Assembly (NCBI GenBank): GCA_045580325.1
Contig: JAZNNR010000023.1
Location: 6,718 to 70,717, forward strand
DNA: 64,000 nt
Reading direction: 5' to 3'
Origin: Eubacteriales bacterium
GTDB lineage: Bacteria > Bacillota > Clostridia > Oscillospirales > CAG-272
The position numbers and the translations under genes are program-made. Positions 1 through 64,000 of the stretch are shown one piece after another; position 1 is the first letter of the stretch, and the number at the start of each line of letters is the position of its first letter. The notes beneath the pieces are model-generated. The model searched no databases, was not told where the DNA came from, and was given only the letters and a program-made list of their open reading frames with translations.

Positions 1-971
1 ACGGAAAGATTACCGAGGATAATTCATATACACTCGTTGATTTCTTCAATGACGCGGGATATAAAACGGTTGGAATACACCCTGAAAATCCGGGAAACTG
101 GAGTCGTAATTCGGTATATAAGTATTTCGGATTTGATGAGATATACTTTAAGAGTGATTTTAAGGGGCTCAGCAAAGAGGACTATTATCGCGGACACGTA
201 AGCGATAAGGCTATCTACGATAAAATAATCGACATGTACGAAACGAAGGAGGACGGCGAAAATCTGTTTACCTTCGCGGTTACTATGATGAATCACGGCG
301 GATACGATCACGCTTCCTTTGAGCCTACGATAAACGTTGAGGGCGACAATATTGCAAGCGAATATCTGTCGAGCGTAAACCGTGCAGACCAAGATCTCAA
401 ATATCTTATGGACTATTTCAGCACGGTTGAGGAAGAAACTCTTATTGTTTTCTTCGGCGACCATCAGCCTACTATGCAGAGCTCATTTACTTCTCTTTAT
501 ATGGGTATAAACGGACTTTCGACAGTAGAAGATATGCAGAGAATGTATACCATACCCTATATGTTCTGGTCCAATTTTGAGATGAACTCGGATATAAACG
601 AGAGTCTCACAAGTATCAACTATCTTTCTACTGAAATGCTTGATATTTGCGGTGTTCGTAAGAGTGTGTTCTTTGAAGCTATTGACAATATTCGCGAGGT
701 AATTCCCGCGATAAATGCATTCGGCTGGTATGATAACGAGGGTACTTTCCACGATTTCAAGGACGTTACCGATACAGATATTACAGAAAGCGAGCAGAAG
801 TACTTGGAGCTGTACGAGCATCTTGTCTTTAATTTGCTCTTTGACGAAGAAAGCAAGCTCGTCAATCTGTTTACCATACCCGATGCTTTGCACAGTACCG
901 TAGCGGTACATAACGTTACGGAGTTCTATGACTTCAGGTGTGCGCCCGTGCTTTATAAAGCTGATAACTGA
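1..971 (+). CDS. LTA-synthase/sulfatase-family (alkaline phosphatase superfamily) protein, C-terminal part; the 5' end lies outside the window
   Basis: The frame of ORF 234..971 stays open back to nt 3 (GKITEDNSYTLVDFFNDAGYKTVGIHPENPGNWSR...). It carries an FFGDHQP motif typical of LtaS/sulfatase-type enzymes. Confidence 0.7.
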   Translation, partial: GKITEDNSYTLVDFFNDAGYKTVGIHPENPGNWSRNSVYKYFGFDEIYFKSDFKGLSKEDYYRGHVSDKAIYDKIIDMYETKEDGENLFTFAVTMMNHGGYDHASFEPTINVEGDNIASEYLSSVNRADQDLKYLMDYFSTVEEETLIVFFGDHQPTMQSSFTSLYMGINGLSTVEDMQRMYTIPYMFWSNFEMNSDINESLTSINYLSTEMLDICGVRKSVFFEAIDNIREVIPAINAFGWYDNEGTFHDFKDVTDTDITESEQKYLELYEHLVFNLLFDEESKLVNLFTIPDALHSTVAVHNVTEFYDFRCAPVLYKADN

Positions 972-989
972 CAATAAGTAAAACGAAAT

Positions 990-1030
990 AAAATCGCCGC
1001 GCAATTACGATCTAACTGCACGGCGATTTT
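990..1030. terminator. Bidirectional hairpin between convergent genes
   Basis: aaaatcgccg ... cggcgatttt inverted repeat, with an A-run and T-run on either side. Confidence 0.6.
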
Positions 1031-1031
1031 G

Positions 1032-1214
1032 TTAATTTATAAATTTTATTCTTTTTTCGAGCTTTTCACGCTCAATATCAAGGTTTCTTGAACAAAAGGT
1101 GCATTTTATCCTTATGTCAGAGCCAAGACGGAGTATTTCAAATTTATCACATCCGCAGGGGTGTGATTTTTTGAGCGTGAGTATGTCGCCCACTTTCAGA
1201 AGAGGAATTTCCAT
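1032..1214 (-). CDS. DUF951 family small protein
   Basis: 60 aa. GDILTLKKSHPCGCDKFEILRLGSDIRIKCTFC matches the conserved DUF951 pattern (HPCG...W/F.I.R.G.DIRIKC..C). Confidence 0.8.
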   Translation of the reverse strand: MEIPLLKVGDILTLKKSHPCGCDKFEILRLGSDIRIKCTFCSRNLDIEREKLEKRIKFIN

Positions 1215-1239
1215 TTTTATAGCCTTTAAGAATAGTTTG

Positions 1240-2121
1240 TTATTTTGTGATACTTAAAAGTATCTTTCCGTATTCACTGAGGAGCGACGAAAGCTCAGAG
1301 TTACCTATAAAGATTTCGATAGGACCGCTTGACGTTGGCGCGATCGTTCCTGCGGGGAAGAAGAAGAGTATTCCGTCAGACTGCACCGACCAAGAGCTGT
1401 TTATAGTGCTTTCGACCAGCTTTTCGTAGTTACTGTACAGTGCAGGGAGCTTGCCCGCTTCCTGCTTTGCAAAAATCATACCGTTTACCGCACTTACAGC
1501 GTCATTCATGATAGCATCAAGCGTTACATCGTTCGAATCAAGAAGAATATCAAGATTGTAGTTCATACGCGTCTCGCGTACTGCTCCGTCGGGCATTATT
1601 TCAGAGAAAATAAAGCTTATACTGAAAAGTTCGGACGAAAAACGGTTTACGCTGTAGTATCCCGTTATTTGAGGGGGAACTTTAAAATCATCACTCGTTC
1701 CAAGCTTGTAAAGCTGAACGCGGCTGTTTACATAGTCTTTTATCTGAGAATTTATCCTGTCAAGAGCGTCGGCGAAGGCTGAAACGCTGCTGCCGTCGTT
1801 TGACGTTACAGAGGGATATGAATATCTCGATTCGCAAAGAATATTACCTTTTTTGTCGGTAAGCGAATTTTTTATTACAATAGGCTTTATTGTCCAGTTC
1901 GGGATATTTTCATCGGGCGGCGCAGTAGTGCCCGGCCTTTCCGAAGTATCGTCCCCCGGCGTGCTTCCCGAGTCGTCGGGCGGAGTGTTTGGGGCTTCAT
2001 CTGTCGGATAGTCAGGAGTGCCCAAAGAAATACGGAAAATATCGGAAGACAAAAGAGAAACAAGGGACAAAATAAGGGCTATTGCCAAAATGATCTTTAC
2101 CACTACAATAAATTTCTTCAC
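1240..2121 (-). CDS. Membrane-anchored secreted protein, DUF3298/RsiV-like C-terminal domain
   Basis: N-terminal TM helix, then a Pro/Thr/Asp-rich linker. The C-terminal ...SWSVQSDGILFFFPAGTIAPTSSGPIEIFI resembles the DUF3298 signature. Confidence 0.6.
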   Translation of the reverse strand: MKKFIVVVKIILAIALILSLVSLLSSDIFRISLGTPDYPTDEAPNTPPDDSGSTPGDDTSERPGTTAPPDENIPNWTIKPIVIKNSLTDKKGNILCESRYSYPSVTSNDGSSVSAFADALDRINSQIKDYVNSRVQLYKLGTSDDFKVPPQITGYYSVNRFSSELFSISFIFSEIMPDGAVRETRMNYNLDILLDSNDVTLDAIMNDAVSAVNGMIFAKQEAGKLPALYSNYEKLVESTINSSWSVQSDGILFFFPAGTIAPTSSGPIEIFIGNSELSSLLSEYGKILLSITK

Positions 2122-2260
2122 GTTTTCACTCCTTTACAGATTTATAACTCACCGTATATGATAATACCACAAAACAATAGTATTTGCAACAGAAATCTTA
2201 AAAAAGGATTGTAAAAAATATATAAATTTAATTTCAGACATATAAATGAAAGGGAACGAT

Positions 2261-2908
2261 ATGTTTAAAGCTGTGATTTTTGACCTTGACGGAACACTTG
2301 TCAATACACTTGACGATCTTGCTTTTGCTATGAACGAGATGCTTATGCATTTTGGGTATCCCGAAAGGAGCAAAGAGGAGATAGAAACATTTATAGGCAA
2401 CGGTCAGAGAATGTTCGTCAAAAGAAGTCTGCCCGAATACGCGAGGGACGAGGAAAATATCGACGTTTGTACGAAGTATTATGCTGAAAAATACTCGGAA
2501 AATATTGTAAAATTTTCGGTAGCGTATGAAGGTATTCCCGAAGCACTTGCAAATATGAAAAAAGCGGGAATCAAGCTCGCCGTTTTGTCTAATAAATCGG
2601 ACATTCACGTTCAGAAAATCATAAGCGAGCTTTTCGGAGCTGACTTTTTCGACCTTGTTCTCGGCGCAGGCCGCTTTGCTATAAAGCCTGATCCTGAGGC
2701 TGTGCTCTATATATCGGAAAAGCTTGGCGTAGATCCCACCGAGGCTGCATTTGTAGGCGACTCGGACGTCGATATAAAAACAGCACACAGTGCGGGTATG
2801 ACTGCCGTGTGGGTGTCGTGGGGATTTCAGAAGAGAGATATTCTCGCTTTTGCAGGCGAGTGTAAGGTCGCAGACAGCGCAGAAGATCTCCAAAAAATAC
2901 TTGTATAA
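2261..2908 (+). CDS. HAD-superfamily phosphatase (phosphoglycolate phosphatase-like)
   Basis: MFKAVIFDLDGTLVNT (HAD motif I) and GDSDVDI (motif IV). The ATG at 2261 has an aaggga SD 5 nt upstream; the ORF-track start at 2246 has none. Confidence 0.8.
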   Translation: MFKAVIFDLDGTLVNTLDDLAFAMNEMLMHFGYPERSKEEIETFIGNGQRMFVKRSLPEYARDEENIDVCTKYYAEKYSENIVKFSVAYEGIPEALANMKKAGIKLAVLSNKSDIHVQKIISELFGADFFDLVLGAGRFAIKPDPEAVLYISEKLGVDPTEAAFVGDSDVDIKTAHSAGMTAVWVSWGFQKRDILAFAGECKVADSAEDLQKILV

Positions 2909-2924
2909 TAAAAGGCTGTTTTTG

Positions 2925-2953
2925 TTGACAAAATCGATTATATCTGTTATAAT
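2925..2953 (+). promoter_or_regulatory. Sigma-70-type promoter for holB
   Basis: TTGACA (2925..2930), 17-nt spacer, TATAAT (2948..2953), with TGT immediately upstream of the -10. Confidence 0.6.
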
Positions 2954-3009
2954 TACTGTGTCGCGATGTGATTTATCGTGAAAAATCAGTAAGCAAGGAG
3001 TTTTGGAAG

Positions 3010-4023
3010 ATGGCAGAAACTTGCCGCGAGGTCGGAAGTATACTTTCCTCGGTAATATATAAAAACGATATTCTTAAACGTATCGTTTCCGACGATATTG
3101 CAAGCGGCCGTTTTGTTCATTCTTCTATAATCGAAGGACCGCCCAAAAGCGGTAAGCTTACCCTTGCACGCGCTATCGCTGCAGAGCTGTCGGGAAACGA
3201 CTCGGCTGCCGACAAGATAATGCGCGGAATATGTGCCGACGTGTACGAAATAGAACAGAAAAACGGACGTAAAACGATAGGAATAGAGGCGGTAAGAGAA
3301 ATACGCTCTACTGCTTTTATAATGCCGAACGATTCGGATATAAAGGCGTACATAATACGCTATGCCGACACGATGACAACTCAGGCGCAAAATGCGATAC
3401 TAAAGCTGCTCGAGGAGCCGCCGAAGAACGTTTACTTTATGCTTCTTGTCGAAAATGCGGCATCCCTTCTTGCAACTGTAAGATCGCGCGCACCGATACT
3501 TCGTATGCAGGTCTTTTCGGCGGGCGAGATAGAAGAGTATCTTTTGAAAAATAGCGCCCGCGCGCTTGATATGTCAAAAAGATCACCCGATGAATTTGCG
3601 CGTGTTTTGGCGCGCTCTGGCGGAAGTATAGGCGAGGCACTCAGAATAATCGACGAAGGCGATAATACAGAGACTCTTGGCAAGCAGGTTACCGAGCTTC
3701 TTGAGGTCCTTACAAACAAGGACAGAGCGTCGCTTGCAGTTTTCCCATTTCCGACTAAAAACAGGGAAGAGCTTTCCGATTTTCTTTCTATGCTCAGAAG
3801 GGCGCTTCGCGATATGACGGCATCAAGAAGTATGGGCAGGTGCGAAATGCTTTTTGGCGACGACGGGAAAATGGTAGAGCTTTCAAAAAAGGTTGGAATG
3901 TCAACACTTCTCAAAGCCGAGCTTACCGTATCAGAGCTTCTTAGTAAGCTTGAAAGAAATCTGGCACTTGCCAATATCAAAGCCGAAATGGTAATATCTC
4001 TTTGGAAGGCATTTTTGCAGTAA
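3010..4023 (+). CDS. holB: DNA polymerase III delta-prime subunit
   Basis: Has GPPKSGKLTLARAIA P-loop-like and NAILKLLEEPP motifs. Synteny holB-ricT. The ATG at 3010 has an AAGGAG SD 9 nt upstream; the alternative GTG at 2968 lies at the predicted transcription start. Confidence 0.8.
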   Translation: MAETCREVGSILSSVIYKNDILKRIVSDDIASGRFVHSSIIEGPPKSGKLTLARAIAAELSGNDSAADKIMRGICADVYEIEQKNGRKTIGIEAVREIRSTAFIMPNDSDIKAYIIRYADTMTTQAQNAILKLLEEPPKNVYFMLLVENAASLLATVRSRAPILRMQVFSAGEIEEYLLKNSARALDMSKRSPDEFARVLARSGGSIGEALRIIDEGDNTETLGKQVTELLEVLTNKDRASLAVFPFPTKNREELSDFLSMLRRALRDMTASRSMGRCEMLFGDDGKMVELSKKVGMSTLLKAELTVSELLSKLERNLALANIKAEMVISLWKAFLQ

Positions 4024-4073
4024 ATTATACAAGGACAAATATATAGATAAACATAAAAGAATAGGAAATTTAT

Positions 4074-5561
4074 ATGAGCGCACATAAGAATCGCAGAAAG
4101 TCTTTCGGCAAGCTCGAAAGACCCGATAAAATTATAGAACGCGAAAAAGCAGAAAAGGCGACATTCGAGGAAACGCTTCGGGATTCTGACGAAGAGCCCG
4201 AAAAGGAAGAAGTGCCTGATAAAAACGCTTTTTACGTTGATGATACTGCCGATAAAATCGATGAAAGCGATAACAAAGAAAGCGAAAAAAACGAAGAACC
4301 CGTTTATTTCGATAACGCATACGCGCAGATGCCCGATTTCGCCGAGGTTATAGGAGTTTCCTTCAGAGGCTCGGGTAAAATGTATTATTTTGCCGCAAAT
4401 GGCTGCATAGCGAAGGACGGGGACAGCGCAATCGTTGAAACCGCGCGCGGAGTCGAGTACGGCAAGGTGGTTCTTACCAATAAAATGGTATCCAAGAAGG
4501 AACTTGTCCTTCCTCTCAAAAACGTTATTCGTATCGCAAACGAGAACGATACCGCAAGATTTGAGGAAAACAAGAAAAAGGAAGACGAAGCGTTTGAGAT
4601 CTGTCAGAAGAAGATCGTCGCACACGCTCTCGATATGAAGCTTATCGACGCTGAATATACCTTTGATAATTCCAAGCTTCTTTTCTACTTCACATCGGAC
4701 GATAGAGTTGACTTCAGAGATCTCGTGAAGGATCTTGCTTCGGTATTTAAGACAAGAATCGAGCTTCGACAAATAGGAATACGCGACGAAGCAAAGCTTA
4801 TGGGCGGACTTGGAGTCTGCGGAAGAACATTTTGCTGTCATAGCTTCCTTGCCGATTTCGTTCAGGTGTCGATAAAGATGGCAAAGGAACAAAATCTCGC
4901 ACTTAATTCGGCAAAGATCTCGGGCGCCTGCGGACGTCTTATGTGTTGCCTCAGATATGAATATGACACGTATCAGGAGGAAGCAAGACGCACTCCTAAG
5001 GTCGATAGCCGTGTTATCACTCCCGACGGAGCAGGAAAGGTTACAGAGGCGAAGCCTCTTCTCGGACTTGTCAAGGTCGCTCTTGACGATACTCCCGAAA
5101 ATGCGAAGGTCTACGATAGAAAGCTCCTTCGTCCCGAAACTCCCGAAGAGTTTAAAGCCGCGCAGGAAAAGAAGCTTCTTCGCGCGCAAAAGGAAGCGGA
5201 GATAGAGGAAAGCAGAAACGCTAAAAAAGCAAGTGCAGAGGCAAAGGCTGCGGCACTTGAAAAAACCTTTGACCGCACGGTCAGATCAAACGGCAGAGAT
5301 GAGCAGAGCAAAGAAAAACAGTCCCGCCAAAATAATGCGGCAGCAAACAGAGAAGGCAAGACTTTTTCGGGCGCAAAAAATCAGGACAGCGCTAACATAA
5401 AAGAAAATGTTAATACCGAAGCTGCCGAAAGATCCCGCGAAAATGATACCGCGACAAATAAAGAGGGTAATAAAGATGGAAATGCGAAATCGCATAAATA
5501 TCATCGCTATAACCGTTCAAGACATAAAAAATCCAAAAAAACCGATAAGCAAGACGGATAA
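4074..5561 (+). CDS. ricT: PSP1-domain protein (RicT/YaaT, stage 0 sporulation protein homolog) with long Lys/Glu/Asn-rich N- and C-terminal tails
   Basis: PSP1 core (VIGVSFRGSGKMYYF...GVCGRTFCCHSFL...CGRLMCCLRYE). Sits directly after holB, as in Bacillus. Confidence 0.85.
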   Translation: MSAHKNRRKSFGKLERPDKIIEREKAEKATFEETLRDSDEEPEKEEVPDKNAFYVDDTADKIDESDNKESEKNEEPVYFDNAYAQMPDFAEVIGVSFRGSGKMYYFAANGCIAKDGDSAIVETARGVEYGKVVLTNKMVSKKELVLPLKNVIRIANENDTARFEENKKKEDEAFEICQKKIVAHALDMKLIDAEYTFDNSKLLFYFTSDDRVDFRDLVKDLASVFKTRIELRQIGIRDEAKLMGGLGVCGRTFCCHSFLADFVQVSIKMAKEQNLALNSAKISGACGRLMCCLRYEYDTYQEEARRTPKVDSRVITPDGAGKVTEAKPLLGLVKVALDDTPENAKVYDRKLLRPETPEEFKAAQEKKLLRAQKEAEIEESRNAKKASAEAKAAALEKTFDRTVRSNGRDEQSKEKQSRQNNAAANREGKTFSGAKNQDSANIKENVNTEAAERSRENDTATNKEGNKDGNAKSHKYHRYNRSRHKKSKKTDKQDG

Positions 5562-5608
5562 AATTATGTCGAAGACTGAAATAATTTAAAAAAATATGTA
5601 AATACGCA

Positions 5609-5637
5609 TTGATTTTTTGAAATCTTTGTGATATAAT
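5609..5637 (+). promoter_or_regulatory. Sigma-70-type promoter for ferredoxin
   Basis: TTGATT, 17-nt spacer, TATAAT, with TGTGA upstream of the -10. Confidence 0.55.
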
Positions 5638-5664
5638 TAGAAAAAAACATCGGAGGTGTTTGTA

Positions 5665-5838
5665 ATGGCTTACAAAATCAACGTTGACGAATGCATCGGA
5701 TGCGGTGCATGCGCAGAAGAATGCCCTGTTGGTGCTATTTCCGAAAAAGACGGAAAGTACGTAATCAATGAAGACGAGTGCCTTGATTGTGGCGCATGCG
5801 AAAGTGCTTGCCCCGTAGGTGCACCTAAGGCTCAATAA
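5665..5838 (+). CDS. 2x[4Fe-4S] ferredoxin
   Basis: [21 protein letters not shown] ... [12 protein letters not shown] (two CxxCxxCxxxCP motifs). GGAGG SD 8 nt upstream of the ATG at 5665. Confidence 0.9.
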
Positions 5839-5864
5839 TCCGAGAAGATCGGTAACAAACTTGC

Positions 5865-5899
5865 AAGGGCAGATCGTTTAAGTTCTGCCCTTAAGTTTT
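5865..5899 (+). terminator. Rho-independent terminator after ferredoxin
   Basis: aagggcaga / tctgccctt stem followed by aagtttt. Confidence 0.6.
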
Positions 5900-5932
5900 G
5901 CCAAAAGTTGTGAAAGGAAGTGATCCTCCCAT

Positions 5933-6691
5933 ATGTCCGATGAAAGAATCGACTACGTGAATGAAAATATAACGCTTGTTCAAAACAAAAACGGTCTTAC
6001 CTTCGGTACGGACGCATATTTGCTGTATGCTTATCTGCGTAAAATGTCCAAGGGTATGGCGGCTGATTTCGGCGCGGGCACGGGGATAATATCTCTTCTT
6101 GCCGCTGCAAAGGGTAAGTTCTCGCAGATATACGCCTTTGAGATACAGGAGTCCTTTGCTTCACTTATCGAGCGAAATGTAAGCGAAAACGGCTTTTCAG
6201 ATAAGATAAAGATTGTTTGCACACCTGTTCAGAATATTGAAAGCGACCTTTTCGGGCGCTTTGACTGTGTTTTCTCAAATCCGCCGTATATGAAAAAGGG
6301 AAGCGGATTTCTTAATGCAAACAGCGAAAAATATATAGCGCGCCACGAGGTTTGCGGCGATATAAAGGATTTTTGTGAGGCGGCATCAAAGCTTCTCAAA
6401 TATTCGGGAAGCTTTTACGTAGTATGGCGCCCCGATAGGCTGTCCGATCTATTTGACGCTATGAGAAGTAGTAAGATCGAGCCTAAACGTATGACGGTGG
6501 TATATCCCGATGCGAAAAGCCGTCCGAGCCTTGTGCTTGTAGAGGGCAAACGCGGCGCGGCAAGCGGACTTTATTTCACAAAGCCGCTCATAATGCACCC
6601 AGACGCCTCGGCGAAGCCTCTTGCCTATACAGACGATCTTACCTATATATATGAAAACGGGGAGTTTGGTGAAGAATATGAAAGAGCCTAA
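5933..6691 (+). CDS. SAM-dependent methyltransferase, tRNA1(Val) m6A37 methyltransferase (YabB/TrmN6)-like
   Basis: GAGTGIISL SAM motif and an NPPY catalytic motif. Position upstream of rsmI matches Bacillus yabB. Confidence 0.75.
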   Translation: MSDERIDYVNENITLVQNKNGLTFGTDAYLLYAYLRKMSKGMAADFGAGTGIISLLAAAKGKFSQIYAFEIQESFASLIERNVSENGFSDKIKIVCTPVQNIESDLFGRFDCVFSNPPYMKKGSGFLNANSEKYIARHEVCGDIKDFCEAASKLLKYSGSFYVVWRPDRLSDLFDAMRSSKIEPKRMTVVYPDAKSRPSLVLVEGKRGAASGLYFTKPLIMHPDASAKPLAYTDDLTYIYENGEFGEEYERA

Positions 6692-7550
6692 CTTTGAAGA
6701 AAAATTCGAAGAAAAAAATAAAATAGAGGGCGGTACGCTCTATCTCGTTGCGACACCGATAGGAAATCTCGCGGATATATCGTACAGAGCGCTCAAAATA
6801 CTCGAGGGCGTCGATTTTATAGCCGCAGAGGACACTCGCAACTCGCTGAAGCTTCTTACCTATTTCGGCATTTCCAAGCCGCTTGTGAGCTATTTTGAGC
6901 ACAACAAAAGGGAGAGAGGACCGCAGATAATAAAAAGATTACAGGGCGGCGAGTCGTGTGCGCTCATAACAGATGCGGGTACTCCCGCGATCAGCGATCC
7001 GGGCGAGGATCTTGTCCGTATCTGCGCTGAAAACGGTGTCAAGGTAACCTCTGTGCCGGGAGCGTGCGCGGCAATAACTGCGCTCACTCTTTCGGGATTT
7101 GATACGCGCAGATTTGTATTTGAAGGCTTCGTTTCGGGCACAAAGAGCGAAATTGACGCTCATCTCACCCCTCTCAAAAATGAAAAGCGCACGATGATAT
7201 TTTACGAAGCTCCGCACAGACTTGTAGATACGCTTGAAGTCTTTTATGCTCATTTCGGCGACCGCAAAATTGCGCTTTGCCGCGAGATAACCAAGCTTAA
7301 CGAAGAGGTTAAAAGAGTAAAGCTTTCCGAAGCGCTTGAGTACTATAAGGAAAATGCTCCGCGCGGAGAGTACGTAATAGTCGTCGAGGGCGCGGCAGAC
7401 GATACCGACTGTTTCTGGAAGGATATGACCGTACAGGAGCAGGTCGATTACTATATTTCGCTCGGTATGGCAAAAATGGACGCTATTAAGGAAACCGCAC
7501 GCGCACGCGGTGTCGGCAAGAGCGTGATCTATAAGGAACTACTTGACTAA
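6678..7550 (+). CDS. rsmI: 16S rRNA (cytidine1402-2'-O)-methyltransferase
   Basis: GTLYLVATPIGNLADISYRALKILEGVDFIAAEDTR is the RsmI tetrapyrrole-methylase-fold signature. The ATG at 6678 overlaps the upstream gene by 14 nt. Confidence 0.9.
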   Translation: MKEPNFEEKFEEKNKIEGGTLYLVATPIGNLADISYRALKILEGVDFIAAEDTRNSLKLLTYFGISKPLVSYFEHNKRERGPQIIKRLQGGESCALITDAGTPAISDPGEDLVRICAENGVKVTSVPGACAAITALTLSGFDTRRFVFEGFVSGTKSEIDAHLTPLKNEKRTMIFYEAPHRLVDTLEVFYAHFGDRKIALCREITKLNEEVKRVKLSEALEYYKENAPRGEYVIVVEGAADDTDCFWKDMTVQEQVDYYISLGMAKMDAIKETARARGVGKSVIYKELLD

Positions 7551-7703
7551 CTTAGGGCGCTGCCCTAAGAACCCGCTTAGAAAACTTTTTGAAAAAAGTT
7601 TTCTAAGGACTTTCAAAAACTTTGCTGAAAAGGGAAAAAATAAATTTTTAAGAAAAGTTTTTGAGGAGAGTTTGAGAGGAACTTTTTTCAAAAAGGTCCT
7701 CTC
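7551..7703. repeat. Cluster of hairpin repeats with a conserved TTTTT(G/C)AAAAA centre
   Basis: Three hairpins: 7551..7569 (cttaggg/ccctaag), 7576..7607 (cttagaaaactttt/aaaagttttctaag) and 7674..7703 (gagaggaacttttt/aaaaaggtcctctc). The same design recurs at 62508..62593. Confidence 0.8.
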
Positions 7704-7720
7704 AAGAAAACAAAAAACAC

Positions 7721-7749
7721 TTGAAAATGACATAAAACTGTGTTATAAT
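7721..7749 (+). promoter_or_regulatory. Sigma-70-type promoter for smpB
   Basis: TTGAAA, 17-nt spacer, TATAAT, with the extended -10 TGTGT. Confidence 0.6.
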
Positions 7750-7783
7750 CAAAGAACGCCAAAAAGAAAGGAGTACCGCCGAT

Positions 7784-8245
7784 ATGGAAAAAAAGGAAAC
7801 AAGAACAGTTGCCGCTAACAGAAAAGCATATCACGACTATTTTGTCGATGAAACGTACGAGGCGGGAATCGCTCTTTACGGCACCGAGGTAAAATCTATA
7901 CGTCTTGGCGCGGTGAACTTAAAGGATTCATACTGCTTTATAAAAAACGGCGAGATCTTCGTAAGAGGAATGCATATAAGTCCTTACGAAAAGGGAAATA
8001 TATTCAATAGAGATCCCCTTCGCGAAAGAAAGCTCCTTATGCATAGGCGCGAGATAATGAAGCTTTTTGGGCTTGTAGGACGTCAAGGCGTGTCACTCAT
8101 TCCGCTTTCGCTCTATTTTTCGGGCAAAAATCTAAAGCTTTCGCTCGGTGTTTGCAGAGGTAAAAAGCTTTACGATAAGCGTGAAACAGAGGCGAAAAAA
8201 CAGATGGCGCGAGATGTCGAGCGTGCATCAAGAGAAAAATACTGA
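7784..8245 (+). CDS. smpB: SsrA-binding protein
   Basis: NRKAYHDYF...GTEVKS...L.L.PYE...[12 protein letters not shown] is the classic SmpB sequence. AAGGAG SD. tmRNA lies immediately downstream. Confidence 0.95.
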
Positions 8246-8260
8246 TAAAAAACATTTCAA

Positions 8261-8618
8261 GGGCCCGTAAAGGTTTCGACGGGGATTTTGAGGTATGATA
8301 AGCGAGTAGAGCCGGGTAAACTCTTAAACTGCCTAAATTTTAAAATTAAACGCTAACAATAACGTAGCAATGGCCGCGTAAGCGGTGCCGCTGCCATAAG
8401 GCAGCCCGCTCCTTTCGGGAGTATCACGGCCCGAAACTGAGTGTCATGCAGTGATGAACGTGAAGTGCGAGCTCGTCGTCGTAACACTCACGCATAAGAC
8501 GGCTGCCGAAGGTGTGTTTTGTTTGTCCGCACATTTTCGGGAGATCACAGACAAACTACACTCGTAGAAAGTCATATCAAGGGGTTTTCGGACGGGAGTT
8601 CGACTCTCCCCGGGTCCA
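8261..8618 (+). ncRNA. ssrA: tmRNA (SsrA)
   Basis: 5' GGGCCCGTAAAGGTTTCGACGGGG and 3' GGACGGGAGTTCGACTCTCCCCGGGTCCA. The acceptor stem has a G3:U pair. Predicted tag reading frame 8352..8381: GCT AAC AAT AAC GTA GCA ATG GCC GCG TAA, giving (A)ANNNVAMAA. CCA is not encoded. Confidence 0.9.
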
Positions 8619-8622
8619 TAAA

Positions 8623-8658
8623 TAGCTAAAAGGCACGGTTTACCGTGCCTTTTAGCTA
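8623..8658 (+). terminator. Terminator of tmRNA
   Basis: 16-bp stem tagctaaaaggcacgg / ccgtgccttttagcta. Confidence 0.75.
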
Positions 8659-8679
8659 TTTACAGCACTCCACGAGCGA

Positions 8680-8945
8680 ACTCCGTAAATGCGCAAAGCG
8701 CATTTGCTGAATTTGCGCTGAGTGAAATAAGCGGGAAGATGAGATAAGCGGCGCAAAGCCCCGTTCAGACTCTCCCGCGAGCACGGCTCACCTCTGCATT
8801 CTTAGCGGAGAAATCCATTTCATAGCGTAGGGCGGGAGCTTGCTCCCGCCCTACGACGATTTGTTTCTCTGCGGATAGTGGGTTCGGGCTTCTGCCCGAT
8901 CGTACGTGGACTGCCACGCGCTATGCTTGCCCGAGACGCAAGCGT
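8680..8945. repeat. Array of short GC-rich mini-hairpins (non-coding)
   Basis: Hairpins at 8687..8705 (aaatgcgc-aaa-gcgcattt), 8826..8855 (cgtagggcgggagc-tt-gctcccgccctacg), 8884..8899 (tcgggc-ttct-gcccga) and 8925..8943 (gcttgc...gcaagc). No credible ORF. Confidence 0.7.
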
Positions 8946-9051
8946 TGGGAAACAATGTAAATGCCTCTAAACCTATCTATTTACTTTTTGACAGATTTAT
9001 GATATAATGAATTGAAAGCACGCTTGATGTATCTGAAAACTGGAGGGTATT

Positions 9052-9951
9052 ATGGCATTTTGGGGAATGGACTTAAACCAATCTGATGAATTTTGCGAAA
9101 TATATAACGAATATATGGATCTATATGATATTGGACTCGAACCGGCTGAAATAACGCAACAAATGCTCCAAAAGTATCAAAAGGAGGCAATACCGCACAA
9201 TGCATTTTTTGCAATAGCAAAAGCAGGATGGTCTTTAGGCTTCCGTTCGGAGAGCGTTTTCTTGAGAGTAAATCAAATAATTGACAACCTAGAAAATATA
9301 ACATACTATCAATCGCTTGGCTTTTCCGAACAAGACATAAATGAACGATCCAAAAAACTTTTATGCTTTCAAGCATTATTGCAAACATCACCCAAAGCTC
9401 CGAGAAAGCGCAAAATATCAGCTTGCAATAGGCTAAAGCGATTGCCCAAGGGGACTGTGTCATATTATGAGGCTGATGACGGATATTATGGCTTTGTTGT
9501 CCTTGATGCCGTATATGAAGGACGCCTTCTCGCAATAACCGAAAAACTATCGGTTGTCCCGAAAAATATTGAAGACGTCCTAAATGCCACCGCTCTTACG
9601 GCAATTTGGTTGCTTTTACGCAAAGCCCCCAAGGGAAATCACGATATCGGAATCATTAAGGTGCAAGGAGACTACAACGGAAGAGCAGGCGTTTACCTTT
9701 GCCAACCCGTATCCTTTGGCATTAATTTTTCTTTTTATCTTGATGAGTGTCATCAAAGAGGATTATTACATTTTAAAGACCACAAGGTGCATGACCTGTT
9801 GGATGAAAATAATGTTCCCATCGAATTTTATTGTGAAGAAACAGCGAAAGAAGAGACAAGAATGGTTATAGATTTGATGAATAATCCAGCCTCGAAAATT
9901 GCAACAAACATGATTAGACACGCAATTAATTTAGAGGGGTTCTTTCATTAA
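9052..9951 (+). CDS. Hypothetical protein (orphan, AT-richer than its neighbours); the N-terminus is faintly DUF4259/immunity-protein-like
   Basis: 299-aa ORF with a GGAGGG SD 6 nt upstream. The MAFWGMDLNQSDEF start resembles the xWGxxxxxND motif of DUF4259. No other family recognised. Confidence 0.55.
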   Translation: MAFWGMDLNQSDEFCEIYNEYMDLYDIGLEPAEITQQMLQKYQKEAIPHNAFFAIAKAGWSLGFRSESVFLRVNQIIDNLENITYYQSLGFSEQDINERSKKLLCFQALLQTSPKAPRKRKISACNRLKRLPKGTVSYYEADDGYYGFVVLDAVYEGRLLAITEKLSVVPKNIEDVLNATALTAIWLLLRKAPKGNHDIGIIKVQGDYNGRAGVYLCQPVSFGINFSFYLDECHQRGLLHFKDHKVHDLLDENNVPIEFYCEETAKEETRMVIDLMNNPASKIATNMIRHAINLEGFFH

Positions 9952-9952
9952 T

Positions 9953-10020
9953 GTGAAATACGCCTGCGGCGTGTGAAATTCGCCTCGACGGCGAGTGGGT
10001 GGATTTAATTTAACTTTCTG
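9953..10020. repeat. GTGAAAT-N-CGCC repeats and mini-hairpins
   Basis: gtgaaatacgcctgcggcg, gtgaaattcgcctcgacggcga and ttctgcgaagcagaa. A related gtgaaataagcgg sits at 8722. Confidence 0.6.
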
Positions 10021-10157
10021 CGAAGCAGAAAATTGTAAAAAATTAACACTATTTTCAGTTTTTAAATAATTTGCCTTGTGTTTTTTAAAACTGTGTGATA
10101 TAATAAAACAAACATAAAATTTACTTGCGTATAGCAATATAGATCAAGGAGATACTT

Positions 10158-12056
10158 ATGGAAAATATCAGAATTCAAGACGACCTTTACACCTACGTCA
10201 ACCAGGAAAAGCTCGATAAGCTTGTTATTCCCGACGATAAGCCTGCAACAGGCGGATTTTCCGAGCTTGCGGACAGCGTTGAGAAGATCATGATGGACGA
10301 GTTCGAAACTATGTCTGAAAGCGAATCGTACCCCGACGAATATCTCGCAAGAGCCTGCAAGCTGTACGAGATCGCAAAAGACGCAGACAGAAAAGAAGCG
10401 CACGGTATTACTCCCGCGCTCAAACTTCTCGCCGCACTTGACGAAGTCAAAGAGCTCAAGGACTTCAGCGCGATGTATAAGACTCTCTCGCTGAAGGGAA
10501 TACCCACCCCTATCAATATCGGAGTTGAAACCGATATGAAGAACACAAAGCAGCGCCTTGTCTATATTCAGGGCGCGGGCGTAATTCTCCCCGATGCTTC
10601 CTACTATAAGCCCGAAATGGCGCAGCAGAAGGAGCAGATTATCGGAATTTGGACAAACGTTGCAAGGATGGTTATGACAAAGACCGATCTTTCTCCCGAG
10701 GAGCAGGAAAAGTACGTTAGCGACGCGCTTGCATTTGACGAGATCCTCGGCGGACTTGTAAAGACGAGTGAGGAATGGTCGAAATACGTCGAAATGTATA
10801 ATCCTATGGACACAGATAAGGTTAAAGAGATGCTCGCAACACTCGATCTCGACCTTGTTCTGAACGATCTTTTCGGATATGTTCCTTCGACTATCGTAGT
10901 AACCGAGCCGAGATTCTTCGGCGCGTTTGCAAGCGTGCTTAATGCAGAAAATCTCGAGCTCTACAAGCACTGGGCATACGTTACGGGACTTCTCAAATCC
11001 TGCAACTTCCTCTCCGAAGAGCTTCGCGATATGGGCGGTATGTATATGCGTGCGCTCACAGGCGTTGCGAAGATGCAGTCGATAGAAAAGTTTGCATATA
11101 ATCTTGCATCGGGAATGTACTCCGAGCCTGTCGGTATCTACTACGGCGAAAAATACTTCGGTAAGGAAGCAAAGAAGGATATTACCGAGATCGTATATCA
11201 GATCATCGATACTTACAAGGAAAGAATCAAGACCAATGAGATCCTCGGAGATGCCACAAAGGAAAAGGCAATTCTCAAGCTTTCCACAATGGGCGTAAAG
11301 ATGGGTTATCCCGATAAGGTAAGAGCTATTTACGATAAGCTCGTCTTTGACGAGGACGCATCGCTTCTTGACATTGTGATCTCGCTTAAAGCCGTTCACG
11401 AGCTTGATATTTTAAGTAAGCTGGATAAGCCCACAGAGCCTGAAAATTGGGCTATGCCGGGACATATGGTAAACGCCTGCTACGATCCCTTCGTTAACGA
11501 TATTACATTCCCTGCGGCAATTCTGCAGGCACCCTTCTATTCGCTGAAGCAAACACGAAGCGAAAACCTCGGCGGTATCGGCGCGGTAATCGGACACGAA
11601 ATATCCCACGCATTTGACAGTAACGGCGCAAAGTGCGACGAAAACGGTAACATCAACAACTGGTGGACAGAGGACGACTTTAAACGCTTTGAAGCAAAGG
11701 TTCAGCAGATGATAGAGCAGTTTGACGGCATCGAGCTTCCTTGGGGTAAGGTAAACGGAGCGTTCATCGTGAGCGAAAATATGGCTGATAACGGCGGTAT
11801 GTCGGTTACACTTGACATTATGTCGAGAACCGAGGGCGCGTCCTTCGAGGAATATTTCTGCAACTGGGCAAAGGTATGGTGTCAGAAGGGAAGACCTGAA
11901 TATCTCCAGATGCTTCTCTCTGTTGACGTACACGGACCTGCTATCCTGCGCGCAAATATGCCTCCGAGAAACTTTAGCGAGTGGTACTCGACCTTCGACG
12001 TAAAGGAAAGCGATAAGATGTATATCGCACCTGAAAAGCGTATTGTTATTTGGTAA
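10158..12056 (+). CDS. pepO: M13-family zinc metallopeptidase (PepO / neprilysin-like endopeptidase)
   Basis: VIGHEISHAFD (HExxH) and NACYDP motifs, a GENMADNGG motif (ENxADxGG-type), and a C-terminal ...RIVIW. Length is typical for the family. Confidence 0.9.
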   Translation: MENIRIQDDLYTYVNQEKLDKLVIPDDKPATGGFSELADSVEKIMMDEFETMSESESYPDEYLARACKLYEIAKDADRKEAHGITPALKLLAALDEVKELKDFSAMYKTLSLKGIPTPINIGVETDMKNTKQRLVYIQGAGVILPDASYYKPEMAQQKEQIIGIWTNVARMVMTKTDLSPEEQEKYVSDALAFDEILGGLVKTSEEWSKYVEMYNPMDTDKVKEMLATLDLDLVLNDLFGYVPSTIVVTEPRFFGAFASVLNAENLELYKHWAYVTGLLKSCNFLSEELRDMGGMYMRALTGVAKMQSIEKFAYNLASGMYSEPVGIYYGEKYFGKEAKKDITEIVYQIIDTYKERIKTNEILGDATKEKAILKLSTMGVKMGYPDKVRAIYDKLVFDEDASLLDIVISLKAVHELDILSKLDKPTEPENWAMPGHMVNACYDPFVNDITFPAAILQAPFYSLKQTRSENLGGIGAVIGHEISHAFDSNGAKCDENGNINNWWTEDDFKRFEAKVQQMIEQFDGIELPWGKVNGAFIVSENMADNGGMSVTLDIMSRTEGASFEEYFCNWAKVWCQKGRPEYLQMLLSVDVHGPAILRANMPPRNFSEWYSTFDVKESDKMYIAPEKRIVIW

Positions 12057-12074
12057 TAAAACTATAATAAAGAA

Positions 12075-12107
12075 AGTGCCGAGCATATCATTTGCTCGGC
12101 ACTTTTA
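12075..12107 (+). terminator. Terminator after pepO
   Basis: agtgccgagca / tgctcggcact stem followed by a T-run. Confidence 0.7.
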
Positions 12108-12246
12108 CTTAAAACGGATAATACCAAAACGAACTTTGCCAAATCTATTGACATTTTCGCGCTTTTGGTTTATATTATTGTTTGGCTAATACGGATATTG
12201 CCAAAATCATTTTAAAAAGAATAATATATAAGAAAGCGAATATAAA

Positions 12247-13191
12247 ATGTTAGTAATCTCACTCAGCCAGATGGCTGTTCTTGCGCTGTTCATACTTATC
12301 GGTTTTGTTGTTGCAAAATTAAAGGTGGTAAATTCGGACGCCTCGGGAGTGCTTTCCAAGCTTGAAAATAATATTTTCATTCCCGCGCTCGTTATGGGTA
12401 CGTTTATCACCAATTTCACCGTGGAAAAGGTAAGCACGGCGTGGAAAATACTGCTTTTTTCCTTTGCGGTGGAGCTTCTTGTAATTCCGCTTGCGATACT
12501 CTCTTCAAAGCTTGCAACGAAAAACGGGTATATACGCAAGATATACACCTACGGACTCTCGTTCAGTAATTTCGGATTTATGGGCATACCGATAGTAAGC
12601 GCTCTTTTTCCCGAGTACGAAATGTATTATATAATTTTCACCCTTCCGCTTTGGACGCTCATATACGTCTGGGGTGTTCCGAATCTTCTTATGGATACAG
12701 GTGAAAAGCACGGTATAGCGGGAAAGCTCAAGGCGCTCGTAAATCCGATGTTCGTTTCCCTTATAATAGGCGCACTTATCGGAATAAGCGCAGTAAAGCT
12801 CCCCGAGTTTATCACAAGCGTTGTGAATACCTGCGGAAGCTGTATGTCGCCCCTTGCGATGATAATTACGGGTATAACCTTTGCAAATATAAGCATTAAA
12901 AAGGTACTTACTGACAAGAGCATCTATTTCGTATCACTTTTGCGGCTTATCGTTATTCCTTGTCTGTTTGCGGGAATTTTCGTGCTGCTTCAGAAGCTTC
13001 TTTCCTTCAATGTCGAAGAATACTATTTCGTATGTATGCTTTGCTCACTCGCAATGCCTCTCGGACTTAATACGGTGGTCGTTCCTGCGGCATACGGCAA
13101 GGATACCTCGGTGGCGGCGGGAATGGCACTTATTTCCCACGTGCTCTCGGTAATAACCATTCCGATAATTCTTACACTTTTCGGTGTTTGA
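12247..13191 (+). CDS. AEC (auxin efflux carrier) family permease
   Basis: 314 aa, about 10 TM segments. N- and C-terminal repeats are typical of Mem_trans/AEC transporters. Confidence 0.75.
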   Translation: MLVISLSQMAVLALFILIGFVVAKLKVVNSDASGVLSKLENNIFIPALVMGTFITNFTVEKVSTAWKILLFSFAVELLVIPLAILSSKLATKNGYIRKIYTYGLSFSNFGFMGIPIVSALFPEYEMYYIIFTLPLWTLIYVWGVPNLLMDTGEKHGIAGKLKALVNPMFVSLIIGALIGISAVKLPEFITSVVNTCGSCMSPLAMIITGITFANISIKKVLTDKSIYFVSLLRLIVIPCLFAGIFVLLQKLLSFNVEEYYFVCMLCSLAMPLGLNTVVVPAAYGKDTSVAAGMALISHVLSVITIPIILTLFGV

Positions 13192-13209
13192 TATCACAGT
13201 ATAAGTAAC

Positions 13210-13231
13210 CCCGACGATTAAGCTCGTCGGG
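13210..13231. terminator. Bidirectional hairpin between convergent genes
   Basis: cccgacg / cgtcggg stem, with T-runs on one side. Confidence 0.5.
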
Positions 13232-13256
13232 ATTAAATCTTTTCATAGGTTCTACG

Positions 13257-13586
13257 TCAATCTTCGGGTGGAATACTCGGCAGAGCGTTTCCGTTTTTAT
13301 CTCTGTTTATAGGTGTCGCCTTGAGATGAAAATGAATACTGTTGCAAGGGCATACTAAATCGATATCATACTTTTCTTCAGATCCTCTGTAAGTGAAATC
13401 TCCGCCGCAACGAATGATCTCGCAGTATGTATACACCTCTGTCATCATTTTCGGGCACATTCCGGCAGGACATTCGTACGAAAATGTGAACTTGTCGCCC
13501 TTTTCAAATCCGAGTCGGCAATTTGAAGCTTTTCTATCGATAACTGTCAGATCAAACTGCCAATCTTCTATCACCCATTTTTTCAT
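13257..13586 (-). CDS. Small Cys-rich protein, TIGR04076-like
   Basis: 109 aa. CRLGFEKGDKF...CPAGMCPKMM...CGGDF pattern recalls the TIGR04076 family. Assignment is from memory only. Confidence 0.5.
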   Translation of the reverse strand: MKKWVIEDWQFDLTVIDRKASNCRLGFEKGDKFTFSYECPAGMCPKMMTEVYTYCEIIRCGGDFTYRGSEEKYDIDLVCPCNSIHFHLKATPINRDKNGNALPSIPPED

Positions 13587-13692
13587 AGACTGTATCTCCT
13601 TTATTTTTGCTAAAGCATTTTTTTACATTATATCATAAAATTGCAGGAAAAACAATGTTTTTGCTGAACTTTATATATTTCTCTTCTTATCG

Positions 13693-13762
13693 GTAGGGGG
13701 GATTCACGAATCGCCCGAAAAAGAACTACAAATCAAACGGGCGATTCGTGAATCGCCCCTAC
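13693..13762. repeat. Long inverted repeat GTAGGGGGGATTCACGAATCGCCCG - 20 nt - CGGGCGATTCGTGAATCGCCCCTAC
   Basis: About 25-nt arms, nearly perfectly complementary. Each arm is itself a small hairpin (gggcgatt/aatcgccc). It shares the GTAGGG...CCCTAC ends with the hairpin at 8826..8855. Confidence 0.8.
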
Positions 13763-13789
13763 GTATAATCCTATTCGTGTTTAAACAAA

Positions 13790-13818
13790 AACAAGCTCCC
13801 TCACACGAGGGAGCTTTA
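13790..13818 (-). terminator. Terminator of the P-type ATPase gene
   Basis: aagctccctc-acac-gagggagctt stem-loop, followed on the minus strand by gtttttgttt. Confidence 0.7.
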
Positions 13819-13823
13819 ATTTT

Positions 13824-16463
13824 TTAATGCTTACGATTCTTTATAAATCCAAAGAGCTTTCCGAGCTCCATCACAACGAATGGTGTGAGGATAAGTGCAA
13901 GAGCGATAAGATATAGCTTTGTAGAAAGCATAACAAGACCGAATGCTTTTCCTACGGGAGTGAAGAGAACGAGCGCTACAAGTGCTGTTGACGTCAGAGC
14001 CGCAAGATTAAGCGTTTTGTTGGTGAACGGTCCGATCTTGAAGAGCGAATGCTCGGAACGCATATTGAACGCCTGAACAACCTGTGAAAGAGCAAGGACC
14101 ATAAATGCCATTGTCTGACCTGCCTCGAGAGAGCCACCCATCTTTTCGCCGAGCCAGAAGCCAACAAGGGTAAGAGCGGCGAACATACAGCCCTGAAGAA
14201 CTACGCGGATACCGAGTCCGTTTGCGAAAATGCCTTCGTTTTTGGGCTTGGGCTTTCTTTCCATAACGTCCTTTTCAACCGCTTCCATACCGAGTGCGAT
14301 AGCGGGAAGAGAGTCTGTTACGAGGTTTATCCAAAGGAGCTGCATAGAGAGAAGGGGAGTCTTGTGCCAGAGAAGCATCGCAACAAATACCGTAATAACC
14401 TCTCCGATGTTCGTTCCGAGAAGGAATCCGACGACCTTCTTGATGTTTGCGTAGATTCCGCGTCCTTCGCGTACCGCTTCAACGATGGTCGCAAAGTTGT
14501 CGTCTGTAAGAGTCATATCTGCCGCGCCCTTAGCAACGTCTGTACCCGTGATACCCATCGCACAGCCGATGTCTGCGGCTTTAAGTGCAGGAGCATCGTT
14601 TACACCGTCGCCTGTCATAGACACGACCTGGCCTTTTCTCTGCCAAGCCTTGACTATACGTATCTTGTTTTCGGGAGAAACTCGCGCGTAGACCGAGATG
14701 CTTTCAACCGCTTCGTCAAGCTCGCTGTCTGTCATAGCGTCAAGCTGAGCACCTGTGATAGCGCGGTCACCGTCGAGAAGTATTCCAAGCTCTTTTGCGA
14801 TAGCTGATGCTGTAACGACGTGGTCGCCCGTGATCATAACAGGCTTGATACCTGCCTTGCGGCAGACCTCAACAGCTGCCTTTGCTTCAGGACGGGGCGG
14901 GTCGATCATACCGACAAGACCCATAAATGTAAGTCCGTTTTCGAGATCCTCTGACGTAGGATTTTCGGGAACTGTGTCAATTTCCTTGTAAGCAACGGCA
15001 AGAACACGAAGCGCATCCTCACTCATTTTGTTGACCATATTTTTAGCCGTTTCGAGATCGCCCGAAATACAGCGGGGAACCATCATATCGAAAGCACCCT
15101 TGACGATAACGATATTCTTTCCGTCGATGTTGTTGACTGTCGTCATAAGCTTTCGGTCGGAGTCAAAGGGAATTTCTGCAAGTCGGGGATACGTTTTGTT
15201 CAGCTCGTCCTTGGGCATCGAGTTTTTGTGAGCGGCAAGAACGATAGCCGTTTCTGTCGGGTCGCCAATGTGCTGCTCCTCGTCGCCGCGGAATATTACC
15301 GATCCGTCGCAGCAGAGAGTAGCGTATTTGAGAAGCTTTCTTATTTCTTCAGAGTTCTCTCGGCTGATAAGCTCGGGCTCGGACGCGCCGTCGATATATG
15401 CCTTTGTGAGAGTCATTCTGTTCTGTGTGAGAGTACCTGTCTTATCCGAGCAGATTATAGATGCGCTGCCGAGTGTTTCAACGGCAGGAAGACGTCTGAT
15501 AAGAGCGTTACGCTTTACCATACGCTGAACACCGATAGAAAGAACGATAGTTACGATAGCCGGAAGACCCTCGGGAATTGCCGAAACTGCAAGAGAAACG
15601 GCAGTCATAAAGATCTCAAGCGGCGGAATCTTGTTTACAAGACCGACCACGAATATTATAGCGCACGCGGCAAGAGCAACGATACCGAGGTATTTGCCGA
15701 GCTGTGCAAGCTTCTGCTGAAGGGGTGTCTGACCTTCGTTTTCGCTGTCGAGAAGGTTGGCTATCTTACCCATTTCGGTGTCCATTCCCGTAGCCGTTAC
15801 TACCGCGATGGCAGTACCGTAGGTTACGCTGCAACCCGAGAATACCATATTTGTGCGGTCGCCGATAGGAGCTTTTTCGTCAACTGTGATCTCAGCGTCC
15901 TTTTCAGAGGGAACAGATTCACCCGTGAGTGCCGATTCCTCGGATTTGAGGCTCACGCTGTGAAGAAGACGCGCGTCGGCAGGGATGAAGTCGCCCGCTT
16001 CGAGCTTGATAATATCGCCGGGAACAAGCTCGGAGGCCTCGATCACCTTTTCCTCGCCGTCGCGGATAACTCGCGCGTGCGGAGCTGACATATTTTTCAG
16101 CGCGTCAAGAGCTTTTTCGGCTTTGCTTTCCTGCATAACGCCCATAACGGCGTTGAGTATAACGATAAGAAGAATGAGAGCAGGCTCGAAAAGCTCGCCC
16201 CAATTCTGCTCGACGCAAACGATTACGAATGATACGATAGCGGCAACGATAAGAATAAGGATCATTACGTCCTTGAACTGATCGAAGAATCGCTGAAGCG
16301 TAGTCTTTTTCTTCTTTTCGCGAAGCTTGTTAGGACCGTACTTTTCCTGAAGCTCGGACACCTGTGCAGAGCTTAGACCGGTCTTAACGTCAGAAGCAAG
16401 AGAGCTCAAAACGTCATCTTTTGATTTGTTGTGAAATAGCAATTGATTTTCCTCCATAAGCAA
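13824..16463 (-). CDS. P-type Ca2+-transporting ATPase (P2-type, PMCA/SERCA-like)
   Basis: DKTGTLT phosphorylation motif, plus TGES, MITGDH, GDGVNDAPALK and PEGLP (TM4). 879 aa. Confidence 0.9.
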   Translation of the reverse strand: MLMEENQLLFHNKSKDDVLSSLASDVKTGLSSAQVSELQEKYGPNKLREKKKKTTLQRFFDQFKDVMILILIVAAIVSFVIVCVEQNWGELFEPALILLIVILNAVMGVMQESKAEKALDALKNMSAPHARVIRDGEEKVIEASELVPGDIIKLEAGDFIPADARLLHSVSLKSEESALTGESVPSEKDAEITVDEKAPIGDRTNMVFSGCSVTYGTAIAVVTATGMDTEMGKIANLLDSENEGQTPLQQKLAQLGKYLGIVALAACAIIFVVGLVNKIPPLEIFMTAVSLAVSAIPEGLPAIVTIVLSIGVQRMVKRNALIRRLPAVETLGSASIICSDKTGTLTQNRMTLTKAYIDGASEPELISRENSEEIRKLLKYATLCCDGSVIFRGDEEQHIGDPTETAIVLAAHKNSMPKDELNKTYPRLAEIPFDSDRKLMTTVNNIDGKNIVIVKGAFDMMVPRCISGDLETAKNMVNKMSEDALRVLAVAYKEIDTVPENPTSEDLENGLTFMGLVGMIDPPRPEAKAAVEVCRKAGIKPVMITGDHVVTASAIAKELGILLDGDRAITGAQLDAMTDSELDEAVESISVYARVSPENKIRIVKAWQRKGQVVSMTGDGVNDAPALKAADIGCAMGITGTDVAKGAADMTLTDDNFATIVEAVREGRGIYANIKKVVGFLLGTNIGEVITVFVAMLLWHKTPLLSMQLLWINLVTDSLPAIALGMEAVEKDVMERKPKPKNEGIFANGLGIRVVLQGCMFAALTLVGFWLGEKMGGSLEAGQTMAFMVLALSQVVQAFNMRSEHSLFKIGPFTNKTLNLAALTSTALVALVLFTPVGKAFGLVMLSTKLYLIALALILTPFVVMELGKLFGFIKNRKH

Positions 16464-16557
16464 AAAATGTTATTTTGATTAGTATATCAAATTTTCATCA
16501 CGATTTCAATAGATAAATATGTTAATATTTATATGATAATAAGTAAATAAGCATAAT

Positions 16558-16590
16558 CAAAAAGACCTTCTTTTTTGAAGGTCTTTTGAT
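16558..16590 (-). terminator. Terminator downstream of the GH2 genes
   Basis: aagaccttc-tttttt-gaaggtctt hairpin flanked by A and T runs. Confidence 0.65.
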
Positions 16591-16600
16591 ATAAGTCTGT

Positions 16601-18976
16601 TTAGTTTATCTCTGCCACCTTGTCTGTGATACCAAACTCGTCAGCAATTATCTTAACCCAGTTTTTCATCACTTCCCAGCTTGCCTTGCCTGTGAAAGCG
16701 TGGTTCTTGTATTCGCGCTCGCCGTCGCTCCAGCTTATTATCCAAAGCTCGGACTCTTCGCTGTTGTATATACGCTGAATAAGGGCGGAGGAGTTCTTTT
16801 CCTGTGATACTGTTCCTACGGCAAGCGTTTTGCTGTTTCCGCTCTTGTCGTAAGCCTTTACGCTGTAAGTGATCTTTTTCTCACTGCGCGTATCGTTAAG
16901 AGCGTAAAGCGCCATTTTGCCGTCAATTTCCGTGCGGACAGCCGCGAGAAGAAGCTCCTGATGGGATTTTTCTATCCAGAAGTAAGGAAGCTTCGGACCG
17001 AGCTTATAGTCCATAGCCGAATAGTTGAACGCCATGGGCCACATATCGCAAAGCGACCACCAGAGAACGCCCGTCTTGTTCCATCTTACCGTTCTGGAGT
17101 ACTCGATAGCGTCCTTGTAGCCTTCTGCGCAGAGAAGGTTTACAGCAAGAGCATATTCTTTCCACTCGTCAAGTGTGAAATCACGTCCGAAGAAGTGCTC
17201 GCATTCAAACTTTCCTGCGTTTCTCCAAACTGTGAAATATCCATCATTCTGATGTGTTCCGTTACTGTCAAGTCTTGGCGAGTCCCAAAGACGCTCCATT
17301 CTTGATTTTTCTCTCTCAAACGTAGCTTTGTCATTAGATATAGCGCAAAGCGGTCCGGGAGCGATCTCGCTGAATATCTTGTTTTTTGACTCTCGAAGTG
17401 CCTTGCCGAACATATGCGGAGCAACGTAGAAGTGAAGCTCTGTCGGAGAGAAAACACCCTTGTCGGTGTGAACGAGGAAGGTCGATTCATCTCTCCACGT
17501 CCATCTTGTATGACGGCTGCCGTGGAAACGGTCGGAGGACACGGGAGAGCTGTGTATGTAAGGGCGGTAAGGGTCGAATCTTACCACGATGTCGGGAATT
17601 ATCTTGCGTGTGATCGCTACCTGCGAGGGAAGTATCTGCGAGGTGGGCTGTACCCATTCCACACACTTGTCGCATTCATTATCTCCGCACCAGAGCGCAA
17701 GACAGGTGTGATTACGGTATTTTTTAACCACCTGCTCGGCTTCCTTTGCAACGAGCTTTCCGTATTCCTCGTTCATTGAGGGAATTTCACAAGCGAACAT
17801 AAAGTCCTGCCATACCATAATTCCGTGTGCGTCGCAGTAGTCGAAGAAGGATTTGTCCTCGTATATGCCGACACCCAAAACTCTTACAAAGTTACAGTGG
17901 AGGTTTGACATTTCTTTAAGCGCATCGAGTGTTTTTGTCTTTTTGTCTGCTTCGCTTGCAAACGGATCGCGGGGCTTCCAGCCCGTACCGCGTAAAAATA
18001 CGTTTTCGCCGTTGACTCTGAAGAGAAACTCACCTGTTCCGTCCTCGTTTATATCGTCGGTGTGTATTACGTCAATCGTGCGGATACCGTATTTCTGGGT
18101 GTAAAGAGCAACGCACTCTTCGCCCTCAAGCATTTCGATTTTCAGATCGTAAAGCTTCGGATTACCGAAGCCGCTCGGCCACCAAAGCTCTATTTTACTG
18201 CGCTCTACGCCGAATTTTACAAGTCCCTGGACGAATCTTGCAGGGAATATCGTGCTGTTTATAACCTCATCGCCATCGAGAAGAGATACGCGCAGACGGT
18301 GATCTGTGAGGACCTTTACGGGTGTTTTGTAAATATAAGAGATACCGAGTATTGCGTAATCGTCGTATAGCTCGTTTGTATAAACGTACATTTCCTCAAA
18401 ACGCTTCGGAGGGAGATCTTCGATATATACGTCGCGGATTATTCCCGACGTAATGATACGAGGAGCGTTATCCCAACCCCACTGAAGACGGTTTTTTCTG
18501 ACGTTTATAAATCCGTCGTAATGACCTTGGAAAAAGAGCGGTCTGCTGAACTCGTCGTGAGGATTTTCGCGCGCCCAAAGGTCAACGCTTCTGATAATAA
18601 CCTTAAGCTCGTTTCCTGTGGGCTTAAGATCGACCGCAAAGCGGTATGACATATGCATATTTTCGGTATTTCCGAGCTTTTCACCGTTAAGATAGACCTC
18701 TGCAAGAGTGTCTATGCCTTCAAACACGAGATTTCTCGTATATCCCTTGGGAAGCTCGGGCGCATCGAATACTGTCGTATACGTCCAGTCGTCAACGGTT
18801 TCGAATTTTGCGGTTGCAAATTCATAATCTGCGGGCATGTAGTCGTCGCAGAGCCCCATCTGCTGAAGGGTAGGTTCAACGTTGCTCGGAACGGGAATTT
18901 CGGTATTATAGGATTTCTCGTCAAGTGTAAAGTCAAGATTCCAAACGCCGTTTAAAGAGAAAATTTTCTTATCCAT
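16601..18976 (-). CDS. Glycoside hydrolase family 2, beta-mannosidase-like (paralog A), no signal peptide
   Basis: FEGIDTLAEVYLNGEKLG, GIMVWQDFMFAC and LALWCGDNE (acid/base Glu context) are typical of GH2 beta-mannosidases. 791 aa. Confidence 0.8.
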   Translation of the reverse strand: MDKKIFSLNGVWNLDFTLDEKSYNTEIPVPSNVEPTLQQMGLCDDYMPADYEFATAKFETVDDWTYTTVFDAPELPKGYTRNLVFEGIDTLAEVYLNGEKLGNTENMHMSYRFAVDLKPTGNELKVIIRSVDLWARENPHDEFSRPLFFQGHYDGFINVRKNRLQWGWDNAPRIITSGIIRDVYIEDLPPKRFEEMYVYTNELYDDYAILGISYIYKTPVKVLTDHRLRVSLLDGDEVINSTIFPARFVQGLVKFGVERSKIELWWPSGFGNPKLYDLKIEMLEGEECVALYTQKYGIRTIDVIHTDDINEDGTGEFLFRVNGENVFLRGTGWKPRDPFASEADKKTKTLDALKEMSNLHCNFVRVLGVGIYEDKSFFDYCDAHGIMVWQDFMFACEIPSMNEEYGKLVAKEAEQVVKKYRNHTCLALWCGDNECDKCVEWVQPTSQILPSQVAITRKIIPDIVVRFDPYRPYIHSSPVSSDRFHGSRHTRWTWRDESTFLVHTDKGVFSPTELHFYVAPHMFGKALRESKNKIFSEIAPGPLCAISNDKATFEREKSRMERLWDSPRLDSNGTHQNDGYFTVWRNAGKFECEHFFGRDFTLDEWKEYALAVNLLCAEGYKDAIEYSRTVRWNKTGVLWWSLCDMWPMAFNYSAMDYKLGPKLPYFWIEKSHQELLLAAVRTEIDGKMALYALNDTRSEKKITYSVKAYDKSGNSKTLAVGTVSQEKNSSALIQRIYNSEESELWIISWSDGEREYKNHAFTGKASWEVMKNWVKIIADEFGITDKVAEIN

Positions 18977-19080
18977 AATAAAATCTCCTATTTGATTTTA
19001 TTTTAGTTTGCAAACAGTTTAACACATGTTTGCACGTTTGTCAATAGAAATCAAATAGGAGATATATTATTTAATTATAT

Positions 19081-21456
19081 TTATTTCAGCTCAAGAACCT
19101 TATCCGTAATACCAAACTCGTCAGCAATGATCTTAACCCAGTTTTTCATCACTTCCCAGCTTGCCTTGCCTGTGAAAGCGTGGTTTTTGTACTCGCGCTC
19201 GCCGTCGCTCCAGCTTATTATCCAAAGCTCAGACTCCTCGCAGTTGTATATGCGCTGTACGAGAGAAGAAGAGTTCTTTTCCTGCGATACAGTTCCCGTA
19301 GCAAGCGTTCTGCTCTTGCCGCTCTGATCGTAAGCCTTTACGCTGTACGTGATCTTCTTATCACAAAGCGTATCGTTAAGAGCATATACAGACATTTCGC
19401 CGCCTGCCGTTGTTCTTACGGCAGCAAGGGCAAATTCCTGCTGTGATTTTTCTATCCAGAAGTAGGGAAGCTTGGGATCGAGCTTATAGTCCATAACCGA
19501 ATAGTTGAACGCCATGGGCCACATATCGCAGAGCGACCACCAGATAACGCCCGTCTTGTCCCATCTTACCGTTCTGCAGTATTCGATAGCGTCCTTGTAG
19601 CTTTCTGCGCAGATAAGGTTTATTGCAAGCGTGTAGTCCTTCCACTCGTCAAAGGAAAAATCGCGTCCGAAGAAGTGCATACACTGATTTTTGCCCGTGT
19701 TTCTCCAAGCGGTGAAATATCCGTCGTTCTGATGTGTGAAGTTGCTGTCGAGCCAAGGGCTGTCCCAAAGACGCTCCATTCTTGACTTTTCTTTGTCATA
19801 AGCGTACTCGCTGTTTGAGATCGAGCAGATCGGACCGGGCGCGATCTCGCCGAACATTCTGTTTTTTGCTCCGCGAAGCGCCCACTCAAACGCGTCGGGA
19901 GTAACGTAGAAGTGAAGCTCTGACGGGGAAATTATACCCTTGTCTGTCTTTACCGTAAAGGTGCGCTCGTCCTTTTCCTTGCCGCTTACCTGACGGTCTA
20001 TGTGGATTATATCGGGTGTTATGGGCGAGCTGTCAAGATAGAAGCGGTAGGGGTCAAATCTTACTACGATATTAGGAAGGATCTTACGTGTGATAGCTAC
20101 CTGAGAGGGAAGTATCTTAGAGAGGGGCTGTACCCACTCAATACATCTGTCAGCCTCGTTGTCGCCGCACCAAAGTGCAAGACAGGTGTAGTTGCGGTAT
20201 TTTTTGATTATCTGCTCGGCTTCTTTTGCAACGAGTCTGCCGTACTCTTCGTCCATTGAAGGAATTTCACAAGCGAACATAAAGTCCTGCCATACCATAA
20301 TTCCGTGAGCGTCGCAGTAGTCGAAGAACGCCTTGTCCTCGTACATACCGCCGCCCCAGATCCTTACCATATTGCAATTGAGCTTTGTAATCTCACTCAG
20401 CGCGGCAAGAGATCTCGTTTTCTTGTCTGCCTCGCTTGTAAAGGGATCAAGCGGCTTCCAGCTTGTACCGCGCAAAAATACCTTTTCGCCGTTTACCTTG
20501 AATATAAATTCGCCTTTTCCGTCCTCGTCTATCATCGCGGTATGCTCTATGTTTATCACACGAAGACCGATCTTCTGCGTGTAAAGTGCAACGCTTTCGC
20601 CGTCCTCGAGCATTTCGATTTTGAGATCGTAAAGCCTCGGATCACCAAATCCGCTCGGCCACCAAAGCTCTACCTTGTGGCGCGGGATTCCGAACATTAC
20701 AAAGCCCTGAACGAAAACGGCATTGTAGTCGGTACGCTCAACGAGTCTGTCGCCGTCGAAAAGGGATACGCGCAGAGTGTGGTTTGTGAGGAGCTTTGTA
20801 GGTGTCTGATACTGATAGCCAACGCTAACAACTACGTAGTCGTCGCGCACGTCGTTTGTATAAACGTACATATCCTCAAAGCGCTTCGGGGGAAGGTCCT
20901 CAATATATACGTCGCGGATTATACCCGTGGTAATGATACGCGGAGCGTTGTCCCAGCCCCAGTGATGACGTGTCTTTCTTATGTTTACCTGTGAATCGAA
21001 ATGACCCTTAAGGCTCTGCGGTCTGCTGAACTGATCGTGAGGGTGCTTGCGCGCCCAAAGATCAATACTGCGGATAACGACCTTGAGCTCGTTCCCTACG
21101 GGTCTGAGATCTACCTCGTAGCGATAGGTCATATGCATATCCTCGGTATTTCCGAGCTTTTCGCCGTTGAGATATATCTCGGCAAGAGTGTCTATACCTT
21201 CAAATACGAGATTTCTCGTATAACCCGCAGGAAGCTCGGGTGCGTCGAATACAGTTGTGTACGTCCAGTCGTCAACAGTTTCGAATTTTGCTGTTACAAA
21301 GTTGTGCTCGGCGGGCATATAGTCGTCGCAAAGTCCCATTTCCTTGAGAGTGGGCTCGACGTTGCTCGGCACGTGGACTGTTGTGTTGTACGCTTTGTCA
21401 TCGAGTGTGAAATCGAGATTCCAGGTGCCGTTTAATGAGTGAATCCTTTTATCCAT
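19081..21456 (-). CDS. Glycoside hydrolase family 2, beta-mannosidase-like (paralog B), no signal peptide
   Basis: Same length (791 aa) as paralog A and colinear with it. Has IWGGGMYED, GIMVWQDFMFAC and WCGDNE motifs. Confidence 0.8.
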   Translation of the reverse strand: MDKRIHSLNGTWNLDFTLDDKAYNTTVHVPSNVEPTLKEMGLCDDYMPAEHNFVTAKFETVDDWTYTTVFDAPELPAGYTRNLVFEGIDTLAEIYLNGEKLGNTEDMHMTYRYEVDLRPVGNELKVVIRSIDLWARKHPHDQFSRPQSLKGHFDSQVNIRKTRHHWGWDNAPRIITTGIIRDVYIEDLPPKRFEDMYVYTNDVRDDYVVVSVGYQYQTPTKLLTNHTLRVSLFDGDRLVERTDYNAVFVQGFVMFGIPRHKVELWWPSGFGDPRLYDLKIEMLEDGESVALYTQKIGLRVINIEHTAMIDEDGKGEFIFKVNGEKVFLRGTSWKPLDPFTSEADKKTRSLAALSEITKLNCNMVRIWGGGMYEDKAFFDYCDAHGIMVWQDFMFACEIPSMDEEYGRLVAKEAEQIIKKYRNYTCLALWCGDNEADRCIEWVQPLSKILPSQVAITRKILPNIVVRFDPYRFYLDSSPITPDIIHIDRQVSGKEKDERTFTVKTDKGIISPSELHFYVTPDAFEWALRGAKNRMFGEIAPGPICSISNSEYAYDKEKSRMERLWDSPWLDSNFTHQNDGYFTAWRNTGKNQCMHFFGRDFSFDEWKDYTLAINLICAESYKDAIEYCRTVRWDKTGVIWWSLCDMWPMAFNYSVMDYKLDPKLPYFWIEKSQQEFALAAVRTTAGGEMSVYALNDTLCDKKITYSVKAYDQSGKSRTLATGTVSQEKNSSSLVQRIYNCEESELWIISWSDGEREYKNHAFTGKASWEVMKNWVKIIADEFGITDKVLELK

Positions 21457-21482
21457 AATTAAACCTCCGAAAATATGATAGC

Positions 21483-22310
21483 TTATGCTTTTCCTGCACA
21501 GCCGAAGAGTATCATTTTGTTGATAACTGCTTCCTTCATAGCCTTTACCTTTGCGTTTCTCATTTCGAGATAGCTGCCCTCAAAGCTCTTTACGCTGTTG
21601 TATCCCGCTACGCAAAGATCGGTGAAGATGTTTACCTTTGCGATTCCGTTTGCGATAGTGTTTCTGAAATCGTCGTCAGAAAGTCCCGAGCCGCCGTGAA
21701 GAACGAGGGGCGTGTCGATAGCTGCGTGAATATCGGCAAGACGCTTGATATCGAGCTTCGGTTTTGTTTTGTATGCTCCGTGAGCTGTGCCGATAGCGAC
21801 TGCAAGAGCGTCAACTCCTGTCGCCTTAACGAAGCTCATAGCCTCTTCGGGAGAGGTGTACATATCGTCGGTTTCTCCGTCGCCTGCGTCAGCATTGCCA
21901 ACGTGGCCGATCTCGCCCTCGACAGATGCACCGAAGCTGTGAGCGATCTTTACTATCTCGCGTGTTGCGGCAAGATTTTCCTTTTCATCGCCTGCCGAGC
22001 CGTCGAACATTATGCTCGAAAACCCAAGCTTTAAAGCCTCCATACAGCGATCAAAGGTCAGGCCGTGATCGTAGTGAACGACAACGGGAACAGACGCGCG
22101 CTTTGCGGCGGCGATAACCGAGGGAGCGATAAGAGAAAGCTCACCGTAGGGAAGAAGGATCTCCGCTGTACCTATAACGATAGGAGAGCGTGTTTCCTCT
22201 GCTGCCGAAATAGCCGCCTCGAGCATATCAGAGTCGGTCGTGTTGAAAAGTCCTACTGCGTAGTGTCCAGCCTGCGCTGCGGGTAAAATATCATTAAGAG
22301 TTACTAACAT
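21483..22310 (-). CDS. Class II ketose-bisphosphate aldolase (fructose/tagatose-1,6-bisphosphate aldolase family)
   Basis: VVHYDHG and LVLHGGSG motifs, 275 aa, FbaA/GatY/KbaY-like. Confidence 0.85.
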   Translation of the reverse strand: MLVTLNDILPAAQAGHYAVGLFNTTDSDMLEAAISAAEETRSPIVIGTAEILLPYGELSLIAPSVIAAAKRASVPVVVHYDHGLTFDRCMEALKLGFSSIMFDGSAGDEKENLAATREIVKIAHSFGASVEGEIGHVGNADAGDGETDDMYTSPEEAMSFVKATGVDALAVAIGTAHGAYKTKPKLDIKRLADIHAAIDTPLVLHGGSGLSDDDFRNTIANGIAKVNIFTDLCVAGYNSVKSFEGSYLEMRNAKVKAMKEAVINKMILFGCAGKA

Positions 22311-22348
22311 TTTATATTATTCCTTTCGTAAAAAACGTTATTTACGGC

Positions 22349-22885
22349 TTAGTCTTCTATCTTCGTTTCGCGTGCGATACGAGGGTCTGTGAACTTGTCG
22401 GTTTCGTCCGTACTGCGTGTTGAAAATTCGGAAATTACAGCGCCGTTTTCGCCTGCCTGAAACCAGTGGAGCGTTTCGGGATAGATGGTGTACTGCTCGC
22501 CGGGGTTCAGTATGACCTCGTGGAAAACACTTACGTCAGTGCTCGGGATCTTTCCTTCGATCTTGTCCTTGGCACCCTCGCCCTCAACGTAGAGATATAC
22601 CTTTCCGTAACGGCAGCGGAATGTTTCTTCCTTGCCGAGCATACCGCTTGTCGGTACGTGCTTGTGCTCGGGGCAGGTCTGATAAGGGAAAAGGACCATT
22701 TCCTTCGCGCATACTCTATCGGTGTTTATGTAGGTAAGTATCTGAAGTCCGATTTCTTCGACCCTGTCAAGTCCGAAATCGGCAACCTCAATGCGCCCTT
22801 TTTCACCGTCGTTTAATATAATTCCTGCTTTTTCATACATTTCAAGAGCGGATTTTACCATAATATTGTAAGTTTCGCGTTTCAT
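22349..22885 (-). CDS. D-lyxose/D-mannose family sugar isomerase (cupin)
   Basis: CPEHKH...KEETFRCRYGKVYLYVEG...LHWFQAG matches the YdaE-type lyxose isomerase signature. Confidence 0.8.
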   Translation of the reverse strand: MKRETYNIMVKSALEMYEKAGIILNDGEKGRIEVADFGLDRVEEIGLQILTYINTDRVCAKEMVLFPYQTCPEHKHVPTSGMLGKEETFRCRYGKVYLYVEGEGAKDKIEGKIPSTDVSVFHEVILNPGEQYTIYPETLHWFQAGENGAVISEFSTRSTDETDKFTDPRIARETKIED

Positions 22886-22916
22886 TTAAAAATCTCCTTT
22901 CAAATGGTTGATATAC

Positions 22917-24125
22917 TTAGATTCTTCCGTATTTCGCCGGAAGCTGCATTATTTCGTTGCGTGTGAGCATTCCGTCAACCGAGTTGTCGGCAAAAAGATT
23001 GCACGCCGCGGCGGCAGAAGCAAATTCAAGTATCTGTCTGTTAGTATATCCTTGGTAAATTCCGTACAGAGCACCCGCGCAGAATGCATCGCCCGCGCCT
23101 ACGCTGCCGAGGATCTTTTCCTTGGGGATCTTAAGAGAGGGAATTTCGCAGAATTCAGAATTTACGCAGTCGAGAATGAAGCACATTTCCTTTGCGTGAA
23201 CGATAACCTTGTCGCGCACACCCGCCTTTGCCATCTTTTCCATAGCAAGACGGACGTTTTTGCGGTTTATGCTTCCGTCTGTATTTCGGGGACTCAGATT
23301 CCAGGTAGCAGTTGACTCTATTTCGTTCATTATCGCATAGTTTGAATATTTCAGCGAGGGAATTATTTTCTCGCCGTAATTGTCAATATTTGCGCTGACC
23401 GCGTCAATAGAGGTCTTTATGCCCTTTGCCTGAACGTCGTGCAGAAAACGCGCCATTACCGTGCCGTATTTTTCGTCGGGAGCGTCAAATTTGTCGAGAA
23501 GCATTATGTAGCCGATGTGGAATATCGCGTAGTTGTTAGAGGTAAGTTCAATATCCTTAGGTTCAAACTCGGTGTTTGCACCGCTCTGATGGAAAAAGGT
23601 ACGCTCACCCGAAGGCATACTCATAACGTCCGAAAAGCTTGTTTCTATCGAGGACGAGTAGCTTATACCCTCTGTGTTTATGCCGTATTTCTGGAGCTGT
23701 GCGATCACGTAACGTCCGTTGTCGTCCATACCGAGCTTGCCGAAGACCGAAATAGGAACGCTCTGGTCGATCTTAGCAAGGTCGATAGAGGTGTTTGGCG
23801 CACAGCCGCCGACCGCCTTTGATATGTGAGAAATATTTGAAAGAGTGCCGATAGCAGGGTAGCAGTCGATAGTTTTAACGATATCAACGAGCATATTTCC
23901 TGCGATGGCGATACCCTTCTTCTCGCCGTTCATAAGATAGTCGATAGTTACACCGAAAATTTCTGCAAGCACGGGAAACAGAACGATGTCGGGGTATCCC
24001 TGTCCGTTTTCCCACTTGCTTACTGCCTTGTCGCTTACGCCGAGCTGCTCGGCAAGAGCGGACTGTGTCATTTTGTTCTTTTTTCGTAGAGCGGCAATAG
24101 TTTTGCCTATACTGTAAGTATCCAT
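22917..24125 (-). CDS. Fusion protein: N-terminal XRE-type HTH plus PfkB-family carbohydrate kinase
   Basis: MDTYSIGKTIAALRKKNKMTQSALAEQLGVSDKAVSKWENG (HTH_3), then a ribokinase-fold domain ending in the GAGDAFCAG PfkB signature. The ATG at 24125 has a GGAGAGAG SD. The ORF-track start at 24245 adds 40 low-complexity residues. Confidence 0.8.
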   Translation of the reverse strand: MDTYSIGKTIAALRKKNKMTQSALAEQLGVSDKAVSKWENGQGYPDIVLFPVLAEIFGVTIDYLMNGEKKGIAIAGNMLVDIVKTIDCYPAIGTLSNISHISKAVGGCAPNTSIDLAKIDQSVPISVFGKLGMDDNGRYVIAQLQKYGINTEGISYSSSIETSFSDVMSMPSGERTFFHQSGANTEFEPKDIELTSNNYAIFHIGYIMLLDKFDAPDEKYGTVMARFLHDVQAKGIKTSIDAVSANIDNYGEKIIPSLKYSNYAIMNEIESTATWNLSPRNTDGSINRKNVRLAMEKMAKAGVRDKVIVHAKEMCFILDCVNSEFCEIPSLKIPKEKILGSVGAGDAFCAGALYGIYQGYTNRQILEFASAAAACNLFADNSVDGMLTRNEIMQLPAKYGRI

Positions 24126-24234
24126 TGAATCTCTCTCCACAGTGTTTATTTGGTTTACTGTATATATTTTATCATAAATTTTCACAAAAGTAAACCTACT
24201 TGATGAAGAGAAAATATCAAAAATGCCGATATAA

Positions 24235-24266
24235 AAAGAGTCCACTCTACTGTTAGTAGAGTGGAC
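24235..24266 (-). terminator. Terminator after the 144-aa ORF
   Basis: gtccactctac-tgtta-gtagagtggac stem-loop, followed on the minus strand by ctcttttta. Confidence 0.7.
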
Positions 24267-24303
24267 GTGGGTGTGATGGGAAAGATTTAAAGACTAACTA
24301 TGT

Positions 24304-24738
24304 TTAATTTTCTTTGTCGTTAATGACTTTTTTGGTTTCCGCGCTTTGAATATCGTCGTACATCTTTTCATACATTTTAAGCATTTTGAGAAGTGTCAGT
24401 TCTCTTGTGTTAAAAACATCGCAAATTTCGGAAATTTGCTCAAAGCGAGCCTCGCAATCTTCGCCCTCGAGTGATGAAAGCGCATCTCCAAGATGATGCA
24501 AGGATGTCTGGCTGTTTTCTGTAAGCTGCTTTTGTAATATGGTAAGCTGTACGAATATTTCTTTTGCGGTTAATTTATTTTCTTCCATTTTTTCTTCCTC
24601 CAAAATTTTATCAGGAGGACACGCAAGGCATATTTTATTTTCACCTACGAAGCGCGCCCTTCCGTTTTTTACAAGACCTTTTGCCCGTTTCGGGTAGGTC
24701 GCTTCATATTCATTTCCTTGCTCATCAATAACAATCAC
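24304..24738 (-). CDS. Hypothetical protein (144 aa)
   Basis: Open frame with a GTG start and no obvious SD. The N-terminus YPKRAKGLVKNGRARFV...CLACPP is followed by a predicted helical C-terminal half. No family recognised. Confidence 0.5.
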   Translation of the reverse strand: MIVIDEQGNEYEATYPKRAKGLVKNGRARFVGENKICLACPPDKILEEEKMEENKLTAKEIFVQLTILQKQLTENSQTSLHHLGDALSSLEGEDCEARFEQISEICDVFNTRELTLLKMLKMYEKMYDDIQSAETKKVINDKEN

Positions 24739-24832
24739 GTTTTTTTCTATGGGTGTCGCCCCCTTTTGTTTTGATTTGCATTTTAGCTAATGTCGTTTTT
24801 TGTTATGGGTACCGTCCCCGATTAGCAATTAT

Positions 24833-24861
24833 ATTATAACATAAACACAGCGGTTTGTCAA
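24833..24861 (-). promoter_or_regulatory. Sigma-70-type promoter for the 144-aa ORF
   Basis: On the minus strand: TTGACA (24861..24856), 17-nt spacer, TATAAT (24838..24833), with TGT upstream of the -10. Confidence 0.6.
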
Positions 24862-24921
24862 TACAAAATAAGAATTTACGAAACAAGCATTTCACAAATT
24901 CCGTAAGGGATTTATTTCGTT

Positions 24922-24952
24922 AAAAAAGCCTTGCAATCGCAAGGCTTTTTTT
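24922..24952. terminator. Bidirectional terminator next to tRNA-Arg
   Basis: aaaaaagccttgc-aat-cgcaaggcttttttt. Confidence 0.75.
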
Positions 24953-24953
24953 A

Positions 24954-25025
24954 CACCCGCAACAGGAATCGAACCTGTAACTATCCCTTAGGAGGGGATT
25001 GTTATATCCATTTAACTATGCAGGC
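24954..25025 (-). tRNA. tRNA-Arg (anticodon CCT)
   Basis: The reverse complement folds as GCCTGCA-TA-GTTA-AATGGATA-TAAC-A-ATCCC-CTCCTAA-GGGAT-AGTT-ACAGG-TTCGATT-CCTGT-TGCGGGT-G. That is 72 nt, a cloverleaf with two G:U pairs in the acceptor stem. CCA is not encoded. Confidence 0.85.
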
Positions 25026-25247
25026 AAATATAAAATACTACATAACTATAACACAAAACGGGCGCGTTTTCAAGGGCTTTTTGCATTTTTCAAGAATTTT
25101 TTGTTTAAAACATTTATTAAATGCCTGTTAAATGTTTGAAAATTCGGAGTTTTGGTGTTATTTTACTATTGAATTTTTTTTTATAATGGTATATAATAAA
25201 TCAGTTATGAAAACTCGGTTCATTTTAATTATGCAGGAGGTGTGCTT

Positions 25248-26399
25248 ATGTCTTTTCTCAAAGGATTTATTCCGTCGCTGATAATATCGTTTTTGGCGTT
25301 CTCGCTGATAATACTGTACGGCGGCTCGTTTGCTCTTTCGCTTATAGAAGAAAAGGAAAATAATATTTTGGACGATGACGACATAAGCGGAATAATATCA
25401 AATAACGGCACGTCTGTAAACACAGTACAGGACACCTTCTCGTTTGCACTTGTAATAACCGATGATATTCCTCAAAACGAAGAGGACGAAGGGGACGAAG
25501 AGGACTCGGATACAGAAAACGGCGAAAACGGCGAAAACGCTGAAAACGGCGAAGGTACAGACACCGACACCGATACAGATATGGGCACGGACACAGAAAC
25601 TGACACCGACACAGATACAGATACAGATACAGATACAGACAATTCGCAAACCCCCGGATTTGTGCAGGATTTTGAAAATATACTCGCCGGCGATGCTGTA
25701 AAGATCAGAAGCGAAATCAAGTTTATATGTGTTGTTCATATAAATAAGACGGCAGGGAAATCCTTTATTACTGTAATACCAGGAAACAGTATTGCAAAAA
25801 TCGGCGGAGTTGAGATGTCTCTTTCTCACGCTTTGTACTTTGCAGATACGGGACTGCTCGGAGAAGAGGACTTTATTTCTGCCACTGTTGTTGCAAGCAC
25901 AGGAATTATTCCCGATTTTTACGGAAACGTGGATATTGACGATTTCGTAGCACTCGCTGACATTCTCGGCGACCTCAAATATGATAATGAGTACAGAATC
26001 ACAACAGAGCTTGAAGATGAAAATGAAAAGGTAACAGTTCCTATCGGAACGGTAGAACTTACGGGAGAAACCTTAAAAGCGCTTCTCACGTATGAAGAAT
26101 ATCCCGATAAAAACATTCCCTATCAGGTACTTATAGACATTTCGCAGACAATGCTTGACAGTATATGTAAGCAGTTTAAGCCCAATATTATATCGAAGGT
26201 CAGAAGTATGCTTAAATATGTTGAAACTGACTTTACAGCAAGCGATATGAATAGAGTTTCATCGGTGTTTTTCAGCTATGAGGACTCGCAAAAGACTGCT
26301 TTGCCTCTGCTAGGCGGCCATGAAAAAATAAACGACGCGTTTCTTTTCCGTATAAACAGTACGGCAAGCGTAAAGAAATTCAAAGAGTTTTTAAATTAA
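25248..26399 (+). CDS. Membrane-anchored hypothetical protein with an acidic ENG/TD repeat linker
   Basis: AGGAGG SD 8 nt before the ATG at 25248. N-terminal TM helix, a low-complexity segment (EDEGDEEDSDTENGENGENAENGEGTDTDTD...), then a globular domain of about 250 aa. Family not recognised. Confidence 0.6.
   Translation: MSFLKGFIPSLIISFLAFSLIILYGGSFALSLIEEKENNILDDDDISGIISNNGTSVNTVQDTFSFALVITDDIPQNEEDEGDEEDSDTENGENGENAENGEGTDTDTDTDMGTDTETDTDTDTDTDTDTDNSQTPGFVQDFENILAGDAVKIRSEIKFICVVHINKTAGKSFITVIPGNSIAKIGGVEMSLSHALYFADTGLLGEEDFISATVVASTGIIPDFYGNVDIDDFVALADILGDLKYDNEYRITTELEDENEKVTVPIGTVELTGETLKALLTYEEYPDKNIPYQVLIDISQTMLDSICKQFKPNIISKVRSMLKYVETDFTASDMNRVSSVFFSYEDSQKTALPLLGGHEKINDAFLFRINSTASVKKFKEFLN
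25514..25640 (+). repeat. In-frame tandem repeats (9-nt gaaaacggc x about 4, then GAYACN hexamers x about 14)
   Basis: gaaaacggcgaaaacggcgaaaacgctgaaaacggc, followed by acagacaccgacaccgatacagat...gatacagatacagatacagatacagac. Confidence 0.85.
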
Positions 26400-26431
26400 A
26401 TTACTATATAAGCTTTTGAAAGGAAAAAACA

Positions 26432-27829
26432 ATGAACAACAGCGAAAAGACTATGGACAAGATAGTCGCCCTTTGTAAAAATCGCGGCATAATATATGCA
26501 GGAAGTGAAATTTACGGCGGACTTTCAAACTCGTGGGATTACGGTCCTCTCGGCGTAGAGCTCAAAAATAATGTTAAAAAGGCTTGGTGGAAGAAATTCG
26601 TTCAGGAATCTCCCTATAACGTAGGTCTTGACAGCGCAATTATTATGAACCCTCAGACATGGGTGGCGTCCGGACACCTCGCAGGATTTTCCGATCCTCT
26701 TATGGACTGTAAGGTTTGCCGCAGCCGCCACCGCGCAGATAAGCTTATCGAGGACTATATAAACGAAAAAGGACTTGACATCAACCCTAACGGCTGGAAC
26801 AGCGATCAGATGAGCGCATATATCAAGGAAAATCACATTTGCTGCCCCGATTGCGGAAGCGGTGATTTCACAGCTATACGTAAGTTCAACCTTATGTTCA
26901 AGACTTTTATCGGTGTTACCGAGGACAGCACAAACGAGGTATATCTCCGTCCCGAAACAGCACAGGGTATTTTTGTAAACTTCAAGAATATTCAGCGCTC
27001 TTCCCGTAAGAAGGTGCCTTTCGGTGTTGCACAGATCGGTAAGTCCTTCAGAAATGAGATAACTCCCGGAAACTTCGTTTTCCGTACACGTGAATTTGAA
27101 CAGATGGAGCTTGAATTCTTCTGTAAGCCGGGCACAGACCTCGAATGGTTCGACTACTGGCGTTCTTACTGCAAGAACTTCCTTCTTAATCTCGGTATGA
27201 GAGAAGAAAATCTCCGTCTTCGCGACCACTCTCCCGAAGAGCTTTGCTTCTATTCCAAGGCTACAACAGACTTCGAATTCCTCTTCCCGTTCGGTTGGGG
27301 CGAGCTTTGGGGCGTTGCAGACCGTACAGACTATGACCTTACACAGCATATGAATACAAGCGGTCAGTCGCTCGAATATTTCGATCCCGAAACAAACGAA
27401 AAGTACATTCCTTACGTAATCGAGCCCTCGCTCGGTGCAGACCGTGTTCTTCTCGCATTCCTTTGCGATGCGTATGACGAAGAGATCGTTGATAGCGAAA
27501 AGAATGACGTCCGCGTAGTTCTTCACCTGCACCCCGCACTTGCACCCTTCAAGGCTGCAATTCTTCCTCTTTCCAAGAAGCTCACTCCCGATGCAGAAAA
27601 GCTCTTCGCTGATCTTGCAAAGGATTTCAGCGTTGACTTCGATGATGCGGGCTCTATCGGTAAGAGATATCGCCGTCAGGACGAGATCGGTACACCCTTC
27701 TGCATTACTTACGACTTTGATTCTCAGGAAGACGGCTGCGTAACAGTCCGCGACAGAGATACAATGGAGCAGATCCGTATACCTATGGCTGACGTTAAGG
27801 CTTATATCGCAAAGAAGCTTGAGTTTTAA
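26432..27829 (+). CDS. glyQS: Glycine--tRNA ligase (alpha2 dimeric type)
   Basis: [34 protein letters not shown] and RPETAQG motifs, class II core, 465 aa. Confidence 0.95.
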
Positions 27830-27850
27830 TTAGAATATTTTGTGATGATA

Positions 27851-27897
27851 CAAATTTCGGCAGAGGGATTGCTTCCTCTGCCGATTTGTGTTATAAT
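27851..27897 (+). repeat. Hairpin+promoter repeat, copy A
   Basis: caaatTTCGGCAGAGGgattgcttCCTCTGCCGAtttgtgtTATAAT. Stem 27857..27865 / 27876..27884. TTGCTT (27869..27874) sits in the loop, then a 17-nt spacer and TATAAT at 27892..27897. Confidence 0.85.
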
Positions 27898-27904
27898 GGG
27901 ATTA

Positions 27905-28075
27905 ATGAAAAGCCTTCCTCCGCGAGGAAGGGGGACCACGAAGTGGTGGAAGGAGTTTTCGATATTCATAAACTCCCTCAGTCGCCTTCGGCGACAGCTC
28001 CCTCAAGAGGGAGCCTTATATTCGCGCAACTTAAGGTGTATGGCTTTGCTCTCTCTGTTTGTATCAAGAGGGTGA
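27905..28075. repeat. Three consecutive GC-rich mini-hairpins in the leader of the GNAT gene
   Basis: ccttcctc-cgc-gaggaagg, gtcgcc-ttc-ggcgac and ctccct-caag-agggag. The small ORFs 27842..28075 and 27886..28089 there are not credible. Confidence 0.65.
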
Positions 28076-28129
28076 AAGCTGCACTATGAAACGGAACAAT
28101 AAATAAGAATTTAACAAGGGTGTATTACT

Positions 28130-28558
28130 TTGGCAGAGATATTATATAAGTATTTGTTACGAGAAAAAAGTGAGATTGATTCTTCACTTTGCATAAAATG
28201 GTTAAGCAAAGAAGAACTTTATGTATTTAACGATCACTTAGAATTGTGTGGCCAAACAGCAATCGATAGCACTAAGTGGTGCAGAATTTTCGGAGAAGGA
28301 ACTATATATGCCGGTTTGTTTGTTGATTCTAGGATGGTAGCACGAGCTTGTGTTGAAAAGTATTCAAATGAAGCGTGGGAAATAGCCGACGTTAGAGTAG
28401 CGCGTGAGTTTCGTAATAAAGGATTGGCCTATAATGTGTGTTTATATGTTTTGGACTATATCCTAAAAAACAAAAGAACCCCAACCATTAGAACCGAAGA
28501 GGATAACTATCCTATGCAAAAAGTTATTTTAAAATTGGGGTTTACTTCTGAAATATAA
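28130..28558 (+). CDS. GNAT-family N-acetyltransferase (start uncertain)
   Basis: ARACVEKYSNEAWEIADVRVAREFRNKGLAYNV is an acetyl-CoA-binding motif A-like R/Q-x-x-G-x-A. AT-rich. TTG start with only a weak SD. Confidence 0.7.
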   Translation: MAEILYKYLLREKSEIDSSLCIKWLSKEELYVFNDHLELCGQTAIDSTKWCRIFGEGTIYAGLFVDSRMVARACVEKYSNEAWEIADVRVAREFRNKGLAYNVCLYVLDYILKNKRTPTIRTEEDNYPMQKVILKLGFTSEI

Positions 28559-28610
28559 AATTAGTATTTATAATGTGATGTGCTAAAAAATCGATTTATC
28601 AAGCAATAAA

Positions 28611-28650
28611 ACAAACACCAACAGATTTTAAAATCTGTCGGTGTTTTACT
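28611..28650. repeat. Cassette-closing hairpin T1 (terminator-like), same family as 45404..45437
   Basis: caccaacagatt-ttaa-aatctgtcggtg followed by ttttactt. It ends about 10 nt from the stop codon of the convergent nifS-like gene. Confidence 0.8.
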
Positions 28651-28658
28651 TTACAATT

Positions 28659-29831
28659 TTACCCAATCTTAACAAGTGTCCGTACCGCCTCGCCGATCAT
28701 TTCTGCTGTGTAGCGGATATCGTCCTCGCTCACCTTGTCCGAAAGACTTATGCGGAGCGTGCAGTCGGTGTCGAGATCGGAGAGCCCGTAGGCTACAAGC
28801 ACGTGGCTCTTGTGGCGTCCGTTTGAAGCGCAAGCCGAGCCGCTTGATACGTAGATCCCTTTGCCCGAGAGAAAATGAAGCGCCGTTTCGCTCTTTATCG
28901 CGGGAAGAGTAATGCTTACTATGTGGGGTGCGTGCATTTCGGGTCGGTTGACCTTGACCGAGTCGGGAAGAAGGGAAATAAGAAGCTCGGAAAGTTCGCT
29001 CGTTTTCTCGATAAAGCTCGAGAGCTTTTCCTTGTTGTACTGAGCTGCCGCGCCGAGTGCAGCTATGCCGAGGACGTTCTCTGTGCCCGACCTGAAGTTG
29101 CCCTCCTGACCACCGCCGAGGATAATGGGCACGAGCTTCTTTGTCTTTATGACGTCGCCCGAAACAATAAGCGCGCCCACACCCTTGGGTGCGTTTATTT
29201 TGTGTCCGCTGACAGTTATAAGGTCGGCTTTGAGCGCTCGGAAATTCACGTTTGTTTTAAGAAAAGCCTGAACGGCATCGGTATGAGTAACCGTAGCGGG
29301 ATTTATGCGTTTTACCGTGTCAAACGCATTTTTTACGTCATAAATCGCGCCTGTTTCGTTGTTTACGCTCATTATTGACACCAAAACGGTGCGCTCGCAT
29401 ACAATAGAAGATAGGTAGGAAATATCTATTTTTCCGCCTGCGGTAGAGAGCTTTATGACCTCTGCAAGACCGTCCTTTTCAAGCGAGGTTATAGGCTCGA
29501 GCAGGGAAGGATGCTCGCTGTCGGTCGTTATTATCTGCGGTAAAAATTTGAAATTCTTTGCGCGTATCACACCGAAAACGGCGAGATTGTTCGCTTCGCT
29601 TCCGCCCGAGGTGAAAATCACCCTGCGCGTGCGGTCGGCAGAAAGTCCGAGTGCTGAAAGCAGACGGCTTCGTGCATCGTCGATAAGCTTGTGAGCTTCA
29701 AGACCGAGCGCGTGAAGCGAAGAGGGGTTTGCGTAGTTTTTTATAGCTTTGTTTATCGCTTCCACAGCTACGTCGCATAGCGGAGTGGTAGCGCTGTTGT
29801 CAAGATATATTTCGCGTTCCAATGGGGACAT
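28659..29831 (-). CDS. Cysteine desulfurase (NifS/IscS class V aminotransferase)
   Basis: IYLDNSATTP, SGHKINAPKGVGAL (PLP lysine) and SSGSACAS (active-site Cys loop). Confidence 0.9.
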   Translation of the reverse strand: MSPLEREIYLDNSATTPLCDVAVEAINKAIKNYANPSSLHALGLEAHKLIDDARSRLLSALGLSADRTRRVIFTSGGSEANNLAVFGVIRAKNFKFLPQIITTDSEHPSLLEPITSLEKDGLAEVIKLSTAGGKIDISYLSSIVCERTVLVSIMSVNNETGAIYDVKNAFDTVKRINPATVTHTDAVQAFLKTNVNFRALKADLITVSGHKINAPKGVGALIVSGDVIKTKKLVPIILGGGQEGNFRSGTENVLGIAALGAAAQYNKEKLSSFIEKTSELSELLISLLPDSVKVNRPEMHAPHIVSITLPAIKSETALHFLSGKGIYVSSGSACASNGRHKSHVLVAYGLSDLDTDCTLRISLSDKVSEDDIRYTAEMIGEAVRTLVKIG

Positions 29832-29843
29832 TTCCTTTCGGGA

Positions 29844-30416
29844 TTATTTGAACTCAAAGAATTTAAGTATAGTTTCGATCTCGGTGTCGTGTCTTGAATA
29901 AAGATCGGGAGTCGAGGTGTAGGTGAATATATAGAACACGTTGTCCTTTTTGATGATTATCTGCATATAACAGAGATCAATTCCCGCAACCTTGCCGCTG
30001 TATTCGTATTTCTTTGCGGCTTTTTCGTTTATAAGGGTGTTTTCGCCTGCGTTTGTGAGTGTGAAGCTCGATTTTTCCTCGCCTGTTTCGCTGTCCTTGA
30101 CCTTGTCAAAAACTCGGTTTTCAAGCTCCTTTGAGTAATACTCCCAGTAGCTTTCGATGGTTTCGTACTGATTTTCAACGTCGGCGTATCCTATCATAGT
30201 AACGTTGCTCGAGTCGTTTTCGGAAACACGCGCAGATGCCATAAGGTCGGTGTCAGAGGTGTTTACGATCCACTCGTCAGGTACATAAAGATAGAAATCA
30301 TTCGCTTTTCCTGCGGCATTTTTCATTCCGACAGGAGCCTCACCCACTTCGCGTGAGCAGGAAACAAAGGTCAAAAGAGTAACGAGTATAAGGAGAGTAG
30401 ATAAAATCTTTTTCAT
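29844..30416 (-). CDS. Lipoprotein, function unknown
   Basis: MKKILSTLLILVTLLTFVSC lipobox signal peptide. 190 aa. Confidence 0.65.
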   Translation of the reverse strand: MKKILSTLLILVTLLTFVSCSREVGEAPVGMKNAAGKANDFYLYVPDEWIVNTSDTDLMASARVSENDSSNVTMIGYADVENQYETIESYWEYYSKELENRVFDKVKDSETGEEKSSFTLTNAGENTLINEKAAKKYEYSGKVAGIDLCYMQIIIKKDNVFYIFTYTSTPDLYSRHDTEIETILKFFEFK

Positions 30417-30594
30417 TGAAAATAAGTCCTTCCGTTTGGGTTTAAGTAGAGTGTGGATTTAAATCCTTACTATTTTAACACACAACTATGTCAAAATCAA
30501 GTACAGATGGTAAAATACTTTAAAAAAGCTTTAATAATATCTTGTTTTATATACAAATATGATAAAATTTTCTTATTCTTTAATACAAAATCGG

Positions 30595-30623
30595 TTGACA
30601 AAAGAAATGCTGTCTGTTATAAT
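30595..30623 (+). promoter_or_regulatory. Sigma-70-type promoter of the LbH-glmM operon
   Basis: TTGACA, 17-nt spacer, TATAAT, with TGT upstream of the -10. Confidence 0.65.
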
Positions 30624-30665
30624 TACAATGAATGTTTATATCTAAACGAGAGGAAGGAAAGCGCA

Positions 30666-31361
30666 ATGATTAACGAAAAAGAGAAGTTATGTCCTACCAC
30701 GGCTGAGCTTATAGATTTTAGTCATACCCTTGCCTGCGATATGCTTGCAAAATGTAAATATCCTTGGGAAGCTCTTCCTAAGATCAAAGAATGTATAACA
30801 AAGCTTATCGAAACTCTCGATAAGGATAAATATATCGAAATTTCAAAAGACGTCTGGGTGGCTAAAAGCGCATCTGTCGCCCCCAGCGCTATGATAGTCG
30901 GTCCGACAATAATCTGCGAAAACGCCGAGATCAGACACTGTGCGTACATACGCGGAAGCGTGCTTGTCGGAGAAGGTGCGGTCGTAGGTAATTCCTGCGA
31001 GCTTAAAAACGCGATAATTTCTGACCTGGCGCAGATACCGCACTATAATTACGTCGGAGATTCTATACTCGGGTACAAGGCACATATGGGCGCGGGTGCA
31101 GTTGCATCTAATTTCCGCCTTGACAAAAAGAACATAAACGTCGGACGCGGAGAAGATAAAATATCGACAGGACTTCGCAAAATGGGAGTTATTCTCGGGG
31201 ATTTCTCCGAGGTCGGCTGTAACTCGGTGCTCTATCCGGGAACGGTTATCGGAAGAAGATGCCTTGTATATCCTCTTACAGGAGTGCGCGGTATCGTTTA
31301 CGAGGATAGCATTGTAAAATCAAACAGCGAAACGATACACAGAAAGACAGAAGATAACTGA
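30666..31361 (+). CDS. Left-handed beta-helix (hexapeptide-repeat) transferase resembling the GlmU C-terminal acetyltransferase domain
   Basis: Hexapeptide repeats (IGPTIICENAEIRHCAYIRGSVLVGEGAVVGNSCELKNAII...). GAGGAAGGA SD before the ATG at 30666. The upstream 71 codons of the track ORF cover the promoter. Confidence 0.7.
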   Translation: MINEKEKLCPTTAELIDFSHTLACDMLAKCKYPWEALPKIKECITKLIETLDKDKYIEISKDVWVAKSASVAPSAMIVGPTIICENAEIRHCAYIRGSVLVGEGAVVGNSCELKNAIISDLAQIPHYNYVGDSILGYKAHMGAGAVASNFRLDKKNINVGRGEDKISTGLRKMGVILGDFSEVGCNSVLYPGTVIGRRCLVYPLTGVRGIVYEDSIVKSNSETIHRKTEDN

Positions 31362-31377
31362 AGGGAGCGATAGATAA

Positions 31378-32742
31378 ATGGGAAAGTATTTCGGTACGGA
31401 CGGCTTCAGAGGAGAAGCAAACGTTACCCTTACTGCCGATCACGCTTATAAAATAGGCAGATTTCTCGGCAGATATTATGCAAAAGACGGTAAAAAATGC
31501 CGTGCCGTGATCGGAAAAGATCCGCGACGCTCAAGCTATATGTTTGAATATTCGATAGTTGCGGGACTTACAGCATCGGGAGCGGACGTTTATATGCTTC
31601 ACGTTATTACGACACCCGGTGTTTCTTACGTAACGAGAGTTGATGAATTTGACCTCGGAATAATGATCTCTGCAAGCCATAACCCATATAACGATAACGG
31701 AATAAAGCTGATAAACTCGCGCGGCGAAAAAATGGAAGACGAGGTTATAGATCTTCTTGAAGCTTATCTCGACGGAGATGCGGGCGATCTCGGCGAAAAC
31801 GGCGAGCTACCTTTTGCAAAGGATAATGATATCGGCAAGATAGTTGACTATATGTCGGGCAGAAACCGCTACGTTGGGTATCTTATATCACTTGCATCGC
31901 ACTCTTACCGTACTGCATATGTAGGTCTTGACTGTGCAAACGGAAGTTCTTGGATGATAGCCAAGAGTATATTTGAAGCTCTCGGCGCAAAAACATTCGT
32001 TATCAATGCAGAACCCAGCGGTACGAATATCAACGTAAACGCAGGTTCTACACACATTGAGGTGCTTCAGAAGGCTGTTGTTGAAAACGGTCTTGATATA
32101 GGCTTTGCTTATGACGGAGATGCAGACCGCTGTATAGCAGTTGACGAAAAGGGAAACGTTATAACGGGCGACCATATTCTTTACATACTCGGTAAACGCT
32201 TTGCCGCAGACGGTAAGCTTTACGGAAACACGGTCGTTACAACCGTTATGTCGAACTTCGGACTGTATAAAGCCTTTGACGAGCTTGGAATTTCCTACGA
32301 GAAGACAGCCGTTGGCGACAAGTACGTTTACGAATGTATGGCTGAAAAGGGATACAGACTCGGCGGAGAGCAGAGCGGACATATTATAATGAGCAAATAT
32401 GCGACTACGGGCGACGGAATTCTTACCTCTATAATGCTTATGGAAACGCTTCTTGAAAGTAAGCTTCCCGCAAGTAAGCTTTCGGAGGGCTTTACCGTAT
32501 ATCCGCAGGTGCTTAAGAATATAAGAGTAACTGATCTTAGTGCGGCAGTAAATGACAGTGCCGTTAAAGATAAAATCGCGCAGATCGAGGAAAAGCTCGG
32601 AAGCAGCGGACGTGTGCTTGTACGTAAGAGCGGAACAGAACCCCTTATCCGCATAATGGTAGAAGCAGACGAACAAGAAAAATGTAATCTGTATGTAGAT
32701 GAAATTATCGAAACTATCGTGTCAAGAGGCTACGGACTTTAA
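31378..32742 (+). CDS. glmM: Phosphoglucosamine mutase
   Basis: MGKYFGTDGFRG, SASHNPYNDNGIK (active-site Ser), FAYDGDADR and GGEQSGH motifs. Confidence 0.95.
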   Translation: MGKYFGTDGFRGEANVTLTADHAYKIGRFLGRYYAKDGKKCRAVIGKDPRRSSYMFEYSIVAGLTASGADVYMLHVITTPGVSYVTRVDEFDLGIMISASHNPYNDNGIKLINSRGEKMEDEVIDLLEAYLDGDAGDLGENGELPFAKDNDIGKIVDYMSGRNRYVGYLISLASHSYRTAYVGLDCANGSSWMIAKSIFEALGAKTFVINAEPSGTNINVNAGSTHIEVLQKAVVENGLDIGFAYDGDADRCIAVDEKGNVITGDHILYILGKRFAADGKLYGNTVVTTVMSNFGLYKAFDELGISYEKTAVGDKYVYECMAEKGYRLGGEQSGHIIMSKYATTGDGILTSIMLMETLLESKLPASKLSEGFTVYPQVLKNIRVTDLSAAVNDSAVKDKIAQIEEKLGSSGRVLVRKSGTEPLIRIMVEADEQEKCNLYVDEIIETIVSRGYGL

Positions 32743-32759
32743 TAGGTAAGTAGCCTTGC

Positions 32760-32915
32760 GGCACAAAGATAAGCGCCAGACCGTCTGAAAGGCGGTTGAC
32801 GAGGTGGAAGAAGAATCGAGATGTTCGGCGGATGTCTTCCCGCGTGTTCCGACGCGTACATAGACAGTAAAAACAGGGGTAACCGTGCAACAAAGGGTCT
32901 ATGACGGAGTTTTGA
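32760..32915 (+). promoter_or_regulatory. glmS ribozyme (GlcN6P-responsive riboswitch)
   Basis: AAGCGCCAGA...GACGAGGTGGAAGAAGAATCGAGATGTTCGGCGGATGTCTTCCCG matches the conserved glmS core (A/GCGCC cleavage site at 32772/32773; GACGAGG; UUCGGCGGAUG). Lies directly upstream of glmS. Confidence 0.85.
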
Positions 32916-33011
32916 AAATAATTTTTTATCAAACTGAAAGGAAAATATATTGTTTCTCGGCCTGTTTTAAGGGGTTAGGGCTGTAAGAGATAATATAACG
33001 ACATATTATAA

Positions 33012-34853
33012 ATGTGTGGAATAATAGGATGCACAGGAGAACTTAAAGCGATAGATGTTCTCACAGGCGGACTTCGTGCGCTTGAATATCGCGGATACGA
33101 CTCGGCAGGGATAGCATTTTTTAATGCCGATTCGAACATAGTAACTGTCAAAGCGTCGGGAAAAATCAAAAATCTCGAAGATAAGCTTGGCATTATGGCA
33201 GAGGGCGAAAAAACCTCTTTTTGCGGAATTGGCCATACCCGTTGGGCAACTCACGGAGAGCCGTCCGAGAGAAACGCACACCCTCACGGAAATGAAAGGG
33301 TGCAGATAGTACATAACGGAATAATAGAAAATTACAGAGAACTCACAGAGATGCTTGTGGCTAATGGATACACCCTTAAGTCGGAAACAGACACCGAGGT
33401 AGCGGCTCTTGTAATAGACTTCTGCTATAAAAAGCAGGGAAACGATCCGATAAAGGCTCTTAAAGAAGTACGCACAATGCTTGAGGGATCGTACGCTATC
33501 GGCGCGATCTTCAGCGACAGAGCAGGAGAAATATATTCTATGCGTAAGGACAATCCGCTCATAATAGGCGTAGGAGATAACGAAAGCTTTATAGCCTCGG
33601 ATATTACGGCAATACTTCCTTATACGAAGAAGTATATACGTCTTTCCGAAACAGAAATAGCGCGTCTTGCGGGTAACGTAATAACAGTTTTTGATGAAAA
33701 CGAAAATATTTGCCAAAAGCAGACCGAAACTGCACTTTGGGACGTAAGCGCTGCACAAAGAGGCGGATATCCGCACTTTATGATAAAAGAGATATATGAA
33801 GAGCCCGAGGTGCTTACAAAGACACTCGCTCCGCGTATCTCCGCAGACGGACTTCCGATGTTTGAAAGCGAAAATATCGACGTAAAGCGTCTTGCGACTG
33901 CTAGAAGAATAATAATCACCGCCTGCGGAACTGCGATGCACGCAGGCTTTATGGCAAAATATTTCATAGAAAAATATGTGCGTACTCCCGTAAACGTAGA
34001 GATAGCCTCTGAAATGCGCTATGCCGATATGATAATCGACGAAAAGGACGCTGTTATCGTAATTTCTCAGTCGGGCGAAACGGCAGATACTCTTGCCGCA
34101 CTCAGACTTGCAAAAGAAAAGGGCGCATTCGTTACCTCTGTTGTAAACGTCGTAGGCTCTACGATAGCGCGCGAATCTGACGCAGTCGTTTATACTTGGG
34201 CAGGCCCCGAAATTGCGGTTGCAAGCACGAAGGCTTACGTTGTGCAGTCTGCGCTTATGGCGCTTCTCGCGTTTGCTATGGCACTTGAAAAGGGAACTAT
34301 GAAAGAGAGCGACGCGAAAGCGCTTATAGATAAGCTTCTCCATACTCTTCCTGCCGATATTAAGCACATACTCGATATGAGAGATGAAATATATGAGTCT
34401 GTTGAGTTTTTCGCAGATAAAAAAGACCTTTTCTGTGTCGGACGCGGAATAGACTACTATGCGGCAATAGAAGCATCTCTTAAAATAAAAGAGGTATCTT
34501 ATATTCATAGCGAAGCGTATGCGGCAGGCGAAATGAAGCACGGTACGATCTCACTTATCGAAAAGGGAACACCCGTTATAGTCATTTCTACCGATAAAAA
34601 CGTCCGTCAGAAGATCGTAGGTAATATTCGCGAGCTTGCATCAAGAGGAGCTTATATCATATCTCTTACAACACCAAACGAGGAGATTGCAGCCGTATCG
34701 GATAAGGTTATAAATCTTCCCTGCGAAAGCGAAGAATTTCTCCCGATTGCAGTAGCATCCCTTCTCCAGCTTATTGCATACAGAACGGCAATACTTAAAG
34801 GCTGCGACGTTGACTGCCCTCGAAATCTCGCAAAATCTGTAACCGTTGAATAA
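33012..34853 (+). CDS. glmS: Glutamine--fructose-6-phosphate aminotransferase
   Basis: MCGIIG N-terminal nucleophile, HTRWATHG, two SIS domains, C-terminal ...NLAKSVTVE. Confidence 0.95.
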   Translation: MCGIIGCTGELKAIDVLTGGLRALEYRGYDSAGIAFFNADSNIVTVKASGKIKNLEDKLGIMAEGEKTSFCGIGHTRWATHGEPSERNAHPHGNERVQIVHNGIIENYRELTEMLVANGYTLKSETDTEVAALVIDFCYKKQGNDPIKALKEVRTMLEGSYAIGAIFSDRAGEIYSMRKDNPLIIGVGDNESFIASDITAILPYTKKYIRLSETEIARLAGNVITVFDENENICQKQTETALWDVSAAQRGGYPHFMIKEIYEEPEVLTKTLAPRISADGLPMFESENIDVKRLATARRIIITACGTAMHAGFMAKYFIEKYVRTPVNVEIASEMRYADMIIDEKDAVIVISQSGETADTLAALRLAKEKGAFVTSVVNVVGSTIARESDAVVYTWAGPEIAVASTKAYVVQSALMALLAFAMALEKGTMKESDAKALIDKLLHTLPADIKHILDMRDEIYESVEFFADKKDLFCVGRGIDYYAAIEASLKIKEVSYIHSEAYAAGEMKHGTISLIEKGTPVIVISTDKNVRQKIVGNIRELASRGAYIISLTTPNEEIAAVSDKVINLPCESEEFLPIAVASLLQLIAYRTAILKGCDVDCPRNLAKSVTVE

Positions 34854-34859
34854 AAAATA

Positions 34860-34895
34860 TGACCACCGATACAATATGTGCGGTGGTCACTGCTT
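34860..34895 (+). terminator. Terminator after glmS
   Basis: tgaccaccg / cggtggtca stem, then ctgcttttt. Confidence 0.65.
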
Positions 34896-34990
34896 TTTCA
34901 CTTGACGAAACGAGTATTTTGTGGTAAAATTAATAGGTATCTTGATGAGAATTCTTTCCAAAGTGAAATCAAAGAAAGCGGGGGCTGTTA

Positions 34991-35638
34991 ATGTACGAAA
35001 TTATCGGTAAAAATAATTTGTTTTCAGGTCTTTCAAGAGAAGATACTAAATATACGCTCTCCTTTTTTGACGCAAAGCTTGATAGGTATGAAAAGGGCGA
35101 AATACTTGCCCGCGCGGGAGAGCCTCTTACAAGATTCGGTCTTGTTACACGCGGAAACGTTCAGGTCTGTATGGAGGATTTCGACGGGAACAGTATAATA
35201 ATGGCGATAGTTACCCCGGGACATACCTTCGGAGAATCGCTCTGCTTTATCGGAAACGAGTCGCCCGTCAATATATATGCCGTGAGCGACACCGAGCTTC
35301 TTTGGCTGAAAACCGACAAAATAAAGGAGCACGGAAGCGATAAAAGAGATGCTCTGATAAAAGACAGATTTATCTCTATGCTCGCTACGCGCACGCTCGA
35401 AATGAATGACAGAATACAAATTCTTTCAAAAATCAAGCTGCGAGAACGGCTTATCACCTATTTCTCGCAAAACGTTTCAAAATACGGCGAGTCATTTACC
35501 CTGCCGCTTTCAAGAGAGGATATGGCAGCATATCTCGGTACAAACAGAAGCGCGCTCTCGCGCGAACTTGGAAAAATGCGCGACGAGGGTATAATTGAGT
35601 TTAGCCGTAACAGTTTTAAAATAAAGCATAGAATATAA
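34991..35638 (+). CDS. Crp/Fnr-family transcriptional regulator
   Basis: cNMP-binding-like N-terminal domain and a C-terminal HTH (REDMAAYLGTNRSALSRELGKMRDEGII). Confidence 0.85.
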   Translation: MYEIIGKNNLFSGLSREDTKYTLSFFDAKLDRYEKGEILARAGEPLTRFGLVTRGNVQVCMEDFDGNSIIMAIVTPGHTFGESLCFIGNESPVNIYAVSDTELLWLKTDKIKEHGSDKRDALIKDRFISMLATRTLEMNDRIQILSKIKLRERLITYFSQNVSKYGESFTLPLSREDMAAYLGTNRSALSRELGKMRDEGIIEFSRNSFKIKHRI

Positions 35639-35645
35639 AAAACAC

Positions 35646-35676
35646 AAATCACGTTGCAAATGCAACGTGATTTTGC
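35646..35676 (+). terminator. Terminator after the Crp-family gene
   Basis: 13-bp stem aaatcacgttgca / tgcaacgtgattt followed by T residues. Confidence 0.7.
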
Positions 35677-35733
35677 TTGTGTATGGGATATAATATATAC
35701 AAAGAATAAAACAATAAGAAAGGGAAAATTCCT

Positions 35734-36756
35734 ATGAAAAAACTTACAAAACTTACAGCACTTTTACTTGTCGTTGCCACAATGCTTTTTAGCTTTGCGG
35801 CGTGCGTAAACGACGGGGACAAAGATAATAACAATGATGGCGATGACAAAGTAACCGAGGTCAAGATAGCAACACTTAACGGTCCTACAACGATCGGTGT
35901 TCTCGGGATTCTTAAAGGCGACGTTACAAAAGACAGCACGAATAAGTATACCTACGATCAGATCTATGCGTCTGCTGACGCTTTTGCTCCCGCACTTCTC
36001 AAAAACGAGATAAATGCGGCGATAATTCCCGCAAATGCGGCGGCAACACTGTATAAAAACAGCGGCGGAAAAATTCAGGTTGCGGCTGTAAATAACCTCG
36101 GCGTTCTCTATATTCTTGAAAAAGGGAACACCGTAAACAGCGTTGCAGACCTTGAAGGCAAGACTATCGTTGCCACAGGCGCAGGTACTACACCTCAGTA
36201 TTCCCTCGAATACATTTTAAAGGCAAACGGACTTAAAGTTGGCGAAGACGTGAGCATTGAATATAAGAGCGAGGCTTCGGAGGTTCTCGCGGCACTCAAG
36301 CAGGGCAAAGCAGATATAGCTATGCTTCCTCAGCCTGCGGCTACAAAGGCGACAAAGGCAGTTGAGGGTGTAAGGATCGCGCTTGACCTTAACGCCGAGT
36401 GGACAAAGACGGGTGAGGGCGCTTCTCTCGTTACAGGTGTTCTCGTTGTAAACACTAAGTTTGCAAAAGAAAATCCCAAGGCGGTCGAAACGCTCCTTAA
36501 GGACTACGAAGCGTCCTGCAAGCTTGTAAGCGATAACCTTGATAAGATCGCCGAGTACGTTGTAGAATTCGGCATCGGCGGAATCGATAACGCAGGACTT
36601 GCAAAGATAGCAGTACCTCTTTGCAATATAAAATTTATGTCAGGAGCAGAAATGAAGAAGGCGGTAAGCGGATATCTTAAGGTCCTCTTCGACTCCAACC
36701 CCGCATCTGTCGGCGGCGAGCTGCCCTCTGACAGCTTCTACTACACAGTAAAATGA
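35734..36756 (+). CDS. ABC transporter substrate-binding lipoprotein (NMT1/SsuA/TauA-like)
   Basis: Lipobox LFSFAAC. Periplasmic-binding fold of the NitT/TauT family. Sits in an operon with the permease and ATPase. Confidence 0.75.
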   Translation: MKKLTKLTALLLVVATMLFSFAACVNDGDKDNNNDGDDKVTEVKIATLNGPTTIGVLGILKGDVTKDSTNKYTYDQIYASADAFAPALLKNEINAAIIPANAAATLYKNSGGKIQVAAVNNLGVLYILEKGNTVNSVADLEGKTIVATGAGTTPQYSLEYILKANGLKVGEDVSIEYKSEASEVLAALKQGKADIAMLPQPAATKATKAVEGVRIALDLNAEWTKTGEGASLVTGVLVVNTKFAKENPKAVETLLKDYEASCKLVSDNLDKIAEYVVEFGIGGIDNAGLAKIAVPLCNIKFMSGAEMKKAVSGYLKVLFDSNPASVGGELPSDSFYYTVK

Positions 36757-37526
36757 AAAACAAGATAAATAAGCATAAAAAAGCCATATACACTACTCTC
36801 GCGGTAGTGTTTTGGCTTATTTTGTGGCAAGTAGCGGCGATGATATACGGAATGGATTTTATCCTTCCGTCCCCGATAAAAACCTTTCTGGTACTGCTTG
36901 AAAATATAGTAAATCTGTCATTTTGGTCAGCCGTTTTTTTCAGTATAAGCAGAATACTTCTCGGATTTCTTCTCTCGGCAGCGCTTGGTATTTTCCTTGC
37001 TGTCGTCAGTATAAGGATCAAGGCAGTCAGGATACTTTTCGACCCGTTTTGCTCGGTTATGAGAGCGGTTCCCGTGGCAAGCTTTATAATTTTCGTGCTG
37101 ATACTTTTCTCGTCCGAAAACGTGTCGCTCGTAATAGCCTTTCTGATGGGATTTCCTCTCGTTTATTCGACCGTTTCGCTCGGAGTTGACTCGACGTCCG
37201 AAAAGCTGCTCGAGGCGGCGGACATTTTCAGACTCGGCTTTTTCGAAAAGCTCAGATATATCTATTTTCCGCACCTTTTGCCGCACATCACGAGCGCGCT
37301 TTCGGTATCTGTCGGACTCTGCTTCAAGAGCGGAATCGCGGCAGAGGTAATAGGCTATCCTGTCGGAAGCGTGGGCGCGCAGATGTATATAGCGAAGCTC
37401 GGAATGAATATGCCGACACTCCTTTCATATACCGTTGTGATCGTAATTATATCCACGCTTTGCGAAAAGCTGATAGCATTTCTCTGCAAAAAGCTCCCTC
37501 AAATGAAGGAGGCGAGAGCGAAATGA
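36753..37526 (+). CDS. ABC transporter permease (NitT/TauT family)
   Basis: 6 TM segments and a BPD_transp_1-like EAA loop (LLEAADIFRLGFFEKLRYIYFP). ATGA overlap with the SBP gene. Confidence 0.8.
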   Translation: MKNKINKHKKAIYTTLAVVFWLILWQVAAMIYGMDFILPSPIKTFLVLLENIVNLSFWSAVFFSISRILLGFLLSAALGIFLAVVSIRIKAVRILFDPFCSVMRAVPVASFIIFVLILFSSENVSLVIAFLMGFPLVYSTVSLGVDSTSEKLLEAADIFRLGFFEKLRYIYFPHLLPHITSALSVSVGLCFKSGIAAEVIGYPVGSVGAQMYIAKLGMNMPTLLSYTVVIVIISTLCEKLIAFLCKKLPQMKEARAK

Positions 37527-38113
37527 AAAATAAGATAATTCTTAAAAATATCACAAAAAAATTCGACACCGAGGCGGTGCTTGATAATTTCAGCTGTGAA
37601 ATAGACGAAAACACCGCTATAATGGGTCCGTCGGGCAAGGGCAAGACCACGCTTTTGCGTATTATATCGGGGCTTACCGAGTCCGATAGCGGCACTATCA
37701 AGTTTTCGCGAAATCCGACCTTCTCGGTAGTATTCCAGGAGGATAGGCTTTTCAGTGATTTCAGTGCGATAGAAAACGTTTCGGTGGTTGTAAGTAAAAA
37801 AACACCGAAAAAAGAGGTGCAAACGAGAGCGTCCGAGCTTCTCTCGCAGCTTCTTATCTCCCCCGAGGAGCAAAATAAAGCGGTAAAGGATTTTTCGGGC
37901 GGAATGAAGCGCAGAGTGGCGATAGCACGCGCGCTTGCGGCAGATCACGATATACTTATTCTCGATGAGCCCTATAAAGGTCTTGACGAGCATACCCGCG
38001 CTGTGTGTGCCGAGGTCATAAAAAAGTATTCCGAGGATAAGCTCGTCCTTATGGTTACACACGATAAGACGGAAGCGGAAATTACGGGAATTAACAAGAT
38101 AATTTCGGTATAA
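37523..38113 (+). CDS. ABC transporter ATP-binding protein
   Basis: GPSGKGKTTLL (Walker A), FSGGMKRRVAIARAL (signature) and ILILDEP (Walker B). ATGA overlap with the permease gene. Confidence 0.9.
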   Translation: MKNKIILKNITKKFDTEAVLDNFSCEIDENTAIMGPSGKGKTTLLRIISGLTESDSGTIKFSRNPTFSVVFQEDRLFSDFSAIENVSVVVSKKTPKKEVQTRASELLSQLLISPEEQNKAVKDFSGGMKRRVAIARALAADHDILILDEPYKGLDEHTRAVCAEVIKKYSEDKLVLMVTHDKTEAEITGINKIISV

Positions 38114-38125
38114 GCATAATGTTTA

Positions 38126-38172
38126 CAAATTTCGGCAGAGATATTGATTCTCTGCCGATTTTGTGGTATGAT
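38126..38172 (+). repeat. Hairpin+promoter repeat, copy B
   Basis: caaatTTCGGCAGAGatattgattCTCTGCCGAttttgtggTATGAT. Stem 38132..38140 / 38150..38158. TTGATT at 38144..38149, 17-nt spacer, -10 at 38167..38172. Confidence 0.85.
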
Positions 38173-38203
38173 GGGATAAATAGGACGGAACTTTGGAGGT
38201 AAA

Positions 38204-38806
38204 ATGGCAAATTTAATAGTAATATGCGGACCTCAGGCGGTTGGAAAGATGACTGTCGCGGAAAGTGTAAGAGATAAGCTTAAATATAATCTTATGATGA
38301 ATCACGACAGTATTGAGGTGTCCGATAAAATCTTTGGCTTTGGAACGCCCGCCCAAAAGGAGTTTAATACACTTTTCAGAGAAAAAGCCTTTGAAATAGC
38401 GGTGAAACATAACGTTGACCTGTTATTTACTTTTGTCTGTGCGTTTGACGTTCCGCAGCAAAGAGAATATCTGAACGGTCTTGCCGATATGTTTGAATCA
38501 AACGGTGGAAATTTCTATTTTGTTGAACTCAGCGCAGATCTTGAAACAAGGCTTGCGAGAAACGAAACGCCTCACCGAATGGAGAGAAAGGCTTCCAAAA
38601 AGGACGTAGAATGGAGCAGAGCCAACCTTCTCAGAGATGCAGAGAGGTATCGACTCAATTCAGATCCCGATGAGGTCTGGTTTGAAAATCACATTAAAAT
38701 TGATAATACAAATCTTACTCCCAACGAGGTTGCCGACATTATCATCAGCGCCTTTAATCTGACTGCCAATGATAAAGAAGAATGGGAATACCGTTTTGGA
38801 GTGTAA
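38204..38806 (+). CDS. P-loop NTPase/kinase (shikimate-kinase-like AAA family)
   Basis: LIVICGPQAVGKMTV Walker A. 200 aa. GGAGG SD. Confidence 0.65.
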   Translation: MANLIVICGPQAVGKMTVAESVRDKLKYNLMMNHDSIEVSDKIFGFGTPAQKEFNTLFREKAFEIAVKHNVDLLFTFVCAFDVPQQREYLNGLADMFESNGGNFYFVELSADLETRLARNETPHRMERKASKKDVEWSRANLLRDAERYRLNSDPDEVWFENHIKIDNTNLTPNEVADIIISAFNLTANDKEEWEYRFGV

Positions 38807-38821
38807 ATGGCTTGATTTGGA

Positions 38822-38868
38822 TAAATTTCGGCAGAGATATTGATTCTCTGCCGATTTTGTGGTATAAT
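38822..38868 (+). repeat. Hairpin+promoter repeat, copy C
   Basis: taaatTTCGGCAGAGatattgattCTCTGCCGAttttgtggTATAAT. Differs from copy B at about 2 positions. TTGATT at 38840..38845, 17-nt spacer, TATAAT at 38863..38868. Confidence 0.85.
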
Positions 38869-38943
38869 GTGGTTCGCGCGGCGCGTTTGTTATACAAAAG
38901 CGAAACCCGAGAAAAGAATAGAATCACATAGGAGGCAATTAAA

Positions 38944-39180
38944 ATGATATACTACAAGGTTTTTCATAGCTATAAACTGATAGACCATTTTGAACGCAAG
39001 GATATTGGAATATACAGCTCTATATCGAATGCTGAAAAAGCAGTAGAATTATTAAAGGTTAAAAATGGGTTCAAAGATACTATTTCTGGATTTAAAATAA
39101 AAAAGGTCTTTCGACTTTTCAAACCAAAACTTTTAGACAGAACCTTTTGGATAGATGGGTTCGTTACATATACGTATTAA
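38944..39180 (+). CDS. Hypothetical small protein (78 aa)
   Basis: AT-rich ORF with an AGGAGG SD. No family recognised. Confidence 0.5.
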   Translation: MIYYKVFHSYKLIDHFERKDIGIYSSISNAEKAVELLKVKNGFKDTISGFKIKKVFRLFKPKLLDRTFWIDGFVTYTY

Positions 39181-39188
39181 AGAGGATA

Positions 39189-39210
39189 ACCCGACAGAAA
39201 ACTGTCGGGT
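39189..39210. repeat. Cassette-closing hairpin T3 (short version)
   Basis: acccgacag-aaaa-ctgtcgggt followed by atttattt. It ends 18 nt from the stop of the convergent lipoprotein gene. Confidence 0.7.
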
Positions 39211-39227
39211 ATTTATTTGCCGGAGGC

Positions 39228-39734
39228 TCACACCGCTCTCTTTATCACGTCTAAAATCCCTTCGGTATTATCGCATATAACGAGACAGACCACCTTTCCG
39301 TCGCGGAATACCTTTCCCGAGGCGACGCGCTTTTCGTAGGTGTCCATATCGTATATATATATTTCTTTGCTCTGAATCGTGTCGAGCCGTTTTGTAAGCG
39401 CGTTTTCGATAAATCCCGCATCTCCAAGACTTCGGGCAACGAAAATGTGTATCTCCCAAACGACGTCATCACACCCGAGCGCACAGGCAAAGCTCTGGGC
39501 GTACGACACCATTTTCTCATCGCGGTATAGGCGAGTGCATTTTTCCTCTGTCATAACAGACTGCGAATACTCGGGCGCATCGCTGTAATATATGTTGTAT
39601 GCGGGCAGGTCCTTTTCCTCTTCAAGCGCGTCGAAAAGCAGGTCGGTCGCGGCAGGGAGCTTTCTCTCGCAGGACGTAAAGGTCAGCGCGAGAAGCAGTA
39701 AAAGACAGATGGCTGATTTTAAAGTTTTTTTCAT
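39228..39734 (-). CDS. Lipoprotein, DUF4358-like
   Basis: MKKTLKSAICLLLLLALTFTSC lipobox. 168 aa. Confidence 0.55.
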   Translation of the reverse strand: MKKTLKSAICLLLLLALTFTSCERKLPAATDLLFDALEEEKDLPAYNIYYSDAPEYSQSVMTEEKCTRLYRDEKMVSYAQSFACALGCDDVVWEIHIFVARSLGDAGFIENALTKRLDTIQSKEIYIYDMDTYEKRVASGKVFRDGKVVCLVICDNTEGILDVIKRAV

Positions 39735-39819
39735 GTTTTTCTCTCGGATCTATGATATATAACATAATATTCGAGAAAAACTTATTTTAGGATAATATAA
39801 TTAAATTAACGTAAAATAC

Positions 39820-39848
39820 TTGACCTCGGACGTCAGTTGCGATATAAT
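39820..39848 (+). promoter_or_regulatory. Sigma-70-type promoter for the M23 peptidase gene
   Basis: TTGACC, 17-nt spacer, TATAAT. Confidence 0.6.
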
Positions 39849-39887
39849 ATGTATATCTTTAATTCACGACAGAAAGGAAGGCAGAAT

Positions 39888-41549
39888 TTGAATAAAAAGA
39901 ATTTTCTTGCGTATCTGGTTATTGCCGCAGTTTTGCTTATTCCGGGATTTCTTTCGCTTATGATCTATGTTTTTACAGACTCGGCGCCAACGGTTGACGG
40001 TGTCGAATACTGCCTTGAGATCACCGATAAAAATAAAAACGTATATAAATTTGAAAGTACAGACACTATGTCAAAGCTTTTTTACGATATAGTCGAGGGT
40101 GAGCGAAAGGGCGCATCGAGCGAGGATATTGCCGATTTTGCAGGGGACGGTATTTTCAGAGTTATGCTTCTGCAAAAGGGCAAAGAGCAGTACTATACCT
40201 TCTATTTTGACAGAACCTCGCCGAGCTCTTGCTTTTTTAAGGACAGCGACGAAAAGGTGTTTTCGGTAAAAGCGGACAAGGCGATCGAATTTATGGATTC
40301 AAGATATGCGTCAAGTCTTTACCCCTATGCCGAGCTTCCTCTGCTTACCCTTAACGGTGTAAAGGCAGAGCCCTCTGAAATAGACTGGGGATATTATTCA
40401 TACAGCAGCGTGAAGCACGAGGTAGAGTATCTTACCGATAAAAAACCGACCACCGTCGATATGTCCTTCCTTGACTTTAATCTGTCTTTTTTAAAAAGCC
40501 CGGATTCTATGAAGGTGAAGGTTACAGATTCGCTCGGACTTGAATATTTCAGCGGAAGCTACGCCGAATTTGTTACCTTCGGTCTTTTTTCAAAGGTTAC
40601 CGCATCCTCGACCTACAACTGCCGTATAGAAGCCTTTTGGGACGATAAGGGTACGCTTTGCTGCGGCGAGGCTGTTTATGAGCTTAAGCTGAACGTAGAT
40701 TTCGACCCGCCCGGAAGCTTCTGGCTCAGTGCCGATACTGTCGAGGGCGGCGGATTTGTGGTACTCTCGGGTAAACATATTATAGATAAAGATTCTGTAA
40801 CGGTAACGTCGATTCCCTCGCTCGGAGTTACGCCAAAGTTCTTTACCGACGGCGAATATATAAGGGCAATACTTCCGATAGGCGTCGGAAATACCAAGGA
40901 CGATATTATCTATCAGGTAAAAGTAACCTACGACGGTATTTATACTGATTTTACCATTAAATCAAATAAGCCGAAAACAAGCACACGCGACTATAACCAT
41001 AGCGGTCTTGTAAATACGTCGGTGAGAACAGAAAGTAACCTTGAAGCCTTTAAAAAGTTTATAACCTCGCCGAAATATGAAGAAACTGTATATAAATCGT
41101 CAACCTTTGTTGCACCCTCCTCGGGAAGTATCAGAGCATCGTTTGGCGATATTATAAATAACACTTCTTCGAGTAAGGATAAGTTCACCTCGGCGGGAAT
41201 GGCATTTGTTTACTATCTCAACAGCGCAAACGGCGACAAAAATGATGTCGAAGCCTGCCTTGCAGGTGTAGTGGTAGCCGTCGGCGAAACCAAATACGGC
41301 GGAAACACGGTCGTCGTTGACCACGGACTCGGACTCAGAAGCGTTTACTACTGCCTCGGAAGCGTAGAGGTCGCTGTCGGAACGATATTAAATCCGGGTG
41401 ATAAAATAGCAAACGGCTGTGCGAAAAAGGGTTATACCGACGGAGAAACCTGTTATATCGAGTTCTGGGTAGGCGATACTCCCGTATCGTACAGAGGGCT
41501 TGAATCGGGTGGATTTGGTATAAACTTCGGAGAAGAACCAAAAGCGTAA
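39888..41549 (+). CDS. Membrane-anchored M23/LytM-family peptidase-domain protein
   Basis: TTG start after an AAGGAAGG SD. N-terminal TM helix. The C-terminal LytM-like segment (VVVDHGLGLRSVYYCL...GDKIANG) is M23-like. The ORF-track start at 39837 lies over the promoter -10. Confidence 0.7.
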   Translation: MNKKNFLAYLVIAAVLLIPGFLSLMIYVFTDSAPTVDGVEYCLEITDKNKNVYKFESTDTMSKLFYDIVEGERKGASSEDIADFAGDGIFRVMLLQKGKEQYYTFYFDRTSPSSCFFKDSDEKVFSVKADKAIEFMDSRYASSLYPYAELPLLTLNGVKAEPSEIDWGYYSYSSVKHEVEYLTDKKPTTVDMSFLDFNLSFLKSPDSMKVKVTDSLGLEYFSGSYAEFVTFGLFSKVTASSTYNCRIEAFWDDKGTLCCGEAVYELKLNVDFDPPGSFWLSADTVEGGGFVVLSGKHIIDKDSVTVTSIPSLGVTPKFFTDGEYIRAILPIGVGNTKDDIIYQVKVTYDGIYTDFTIKSNKPKTSTRDYNHSGLVNTSVRTESNLEAFKKFITSPKYEETVYKSSTFVAPSSGSIRASFGDIINNTSSSKDKFTSAGMAFVYYLNSANGDKNDVEACLAGVVVAVGETKYGGNTVVVDHGLGLRSVYYCLGSVEVAVGTILNPGDKIANGCAKKGYTDGETCYIEFWVGDTPVSYRGLESGGFGINFGEEPKA

Positions 41550-41587
41550 ATATTCATAAAAATATTGTAAAAAAATTCGTATTCCCA

Positions 41588-41616
41588 TTGATTTTTTTGA
41601 AAAGCTATGATATAAT
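41588..41616 (+). promoter_or_regulatory. Sigma-70-type promoter of the SRP RNA precursor
   Basis: TTGATT, 17-nt spacer, TATAAT. About 65 nt upstream of the mature 5' end inferred by homology. Confidence 0.55.
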
Positions 41617-41680
41617 GATACGGTAGTTTGTAGGGAACCCTGCAGACTACCGTGTCAAATTTATACAGGATATGAAATAA

Positions 41681-41954
41681 GACCATACCGGCCGGGGAGT
41701 TAGCGGTGCCTTGTACCTGCAATCCGCTACAGCAGGGGTTATTTCCGCTCTTGAGGGCAGAGTGGGTGTGGTCAGCACCGATCGCTTTGCGTGTTGAAGA
41801 ATGGGTCCTGTGCAACTAATGGCTGTGAACCATGTCAGGTGGGAGACCAAGCAGCATTAAGCAGTATCACTTAGTGTGCCACGGGCTCGCCTGTTCGGAG
41901 CGCAGACATCGGAAAGCGCATGTTCGTTTCTGCTCGATTTTGCGGTGTATGGTC
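41681..41954 (+). ncRNA. ffs: Signal recognition particle RNA, long Bacillus type (scRNA)
   Basis: GGGGAGTTAGCGGTGCCTTGTACCTGCAATCCGCTACAGCAGGGG (Alu domain) and CATGTCAGGTGGGAGACCAAGCAGCATTAAG (domain IV) closely parallel B. subtilis scRNA. The 5' gaccatacc pairs with the 3' ggtgtatggtc. Position upstream of dnaX is conserved. Confidence 0.85.
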
Positions 41955-42007
41955 TTATTTTGTATCCTGTCTTTTTATTTATTAAAGTCGAAACGGAGGA
42001 AAAGAAA

Positions 42008-43771
42008 ATGGCAACACAAAACGGACATCAGGCACTTTACCGTAAGTGGCGACCTGCAACTTTTTCCGATGTTGTCGGTCAGGATCACATAACGAGTGTT
42101 CTGAAATATCAGGTTTCGCTTAGCAAGACAAATCACGCGTATCTTTTCTGCGGTTCAAGAGGAACGGGAAAGACTACCTGCGCGAAGATTCTTGCAAAGG
42201 CGGTAAACTGTCCGAATGCTAAAAACGGAGAACCCTGTAACGAGTGCGAAATTTGCCGTAGAATAGACAGCGGAATGTCTATGGAGGTTCTCGAAATGGA
42301 CGCGGCAAGTAATACGGGCGTAGATTATATCCGAGATATAAGGGAAGAGGTCGTATTCTCGCCGTCAGAGGTCGGAACGAGAGTCTATATCATAGACGAG
42401 GTCCATATGCTGACCGAAAGTGCCTTCAACGCGCTGCTTAAAACGCTTGAAGAGCCGCCTCAAAAGGTCATATTCATACTTGCGACTACCGAGATCCAGA
42501 AAATTCCCGCGACTATTTTGTCAAGATGTCAGCGCTTTGACTTCAGAAGGATTCCTGTCAAGACCATAGGCGAAAGACTTATGAAAATTGCATCGCAGGA
42601 GGAAATAGAGATCACCGAGAGCGCCGCTCATCTGATAGCAAAGCTTGCACAGGGCGGTATGCGAGATGCTATAAGTATGCTCGAGCTTTGCAGCGGTGAG
42701 GGTGGTAAGATCACCGAGGAGAGAATATCAGAGGCTACGGGTATAATCGGACGTGAGTCGATAATCAGAACGGTAAAGGCTGTTCTTTCGGGAAATTACC
42801 GAGAGATATTCACGATAATTTCGTCGGTTTACTCGAATTCGTACGATATATCGTCATTTGTTTCCGAAATAATGCAGTTCTACCGCGACGTTGCAATATA
42901 TAAAACGCTTGCATCGAAAACGGGTGAAATATCACGAGAGATTCTCGACCTCAGCGATGCGGAGCTTTCGGATATTAAGACTATCGCAGAAAAAATAAGA
43001 CAAGAAACTGTAATATACCATATAAAGCTTCTTGAAGAGGCATTCCTTTCAATGTCGCGCGGCACGGATAAGAGGATCTCGGCAGAGATGACTCTTATGA
43101 GAATGTGCAGCGGCGATGCGCTCGGTACGTCGAGCGAGGCACTCGCAGAGCGGATATCTTCGCTTGAGGCGCGCTTTACCGAGGGCGGAATATTTCCCGC
43201 GCCGCGCCCTACTTTCGAGAGTAACAGCGAAAATTCAGCTCCTAAGACATCTGCCGCGGAGAATGCGATAAGGCCTACAAGCAAAGAGGTAAAGCCTTCC
43301 GAAAACAGCGAAACACCGATAGCTCTTATAAACGACGACGAGCTTCCGCCGTGGGACGTTGAGGAAGATGTGCAGCCGAGCGTGTCAGCAGCACCCGAAA
43401 AGCCCACAGTAAAAGCCGAAAAGGAAGCGCAGAGCGCAAAGATCCCTGCGCCCACACCTGCACCCGACTCTGAAGCTTCAGACGGACCCGAGTGGAGCGA
43501 GTTTCCCGACTGGATAGAGGTCGTTTCGCAGTACGATAAAATAGACCGCAGTATCGCGCCATTTTTAAGACTCGCAACGGCAGATACCGACGGCAAAACT
43601 CTGCGTATAAAGGTTTCGGACAGTTTTTCGAAAATGATGCTTGAAAATGCCAAGGTCGAAGATTTTATCATGCGTTTTTCGGCGTCGAGAGGATTTATGT
43701 TCGAGCGCGCTGTAGTCGAGGTGGCTGCTGTAAAAGAAGATCAGGTGTCAATGTTTGACTCACTTATATAA
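42008..43771 (+). CDS. dnaX: DNA polymerase III subunits gamma/tau
   Basis: ALYRKWRPATFSDVVGQDHI, GSRGTGKTT and a zinc module (CNECEICRRI). ATG at 42008 after a GGAGGA SD. The upstream part of the track ORF overlaps the SRP RNA. Confidence 0.95.
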   Translation: MATQNGHQALYRKWRPATFSDVVGQDHITSVLKYQVSLSKTNHAYLFCGSRGTGKTTCAKILAKAVNCPNAKNGEPCNECEICRRIDSGMSMEVLEMDAASNTGVDYIRDIREEVVFSPSEVGTRVYIIDEVHMLTESAFNALLKTLEEPPQKVIFILATTEIQKIPATILSRCQRFDFRRIPVKTIGERLMKIASQEEIEITESAAHLIAKLAQGGMRDAISMLELCSGEGGKITEERISEATGIIGRESIIRTVKAVLSGNYREIFTIISSVYSNSYDISSFVSEIMQFYRDVAIYKTLASKTGEISREILDLSDAELSDIKTIAEKIRQETVIYHIKLLEEAFLSMSRGTDKRISAEMTLMRMCSGDALGTSSEALAERISSLEARFTEGGIFPAPRPTFESNSENSAPKTSAAENAIRPTSKEVKPSENSETPIALINDDELPPWDVEEDVQPSVSAAPEKPTVKAEKEAQSAKIPAPTPAPDSEASDGPEWSEFPDWIEVVSQYDKIDRSIAPFLRLATADTDGKTLRIKVSDSFSKMMLENAKVEDFIMRFSASRGFMFERAVVEVAAVKEDQVSMFDSLI

Positions 43772-43801
43772 AACAAAATAACAGTTTTGGAGGATATTAA
43801 A

Positions 43802-44149
43802 ATGAAATCAAGATTACCCGAAGGATACGGCGGAGGTCCTGCAAGTATGCAGGGAATGATCAAGCAGGCTCAGAAGATGCAGGAGAGAATGGCAGAGCTT
43901 CAGGAAGAGCTTGATGCACGCGAGTATGAAATAAAGGCAGGCGGCGGTGCGGTAACACTTACCATAAACGGTAAGAAAGAAGTAAGCACACTTGATATTT
44001 CGCCTGAAATCGTTGATCCCGATGATATAGAAACTCTTTCCGACATCATTATTGCCGCAGTAAACGAGGCAATAAAGAAGGTAGAGGAAACAAACAACGA
44101 AGAAATGTCCAAGATAACCGGCTCAGTGTCTATGCCGGGCATGTTCTGA
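43802..44149 (+). CDS. ybaB: Nucleoid-associated protein YbaB/EbfC
   Basis: MQGMIKQAQKMQERMAELQEEL..GGGAVTLTINGK. Canonical position between dnaX and recR. Confidence 0.9.
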   Translation: MKSRLPEGYGGGPASMQGMIKQAQKMQERMAELQEELDAREYEIKAGGGAVTLTINGKKEVSTLDISPEIVDPDDIETLSDIIIAAVNEAIKKVEETNNEEMSKITGSVSMPGMF

Positions 44150-44150
44150 T

Positions 44151-44750
44151 ATGTCTGAATTCATAGCACCGCTCGAAAGCCTTATCGAAGGCTTTGCGCG
44201 TCTTCCCGGAGTGGGAAGAAAGTCAGCAACACGCTATGCGCTTGCCGTTCTTGATATGAACGACGAGGACGTGCTTGCCTTTGCCGATTCTCTCTCGGGC
44301 GCAAAGACTCGCATAAAAAAATGCAAAGTATGCGGTAACTTTACAGATACCGAGCTCTGTCCCGTCTGCGAGGACACAGAAAGACTGCCCATAATTTGCG
44401 TAGTAGAGGATGTGCGCGCACTTATGAGTATAGAGCGGGTAAGAGAGTATAGAGGCAGATACCACGTTCTTGGCGGAGTGCTTTCCCCAATGAATGGGAT
44501 AGGACCCGATCAGCTTAATATTTCGTCCCTTCTTTCGCGTATATCGTCTGAGGGCATAACAGAGATCATCGTAGCGACCAATCCGACGGTCGAGGGTGAG
44601 GCGACGGCGATGTACCTCACAAAGCTTTTAACACCGCTTGGTGTTAAGACCTCGAGACTTGCGTACGGAATACCGGTCGGCGCAGACCTTGAATATACCG
44701 ATGCCGTAACACTGCTTCGCGCACTCGACGGCAGACGAGAGATCAACTGA
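44151..44750 (+). CDS. recR: Recombination protein RecR
   Basis: LPGVGRKSATR HhH motif, a C4 zinc finger (CKVCGNFTDTELCPVC) and a Toprim domain. Confidence 0.95.
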   Translation: MSEFIAPLESLIEGFARLPGVGRKSATRYALAVLDMNDEDVLAFADSLSGAKTRIKKCKVCGNFTDTELCPVCEDTERLPIICVVEDVRALMSIERVREYRGRYHVLGGVLSPMNGIGPDQLNISSLLSRISSEGITEIIVATNPTVEGEATAMYLTKLLTPLGVKTSRLAYGIPVGADLEYTDAVTLLRALDGRREIN

Positions 44751-44776
44751 AAATACGCTTTTAGTATGAATATTTG

Positions 44777-44823
44777 CAAATTTCGGCAGAGATATTGTTT
44801 TCTCTGCCGATTTGTGTTATAAT
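44777..44823 (+). repeat. Hairpin+promoter repeat, copy D
   Basis: caaatTTCGGCAGAGatattgttttCTCTGCCGAtttgtgtTATAAT. Stem 44783..44791 / 44802..44810. TTGTTT at 44795..44800, 17-nt spacer, TATAAT at 44818..44823. Confidence 0.85.
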
Positions 44824-44854
44824 GTAAAAAAGAAACGATAATTTGGAGATAACT

Positions 44855-45142
44855 ATGGCAAGCAGTAAAGAATATATAGAGCTTATTTTGGAGGAGTGCG
44901 GCGGTCTTTCTGCTCGTGCAATGATGGGCGAATACCTGCTGTACTACGGTGGTAAGATTGTCGGTGGTGTTTATGATAACCGTTTGCTTGTTAAACCCAC
45001 GAGGTCGGCAGCTTCACTGATGCCAAATGCACCAAGAGAGCTTCCGTACGAAGGAGCAAGGGAAATGCTTCTTGTGGAAAATATTGAAGATAAGGATTTT
45101 CTAAAGAAATTGTTCGAAGCTATGTATGACGAGCTTCCCTAA
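44855..45142 (+). CDS. TfoX N-terminal-domain protein
   Basis: 95 aa. ...ARAMMGEYLLYYGGKIVGGVYDNRLLVK... is the TfoX_N pattern. GGAG SD 6 nt upstream. Confidence 0.65.
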   Translation: MASSKEYIELILEECGGLSARAMMGEYLLYYGGKIVGGVYDNRLLVKPTRSAASLMPNAPRELPYEGAREMLLVENIEDKDFLKKLFEAMYDELP

Positions 45143-45185
45143 CCGAAGAAAAAGAAATAACAATAATTAAACGGAGAATACAGAA

Positions 45186-45395
45186 ATGAAGCAATACGAA
45201 TACAAATTTGTAGAAATCAAAAGAGAAATAGGAATGAAGGTTAAAAGAGGCGAAACCTTCGAAAAATGCAAGCAAGTGATCACGGAAGAGGCGCAGCAGG
45301 GTTGGAGATTAAAGCAGATCGTAGCTCCGTTTGACGAAAAATCAAGCACATACTACGCATACGCTTATCAGATTATTTTTGAAAGAGAAATATAA
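45186..45395 (+). CDS. DUF4177-domain small protein
   Basis: MKQYEYKFVEI...GWRLKQIV is typical of DUF4177. 69 aa. Confidence 0.65.
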   Translation: MKQYEYKFVEIKREIGMKVKRGETFEKCKQVITEEAQQGWRLKQIVAPFDEKSSTYYAYAYQIIFEREI

Positions 45396-45403
45396 GCTAA
45401 ATA

Positions 45404-45437
45404 AAAACCGACAGATCTTAAAATCTGTCGGTTTTTT
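45404..45437. repeat. Cassette-closing hairpin T4 (terminator-like), same family as 28611..28650
   Basis: aaaaccgacagat-cttaaa-atctgtcggtttt then ttactt. It ends 3 nt from the ftsH stop codon. Confidence 0.8.
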
Positions 45438-45439
45438 AC

Positions 45440-47641
45440 TTAATTATCTGTATCCGATGAATTTGTATCTTCATCTGTCTGGTCAGCGCTTTCGGCAGGC
45501 TCGTTGTCCTCGCCGCTTGCTTCGGCAGACTCTGTCGGTTCGGCTTCAGCCTCAGTACCGATAGGAGCAGATGCTTCTACGGCAGGGCCCGTTACACCGT
45601 CAGTAGCGTTTTCGGAAGCCGCCTCACGCTCACGGGCAAGTCGTTCTTCTTCCTCGCGGCGCTTCTTTTCTTCTTCGTCGCGGATACGCTTTTCTTCGTT
45701 TTCGGCGATACTCTTGCGGCGCTTTTCGTCCATGATCTCCTGAATTTCTTCGAAGGTATGGTCGCCTTCCATCGCGGTCTTAAACTGAATTTCGTCCATC
45801 GTTTCGTACTTAACAAGGAATTCAGCAACGAATTTCAGCTTGTCAGAATGCTCTGTGAGTATCTGCTCAGCTCTGTCATAAGCCTCTGTGATAATTCTCT
45901 TGATCTCGCTGTCGATAAGTGCTGCGGTAGATTCGGAGTAGTTCTTTTCGCCGCCGAAATCTTTTCCGAGGAATACCTCGCTGTGTCCTGATCCGTAAAC
46001 GATAGGACCAAGCTCGTCGCTCATACCAAGACGGGTAACCATCTTGCGCGCGATCTCGGTTGCACGCTGAATATCATTTGATGCACCGCCCGAGAAGTCG
46101 TTGAAGGTGATCTTTTCGGCAACGCGTCCGCCGAGGAGCATCGAAATATGCTCTGAAAGCTCGGAGCGGTATTCGCTGTATTTGTCTTCCTGCGGGAGAT
46201 TGAGGGTATATCCGAGAGCGCGTCCGCTCGGAATGATAGAGATCTGATGAACAGGGTCGAGCGAGGGGAGATAGTAGGCGATAAGTGCGTGGCCCGCCTC
46301 GTGATAAGCGGTCTTGCGCTTTTCCTCTTCCTTTATCTTCATACTCTTCTTCTGAGTACCGACGACGATCTTCATTATAGCATCTTCAATATCGTTCATA
46401 CCGATAAGCGTTTTGCCGCGTCTTGCCGCGAGAAGAGCCGCTTCGTTGAGAAGGTTTGCAAGGTCAGCACCTGTAAATCCTGCAGTGCCCTTTGCGACGA
46501 TCGAAAGGTCAACACCTTCTTCGAAGGGTTTGTTACGTGCGTGGATCTTGAGAATTTCCTCTCTGCCCTTGAGGTCGGGATAGTTTACCGTGATTTCACG
46601 GTCAAAACGTCCGGGACGGAGAAGTGCGGGGTCGAGAATGTCGGGACGGTTTGTTGCCGCCATAACGATAATGCCGTCGTTACCGCTGAATCCGTCCATC
46701 TCTACGAGGAGCTGGTTGAGAGTTTGTTCACGCTCGTCGTGTCCGCCGCCGAGACCTGCTCCGCGATGACGTCCGACTGCGTCGATTTCATCTATAAATA
46801 TAATACTTGCGGGGTGCTTGCGCGCCGTTTCAAAAAGGTCGCGGACACGGGATGCACCGACACCGGCGTACATTTCAACGAAATCCGAACCGGAGATAGA
46901 ATAGAAGGGAACACCCGCTTCGCCTGCAACAGCCTTGGCGAGAAGTGTTTTACCTGTACCGGGAGGTCCTACGAGGAGAACACCGTGCGGTATTTTAGCA
47001 CCGAGCTTTGTGAAGTAGTCGGGGTCTTTAAGGAACTGTACTATTTCCTGAAGCTCTTCCTTTTCCTCGTCTGCGCCTGCGACGTCAGAGAAAAGAATAC
47101 GCTTTTTCTCGTCGGGAACGTTCATTTTTGCTCTTGACTTCGCAAAGGACGGACCGCTTCTTCCGGGAGCGTTCTTACCGTTTGCCGACTGCTTGAACAC
47201 CCAGAAAACAAGACCGCCCAGGAGGAGAATAATAGCAACGTAGGGAAGAATCGAAACCCAAATGGGAATCTTTGTAGGCTCTAAAAGATCGTATTTCAGC
47301 TTTTCTATCTTGTTTCCCGATGATACGCTCTGATTGTGTTCGTCAACTTCCTTGTTGTAGGCAAGGACGTAGCTGTAGCAGTCATCATAGAAACGCTGAC
47401 GGTCTTGCAGATGATATACTATCTTTTTGTCCTTAGTTGTTATAACGGTCAGCTTGTTTGATGCTTCAAGCGTGAAGGTCTTGACCGATTCTTCACCGTT
47501 TACTCCGATATTCTCAAAAAGCTCAACGATGTCGCTGTAAACGGGGTCTTCCTCGTTGCCTTTAAGAATGAATGCAACCGCAACGATAACGAGCGTTATA
47601 AGAAGTAAAAAGCTTAGTATTGAAAATAGATTTTTTTTCAT
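45440..47641 (-). CDS. ftsH: ATP-dependent zinc metalloprotease FtsH with a long acidic C-terminal tail
   Basis: [13 protein letters not shown] Walker A, an AAA SRH, HEAGHAL zinc motif, and an N-terminal TM pair. The last 110 aa or so are Glu/Asp/Ala-rich. Confidence 0.95.
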
Positions 47642-47688
47642 TATATAAGTGTAACTCCGTGATAATGTAATTTAACAGTAAAATCTGT

Positions 47689-48258
47689 TTAATTGTTTTT
47701 AGTGTAAATTTCGGGTTTAAGAACTCCTATATAGGGAAGAGCTCTGTATTTTTCCGCATAGTCGAGTCCGTATCCTACAACAAACTTGTCTTCAACCTCA
47801 CGTCCTATGTAATCTGCATTGTAATCGACCTCTCTGCGCGAAGGCTTATCGAGAAGAGCAACGCACTTAACGCTTGATGCGCCCTTGTTTTCAAGATACT
47901 TTGTAAGATAGAGCATCGTGCGTCCGCTGTCGATTATATCTTCTACAATAAGTATGTCCAGATCTTCAATATCATGACGGTAAATATCAAGCATAATATT
48001 TATAGTTTTGGAAGAAGATGTAGAAGCACCGTACGAGGACACCTTCATAAAGTCTATTTCAACAGGACGTTTAATATGCTTCATAAGGTCGCCCATAAAT
48101 ACGACAGAGCCCTTGAGTATTCCGAGCAGAAGGAGTCTTTTTTCGGGATCGGGATAATCGCGGTCGATGTCTGCGGCGATCTTTTTTACGATCTCCTCAA
48201 GCTCGCCTTCGGAAATCATAGTATAGTCAATGTCATTGTTGATGTCATATTTCTTCAT
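47689..48258 (-). CDS. hpt: Hypoxanthine phosphoribosyltransferase
   Basis: LILGILKGSVVFMGDL and ILIVEDIIDSGRT (PRPP motif). tilS-hpt-ftsH synteny. Confidence 0.9.
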   Translation of the reverse strand: MKKYDINNDIDYTMISEGELEEIVKKIAADIDRDYPDPEKRLLLLGILKGSVVFMGDLMKHIKRPVEIDFMKVSSYGASTSSSKTINIMLDIYRHDIEDLDILIVEDIIDSGRTMLYLTKYLENKGASSVKCVALLDKPSRREVDYNADYIGREVEDKFVVGYGLDYAEKYRALPYIGVLKPEIYTKNN

Positions 48259-49651
48259 TTTGAGAGAGTCCTTTCATATAATATATCGAGATTTTAGGTG
48301 AAGTCTGATTTAATTTGGGAGAAACAGAGTCCGAGGTCGGAAATCCGGGGATCCATAAAACAGCGTCTTCGGATTCAATAAGAGGAATCGTTGCACGGTC
48401 CTTTATCGGCAGCTTTTTCTCTGAAAAGAGCTTCTTGATACTTCGCGTCATATTGCCGTAAACGTACCGATCTCCGTCTTTTTTGTTTCTCGCAAACAAG
48501 CTGAAATTCATTATATCAAATGCGATAGTAGCTTTTATAGATATTTTGTAAATATTTTGTTTTTTAATTAAATATTTACTTATTTCCTCATTTTTTTCAT
48601 CTTTTTCTTCACAAATGAAGATAAGCGAATCATCTTCTTCGATGATGTTCTCGCCGAGCGATAGCTTTATTTTGTAGCTTGGTCGGCTCTCCTTTTTTAT
48701 ATCCTCGGTGAAAACAAGAGAGGCGTTTTCAATAGATGCGCAAATACCTCCGGGAAGGGAAATACGGCTGTGAGGTACACCTGCCGAAATAAGAGATATA
48801 ATATCCGAAATATGCGTGTAGGAAAGGTCGCCCTTTCCGCCGTGTTCAGAATACATATTTCTTACCACACGTCTTAGTATTGCCATATCGAGCGATAAAA
48901 GACTGTCGATCTTATTATCAGAAATTTCCAAAGCTTTCTTTTCAAGAAAATCGCTGTCATCACGCGCAAGAAGAGTCATACGCGAAATGGCGTCCTCTAC
49001 CGACGGGTTTAACCTTTGCAGCTCGGGAACGATCTTGTGTCGAATAAGATTTCTTGAATAATCGGTGTCCGAATTTGTGCTGTCATATACATATTCAAGC
49101 TGATTTTCCGCCGCATATTCAATAATTTCATTTTTTGTGCAAAAAATCAGCGGTCTTATAATATTTTCGCGTACAGGCGGGATTCCGCAGACCCCTTTAA
49201 GCGAGCTTCCGCGAGAGATATTAAAAATTACAGTTTCAAGGTTATCCGAAGAATTATGAGCCGTTGCGACCTGATTTATTCTGTTTTCACTGCAAAATTT
49301 ACTGAAAATTTTATATCTCGCGTTTCTTGCCGCCTCTTCAAGACCGCATTTTTCGCTCATAGCAATAGCGGGAACATCAACCCTTTCGCAAACGAAGGGG
49401 ATTTTCCACTTTTCACAAAGTATGCGGCAAAATTCTTCGTCGCGGTCGGCTTCGAGTCCTCGTATCATATGGTTTACGTGAAGCGCGAGTAAAGAAAAGC
49501 CGCGCAGAGCGGCTTCCTTTTTTAGTAGATGAAGAAGCACGACAGAATCGGCTCCTCCCGAAAGACCGACGAGAAGGGAGTCGCACGAAAGCATATCGTA
49601 GCACTCTACCGCACGGAAAAATTTTTCCTCGCAAACAGATATTTTTTTCAC
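48245..49651 (-). CDS. tilS: tRNA(Ile)-lysidine synthetase
   Basis: VGLSGGADSVVLL PP-loop motif. 468 aa. Overlaps the hpt start by 14 nt. Confidence 0.9.
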   Translation of the reverse strand: MKKISVCEEKFFRAVECYDMLSCDSLLVGLSGGADSVVLLHLLKKEAALRGFSLLALHVNHMIRGLEADRDEEFCRILCEKWKIPFVCERVDVPAIAMSEKCGLEEAARNARYKIFSKFCSENRINQVATAHNSSDNLETVIFNISRGSSLKGVCGIPPVRENIIRPLIFCTKNEIIEYAAENQLEYVYDSTNSDTDYSRNLIRHKIVPELQRLNPSVEDAISRMTLLARDDSDFLEKKALEISDNKIDSLLSLDMAILRRVVRNMYSEHGGKGDLSYTHISDIISLISAGVPHSRISLPGGICASIENASLVFTEDIKKESRPSYKIKLSLGENIIEEDDSLIFICEEKDEKNEEISKYLIKKQNIYKISIKATIAFDIMNFSLFARNKKDGDRYVYGNMTRSIKKLFSEKKLPIKDRATIPLIESEDAVLWIPGFPTSDSVSPKLNQTSPKISIYYMKGLSQNEEI

Positions 49652-49691
49652 TTCGCATCGCCTTTCTTTGATTTTTTGTGATCTGTAAAGA

Positions 49692-51029
49692 TTATTCTTC
49701 CATATTCGTCATAGAAGAGAATCTTGTGTACTGTCCGAACCAGTTGAGTTTAACCGTATCACGTCCGCCGTGTCTGTTTTTCTCAACGATGACCTCGGCT
49801 ACGTTGCCCTCCTGTTCCTTGTCGTAATATTCATCTCTGAAAAGGAACATTACGATGTCTGCATCCTGCTCGATAGCACCCGAATCACGAAGGTCGGAAA
49901 GCATAGGACGCTTGTTTGTTCTCGATTCGTTGGTACGAGAAAGCTGAGCACAGCAGATAACCGGAACCTTAAGCTCTTTTGCAAGAAGCTTTAGGTTTCT
50001 CGATATTTCACTGACCTCTTGAACGCGGTTATCTATCTTGCGGTCGCTCTGCATAAGCTGGAGATAGTCGATAACGACGAGTCCGAGATTTTTCATTCTG
50101 CGGAGCTTCGCCTTCATACCCGTTACGTTTATACCGGTAGTATCGTCGATATAAATATCACATTCGGAAAGGAAAGCCGAAGCCTTTGCGAGCTTGTTCC
50201 AGTCATCAGGCGTGAGATTTCCGCTTCGAAGGGCGGTACTCTCAACAAGAGCCTCGCTTGAGAGCATTCTCTGTACGAGCTGCTCGTTAGACATTTCAAG
50301 CGAGAAGATACATACTGCCTTGCGCGAGGTTCTTGCAATATTTGTAGCAAGGTTGAGTGCAAAAGCAGTCTTACCCATACCGGGACGCGCACCTACGATA
50401 ACGAGGTCGCCTTCTCCGAGTCCGACAAGAACCTTGTCAAGACCTGAAAATCCTGTCGGTGTTCCTTTTGCAGAGTCGGGATTTGTGGCGATTTCCTTTA
50501 TATTTCGGTAGGTTTCTATTATAACGTCCCTGATGTGAGCAAAATCACGGCTTTCCTTTGTCTGCGCGATAGAGAAAATTCTCGCTTCTGCGCTGTCAAC
50601 GATTCGCGCCGCTTCGTCCTGCTCTGCGTATGCGCTGTCTGTGATCTCGCCGCAGACGTTAATAAGCTGACGCAGGAGGCTTTTGTCCTTTACGATTTTC
50701 GCGTAGTCCTTGATGTTGGACGAAGAGGGGACTATCTCGGCAATCGTTCTGATATATTTTTTTGACTGCTCGATGTCGTATACGCCTTCCTGAACGAGCG
50801 ATTCCATAAGAACGACAGGGTCTATATCGCGCGCCTGAAGAGAAAGCTTCTGCATCGCCGAGAATATAGATTTGTGCTCGTCGAGGTAAAAATCCTCGCT
50901 TGTTATTATGGTAGCAACGTCCGAGATCTTTTCGGGGTCGATAAGAACAGAGCCGAGAACAGCCTGTTCTGCTTCAAGCGAAAAGGGAAGCTTCTTTAAA
51001 ATATCTGTTCCTGCCATATTATTTTTCAT
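49692..51029 (-). CDS. dnaB: Replicative DNA helicase
   Basis: [25 protein letters not shown] (Walker A), VVIDYLQLM and [10 protein letters not shown] motifs. Confidence 0.95.
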
Positions 51030-51468
51030 TTACAACGCTGACGCTGAGCTTTCCTACTACCTTTGTGTAGAGCTTTACGTCAAGCGTATAATCTCCGTAA
51101 TTTTTTATGGGTTTGTCGAGAACTATCTTGCGCTTGTCTATTGTGATGCCAAACTGAGATGCAAGGGTATCTGCGATCTCTTTTACGGTAACTGCGCCGT
51201 AAAGTCTGCTGTCGCTGCCCGAGGTCGCCTTGATCACTACCTTTATATTTTCGAGCTTTGAGGCGATCTCCTTAGCCTCGGCGATCTCAACGTCGATCTT
51301 GTGCTGCTTTGCAGCGTCCTTGTTTTTCTGGTCATTAAGAGCCTTTGCGTCTGCCTCTATGGCAAGACCCTTGGGAAGAAGAAAGTTTCTTGCGTATCCG
51401 TCGGAAACGTTTATAACCTCGCCTTTTTTACCCTGTGCCTTTACGTCTTGTGTAAGAATAACCTTCAT
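51019..51468 (-). CDS. rplI: 50S ribosomal protein L9
   Basis: [36 protein letters not shown]. The ATG at 51468 is preferred over the upstream track start at 51516. Confidence 0.9.
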
Positions 51469-51499
51469 TGTATTTTGTCCTTTCGTGGTGATTTGCTTT

Positions 51500-53530
51500 T
51501 TAGTTTTCGCCGTCAAGCGCGATGTCGATAGATTCCTTGAGCTTTACAAGAGCTTCTTCGATAGTTATATCGGGCATCTGCGTTGCCGCCGAGTTGTAGT
51601 GTCCGCCGCCGTTCAGACGCTCGAGAATGAGCTGAACGTTTATAGTACCGCTTGAACGTGCGGAAATGCATATACTGTTGTCGATCCTGCATATCGCAAA
51701 GGATGCGAGAACATTGTCGATAGAGAGCAGACTGTCTGCAACCTTAGCCGCCGCGATCCTGTCCGCTGAGGTGTTGTTTTCGTCAAGACTTGACGCGATA
51801 GCAACGACCTTTCTGTATATGTGAATATTGGATTTGAACTTTGCTTCGCGCTGCATATCGTCGAGGTTGACCTTGAAAAGCTCCTGAACTTCAACAGGGT
51901 CAGCACCCTCGCTTCGCAGATAAAGAGCTGCGGCAAAGGTGCGAACACCGATGTTCTGTGCGAAATATTTGGTGTCGAGAATAATTCCCGAGTAGAGAAA
52001 ATCAGCTTCGATCTTAGTAAGACGTCCCGACGGGAGCACCTGTTCAAGAAGCTCTGCGATTATTTCGCAGGCAGAGGAAGCGGAGGGCTCGATATAAGAG
52101 AGAAGGGGTTCCTTTGCGAATGCGTCTGTCTGACGGTGATGGTCGAGATAAACGATGTTTTCGGCAGCCTCTGCAATAGCGGGAGCGTAGAACTGTGTCG
52201 GGTTGTTTACGTCAACGATAATTACGAGAGTATCGGAGCGCAGGAGATTTTGTCCTGCGGTAATATCAACGAAAATATGATTGTAAGCGGGAGCACCCTT
52301 AAGCTTTGCAAAGCCCTTGCTCAAATTTTTGTCTTCGGTGTCAACGACTATATTGCAGGGAATTCCGCAGTGCATACAGAATCTTGCGACACCGATGCTC
52401 GCGCCGAAGCAGTCATAATCGGGGAAGCGGTGTCCGAAAATAAGGACGTTTGAGCTTTGCGAGATAAGATTTGCAAGCGAAAGTGCTATTGAACGCGACT
52501 TTACCGTGCTTCGCTTCTGCATAGTCTTTGTAACACCGCCGAAGTATTCTATACCCTGTGCGGTCTTGACAACAGCCTGGTCGCCGCCTCGTGCGAGAGC
52601 CATTTCAAGACAGGCTCTTGCACCGTTTTCCTTGGCAAGTATCGTGTCGCCAAGAGTAGTAGTTCCGATCGATACGGTAAGCGGAGTACCGCTCGTACCT
52701 ATCTTTATTGCACGTATTTTTTCAAGAATATCGAACTTTTGAGCGATAAATGTGTCCATATGCTTTGCCGCAAAGAAGAAGATATATCTGTTTCGCTCAT
52801 ATTCCTTGATAGTTCCGTTTACAGAGTTTGCCCAGCTTGTAAGAACCGAGGAGATCTCTGCCGCTGCGGCGCTCGTGTTTTCCTGTTCTACCTGAACAAG
52901 CTCGTCTATGTTGTCAACAACGATGTAAGCAACGAGCATTTCTTCTTCCTTCATCGTTTTTCTGAGTGCTTCAAGCTCCGAGTTGTCTGTCCATATTACA
53001 GAGATTATACGAGCTTTTCCGATGTAGAAGGATTTTCCCGATACCGTATAGGGAACTCCGCCGACCTCGCACTTTACACCCTCGTCGTGAGCCTCAAGCA
53101 AAGCTTCGACAGAAACATTTCCGTAGCTCGAAAACTGCCTTGAGTGGATAGATGCACGTCTGCGCATAGCAGAGAAGGCCGAGTTTATCCAAAGAATGTA
53201 TCCCTTGTTTGTTATAAGCGCGATAGGCGCATTTATAGAATTTGTCATTGATGAGAAAAATTCGGAAGAAAACAAAGGGGAGTCCGATTTCGATAAAAAT
53301 CTCAGGTGAATAAAACGAAGCACCAAAACAAAGAGAATTTCCGAAAGGATATAAGATATCAAAGAAAGCGTAAAGGCTATTTTAGGTGATATTTTGGGGG
53401 CAGGGCCGGAGTATATCGCGTAGGTTGCCCAGATAAAGAGAAGACTGATAGCGATAATGCCGATAACACGCTGCGACGTTTCCTTTCGGAGAATTTTTTT
53501 GAGTTTGGCGAAAAATGCACGCGATTTCAT
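51500..53530 (-). CDS. gdpP: DHH/DHHA1 phosphodiesterase GdpP (c-di-AMP phosphodiesterase, YybT-type)
   Basis: Two N-terminal TM helices, a PAS-like and a degenerate GGDEF region, DHH (LDHHR) and GGGH motifs. yybS-gdpP-rplI-dnaB synteny. Confidence 0.85.
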
Positions 53531-53566
53531 AGGATTTATATGCTCCTTTCGCTTGTTTAAGTGATT

Positions 53567-54625
53567 TTAAAAATTGGATTTTTTTGTATATTCGCCGTAC
53601 AGTATAGCACGAACGCTTGGGAATAAGTTGTCAAATGCACCTGTTGACGCAACGAGCATTACGAGCAGTAAGGGATTGTTCAGACAGGACACGAGAAGTA
53701 TTATTCCGAGTATTACAGAAAAGAGAGACGGACGTCTGAAATGGAGCAGTGATGTTCTGATGCCTATAAGGAAAAATCCGGGACAAAGTATAAGCAGTAT
53801 GTTATACATCGAAATTATAAGAGCCTCTGACGTTCCCGAAAAAGAAAGCATCGAAATAATGAGAGCTATTATAAATATTACAGACGCAAGGCGGCTCATC
53901 TTGAGGGGCCAACGGGTAAGGCTGTCCGAAACAGCACCCTGACCGAGAATAAGTGCGCGCGACACAGTTACTGTTATATAAGAGATAAGTGTAACGACAA
54001 TACAGAAGAGCGCGGGGGTTATTGCGACAAACATATCAAACGTTTCTCCCGCGTCTATCCGAGCAAGCGGGGAGCCTGCTGCATACTGATCGTAAAAGTC
54101 AACGAAAGCCTTGCGGAAAATGTTTACAATGAAGGTGAGCGATTTGCCCGTAACTTCGCCGAGGGAAGAGTAGATATATATCACACTTCCAAGGATAAAT
54201 ACAAGAGCAGTTATGACCGCGTTTCCTACGACGGTGTGCGCTTTTTCACAGCCTCTTGAGATACACAGAGAAATGATAATTCCCGAGGGAAGAAAAGCAA
54301 GTGCGAAAAGCATCTGCACGGGAGATGCGCCAAGTACAAAGGAAACAGCGGCGACAACGATAGCCGATATAATAGCGACAAACACAGAAAGCTTTTTGTT
54401 TCTATTCGCTATTACGGCTGCCGCGCACGCGAAAAGTGCGGTGCCTACTGAAAATGTCAGCGCATATAAGGTTACAGGGTTGTAGGTATATACCGAAAGC
54501 TTTGGCGCGTAAACGTTTTCCATAAAAACACAGAAGACACTCAGTACGCACGAAAGCAAAACAAACAGGATAGCGCGGGTAGTGCGTTTTCCGATATTTG
54601 TGCTATCGGGAAAATAAATATTCAT
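53567..54625 (-). CDS. DUF2232 (YybS-like) integral membrane protein
   Basis: 352 aa polytopic membrane protein in the conserved position upstream of gdpP. Confidence 0.7.
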   Translation of the reverse strand: MNIYFPDSTNIGKRTTRAILFVLLSCVLSVFCVFMENVYAPKLSVYTYNPVTLYALTFSVGTALFACAAAVIANRNKKLSVFVAIISAIVVAAVSFVLGASPVQMLFALAFLPSGIIISLCISRGCEKAHTVVGNAVITALVFILGSVIYIYSSLGEVTGKSLTFIVNIFRKAFVDFYDQYAAGSPLARIDAGETFDMFVAITPALFCIVVTLISYITVTVSRALILGQGAVSDSLTRWPLKMSRLASVIFIIALIISMLSFSGTSEALIISMYNILLILCPGFFLIGIRTSLLHFRRPSLFSVILGIILLVSCLNNPLLLVMLVASTGAFDNLFPSVRAILYGEYTKKSNF

Positions 54626-54796
54626 TAAAAACTCCTTACACTGCCGACAGGGTATTCTTCGGCAGGATATAAAAATCTAAATTAAATTATACCACAAACA
54701 ATTCGTTTTGTAAAGACTCGTACAGCCAAAAATTACATATTTTTATTAAATAAATATTAAATAAATTATAAAAAATAGAAGTATTTAAAAAAAGTA

Positions 54797-54825
54797 TTGA
54801 CGAAAAGGGAAAAAAGATATATAAT
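54797..54825 (+). promoter_or_regulatory. Sigma-70-type promoter for the flavin reductase gene
   Basis: TTGACG, 17-nt spacer, TATAAT. Confidence 0.6.
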
Positions 54826-54881
54826 AGACAATGGAAATTTATATAGTGGGTTAGTGTGGACTCCTGTATGTTTGGAGGGGC

Positions 54882-55421
54882 GTGTATAAAATGATTACAA
54901 AAGATAATTTCAATGAAATCTCTCCGTATGATTTTTCGTCTGCGGTTTTTAAGGATATTGCGAAAAAATGGATGCTGATAGGTACTCCCGACAACGAAAA
55001 GGGAAGAGTCAACGCAATGACTGCAAGCTGGGGCGGTGTTGGTGTGATATGGAACAGACCGTACGCGGTATGCTTCATACGCCCACAGAGATATAGCTTC
55101 GACCTTGCCGAAAAGTGCGATAAAATAGCACTTTCCTTTCTTGAGGAAACAGAAAACTCGCGCGAGATATATAATGTCTGCGGCACAAAAAGCGGAAGAG
55201 ATACGGATAAAATAAAAGAAACGGGACTTTTGCCTATCGACTTTGACGGCGCGGTAGGGTTTGCCGAGGCTGATGTAGTCATCGTAGGTAAAAAGATATA
55301 TACCGATATGATAAAGCCCGAAGGCTTCCTTGATGAAGCGCTCGTGGGCACCTATTATCCGAGCAAAGATTTCCATAAAATATATCTTTGCGAAATAGAA
55401 AAAATATATGTCAGAAAATAA
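54882..55421 (+). CDS. Flavin reductase-like FMN-binding domain protein
   Basis: NAMTASWGGVGVIWNRPYAVCFIRP is typical of Flavin_Reduct family proteins. Confidence 0.75.
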   Translation: MYKMITKDNFNEISPYDFSSAVFKDIAKKWMLIGTPDNEKGRVNAMTASWGGVGVIWNRPYAVCFIRPQRYSFDLAEKCDKIALSFLEETENSREIYNVCGTKSGRDTDKIKETGLLPIDFDGAVGFAEADVVIVGKKIYTDMIKPEGFLDEALVGTYYPSKDFHKIYLCEIEKIYVRK

Positions 55422-55435
55422 GGAATTACAGCAAA

Positions 55436-55954
55436 ATGGAAGGTAATTTGAAGAAATATCTTGAGGCGGGAAAGATAGCAAATACTCACGGAGTGCGCGG
55501 CGACGTAATTATAGACAGCCTGTGCGATACTCCTAAGATCTTCACGGGACTCAAGACTCTTTATATAAAACAAAAGGGCGAATATATGCCTATGAAGGTT
55601 GCCCGCTCGGCAGTACACGCAGGAAGAGTGCTCACCAAATTCGTCGGCATAGAAACTCTTGACGACGTGCTTAAGTATAAGGGCAAGACGGTGTATGCCG
55701 CGCGCGAGGACCTTGCAATAGACGAGGATTCGGTATTTATCGCCGACCTTATAGGACTTTTCGCGTACAGAAGCGATAACAAAGAGCTTATAGGAAAGGT
55801 TACCGACGTTGTAAATTACGGATATAACGATATTTTTGAAATAGACTGCGGCGAGGGCAAGCAGGTGCTCGTGCCCAATCTTGATCAGTTCGTTGAAAAA
55901 ATATCTCTTGAAGAGGGTATCTTTATTATACCCGTGGAGGGACTGCTCGAATGA
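55436..55954 (+). CDS. rimM: 16S rRNA processing protein RimM
   Basis: LEAGKIANTHGVRGDV (RimM N-terminal motif) and a PRC-barrel C-terminus. ATGA overlap with trmD. Confidence 0.85.
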   Translation: MEGNLKKYLEAGKIANTHGVRGDVIIDSLCDTPKIFTGLKTLYIKQKGEYMPMKVARSAVHAGRVLTKFVGIETLDDVLKYKGKTVYAAREDLAIDEDSVFIADLIGLFAYRSDNKELIGKVTDVVNYGYNDIFEIDCGEGKQVLVPNLDQFVEKISLEEGIFIIPVEGLLE

Positions 55955-56625
55955 CATTTGACGTAATGACGCTTTTCCCCGAGCTTATCGATAATATTAC
56001 ATCGGAAAGCATAATAGGAAGAGCGAGAAGATCGGGTGCTGTTACCGTGCGTACGCATAATATACGCGACTACTCACAGGACAAGCATCGCAGAGTTGAC
56101 GATACGCCCTACGGCGGCGGAATGGGAATGCTTATGGCGGCTCCCCCGATATACAGATGTTATAGTGCGGTAAAACAGCAGCAAAGCGGAAGCTCGATAT
56201 GCCTGTTTATGTCAGCACAGGGAAGAGTGCTCGATCAGAAAAAAGCCGCGGAGCTTTCAAAATATGACAATATAACGATACTTTGCGGACACTACGAGGG
56301 TGTTGACCGCAGAATAGTTGACGAGATAGTTGACGAGGAAATATCAATAGGCGACTACGTGCTCACGGGCGGAGAGCTTCCCGCTTGCGTGCTCATTGAT
56401 GTCGTTTCGAGAATGTGCGAGGGTGTTCTTTCTGCCGACGAATGCTTTGAAAACGAGAGTATTATCGGCGGCGTGCTTGAATATCCGCAGTACACAAGAC
56501 CAGAAGAATTTAACGGACGAAAAGTACCCGAGGTCCTTCTCGGCGGCGACCATAAAAAGATAGAAAAGTGGCGAAAGGAAGAGGCTTTAAAGCTTACTCT
56601 CAAAAACCGCCCCGATCTTTTGTGA
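55951..56625 (+). CDS. trmD: tRNA (guanine37-N1)-methyltransferase
   Basis: FDVMTLFPE..., DDTPYGGGMGM and GHYEGVDRR motifs. Confidence 0.95.
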   Translation: MTFDVMTLFPELIDNITSESIIGRARRSGAVTVRTHNIRDYSQDKHRRVDDTPYGGGMGMLMAAPPIYRCYSAVKQQQSGSSICLFMSAQGRVLDQKKAAELSKYDNITILCGHYEGVDRRIVDEIVDEEISIGDYVLTGGELPACVLIDVVSRMCEGVLSADECFENESIIGGVLEYPQYTRPEEFNGRKVPEVLLGGDHKKIEKWRKEEALKLTLKNRPDLL

Positions 56626-56669
56626 TGGCAAATAAATGAAGAATTTTACGGAAAGGAGTGGATACCAAA

Positions 56670-59087
56670 ATGGATAATAATTATAAGTTTGATGAGATAA
56701 ATCCCGTTCCGGTGGAGAGTATAAGGGTAAATCCTATGTTTGACGGTCCCGATGATGAGGACGAAGATCAAAATGAAGCTTCGCAGTACCGCTCGGATTT
56801 CGACTCTGATATTAGCTATCGAGAGGAAGACGGTGAGTACGAAGAAGCCGAAGAATTAGAAGAAGCCGAAGAAGATACTGATTATGACTCCGAAGACGAC
56901 AGTGAAGATGGCTCAAACTCGGACGGATATGACGGCGAAGAGGCTTCGGACGACGATACGGGTGAAGAAGTCGATATAAACACACTTGTAAAATCGGGTA
57001 ACCGATATGCTGCAGGGTATCAGCTCATAGGTAAACGCCCAAACGATTTTCGCGCAAGGCATAAAGGACTGTTTAAGCGCGAGGGCAGCTTTATAATGCG
57101 TTTTGTAGATAAAACGGTTGCAAAAATATACGATATGACAAAGAACGGAATTCTCGGTAGTTTCTTCACGTCATATGACCGACTTGAAGAGAAGACCTCT
57201 TCCTCTGCGGTGGCTCGTGCTCCCTCTAAGGTGGTTTCCTTCTTTAAAAAACGCAGAGCACCGAAGGTAAAGGAAAAAATAATTTTTGACGATATTACAG
57301 GCGAGGAAGTAGCAAAAATACGCGAAAAACCGAAAAAACAGTCGTCATTTGTGAAAAAGACGGTCGCTCTCTTTGAAAAAAGCGTAGTTTTGAACTTTGT
57401 TGGACGATTTTTATCGACTCTCCTTTATCTGCCCGTGGCGACCTACGGCGCGCTTCTGCTTTCGGCAGGTATCACGACCATTCTCGTGCAGGCTGCAAAG
57501 GTCTTTTGGCTTTCCGAAGCGATAAATACGGCAGGACTTCTTTTAGGTCTTGCTTATACCCTTATTGCTATGATGACGATATTTGCGGGCGATATACCGC
57601 TCGTGCGTTACCTGTGCGAAAGCAAGATGGGTAGCTTTATACTCGTTTCGGTCTTCGGTCTTTTCAAAAAGAATATAGATACCGAAAGGAAGGTTGCGAG
57701 ATACGGATTTTTGGCTTTTCTTTTCGGAGTCGGAATCGGACTTTTGTCTGCAGTATTTTCGGCACTTGATATATTCTTTGTAATAGCCGCTCTTGTTGTG
57801 GCTCTCGGTATCGCGCACAACCCCGAAAGCGGGACTGTAATACTTGCATTCCTTTTGCCCTTCACTGCGGTATTTTCAAACGGACAGAAATATTTTTATC
57901 TTCTTGTACTTTACGTTTCGTTTGTATGGCTGATAAAGCTTATATGCGGACAGCGCAGAGCAAAATTCGGTGCGCTTGATGGTCTGATCGTTATGTTTGC
58001 GGGATTTATCTTGCTGACAGCCTTTGTGTCGGTAGACCGCGGCGAAGCGATCTATCAAGCGGTAAATCTTATAATGCCGATAATAGGATATTTTCTTGTT
58101 ACCAATCTGCTCAGCCTAAGGGTATGGATCTCCCGCGCAGTCGGCGGTATGCTTATTTCGGGATTTGTCGTTTCTGCATACGGAATATATCAGTGGATAG
58201 TACACGCGATAAATAACTCGTGGAGATTTGATAAGCTTCTTGACGGTAACATAAATTCGGTATTTTCTACTACCGAAACGCTTTCGGTGTATCTTATAGT
58301 GATATTCTGCTTTGCGCTTTCGGGACTTTCTTCGAAGAATTCGAAAGGTATCCGTTTACTGTCGCTGAGTATCATATTGCCGGTAGTAGTCTGCATTGCT
58401 TTGACTATGGACGTGTATGCGTGGGCTGTGCTTGCTATATCGGTAATGATATATGCGCTTATAAAATCAAAGAAGAGCGCGGCATCTATACTCGGCGTTT
58501 TAGCAATAATATTCTTCGTGCTTTACCTTGTTTCCGATATACTGCCAACATATCTTATGGTGCTGACGGGCGACAGCCTGTCGGGTAGTATCGAGGTTAT
58601 GCACGTCAGCTCGAAAATGGTAGGTAAATATGCGCTGACAGGTATAGGACTCGGAGAAACTGTGTTTGAAAACATATATAAATCACTTTCGCAGACGGGT
58701 AGTGTGTCTGCATCGGACGGCGGAAATCTTCTGTTTGAAATGCTGATACGCTTTGGAGTGGTCGGAATTTTGTTCCTTGTGTCTGTGGTAATACTCGTTT
58801 ACAGACAGGCGTTTTCGACCTACAAGGCAACTGCAGTCAGAAGATTTGCTTCGATTTACAGTATAGCGGCGCTTACTGCATTTACCGCGCTCCTTATGGT
58901 ATCGGCAGTAAACTATATATGGAAAGATTTTTATATGGCATATATGTTTTGGACGGTCATCGGGATCATAGGCGCGGCAAGAAATATCGCTCTTTTTGAT
59001 AATGCGGATATTTCGGAAAAAGACGGACTTGACATAAAGCTTCCGATAAGTACCTTCAGAAAAAAGGTAAAAAAGACCGATAAATAA
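56670..59087 (+). CDS. O-antigen ligase (Wzy_C)-like polytopic membrane protein with an acidic N-terminal extension
   Basis: The first 110 aa or so are Asp/Glu-rich, then a basic linker, then more than 10 TM segments with a large loop resembling O-antigen ligase/Wzy_C proteins. The ATG at 56670 lies 11 nt after the AAGGAG SD. Confidence 0.6.
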   Translation: MDNNYKFDEINPVPVESIRVNPMFDGPDDEDEDQNEASQYRSDFDSDISYREEDGEYEEAEELEEAEEDTDYDSEDDSEDGSNSDGYDGEEASDDDTGEEVDINTLVKSGNRYAAGYQLIGKRPNDFRARHKGLFKREGSFIMRFVDKTVAKIYDMTKNGILGSFFTSYDRLEEKTSSSAVARAPSKVVSFFKKRRAPKVKEKIIFDDITGEEVAKIREKPKKQSSFVKKTVALFEKSVVLNFVGRFLSTLLYLPVATYGALLLSAGITTILVQAAKVFWLSEAINTAGLLLGLAYTLIAMMTIFAGDIPLVRYLCESKMGSFILVSVFGLFKKNIDTERKVARYGFLAFLFGVGIGLLSAVFSALDIFFVIAALVVALGIAHNPESGTVILAFLLPFTAVFSNGQKYFYLLVLYVSFVWLIKLICGQRRAKFGALDGLIVMFAGFILLTAFVSVDRGEAIYQAVNLIMPIIGYFLVTNLLSLRVWISRAVGGMLISGFVVSAYGIYQWIVHAINNSWRFDKLLDGNINSVFSTTETLSVYLIVIFCFALSGLSSKNSKGIRLLSLSIILPVVVCIALTMDVYAWAVLAISVMIYALIKSKKSAASILGVLAIIFFVLYLVSDILPTYLMVLTGDSLSGSIEVMHVSSKMVGKYALTGIGLGETVFENIYKSLSQTGSVSASDGGNLLFEMLIRFGVVGILFLVSVVILVYRQAFSTYKATAVRRFASIYSIAALTAFTALLMVSAVNYIWKDFYMAYMFWTVIGIIGAARNIALFDNADISEKDGLDIKLPISTFRKKVKKTDK

Positions 59088-59139
59088 CTGTATTTTACAG
59101 TTTGTGTAATAACGTAAAAGGAAAGGTGTAACTGTAATT

Positions 59140-59733
59140 ATGAATCAGCAGCAGAATAGTGAATACATCAAAGCTCGCTCTGCAAAAAAACAAAGCGGAA
59201 GAAAAATGAATTTTATTGACTGGCTTCTTGTACTTATAGCACTTGCCTGCATTGGAACTTTTGTTTACTTTGCTTTCTTCTCAGAGCTTGACCTGTTTGG
59301 CTCAAAGGAAGAAAAGGTGTCGGTACAATATACAGTCAAAATAGAAAACGTGAATGCCGAAATGCTCGGAATAAGTGTAGAGGGCGACAAGGGAACGCTT
59401 AACTGCGATTTTATAGACACAAAGGACAGAGTGTATGACTGTAAGACAGGGGCTCTCATAGGAAGAGTTACTTCTGTTGAATACGAAAAATCGTATGAGT
59501 ACACGGGTGCGCTCGACGAAGACGGCGACCTTGTATATGCACCCTATGTCGGACATATAGACATAATAATAACGGTCAGTGGAAGCGGAAGCCTTTCTGC
59601 TGATGGGATATACAGTATAAACGATTACGAAATCAGAGTGGGCTCGGAAATAGAATTCAGAACAGAAGGCTATACGGCAGTCGGAAAATGTACCGCCGTT
59701 ACAGGAAAGGAGATAGCAGAAAATGTCAACTAA
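59140..59733 (+). CDS. DUF4330-like single-pass membrane protein (paralog 1)
   Basis: NFIDWLLVLIALACIGTFVYFAF TM anchor, then a beta-rich domain. Pattern of DUF4330. Confidence 0.5.
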   Translation: MNQQQNSEYIKARSAKKQSGRKMNFIDWLLVLIALACIGTFVYFAFFSELDLFGSKEEKVSVQYTVKIENVNAEMLGISVEGDKGTLNCDFIDTKDRVYDCKTGALIGRVTSVEYEKSYEYTGALDEDGDLVYAPYVGHIDIIITVSGSGSLSADGIYSINDYEIRVGSEIEFRTEGYTAVGKCTAVTGKEIAENVN

Positions 59734-60208
59734 TGAAAATAAGACAAGATTTAATATGATAGATCTTATCATAGTTTTGATCATTATTGCTTGCATAATC
59801 GGAACTGTATTCAGAGGTACGATACTTGATAGACTCAGCTTTTCGTCAAGCGCGGATAGGGTAAAGGTAAGCTTCACGGCTGAAAACCTTACCTATGAAG
59901 ATGTTTCAGCATTGAGGGTAAGCGATACTCTCTATCTTTCGGAAAAATCGTTTGGCACGTTAACTTCAATGTCGTACGTTAAGCAGACGGTCGTCGTACC
60001 GTCGCAGGACAGACTTTCCTTTACCGAAGCTCTTGATCCGACGCACTATACTTTGACAGGAGAAATAGAAATAAGCGGCAAAAATACAGATAAAGGCTTC
60101 TTTTTTGACTCGGATATACACATCGGAGTAGGTAAAGTGCTTAATCTGAAGAGCTCAAACTGCGCTATTTCTATTGTTATTACCAAAATCACTGAAAATG
60201 AGGGTTAA
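59723..60208 (+). CDS. DUF4330-like single-pass membrane protein (paralog 2)
   Basis: FNMIDLIIVLIIIACIIGTVF anchor. Overlaps paralog 1 by 11 nt. Confidence 0.5.
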   Translation: MSTNENKTRFNMIDLIIVLIIIACIIGTVFRGTILDRLSFSSSADRVKVSFTAENLTYEDVSALRVSDTLYLSEKSFGTLTSMSYVKQTVVVPSQDRLSFTEALDPTHYTLTGEIEISGKNTDKGFFFDSDIHIGVGKVLNLKSSNCAISIVITKITENEG

Positions 60209-60223
60209 TGTTAATAAAACCTA

Positions 60224-60252
60224 TTGATTTTAAGATTTTGATGTGATATACT
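60224..60252 (+). promoter_or_regulatory. Sigma-70-type promoter for ptsH
   Basis: TTGATT, 17-nt spacer, TATACT, with TGTGA upstream of the -10. Confidence 0.55.
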
Positions 60253-60285
60253 AAAACTAATGTAGAAAAAGGATAGGTATGTAAG

Positions 60286-60549
60286 ATGATCTCTCGCGAT
60301 GTAAAAATAGTAAATACAATAGGACTTCACGCTCGCCCTGCGACGTTCTTTATTCAGAAGGCGAATTCTTTTAAGTCTTCAATATGGGTTGAAAAGGGAG
60401 ATTGCCGCGTAAACGCAAAGAGCCTTCTCGGCGTTCTTTCTCTCGGAATAGTTAAGGATACCGTTATTACGATTATCGCTGACGGAGCCGATGAAGAGGC
60501 AGCGCTTGACGGACTTTGTTCTCTTATAAGCGACGGACTTGGCGACTGA
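60286..60549 (+). CDS. ptsH: Phosphocarrier protein HPr
   Basis: NTIGLHARPAT (His15) and NAKSLLGVLSLG (Ser46 region). Confidence 0.9.
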   Translation: MISRDVKIVNTIGLHARPATFFIQKANSFKSSIWVEKGDCRVNAKSLLGVLSLGIVKDTVITIIADGADEEAALDGLCSLISDGLGD

Positions 60550-60578
60550 GAACTTTGGGCAAAATAATCTTAAAATGG

Positions 60579-60608
60579 GCGAACCTCAGATATGTGGTTC
60601 GCTTTTTT
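60579..60608 (+). terminator. Terminator after ptsH
   Basis: gcgaacc / ggttcgc stem followed by tttttt. Confidence 0.7.
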
Positions 60609-60654
60609 ATTAAGGCATACATAAAAATATCAAGCTACAAGATAATATAATAAT

Positions 60655-62475
60655 ATGAAAGAAAAAAATATACTTGATACGTTAAGGGAAAAAGCAAACC
60701 GACTTCCTCTTACACCGGGCGTTTATATAATGTATAATGCGCTCGGCAAGGTGATATACGTTGGTAAATCAAAGGCGCTCAAAAACAGGGTGTCGCAGTA
60801 TTTTAACGACTCGCCCAAGGACGTTAAAACATCAAAGATGGTCGGGGACGTTCGGAATTTTGATTTTATGCTCACCGATACCGAGATAGAGGCTCTTACC
60901 CTTGAAAATAAGCTTATAAAGCTTTATCAGCCCAAATATAATATCTTGCTGAAGGATAATAAAAACTATCCTTACATTAAAGTAACGGTAAATGAAGAGT
61001 ATCCGAGTGTGGTTTTCACGAGAAAAAGACTTTCGGACGGAGCAAAATATTTTGGGCCCTATTCGGGCGCGGGTAAGGCAATGTCGATAATAAAAACGAC
61101 GCAGCGAGCCTTTGCCCTGCCGCAGTGCAAGCTGAAATTTCCGCAGGATATAGGAAAGAGCAGACCGTGTATATACGCTCAGATAGGGCAGTGCTGCGCT
61201 CCGTGCGCGGGAAATATCAGTCCCGATGAATATAAAGAGCGCTTTTCGGACGTTCTCTCTTTTCTTCGCGGCTCGTATAACGAGGTTAAAAAATCGCTTA
61301 CCGAGCAGATGATGTACGCATCTGAAAATCTTATGTTTGAAACGGCAGCACTTATGCGCGACCGTATAAAAACACTTGAGCTTCTCTGGCAAAAGCAAAA
61401 GATACTCACATCTCCCGATGCAGAGTACGATATAGTATCGATATACAGAAGCGAGGCTTGCTCATGCCTTGCGCTTTACTACGTTCGTGCGGGTGCGGTA
61501 ATAGATTCGGATAATTTCGTATTTTCGGCTGAAAAGATTACTGATAACGCCGAGATCATATCTTTTCTTTGTGAAATGTATTCGCATAGGGAATATATCC
61601 CGTCAACTATTATTTCGGGTATCGATTTTGATGAAGAGCAGATCGCTATGTTCTGCGATTATATAAAGCAGACCTCGGGCGTCAACGTGAAGATGAAGAT
61701 ACCGCAACGCGGTGAGCTGAAAAGCCTCTGCGATATGGTAAGATCAAACGCAGAGCTTCACGCGCTTCAGTATCTTGCCGATAGCGAAAAGGATAACAGC
61801 GTGCTTGTAAAGCTCGCACAGATGCTCTCACTCGAGGTCGTGCCCGAAAATATCGAGTCGATAGATATTTCAAACTACGGCGACGAAAATATTACGGCAG
61901 GAATAATCTCGCTGAAAAACGCTCGCTTTAATAAAAAAGGATATAGAACTTATAAGATACGCACTACCGACGTGCAGGACGACTACCGCTCGATGTGCGA
62001 GGCGCTCGAGAGAAGAATATCACACAAGGACGAGCAGCCGCTACCCGATCTTTTTCTGCTTGACGGCGGTAAGGGACACGTTTCGGTCGTTAAATCGCTT
62101 TTTGAAAGACTCGGAGTTTACGTTCCTGTTTTCGGAATGGTGAAAGATGAGTTCCATAAAACGAGAACGCTTACAGACGGCGAAAACGAGATAAGTATAG
62201 CAAAAGAGCAGTCGGTGTTTATGCTGATATATAAAATTCAGGAAGAGGTTCACCGCTTTACCGTTTCGACGATGCAAAAAGCAAAGAGCAAAAAGCTCAC
62301 AAGATCTTCGCTTGAAAATATAAAGGGCATAGGACAGAAAAAGGCGGCAGTGCTTCTCGCGCATTTCAAGACTCTTACTGCACTTAAAGGTGCTTCAAGA
62401 GATGAAATTGCTCAGGTCAAGGGCGTTTCGGAGAAGGATGCCGAGAATATAAGAAGTTATTTTGATAATAAGTAA
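60655..62475 (+). CDS. uvrC: Excinuclease ABC subunit C
   Basis: GIY-YIG domain (PGVYIMYNALGKVIYVGKSKALKNRV), a UVR domain, and a C-terminal (HhH)2 (LENIKGIGQKKAAVLL). Confidence 0.95.
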   Translation: MKEKNILDTLREKANRLPLTPGVYIMYNALGKVIYVGKSKALKNRVSQYFNDSPKDVKTSKMVGDVRNFDFMLTDTEIEALTLENKLIKLYQPKYNILLKDNKNYPYIKVTVNEEYPSVVFTRKRLSDGAKYFGPYSGAGKAMSIIKTTQRAFALPQCKLKFPQDIGKSRPCIYAQIGQCCAPCAGNISPDEYKERFSDVLSFLRGSYNEVKKSLTEQMMYASENLMFETAALMRDRIKTLELLWQKQKILTSPDAEYDIVSIYRSEACSCLALYYVRAGAVIDSDNFVFSAEKITDNAEIISFLCEMYSHREYIPSTIISGIDFDEEQIAMFCDYIKQTSGVNVKMKIPQRGELKSLCDMVRSNAELHALQYLADSEKDNSVLVKLAQMLSLEVVPENIESIDISNYGDENITAGIISLKNARFNKKGYRTYKIRTTDVQDDYRSMCEALERRISHKDEQPLPDLFLLDGGKGHVSVVKSLFERLGVYVPVFGMVKDEFHKTRTLTDGENEISIAKEQSVFMLIYKIQEEVHRFTVSTMQKAKSKKLTRSSLENIKGIGQKKAAVLLAHFKTLTALKGASRDEIAQVKGVSEKDAENIRSYFDNK

Positions 62476-62489
62476 TTAAAATTATTTTT

Positions 62490-62600
62490 AGTAAAGTTTT
62501 TGGGATTCTTAAACCCTTTTTTCAAAAAGGGTTTAAGGTCTATTAAAAAGTTTTTGAAAGGGTTTGGGGAAACTTTTTTCAAAAAGTTTCCCCAAGAAAA
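62490..62600. repeat. Second cluster of TTTTTTCAAAAA-core hairpins
   Basis: Hairpins at 62508..62537 (cttaaaccctttt/aaaagggtttaag) and 62566..62593 (ggggaaactttt/aaaagtttcccc). Same design as 7551..7703. Confidence 0.8.
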
Positions 62601-62605
62601 AGAAA

Positions 62606-63175
62606 ATGAGAATTATAACAGGAAGTGCAAGAGGCACAAGACTTGAAACGCTCGAGGGCGAGGAGATCACAAGACCCACCATAGAGCGAGTGAAAGAAGC
62701 GATATTCAGTATGATAAATTTCGAGCTTGAGGGAAGAAACGTGCTCGATCTTTTCGGAGGAAGCGGACAGATGGCACTTGAAGCTCTTTCAAGAGGTGCG
62801 AAATCTGCTACTATCTGCGACTCGAACAGAGATGCGGTTGCTGTGATAAAGCGTAACGCGCAGAAGACCAAGCTGTATGAAAAGACAAAAATACTTTCAA
62901 GCGACTATAAAGCGGCGATAAACGGCTGCCGTACAGGTGAGAAATTCGGAATAGTTTTCCTTGATCCGCCGTACGGTGAGTACGAAATGCTCAAAGACGC
63001 GCTTGACAGAATTCTGAGAATGAACATTCTTTCGGAAAACGCAGTAGTTATCTGCGAAAGCAATAAAAAAGAGCCGATAGAAATAGAGGGTCTTCGCGTA
63101 AGAAGATTTTCAAGATACGGAAAGGTTTATATAACCGTACTCACAAACGCACCCGAAGATCCCGATGAGGAATAA
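62606..63175 (+). CDS. rsmD: 16S rRNA (guanine966-N2)-methyltransferase
   Basis: MRIITGSARGTRLETLEG...RPT.ERVKEAIFS, LDLFGGSG and FLDPPY motifs. The track start at 62564 lies inside the hairpin repeat. Confidence 0.9.
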   Translation: MRIITGSARGTRLETLEGEEITRPTIERVKEAIFSMINFELEGRNVLDLFGGSGQMALEALSRGAKSATICDSNRDAVAVIKRNAQKTKLYEKTKILSSDYKAAINGCRTGEKFGIVFLDPPYGEYEMLKDALDRILRMNILSENAVVICESNKKEPIEIEGLRVRRFSRYGKVYITVLTNAPEDPDEE

Positions 63176-63188
63176 CTAGTGAATATAA

Positions 63189-63225
63189 AACGCAAGATGC
63201 GAAATAACGCGTCTTGCGTTTTTCT
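63189..63225 (+). terminator. Terminator after rsmD
   Basis: aacgcaaga / tcttgcgtt stem followed by tttt. Confidence 0.7.
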
Positions 63226-63360
63226 ATTTGGAATATGAAATGAAATTTTACATAAGGGCGGAAAATTTAACTTGAATTTTACGCAAACGTGCTTACAACT
63301 AAACAAAAATATGTTATCTTAAATCGAAAACAAAATTTGACAATAAACGGAGAAAACAAA

Positions 63361-64000
63361 ATGGAAATTTGGGATGTTCTTGATTTAATAGGCGGACTTT
63401 GTCTGTTTCTTTTTGGTATGCACCTTATGGGTGTGGCACTTGAAAAGACAGCGGGCGGAAGTCTTAAAACAATACTTGCAAGGCTTACGACAGGGAAGCT
63501 TACGGGATTTCTGACAGGACTCGGTGTTACTGCGATAATTCAGTCCTCGTCCGCAACTACTGTAATGGTCGTAGGATTTGTAAACTCTGGACTTATGACT
63601 CTCAGACAGGCGATAAACGTTATAATGGGCGCAAACGTAGGTACTACCGTTACAGCGTGGCTGATAAGCCTTGCGGGAATAGATGCGGGCGGAATACTTC
63701 AGTGGTTTAAGCCCTCGTCATTTACACCGATACTTGCTCTTATAGGTATAGTTCTCATATTGGCAACTAAAAGCAGCAAAAAGCACGATGTTGCGACCAT
63801 CCTTCTCGGATTCGCTACACTTATGTTCGGTATGGAAGCTATGTCGGCGGCAGTTTCGGGACTTAAAGAGGTGCCTGAATTTACAAATATGCTGACAATG
63901 TTCAATAATCCTATTCTCGGAGTTCTTACAGGTGCGCTTCTTACCGGTATAATACAGTCCTCGTCGGCGTCGGTCGGTATTTTGCAAGCACTCGCATCGA
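63361..64000 (+). CDS. Na/Pi cotransporter family protein (N-terminal part; runs off the window)
   Basis: Manual translation gives MEIWDVLDLIGGLCLFLFGMHLMGVALEKTAGGSLKTILARLT...IQSSSATTVMVVGFVNSG, the Na_Pi_cotrans signature. GGAG SD. Not in the ORF track because there is no stop in the window. Confidence 0.8.
   Translation, partial: MEIWDVLDLIGGLCLFLFGMHLMGVALEKTAGGSLKTILARLTTGKLTGFLTGLGVTAIIQSSSATTVMVVGFVNSGLMTLRQAINVIMGANVGTTVTAWLISLAGIDAGGILQWFKPSSFTPILALIGIVLILATKSSKKHDVATILLGFATLMFGMEAMSAAVSGLKEVPEFTNMLTMFNNPILGVLTGALLTGIIQSSSASVGILQALAS

Follow-up and report, generated by a model that had tools for sequence, protein, structure and literature searches.

The accessory genes described here lie in small hairpin-bounded units that have the look of mobile gene cassettes of a kind not described before. 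In the window, i.e. the whole stretch of 64,000 nucleotides that was analysed, such units open with a 47-nt repeat (LE), and a second conserved hairpin (RE, CCGACAGA..TCTGTCGG) ends all three arrays. The LE..RE units are probably cargo cassettes for accessory genes, derived from REPtrons/TIRtrons. They have a common anatomy with directional pairing of LE and RE, they carry diverse cargo, and they are present in some strains and absent from others. One unit is found in unrelated contexts, units are sited inside split terminators, and LE is linked to the gene of a REP-associated tyrosine transposase (RAYT).

LE occurs in four plus-strand copies (A to D), at 27851, 38127, 38823 and 44777, and the copies at 27851 and 44777 reported in the first-pass annotation are both real. 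Four exact-arm copies compare with 0 expected, far above chance (the 47-mer had no match in 100 shuffles). The 47-mer is matched with 0 mismatches by copy C (38823-38869) and with 1 by copy B (38127-38173), which has TATGAT for TATAAT; the number of differences between B and C, given earlier as about 2 of 47, is therefore corrected to 1/47. Over 60 nt the two copies are identical at only 53/60 positions, because about 13 nt of flank have diverged. Copy B (38114..38173, +; RNA fold -22.5 kcal/mol, z = -6.9, with terminator-like and promoter-like scores) begins with the remnant of a left terminal module (38114-38129, TATAAGCATAATGTTTACAAA), followed by a hairpin (38132-38158, arms TCGGCAGAG/CTCTGCCGA) that holds the -35 element TTGATT (38144-38149) in its loop, and, after a spacer of 17 bp, by the TG-extended -10 element TATGAT (38167-38172). 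Copy C (38810..38869, +) has its hairpin at 38828-38854, the -35 at 38840-38845 and the -10 TATAAT at 38863-38868. Both copies have a 10-bp stem with 6 G-C pairs, the tail TTTTGTGG and the arrangement TTGATT-17-TATAAT/TATGAT with TG, and both score as terminator-like as well as TG-extended promoter-like. Copy A (27849..27898, +; -29.3 kcal/mol) is 21 nt past the glyQS stop codon, with a hairpin at 27857-27884 and a -10 TATAAT at 27892-27897, and copy D (44765..44824, +) has a degenerate left terminal module (CTTTTAGTATGAATATTTGCAAA), a hairpin at 44783-44810 and a -10 at 44818-44823. In copies A and D the loop is 1 nt longer and the T-run 1 nt shorter than in B and C, so that the -35/-10 spacing stays at 17 bp.

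Fold energies of the hairpins are between -20 and -29 kcal/mol (z = -5 to -8). LE combines the G+C-rich stem-loop and U-run of an intrinsic terminator with the two hexamers of a sigma-70-type promoter, which should be 16–18 bp apart; here the loop of the hairpin contains the -35, the spacer measures 17 bp, and the -10 is TG-extended. As far as its sequence allows activity to be predicted, LE looks like both a terminator and a promoter. The promoter half was already part of the first-pass description of a hairpin plus promoter repeat; the element as a whole resembles an ordinary terminator joined to a promoter. The conserved ACAAA 5' of LE is inside the unit, where it pairs with the U-run.

The gene order of 38126-39210 is as first annotated: ABC ATPase, copy B, a 200-aa P-loop gene, copy C, a 78-aa ORF, the RE hairpin and a convergent 168-aa gene. 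The first cargo gene (38204..38806, +) encodes the 200-aa P-loop kinase-like protein, with a weak match to AAA_33. Copy C is followed by a degenerate 3' module, M5 (38870..38917, +; ..GTTTGTTATACAAAAGCGAAACCCGAGAAAAG), identified by sequence comparison with related loci, in which it is homologous to a hairpin 3' of the RAYT gene or of the ~200-nt leader. The 78-aa ORF (38944..39180, +; 30% GC) has no Pfam match and is also found in relatives L215-L217. The CCGACAG hairpin named as the end of this array (T3; 39189..39210, ACCCGACAG AAAA CTGTCGGGT) is bidirectional and terminator-like, and the other two arrays close in the same way, at 28616..28643 for unit A (CACCAACAGAT TTTAAA ATCTGTCGGTG, one mismatch) and at 45408..45431 for unit D (CCGACAGATCTTAAAATCTGTCGG). 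Beyond these three array ends the window contains no CCGACAG-type hairpin. In unit A a structured leader of about 230 nt (M4-M5; 27898..28125, +) separates LE from the gene of a 142-aa GNAT acetyltransferase (28130..28558, +; 35% GC), and unit D carries genes for a TfoX_N protein (44855-45142, +) and a DUF4177 protein (45186-45395, +), together spanning 44855..45395. As had been suspected, the cargo genes of the window are AT-richer than their neighbours, at 30-44% against 45-51% GC.

A fifth, decayed unit is found on the minus strand (13210..13762). It consists of a GTAG-tagged REP doublet (13762-13738 and 13716-13693), an LE with decayed arms and an intact promoter (-35 13655-13650, -10 13632-13627, spacer 17), a 109-aa Cys-rich ORF (13586-13257) and an RE-like hairpin (13231-13210, CCCGACGAGCTTAATCGTCGGG). 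The REP family of this doublet (13693-13762) is the same as that of the REPs flanking RAYT genes in related loci. The window's units keep left-end remnants only, with the right-hand inverted repeat and GTAG REPs missing, and so may no longer be mobile. Exact-protein look-ups of the kinase, the 78-aa ORF, DUF4177, GNAT and lipoprotein sequences gave no match in collections that do not hold the window's own genome.

The related set comprises 118 loci from numerous uncultured gut Clostridia, all of them in metagenome assemblies, with a total of 776 kb. The arm sequence of LE is invariant over more than 100 loci in many species, a -10 was found in 94/108 related LE copies, the -35 and -10 are 17 bp apart in 83/84, and here too loop length is offset by T-run length. 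RE hairpins are found only 32 times in the 776 kb and are paired with LE directionally, within 1.5 kb downstream in 23/62 related loci and upstream in 1/93. The variants of their arms are compensated (CCAACAG/CTGTTGG and CTGACAG/CTGTCAG). LE was also considered as a possible high-copy REP, which was dropped given only 2 additional copies in these 776 kb once palindromic self-hits are set aside. Units are dispersed behind core operons and not gathered into one array, and LE copies in tandem were seen only once in the whole set of loci. Each unit carries one to three unrelated small genes, with GNAT, AAA_33, DUF559, DUF6487, SF0329, Peptidase_S51, HTH, DUF4177 and TfoX_N among the types identified and many without any match. 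LE is followed in at least 28/118 related loci by a leader family of about 200-240 nt (42 predicted pairs, 18 with compensatory changes, and three co-varying helices), which may be an undescribed RNA element; a search of Rfam gave no family matching LE, leader or RE. Neither LE nor the leader was found in plasmid collections, and viral contigs do not contain the LE pattern, with one fecal phage contig having a 47-nt match only.

Variation between strains follows the boundaries of the units. When the ABC-ATPase/lipoprotein region was aligned in relatives, three loci about 95% identical (L215, L216 and L217) were found to carry a single LE in place of the window's B-kinase-C, and the indel is exactly one period of 696 nt, i.e. 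the kinase gene plus one LE copy. Close relatives without the kinase and one LE are 94-98% identical to the window, and in some of them the whole recR unit is missing as well. The proposal of the first-pass annotation that the repeat and the closing hairpin form the boundaries of cassettes is supported by this indel and also by the recR unit (repeat D, TfoX_N, DUF4177 and hairpin), which is absent from L120 and L121, where the flanks are 97-98% identical. These two loci lack the window's 44755 to ~45433 and have a plain terminator there instead; in the window the recR unit takes the place of this terminator and does not split it. In L203, L204, L216 and L217, a unit end is inserted in the loop of the terminator found at the recR site of L120/L121. 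The L203 allele was at first taken for an inverted unit whose hybrid RE/LE hairpin might mark a recombination junction; this was withdrawn, the common order of modules showing a forward unit with a variant LE, and use of the G/A polymorphism in the -10 to place the crossover of the kinase gain was rejected, since both alleles segregate among single-LE strains. In addition, a 902-nt unit (TIR TGCAnnnTTAGCGGAGAAAT) is 98.2% identical in L043 and L116, two species in which its flanks are unrelated, with no other similarity between the loci even by tblastx.

It could be argued that no dedicated machinery is at work, LE being a well-adapted terminator/promoter and RE a well-adapted terminator, both of which arrive with horizontally acquired genes (“promoter reuse”), all indels being due to homologous recombination between repeat copies or to imports sharing flanks, and the RAYT being a mere passenger. 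We consider this unlikely. The boundaries of the B/C indel do fall within 47 identical bases, over which plain homologous recombination explains it equally well, and the recR unit is a replacement and not a clean insertion. The low copy number of LE and its absence from plasmid and viral collections point the same way, as does the kinase, whose homologues of 73-85% identity are found without the repeat in many unrelated contexts; a metagenome scan for its relatives gave 80 loci with the repeat in none, from which no more follows than that this accessory gene is common. This account does not, however, lead one to expect a 98%-identical unit between unrelated flanks, and it is difficult to reconcile with the defined ends of the units, with their siting, and with the recurrence of the RAYT gene.

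Complete units have terminal inverted repeats of ~20-40 nt, with or without GTAG-tagged REP doublets; M1-type inverted repeats were seen in 13 units. Twenty of 23 units are inside locus-specific split terminator palindromes, a precision in terminator loops that recombination through flank homology would not yield. Locus-specific inverted repeats (A-run plus arm) enclose 11/13 M1-type and 9/10 type-2 units, and for the M1-type units the median outer repeat is 14 nt, compared with 7 nt in the cross-locus control. The target class is the loop of A-run/arm palindromes, as seen in these 20/23 units and in one empty/filled pair that places the insertion point in the loop, the filled contigs of which end inside the unit. 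No conserved tetranucleotide target was found. The repeat ACACCGCAGGA around the L046 unit was considered as part of a long terminal repeat and discarded, as the cross-locus control indicates that outer repeats are locus-specific, i.e. target sequence. RAYT-like genes are themselves bracketed by terminal inverted repeats in L214, L079, L042 and L114, and these repeats also occur as small families.

The first gene after LE is that of a class-2 RAYT-like Y1/HUH transposase in 21/118 loci, starting 18-20 nt past LE, and this fixed position is found far more often than expected for a random passenger. A transposase of the kind that the first-pass annotation suggested looking for thus exists in related loci, and the window contains no RAYT-like gene (tblastn best E = 0.39). 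The best NCBIfam match of the protein is REP_Tyr_transpos (NF047646; 65-73 bits, cut-off 80), its Pfam Y1_Tnp score is 26 bits, its best PDB match is 4ER8 (TnpAREP, E = 7e-7), and it scores 19.4 bits against the NCBIfam IS200 profile NF033573, below the cut-off of 55. The HuH, WQ and Y---NP motifs are present (PNHIHLL, IWQ and YIYENP), and homologues carry the JGI name RayT. The earlier comparison with IS200/IS605 PATEs does not hold, in that the enzyme is RAYT-like, of class 2 by its motif (Y---NP), and not an IS200/IS605 TnpA, and complete units have terminal inverted repeats. In the one species examined for this, the RAYT gene is at the same locus in 6/6 contigs (L207-L212). GTAG-tagged REPs in inverted orientation flank the gene in L042, L046, L213 and L214, and two REPs are within its own coding sequence. 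Cognate REPs of REPtrons number more than 100 per genome; GTAG heads occur at 0.25 per kb in the LE-selected loci, a biased sample. RAYTs are known to need the GTAG tag, which is absent from LE and RE. Those beside LE are 30-56% identical to the query RAYT, whereas LE is invariant, which argues against co-evolution of RAYT and LE and suggests that another conserved factor could read LE. A RAYT of 68% identity from another species has the same promoter without the hairpin, and no LE or RE of canonical sequence, indicating that LE is specific to a sub-lineage and not universal for the RAYT family; one of 76% identity has no LE hairpin whatever.

The invariance of the LE arms over more than 100 loci in many species, beside RAYTs with as little as 30% identity to the query, is also what would be expected if LE were an operator, with a conserved dimeric regulator of accessory genes and RAYT binding the inverted repeat (9-N9/10-9) that spans the -35. 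Regulation rather than mobility would in that case account for the recurrence of the repeat, its architecture resembles that of the CIRCE/HrcA operator, and the palindrome overlaps the -35 and spacer in the classic position for a repressor. As an explanation of the units we place this below the absence of machinery, as improbable. The spacing of the arms varies from 8 to 11 nt, being offset only relative to the promoter, and variants of the inner stem are compensated (L046 CGGCAGGGGA/TCCCCTGCCG; copy A GAGG/CCTC), as expected of a hairpin and not of fixed half-sites. It would also leave unexplained why RE exists, why units have terminal inverted repeats and lie in split terminators, why an identical unit recurs in unrelated contexts, and how the strain indels arose. 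An operator role of LE could coexist with the cassette reading.

Finally, the integron analogy of the first-pass annotation, here taken in the form of repeats as attC-type sites for a tyrosine integrase encoded elsewhere, accommodates the tandem order of cassettes, the gain of one gene plus one repeat at a time, the hairpin-forming sites and the diverse small cargo, but it is very improbable, given that the repeat is 5' of each gene and bears its promoter, that the 47-mer has no GTTRRRY/RYYYAAC core or anything attC-like, that only one tandem LE-LE array turned up in all the loci, and that the enzyme recurring in the frame in the 118 loci is a Y1/HUH transposase and not an integrase.

Under the preferred reading of the units as RAYT-derived cargo cassettes, LE would be the 5' boundary of small self-contained expression units for accessory genes. 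Its terminator would be made up of the A-tract, a G+C-rich stem of 9-10 bp and the U-tract, and its promoter of the loop supplying the -35 (TTGnTT), the 3' arm and T-run supplying the 17-bp spacer, and TGn-TATAAT after these. We infer that LE would halt transcripts running in from the core operon upstream and start new ones for the cargo, with RE (CCCGACAGA..TCTGTCGGG), as a second terminator hairpin, closing each unit. The frame would go back to a REPtron/TIRtron, the unit around the gene of a REP-associated tyrosine transposase (class 2, Y1/HUH), with LE driving the RAYT gene in about a fifth of related copies and one to three unrelated small genes substituting for it elsewhere. Complete units would occupy the loops of host bidirectional terminators, and those of the window would be trimmed copies. 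The B-kinase-C tandem may have arisen by gain of a kinase plus LE segment through recombination at a resident LE, LE x LE joining being either homologous or enzyme-catalysed, and RAYT would move units in trans, acting on single-stranded hairpins. More tentatively, and with somewhat less than an even chance, uncultured, Oscillospirales-like gut Clostridia possess a system of RAYT-derived mobile cassettes with terminator-loop homing and LE-stacking, in which one class-2 Y1/HUH transposase, present in single copy, acts in trans to move the units. In such a system, units bounded by inverted repeats or REPs may target intrinsic terminators after core operons, their own LE and RE may let them insert without disturbing neighbours, the transposase may be swapped for arbitrary small cargo, and units may stack via LE joining.

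No prior description of the LE/RE cassette was found in the literature. Its closest counterparts are REPtrons and the REP/REPIN-RAYT systems (Nunvar 2010, PMC2817692; Bertels & Rainey 2011, PMC3116915; Ton-Hoang 2012; Quentin 2018, PMC6006769), with which it shares the motifs of a class-2 TnpA_Y1 (HuH as NHIH, WQ, Y---NP) in a gene flanked by inverted GTAG-tagged palindromes; the two REPs within the RAYT coding sequence recall Quentin's subclass 2.4 (PMC6006769). Unlike in REPtrons, the LE..RE frame recurs without RAYT and with unrelated cargo, LE and RE have no GTAG tag, and LE is low copy, unlike classical REPs. The REP/RAYT literature examined makes no mention of REPs that contain a promoter or carry cargo. 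TIRtrons/TIRYT (Di Nocera 2013, PMC3733652) similarly have RAYT-like genes between terminal inverted repeats that also form small repeat families, but the inverted repeats here are unlike the published GGGGWSAS type, and non-autonomous cargo derivatives, a terminator-promoter module and terminator-loop targets are absent from PMC3733652. IS200/IS605 elements and PATEs resemble the units in their Y1/HUH enzyme and in having hairpins near both ends (here LE and RE). Beuzon and Casadesus reportedly found that the left-end hairpin of IS200 acts as a terminator blocking read-in transcription. The enzyme here has Y---NP and not Y---Q, complete units have 20-40-nt inverted repeats and no conserved tetranucleotide target was found for them, whereas IS200/IS605 elements lack terminal inverted repeats and insert 3' of a fixed tetra- or pentanucleotide, and the units hold cargo genes, whereas PATEs hold nothing.

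Mobile insertion cassettes such as MIC231 of Bacillus cereus, and Correia elements of Neisseria, which are promoter-bearing MITEs, are likewise inverted-repeat-bounded non-autonomous units with a passenger gene or promoter, altering the expression of neighbours. They differ from the present units in that the putative mobiliser here is Y1 and not DDE, and in that terminator and promoter are fused in one hairpin. IS1397 and ISKpn1, IS3-family elements that target REPs, also insert in the loops of extragenic palindromes, whereas the targets here are ordinary locus-specific bidirectional terminators. “Promoter reuse” (PMC3575422) belongs with MICs and promoter-bearing MITEs as a comparison. Integron cassettes are similar as small, diverse, strain-variable genes gained singly at a hairpin-forming repeat, with one tandem array here, but in the present units the repeat is 5' and brings a promoter and a terminator of its own, an attC core is lacking, no integrase was found in the frame, and the units are dispersed behind core operons rather than collected in one array.

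RAYTs occur widely, in single copy, and are considered domesticated, and to our knowledge their only known substrates are short REP/REPIN palindromes. If true, the system of RAYT-derived cassettes would be an integron-like shuttle for accessory genes, run by a “domesticated” REP transposase. With a frame of RAYT type that recurs with unrelated cargo, differs between near-identical strains and lies in terminator loops, RAYTs would have a tangible part in gene flux; such a frame would also explain the tidy landing of small accessory genes after core operons. LE itself, as a compact natural insulator of ~47 nt that would combine a terminator with a strong promoter, could serve the genetics of gut anaerobes that are hard to engineer.

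The 47-nt hairpin and promoter repeat, here called LE, is matched at two sites in the window, 38127-38173 (copy B, one mismatch) and 38823-38869 (copy C, exact), and in none of 100 shuffles. Repeat finding groups these with the further copies that the first-pass annotation had placed at 27851 and 44777: 27839-27898 (copy A, after glyQS and before a GNAT gene) and 44765-44824 (copy D, after recR and before a TfoX_N and a DUF4177 gene). All four are on the plus strand and have TTTCGGCAGAG ... CTCTGCCGATTT in common. Copies B and C had been described as differing at about two positions; they are indeed nearly identical, but the sole difference in 47 positions is one -10 base (TATGAT in B, TATAAT in C), and identity is 53/60 once the 13 nt of diverged left flank are counted. 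The gene order described for this array is borne out: ABC ATPase, B, a gene for a 200-aa P-loop (kinase) protein that matches AAA_33 weakly, C, an ORF of 78 aa without a Pfam match, a closing hairpin, and a convergent 168-aa gene. The closing hairpin, of the type called RE, is T3 at 39189-39210 (ACCCGACAG-AAAA-CTGTCGGGT), 3' of the 78-aa ORF. As well as this array, units A (28616-28643, one mismatch) and D (45408-45431) end in CCGACAG-type hairpins, and there are none in the window beyond those ending the three arrays. The accessory (cargo) genes are AT-richer than their neighbours, as had been remarked (30-44% versus 45-51% GC).

The chromosomal, Firmicutes-type context is confirmed by RNAs of ordinary housekeeping kinds, namely a tmRNA (8261-8621, tag ANNNVAMAA), the large SRP RNA (41683-41952, shortly upstream of dnaX), a glmS ribozyme (32761-32913, upstream of glmS) and tRNA-Arg(CCT) (24953-25026). 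Elsewhere in the window, two tandem 791-aa ORFs on the minus strand (16601-18976 and 19081-21456, period 2480 nt, 69-85% nucleotide identity in blocks) are a tandem gene duplication, and short periodic repeats, in frame, at 25500-25650 (9-nt AAAACGGCG-like plus 6/12-nt ACAGAT-like) form a low-complexity, acidic/Thr-rich linker region inside ORF 25242-26399.

Each LE copy is predicted to fold into a G+C-rich stem of 9-10 bp with its loop, preceded by an A-tract and followed by a U-tract (-20 to -29 kcal/mol, z-scores -5 to -8). The loop is 4-8 nt in the predicted fold, the conserved 9-nt arms being 9-10 nt apart; a conserved ACAAA 5' of the stem pairs with the U-run. In consensus scans B and C are terminator-like on the plus strand and also promoter-like (TTGATT-17-TATAAT/TATGAT, TG-extended), with the -35 in the hairpin loop and the 3' arm and T-run as spacer, and this promoter fits the organism's usual promoters (family D6). 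The loop of A and D is 1 nt longer and the T-run 1 nt shorter than in B and C, so that the spacing is kept at 17 bp. Among the matches listed for related loci, a -10 was found in 94 of 108 and a 17-bp spacer in 83 of 84; the loop is 10 nt in 91 loci and 9 nt in 14, the T-run offsetting the difference. LE is possibly an operator, but its variable arm spacing and the compensated variants of its inner stem favour a hairpin. T3 and the other RE hairpins resemble bidirectional terminators, and their arm variants are compensated (CCAACAG/CTGTTGG, CTGACAG/CTGTCAG). From these sequence features we infer that LE would act as a terminator and promoter, stopping read-through from upstream and restarting transcription for the cargo, thus providing both insulation and expression, and that RE would terminate transcription of the unit.

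A scan for the LE arms, with one genome per species, returned at least 118 stretches; among the matches listed, almost all are from uncultured animal-gut Clostridia, with labels such as Oscillospiraceae, Acutalibacteraceae, 'Eubacteriales' and similar. LE is absent from the plasmid and viral collections, and is low-copy: the 776 kb of related loci contain 2 extra copies. RE-type hairpins are also scarce (32 in the same 776 kb), and among the matches listed RE lies at most 1.5 kb downstream of LE in 23 of 62 loci and upstream in 1 of 93. Between LE and RE are 1-3 small ORFs over 390-1190 nt, from mutually unrelated Pfam families (GNAT, AAA_33, DUF559, DUF6487, SF0329, Peptidase_S51, HTH_3, DUF4304, DUF4177 and TfoX_N) or, for many, with no Pfam match. 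Homologues of the kinase at 73-85% identity occur in many contexts without the repeat, which is therefore not a property of the kinase gene.

Identity to the window is 94-98% in contigs whose RecR or YbaB protein matches the window's exactly. In three of them (L216, L217 and L215, the last being one contig with L119) the order is ABC ATPase, one LE, 78-aa ORF, RE and lipoprotein gene. They differ from the window by 696 nt, comprising the kinase gene and one LE, with both boundaries within the repeat. This supports the proposal that the small genes come and go as repeat-bounded units. Given three strains without the kinase and one with it, the simpler reading of these alignments is gain in the window's strain. 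The left flanks of B and C are too unlike (9/16) for the B/C tandem to be a local duplication, so that the incoming segment would have brought its own LE. The kinase unit may have been stacked by LE x LE joining, homologous or enzyme-catalysed; strains with a single LE carry either G or A at the polymorphic -10 base, which therefore cannot place the crossover. At the hot spot 3' of recR (44751-45433), strains whose flanks are 97-98% identical show three alleles: L120 and L121 have a plain terminator, the window and L215 have unit D in place of 44755-45433, and L203, L204, L216 and L217 have a different unit inserted in the terminator loop. A break ~250 nt beyond recR, probably at the repeat, is seen in several contigs.

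Outside LE and RE, complete units are bounded by terminal inverted repeats, either of M1 type (..TTAGGCTSSTTCTCATAAGGATGTTTAC..) or of a second type (..TGCAnnnTTAGCGGAGAAAT..), often with doublets of GTAG-tagged palindromes (REPs) between these and LE or RE. Just beyond them is a locus-specific inverted repeat, an A-run plus an 8-12-nt arm. For M1-type units its median match is 14 nt versus 7 nt in a cross-locus control, with 11 of 13 units above the control's 95th percentile, and 9 of 10 type-2 units have like outer repeats. We read the outer repeats as host bidirectional terminators that appear to have been split in the loop. This is supported by the pair of sites at recR, where L120 and L121 have an intact hairpin (AAAAAATCCACCC-GAGA-GGGTGGATTTTT) and L203, L204, L216 and L217 have AAAAAATCCACCCGA followed directly by an M1 end. 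One unit of 902 nt recurs at 98.2% identity in L043 and L116, loci with no other similarity, even by tblastx. In L043 (reverse complement, about 440-1380) it lies within a palindrome (AAAAAATAGCGGAG..CTCCGCTATTTTTT) whose arms have the core TAGCGGAG in common with the unit's own inverted repeat, which suggests that the unit is nested in a solo pair of repeats or else that look-alike sequences are preferred as targets. The window also holds a fifth, decayed unit on the minus strand (13210-13830), with a terminator, then a REPIN-like doublet of GTAG-tagged REPs, an LE in which the arms are decayed and the promoter is intact, a Cys-rich ORF of 109 aa and an RE-like hairpin (CCCGACGAGCTTAATCGTCGGG).

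The Y1/HUH transposase that the first-pass annotation had proposed to look for is found in related loci: among the matches listed, 21 of 118 have a gene starting 18-20 nt after LE. Its ~175-aa product is a RAYT-like (REP-associated tyrosine) Y1 transposase, judging by its motifs (YVIMPNHIHLL, IWQ, YIYENP), its best NCBIfam match (REP-associated tyrosine transposase, 65-73 bits against a cut-off of 80), Pfam Y1_Tnp (passed in one of two cases tested), its closest solved structure (E. coli TnpAREP, 4ER8, E = 7e-7) and its 4087 homologues, some named RayT by JGI. The window itself has no RAYT. RAYT-bearing units have the same ends as the others (L214, L079, L042, L114). LE-linked RAYTs fit the motifs of class 2 in Quentin et al. 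2018 (PMC6006769), which gives two inverted in-frame REPs within the gene as the hallmark of subclass 2.4. Likewise, the RAYT coding sequences here contain two inverted GTAG-tagged REPs, read in frame as ..NVGAIIDRPEN.. and ..DGRPMVAPT.. and ~190 nt apart, as in L046 (about 4700-5200, reverse-complement coordinates) and in L019, L025, L039, L042, L059, L079, L098, L101, L102, L107, L109 and L114. A RAYT of another species, 68% identical, still has the promoter, with an M5-like hairpin, but lacks the LE stem, and another, 76% identical, keeps RE and REPs without LE.

M5 (GCCTTTGTAATACAAAGGC) is a conserved hairpin module 3' of the RAYT stop; in many cases a single accessory gene comes next, with RE after it. 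It also ends a structured leader of ~200-240 nt that stands in for RAYT in many LE copies. Copy A is of this M5-ended leader type, the M5 of C is degenerate, and in B and D only traces of it are left. The leader lies between LE and the cargo gene (27898-28125; also, among others, in L007, L020, L043 and L056) and has no Rfam match. RNAalifold predicts 6 helices with 42 pairs, and 18 of these pairs show compensatory changes. One arm sequence, CTCCCTC/GAGGGAG, is common to three helices, which vary together from locus to locus, suggesting that alternative pairings may form. The sole leader match outside chromosomal contigs is 47 nt (27971-28017) at 90% identity in a fecal 'Bacteriophage sp.' record (MT836505.1, 9260-9308).

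The nearest known systems are REPtrons and TIRtrons, in which RAYT genes are flanked by REPs or inverted repeats (PMC2817692, PMC3733652, PMC6006769). The portions of these papers at hand describe neither derivatives that carry cargo, nor a terminator fused to a promoter, nor targets in terminator loops; literature searches found no prior description of such LE..RE units. The IS200/IS605 PATE likeness raised in the first-pass annotation is rejected because the enzyme does not pass the IS200 model and because inverted repeats are present in the units. Nor is LE an integron site, as had also been suggested, since it contains no attC core and is placed on the 5' side of the genes.

The units would derive from a RAYT gene unit and would since have moved or been exchanged. 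Tentatively, RAYT might move them in trans on single-stranded hairpin DNA; against a direct interaction of RAYT with LE, the GTAG tag is absent from LE and RE, and LE does not co-vary with RAYT. Insertion would be in terminator loops, a position in which the upstream operon would be preserved and a new terminator supplied.
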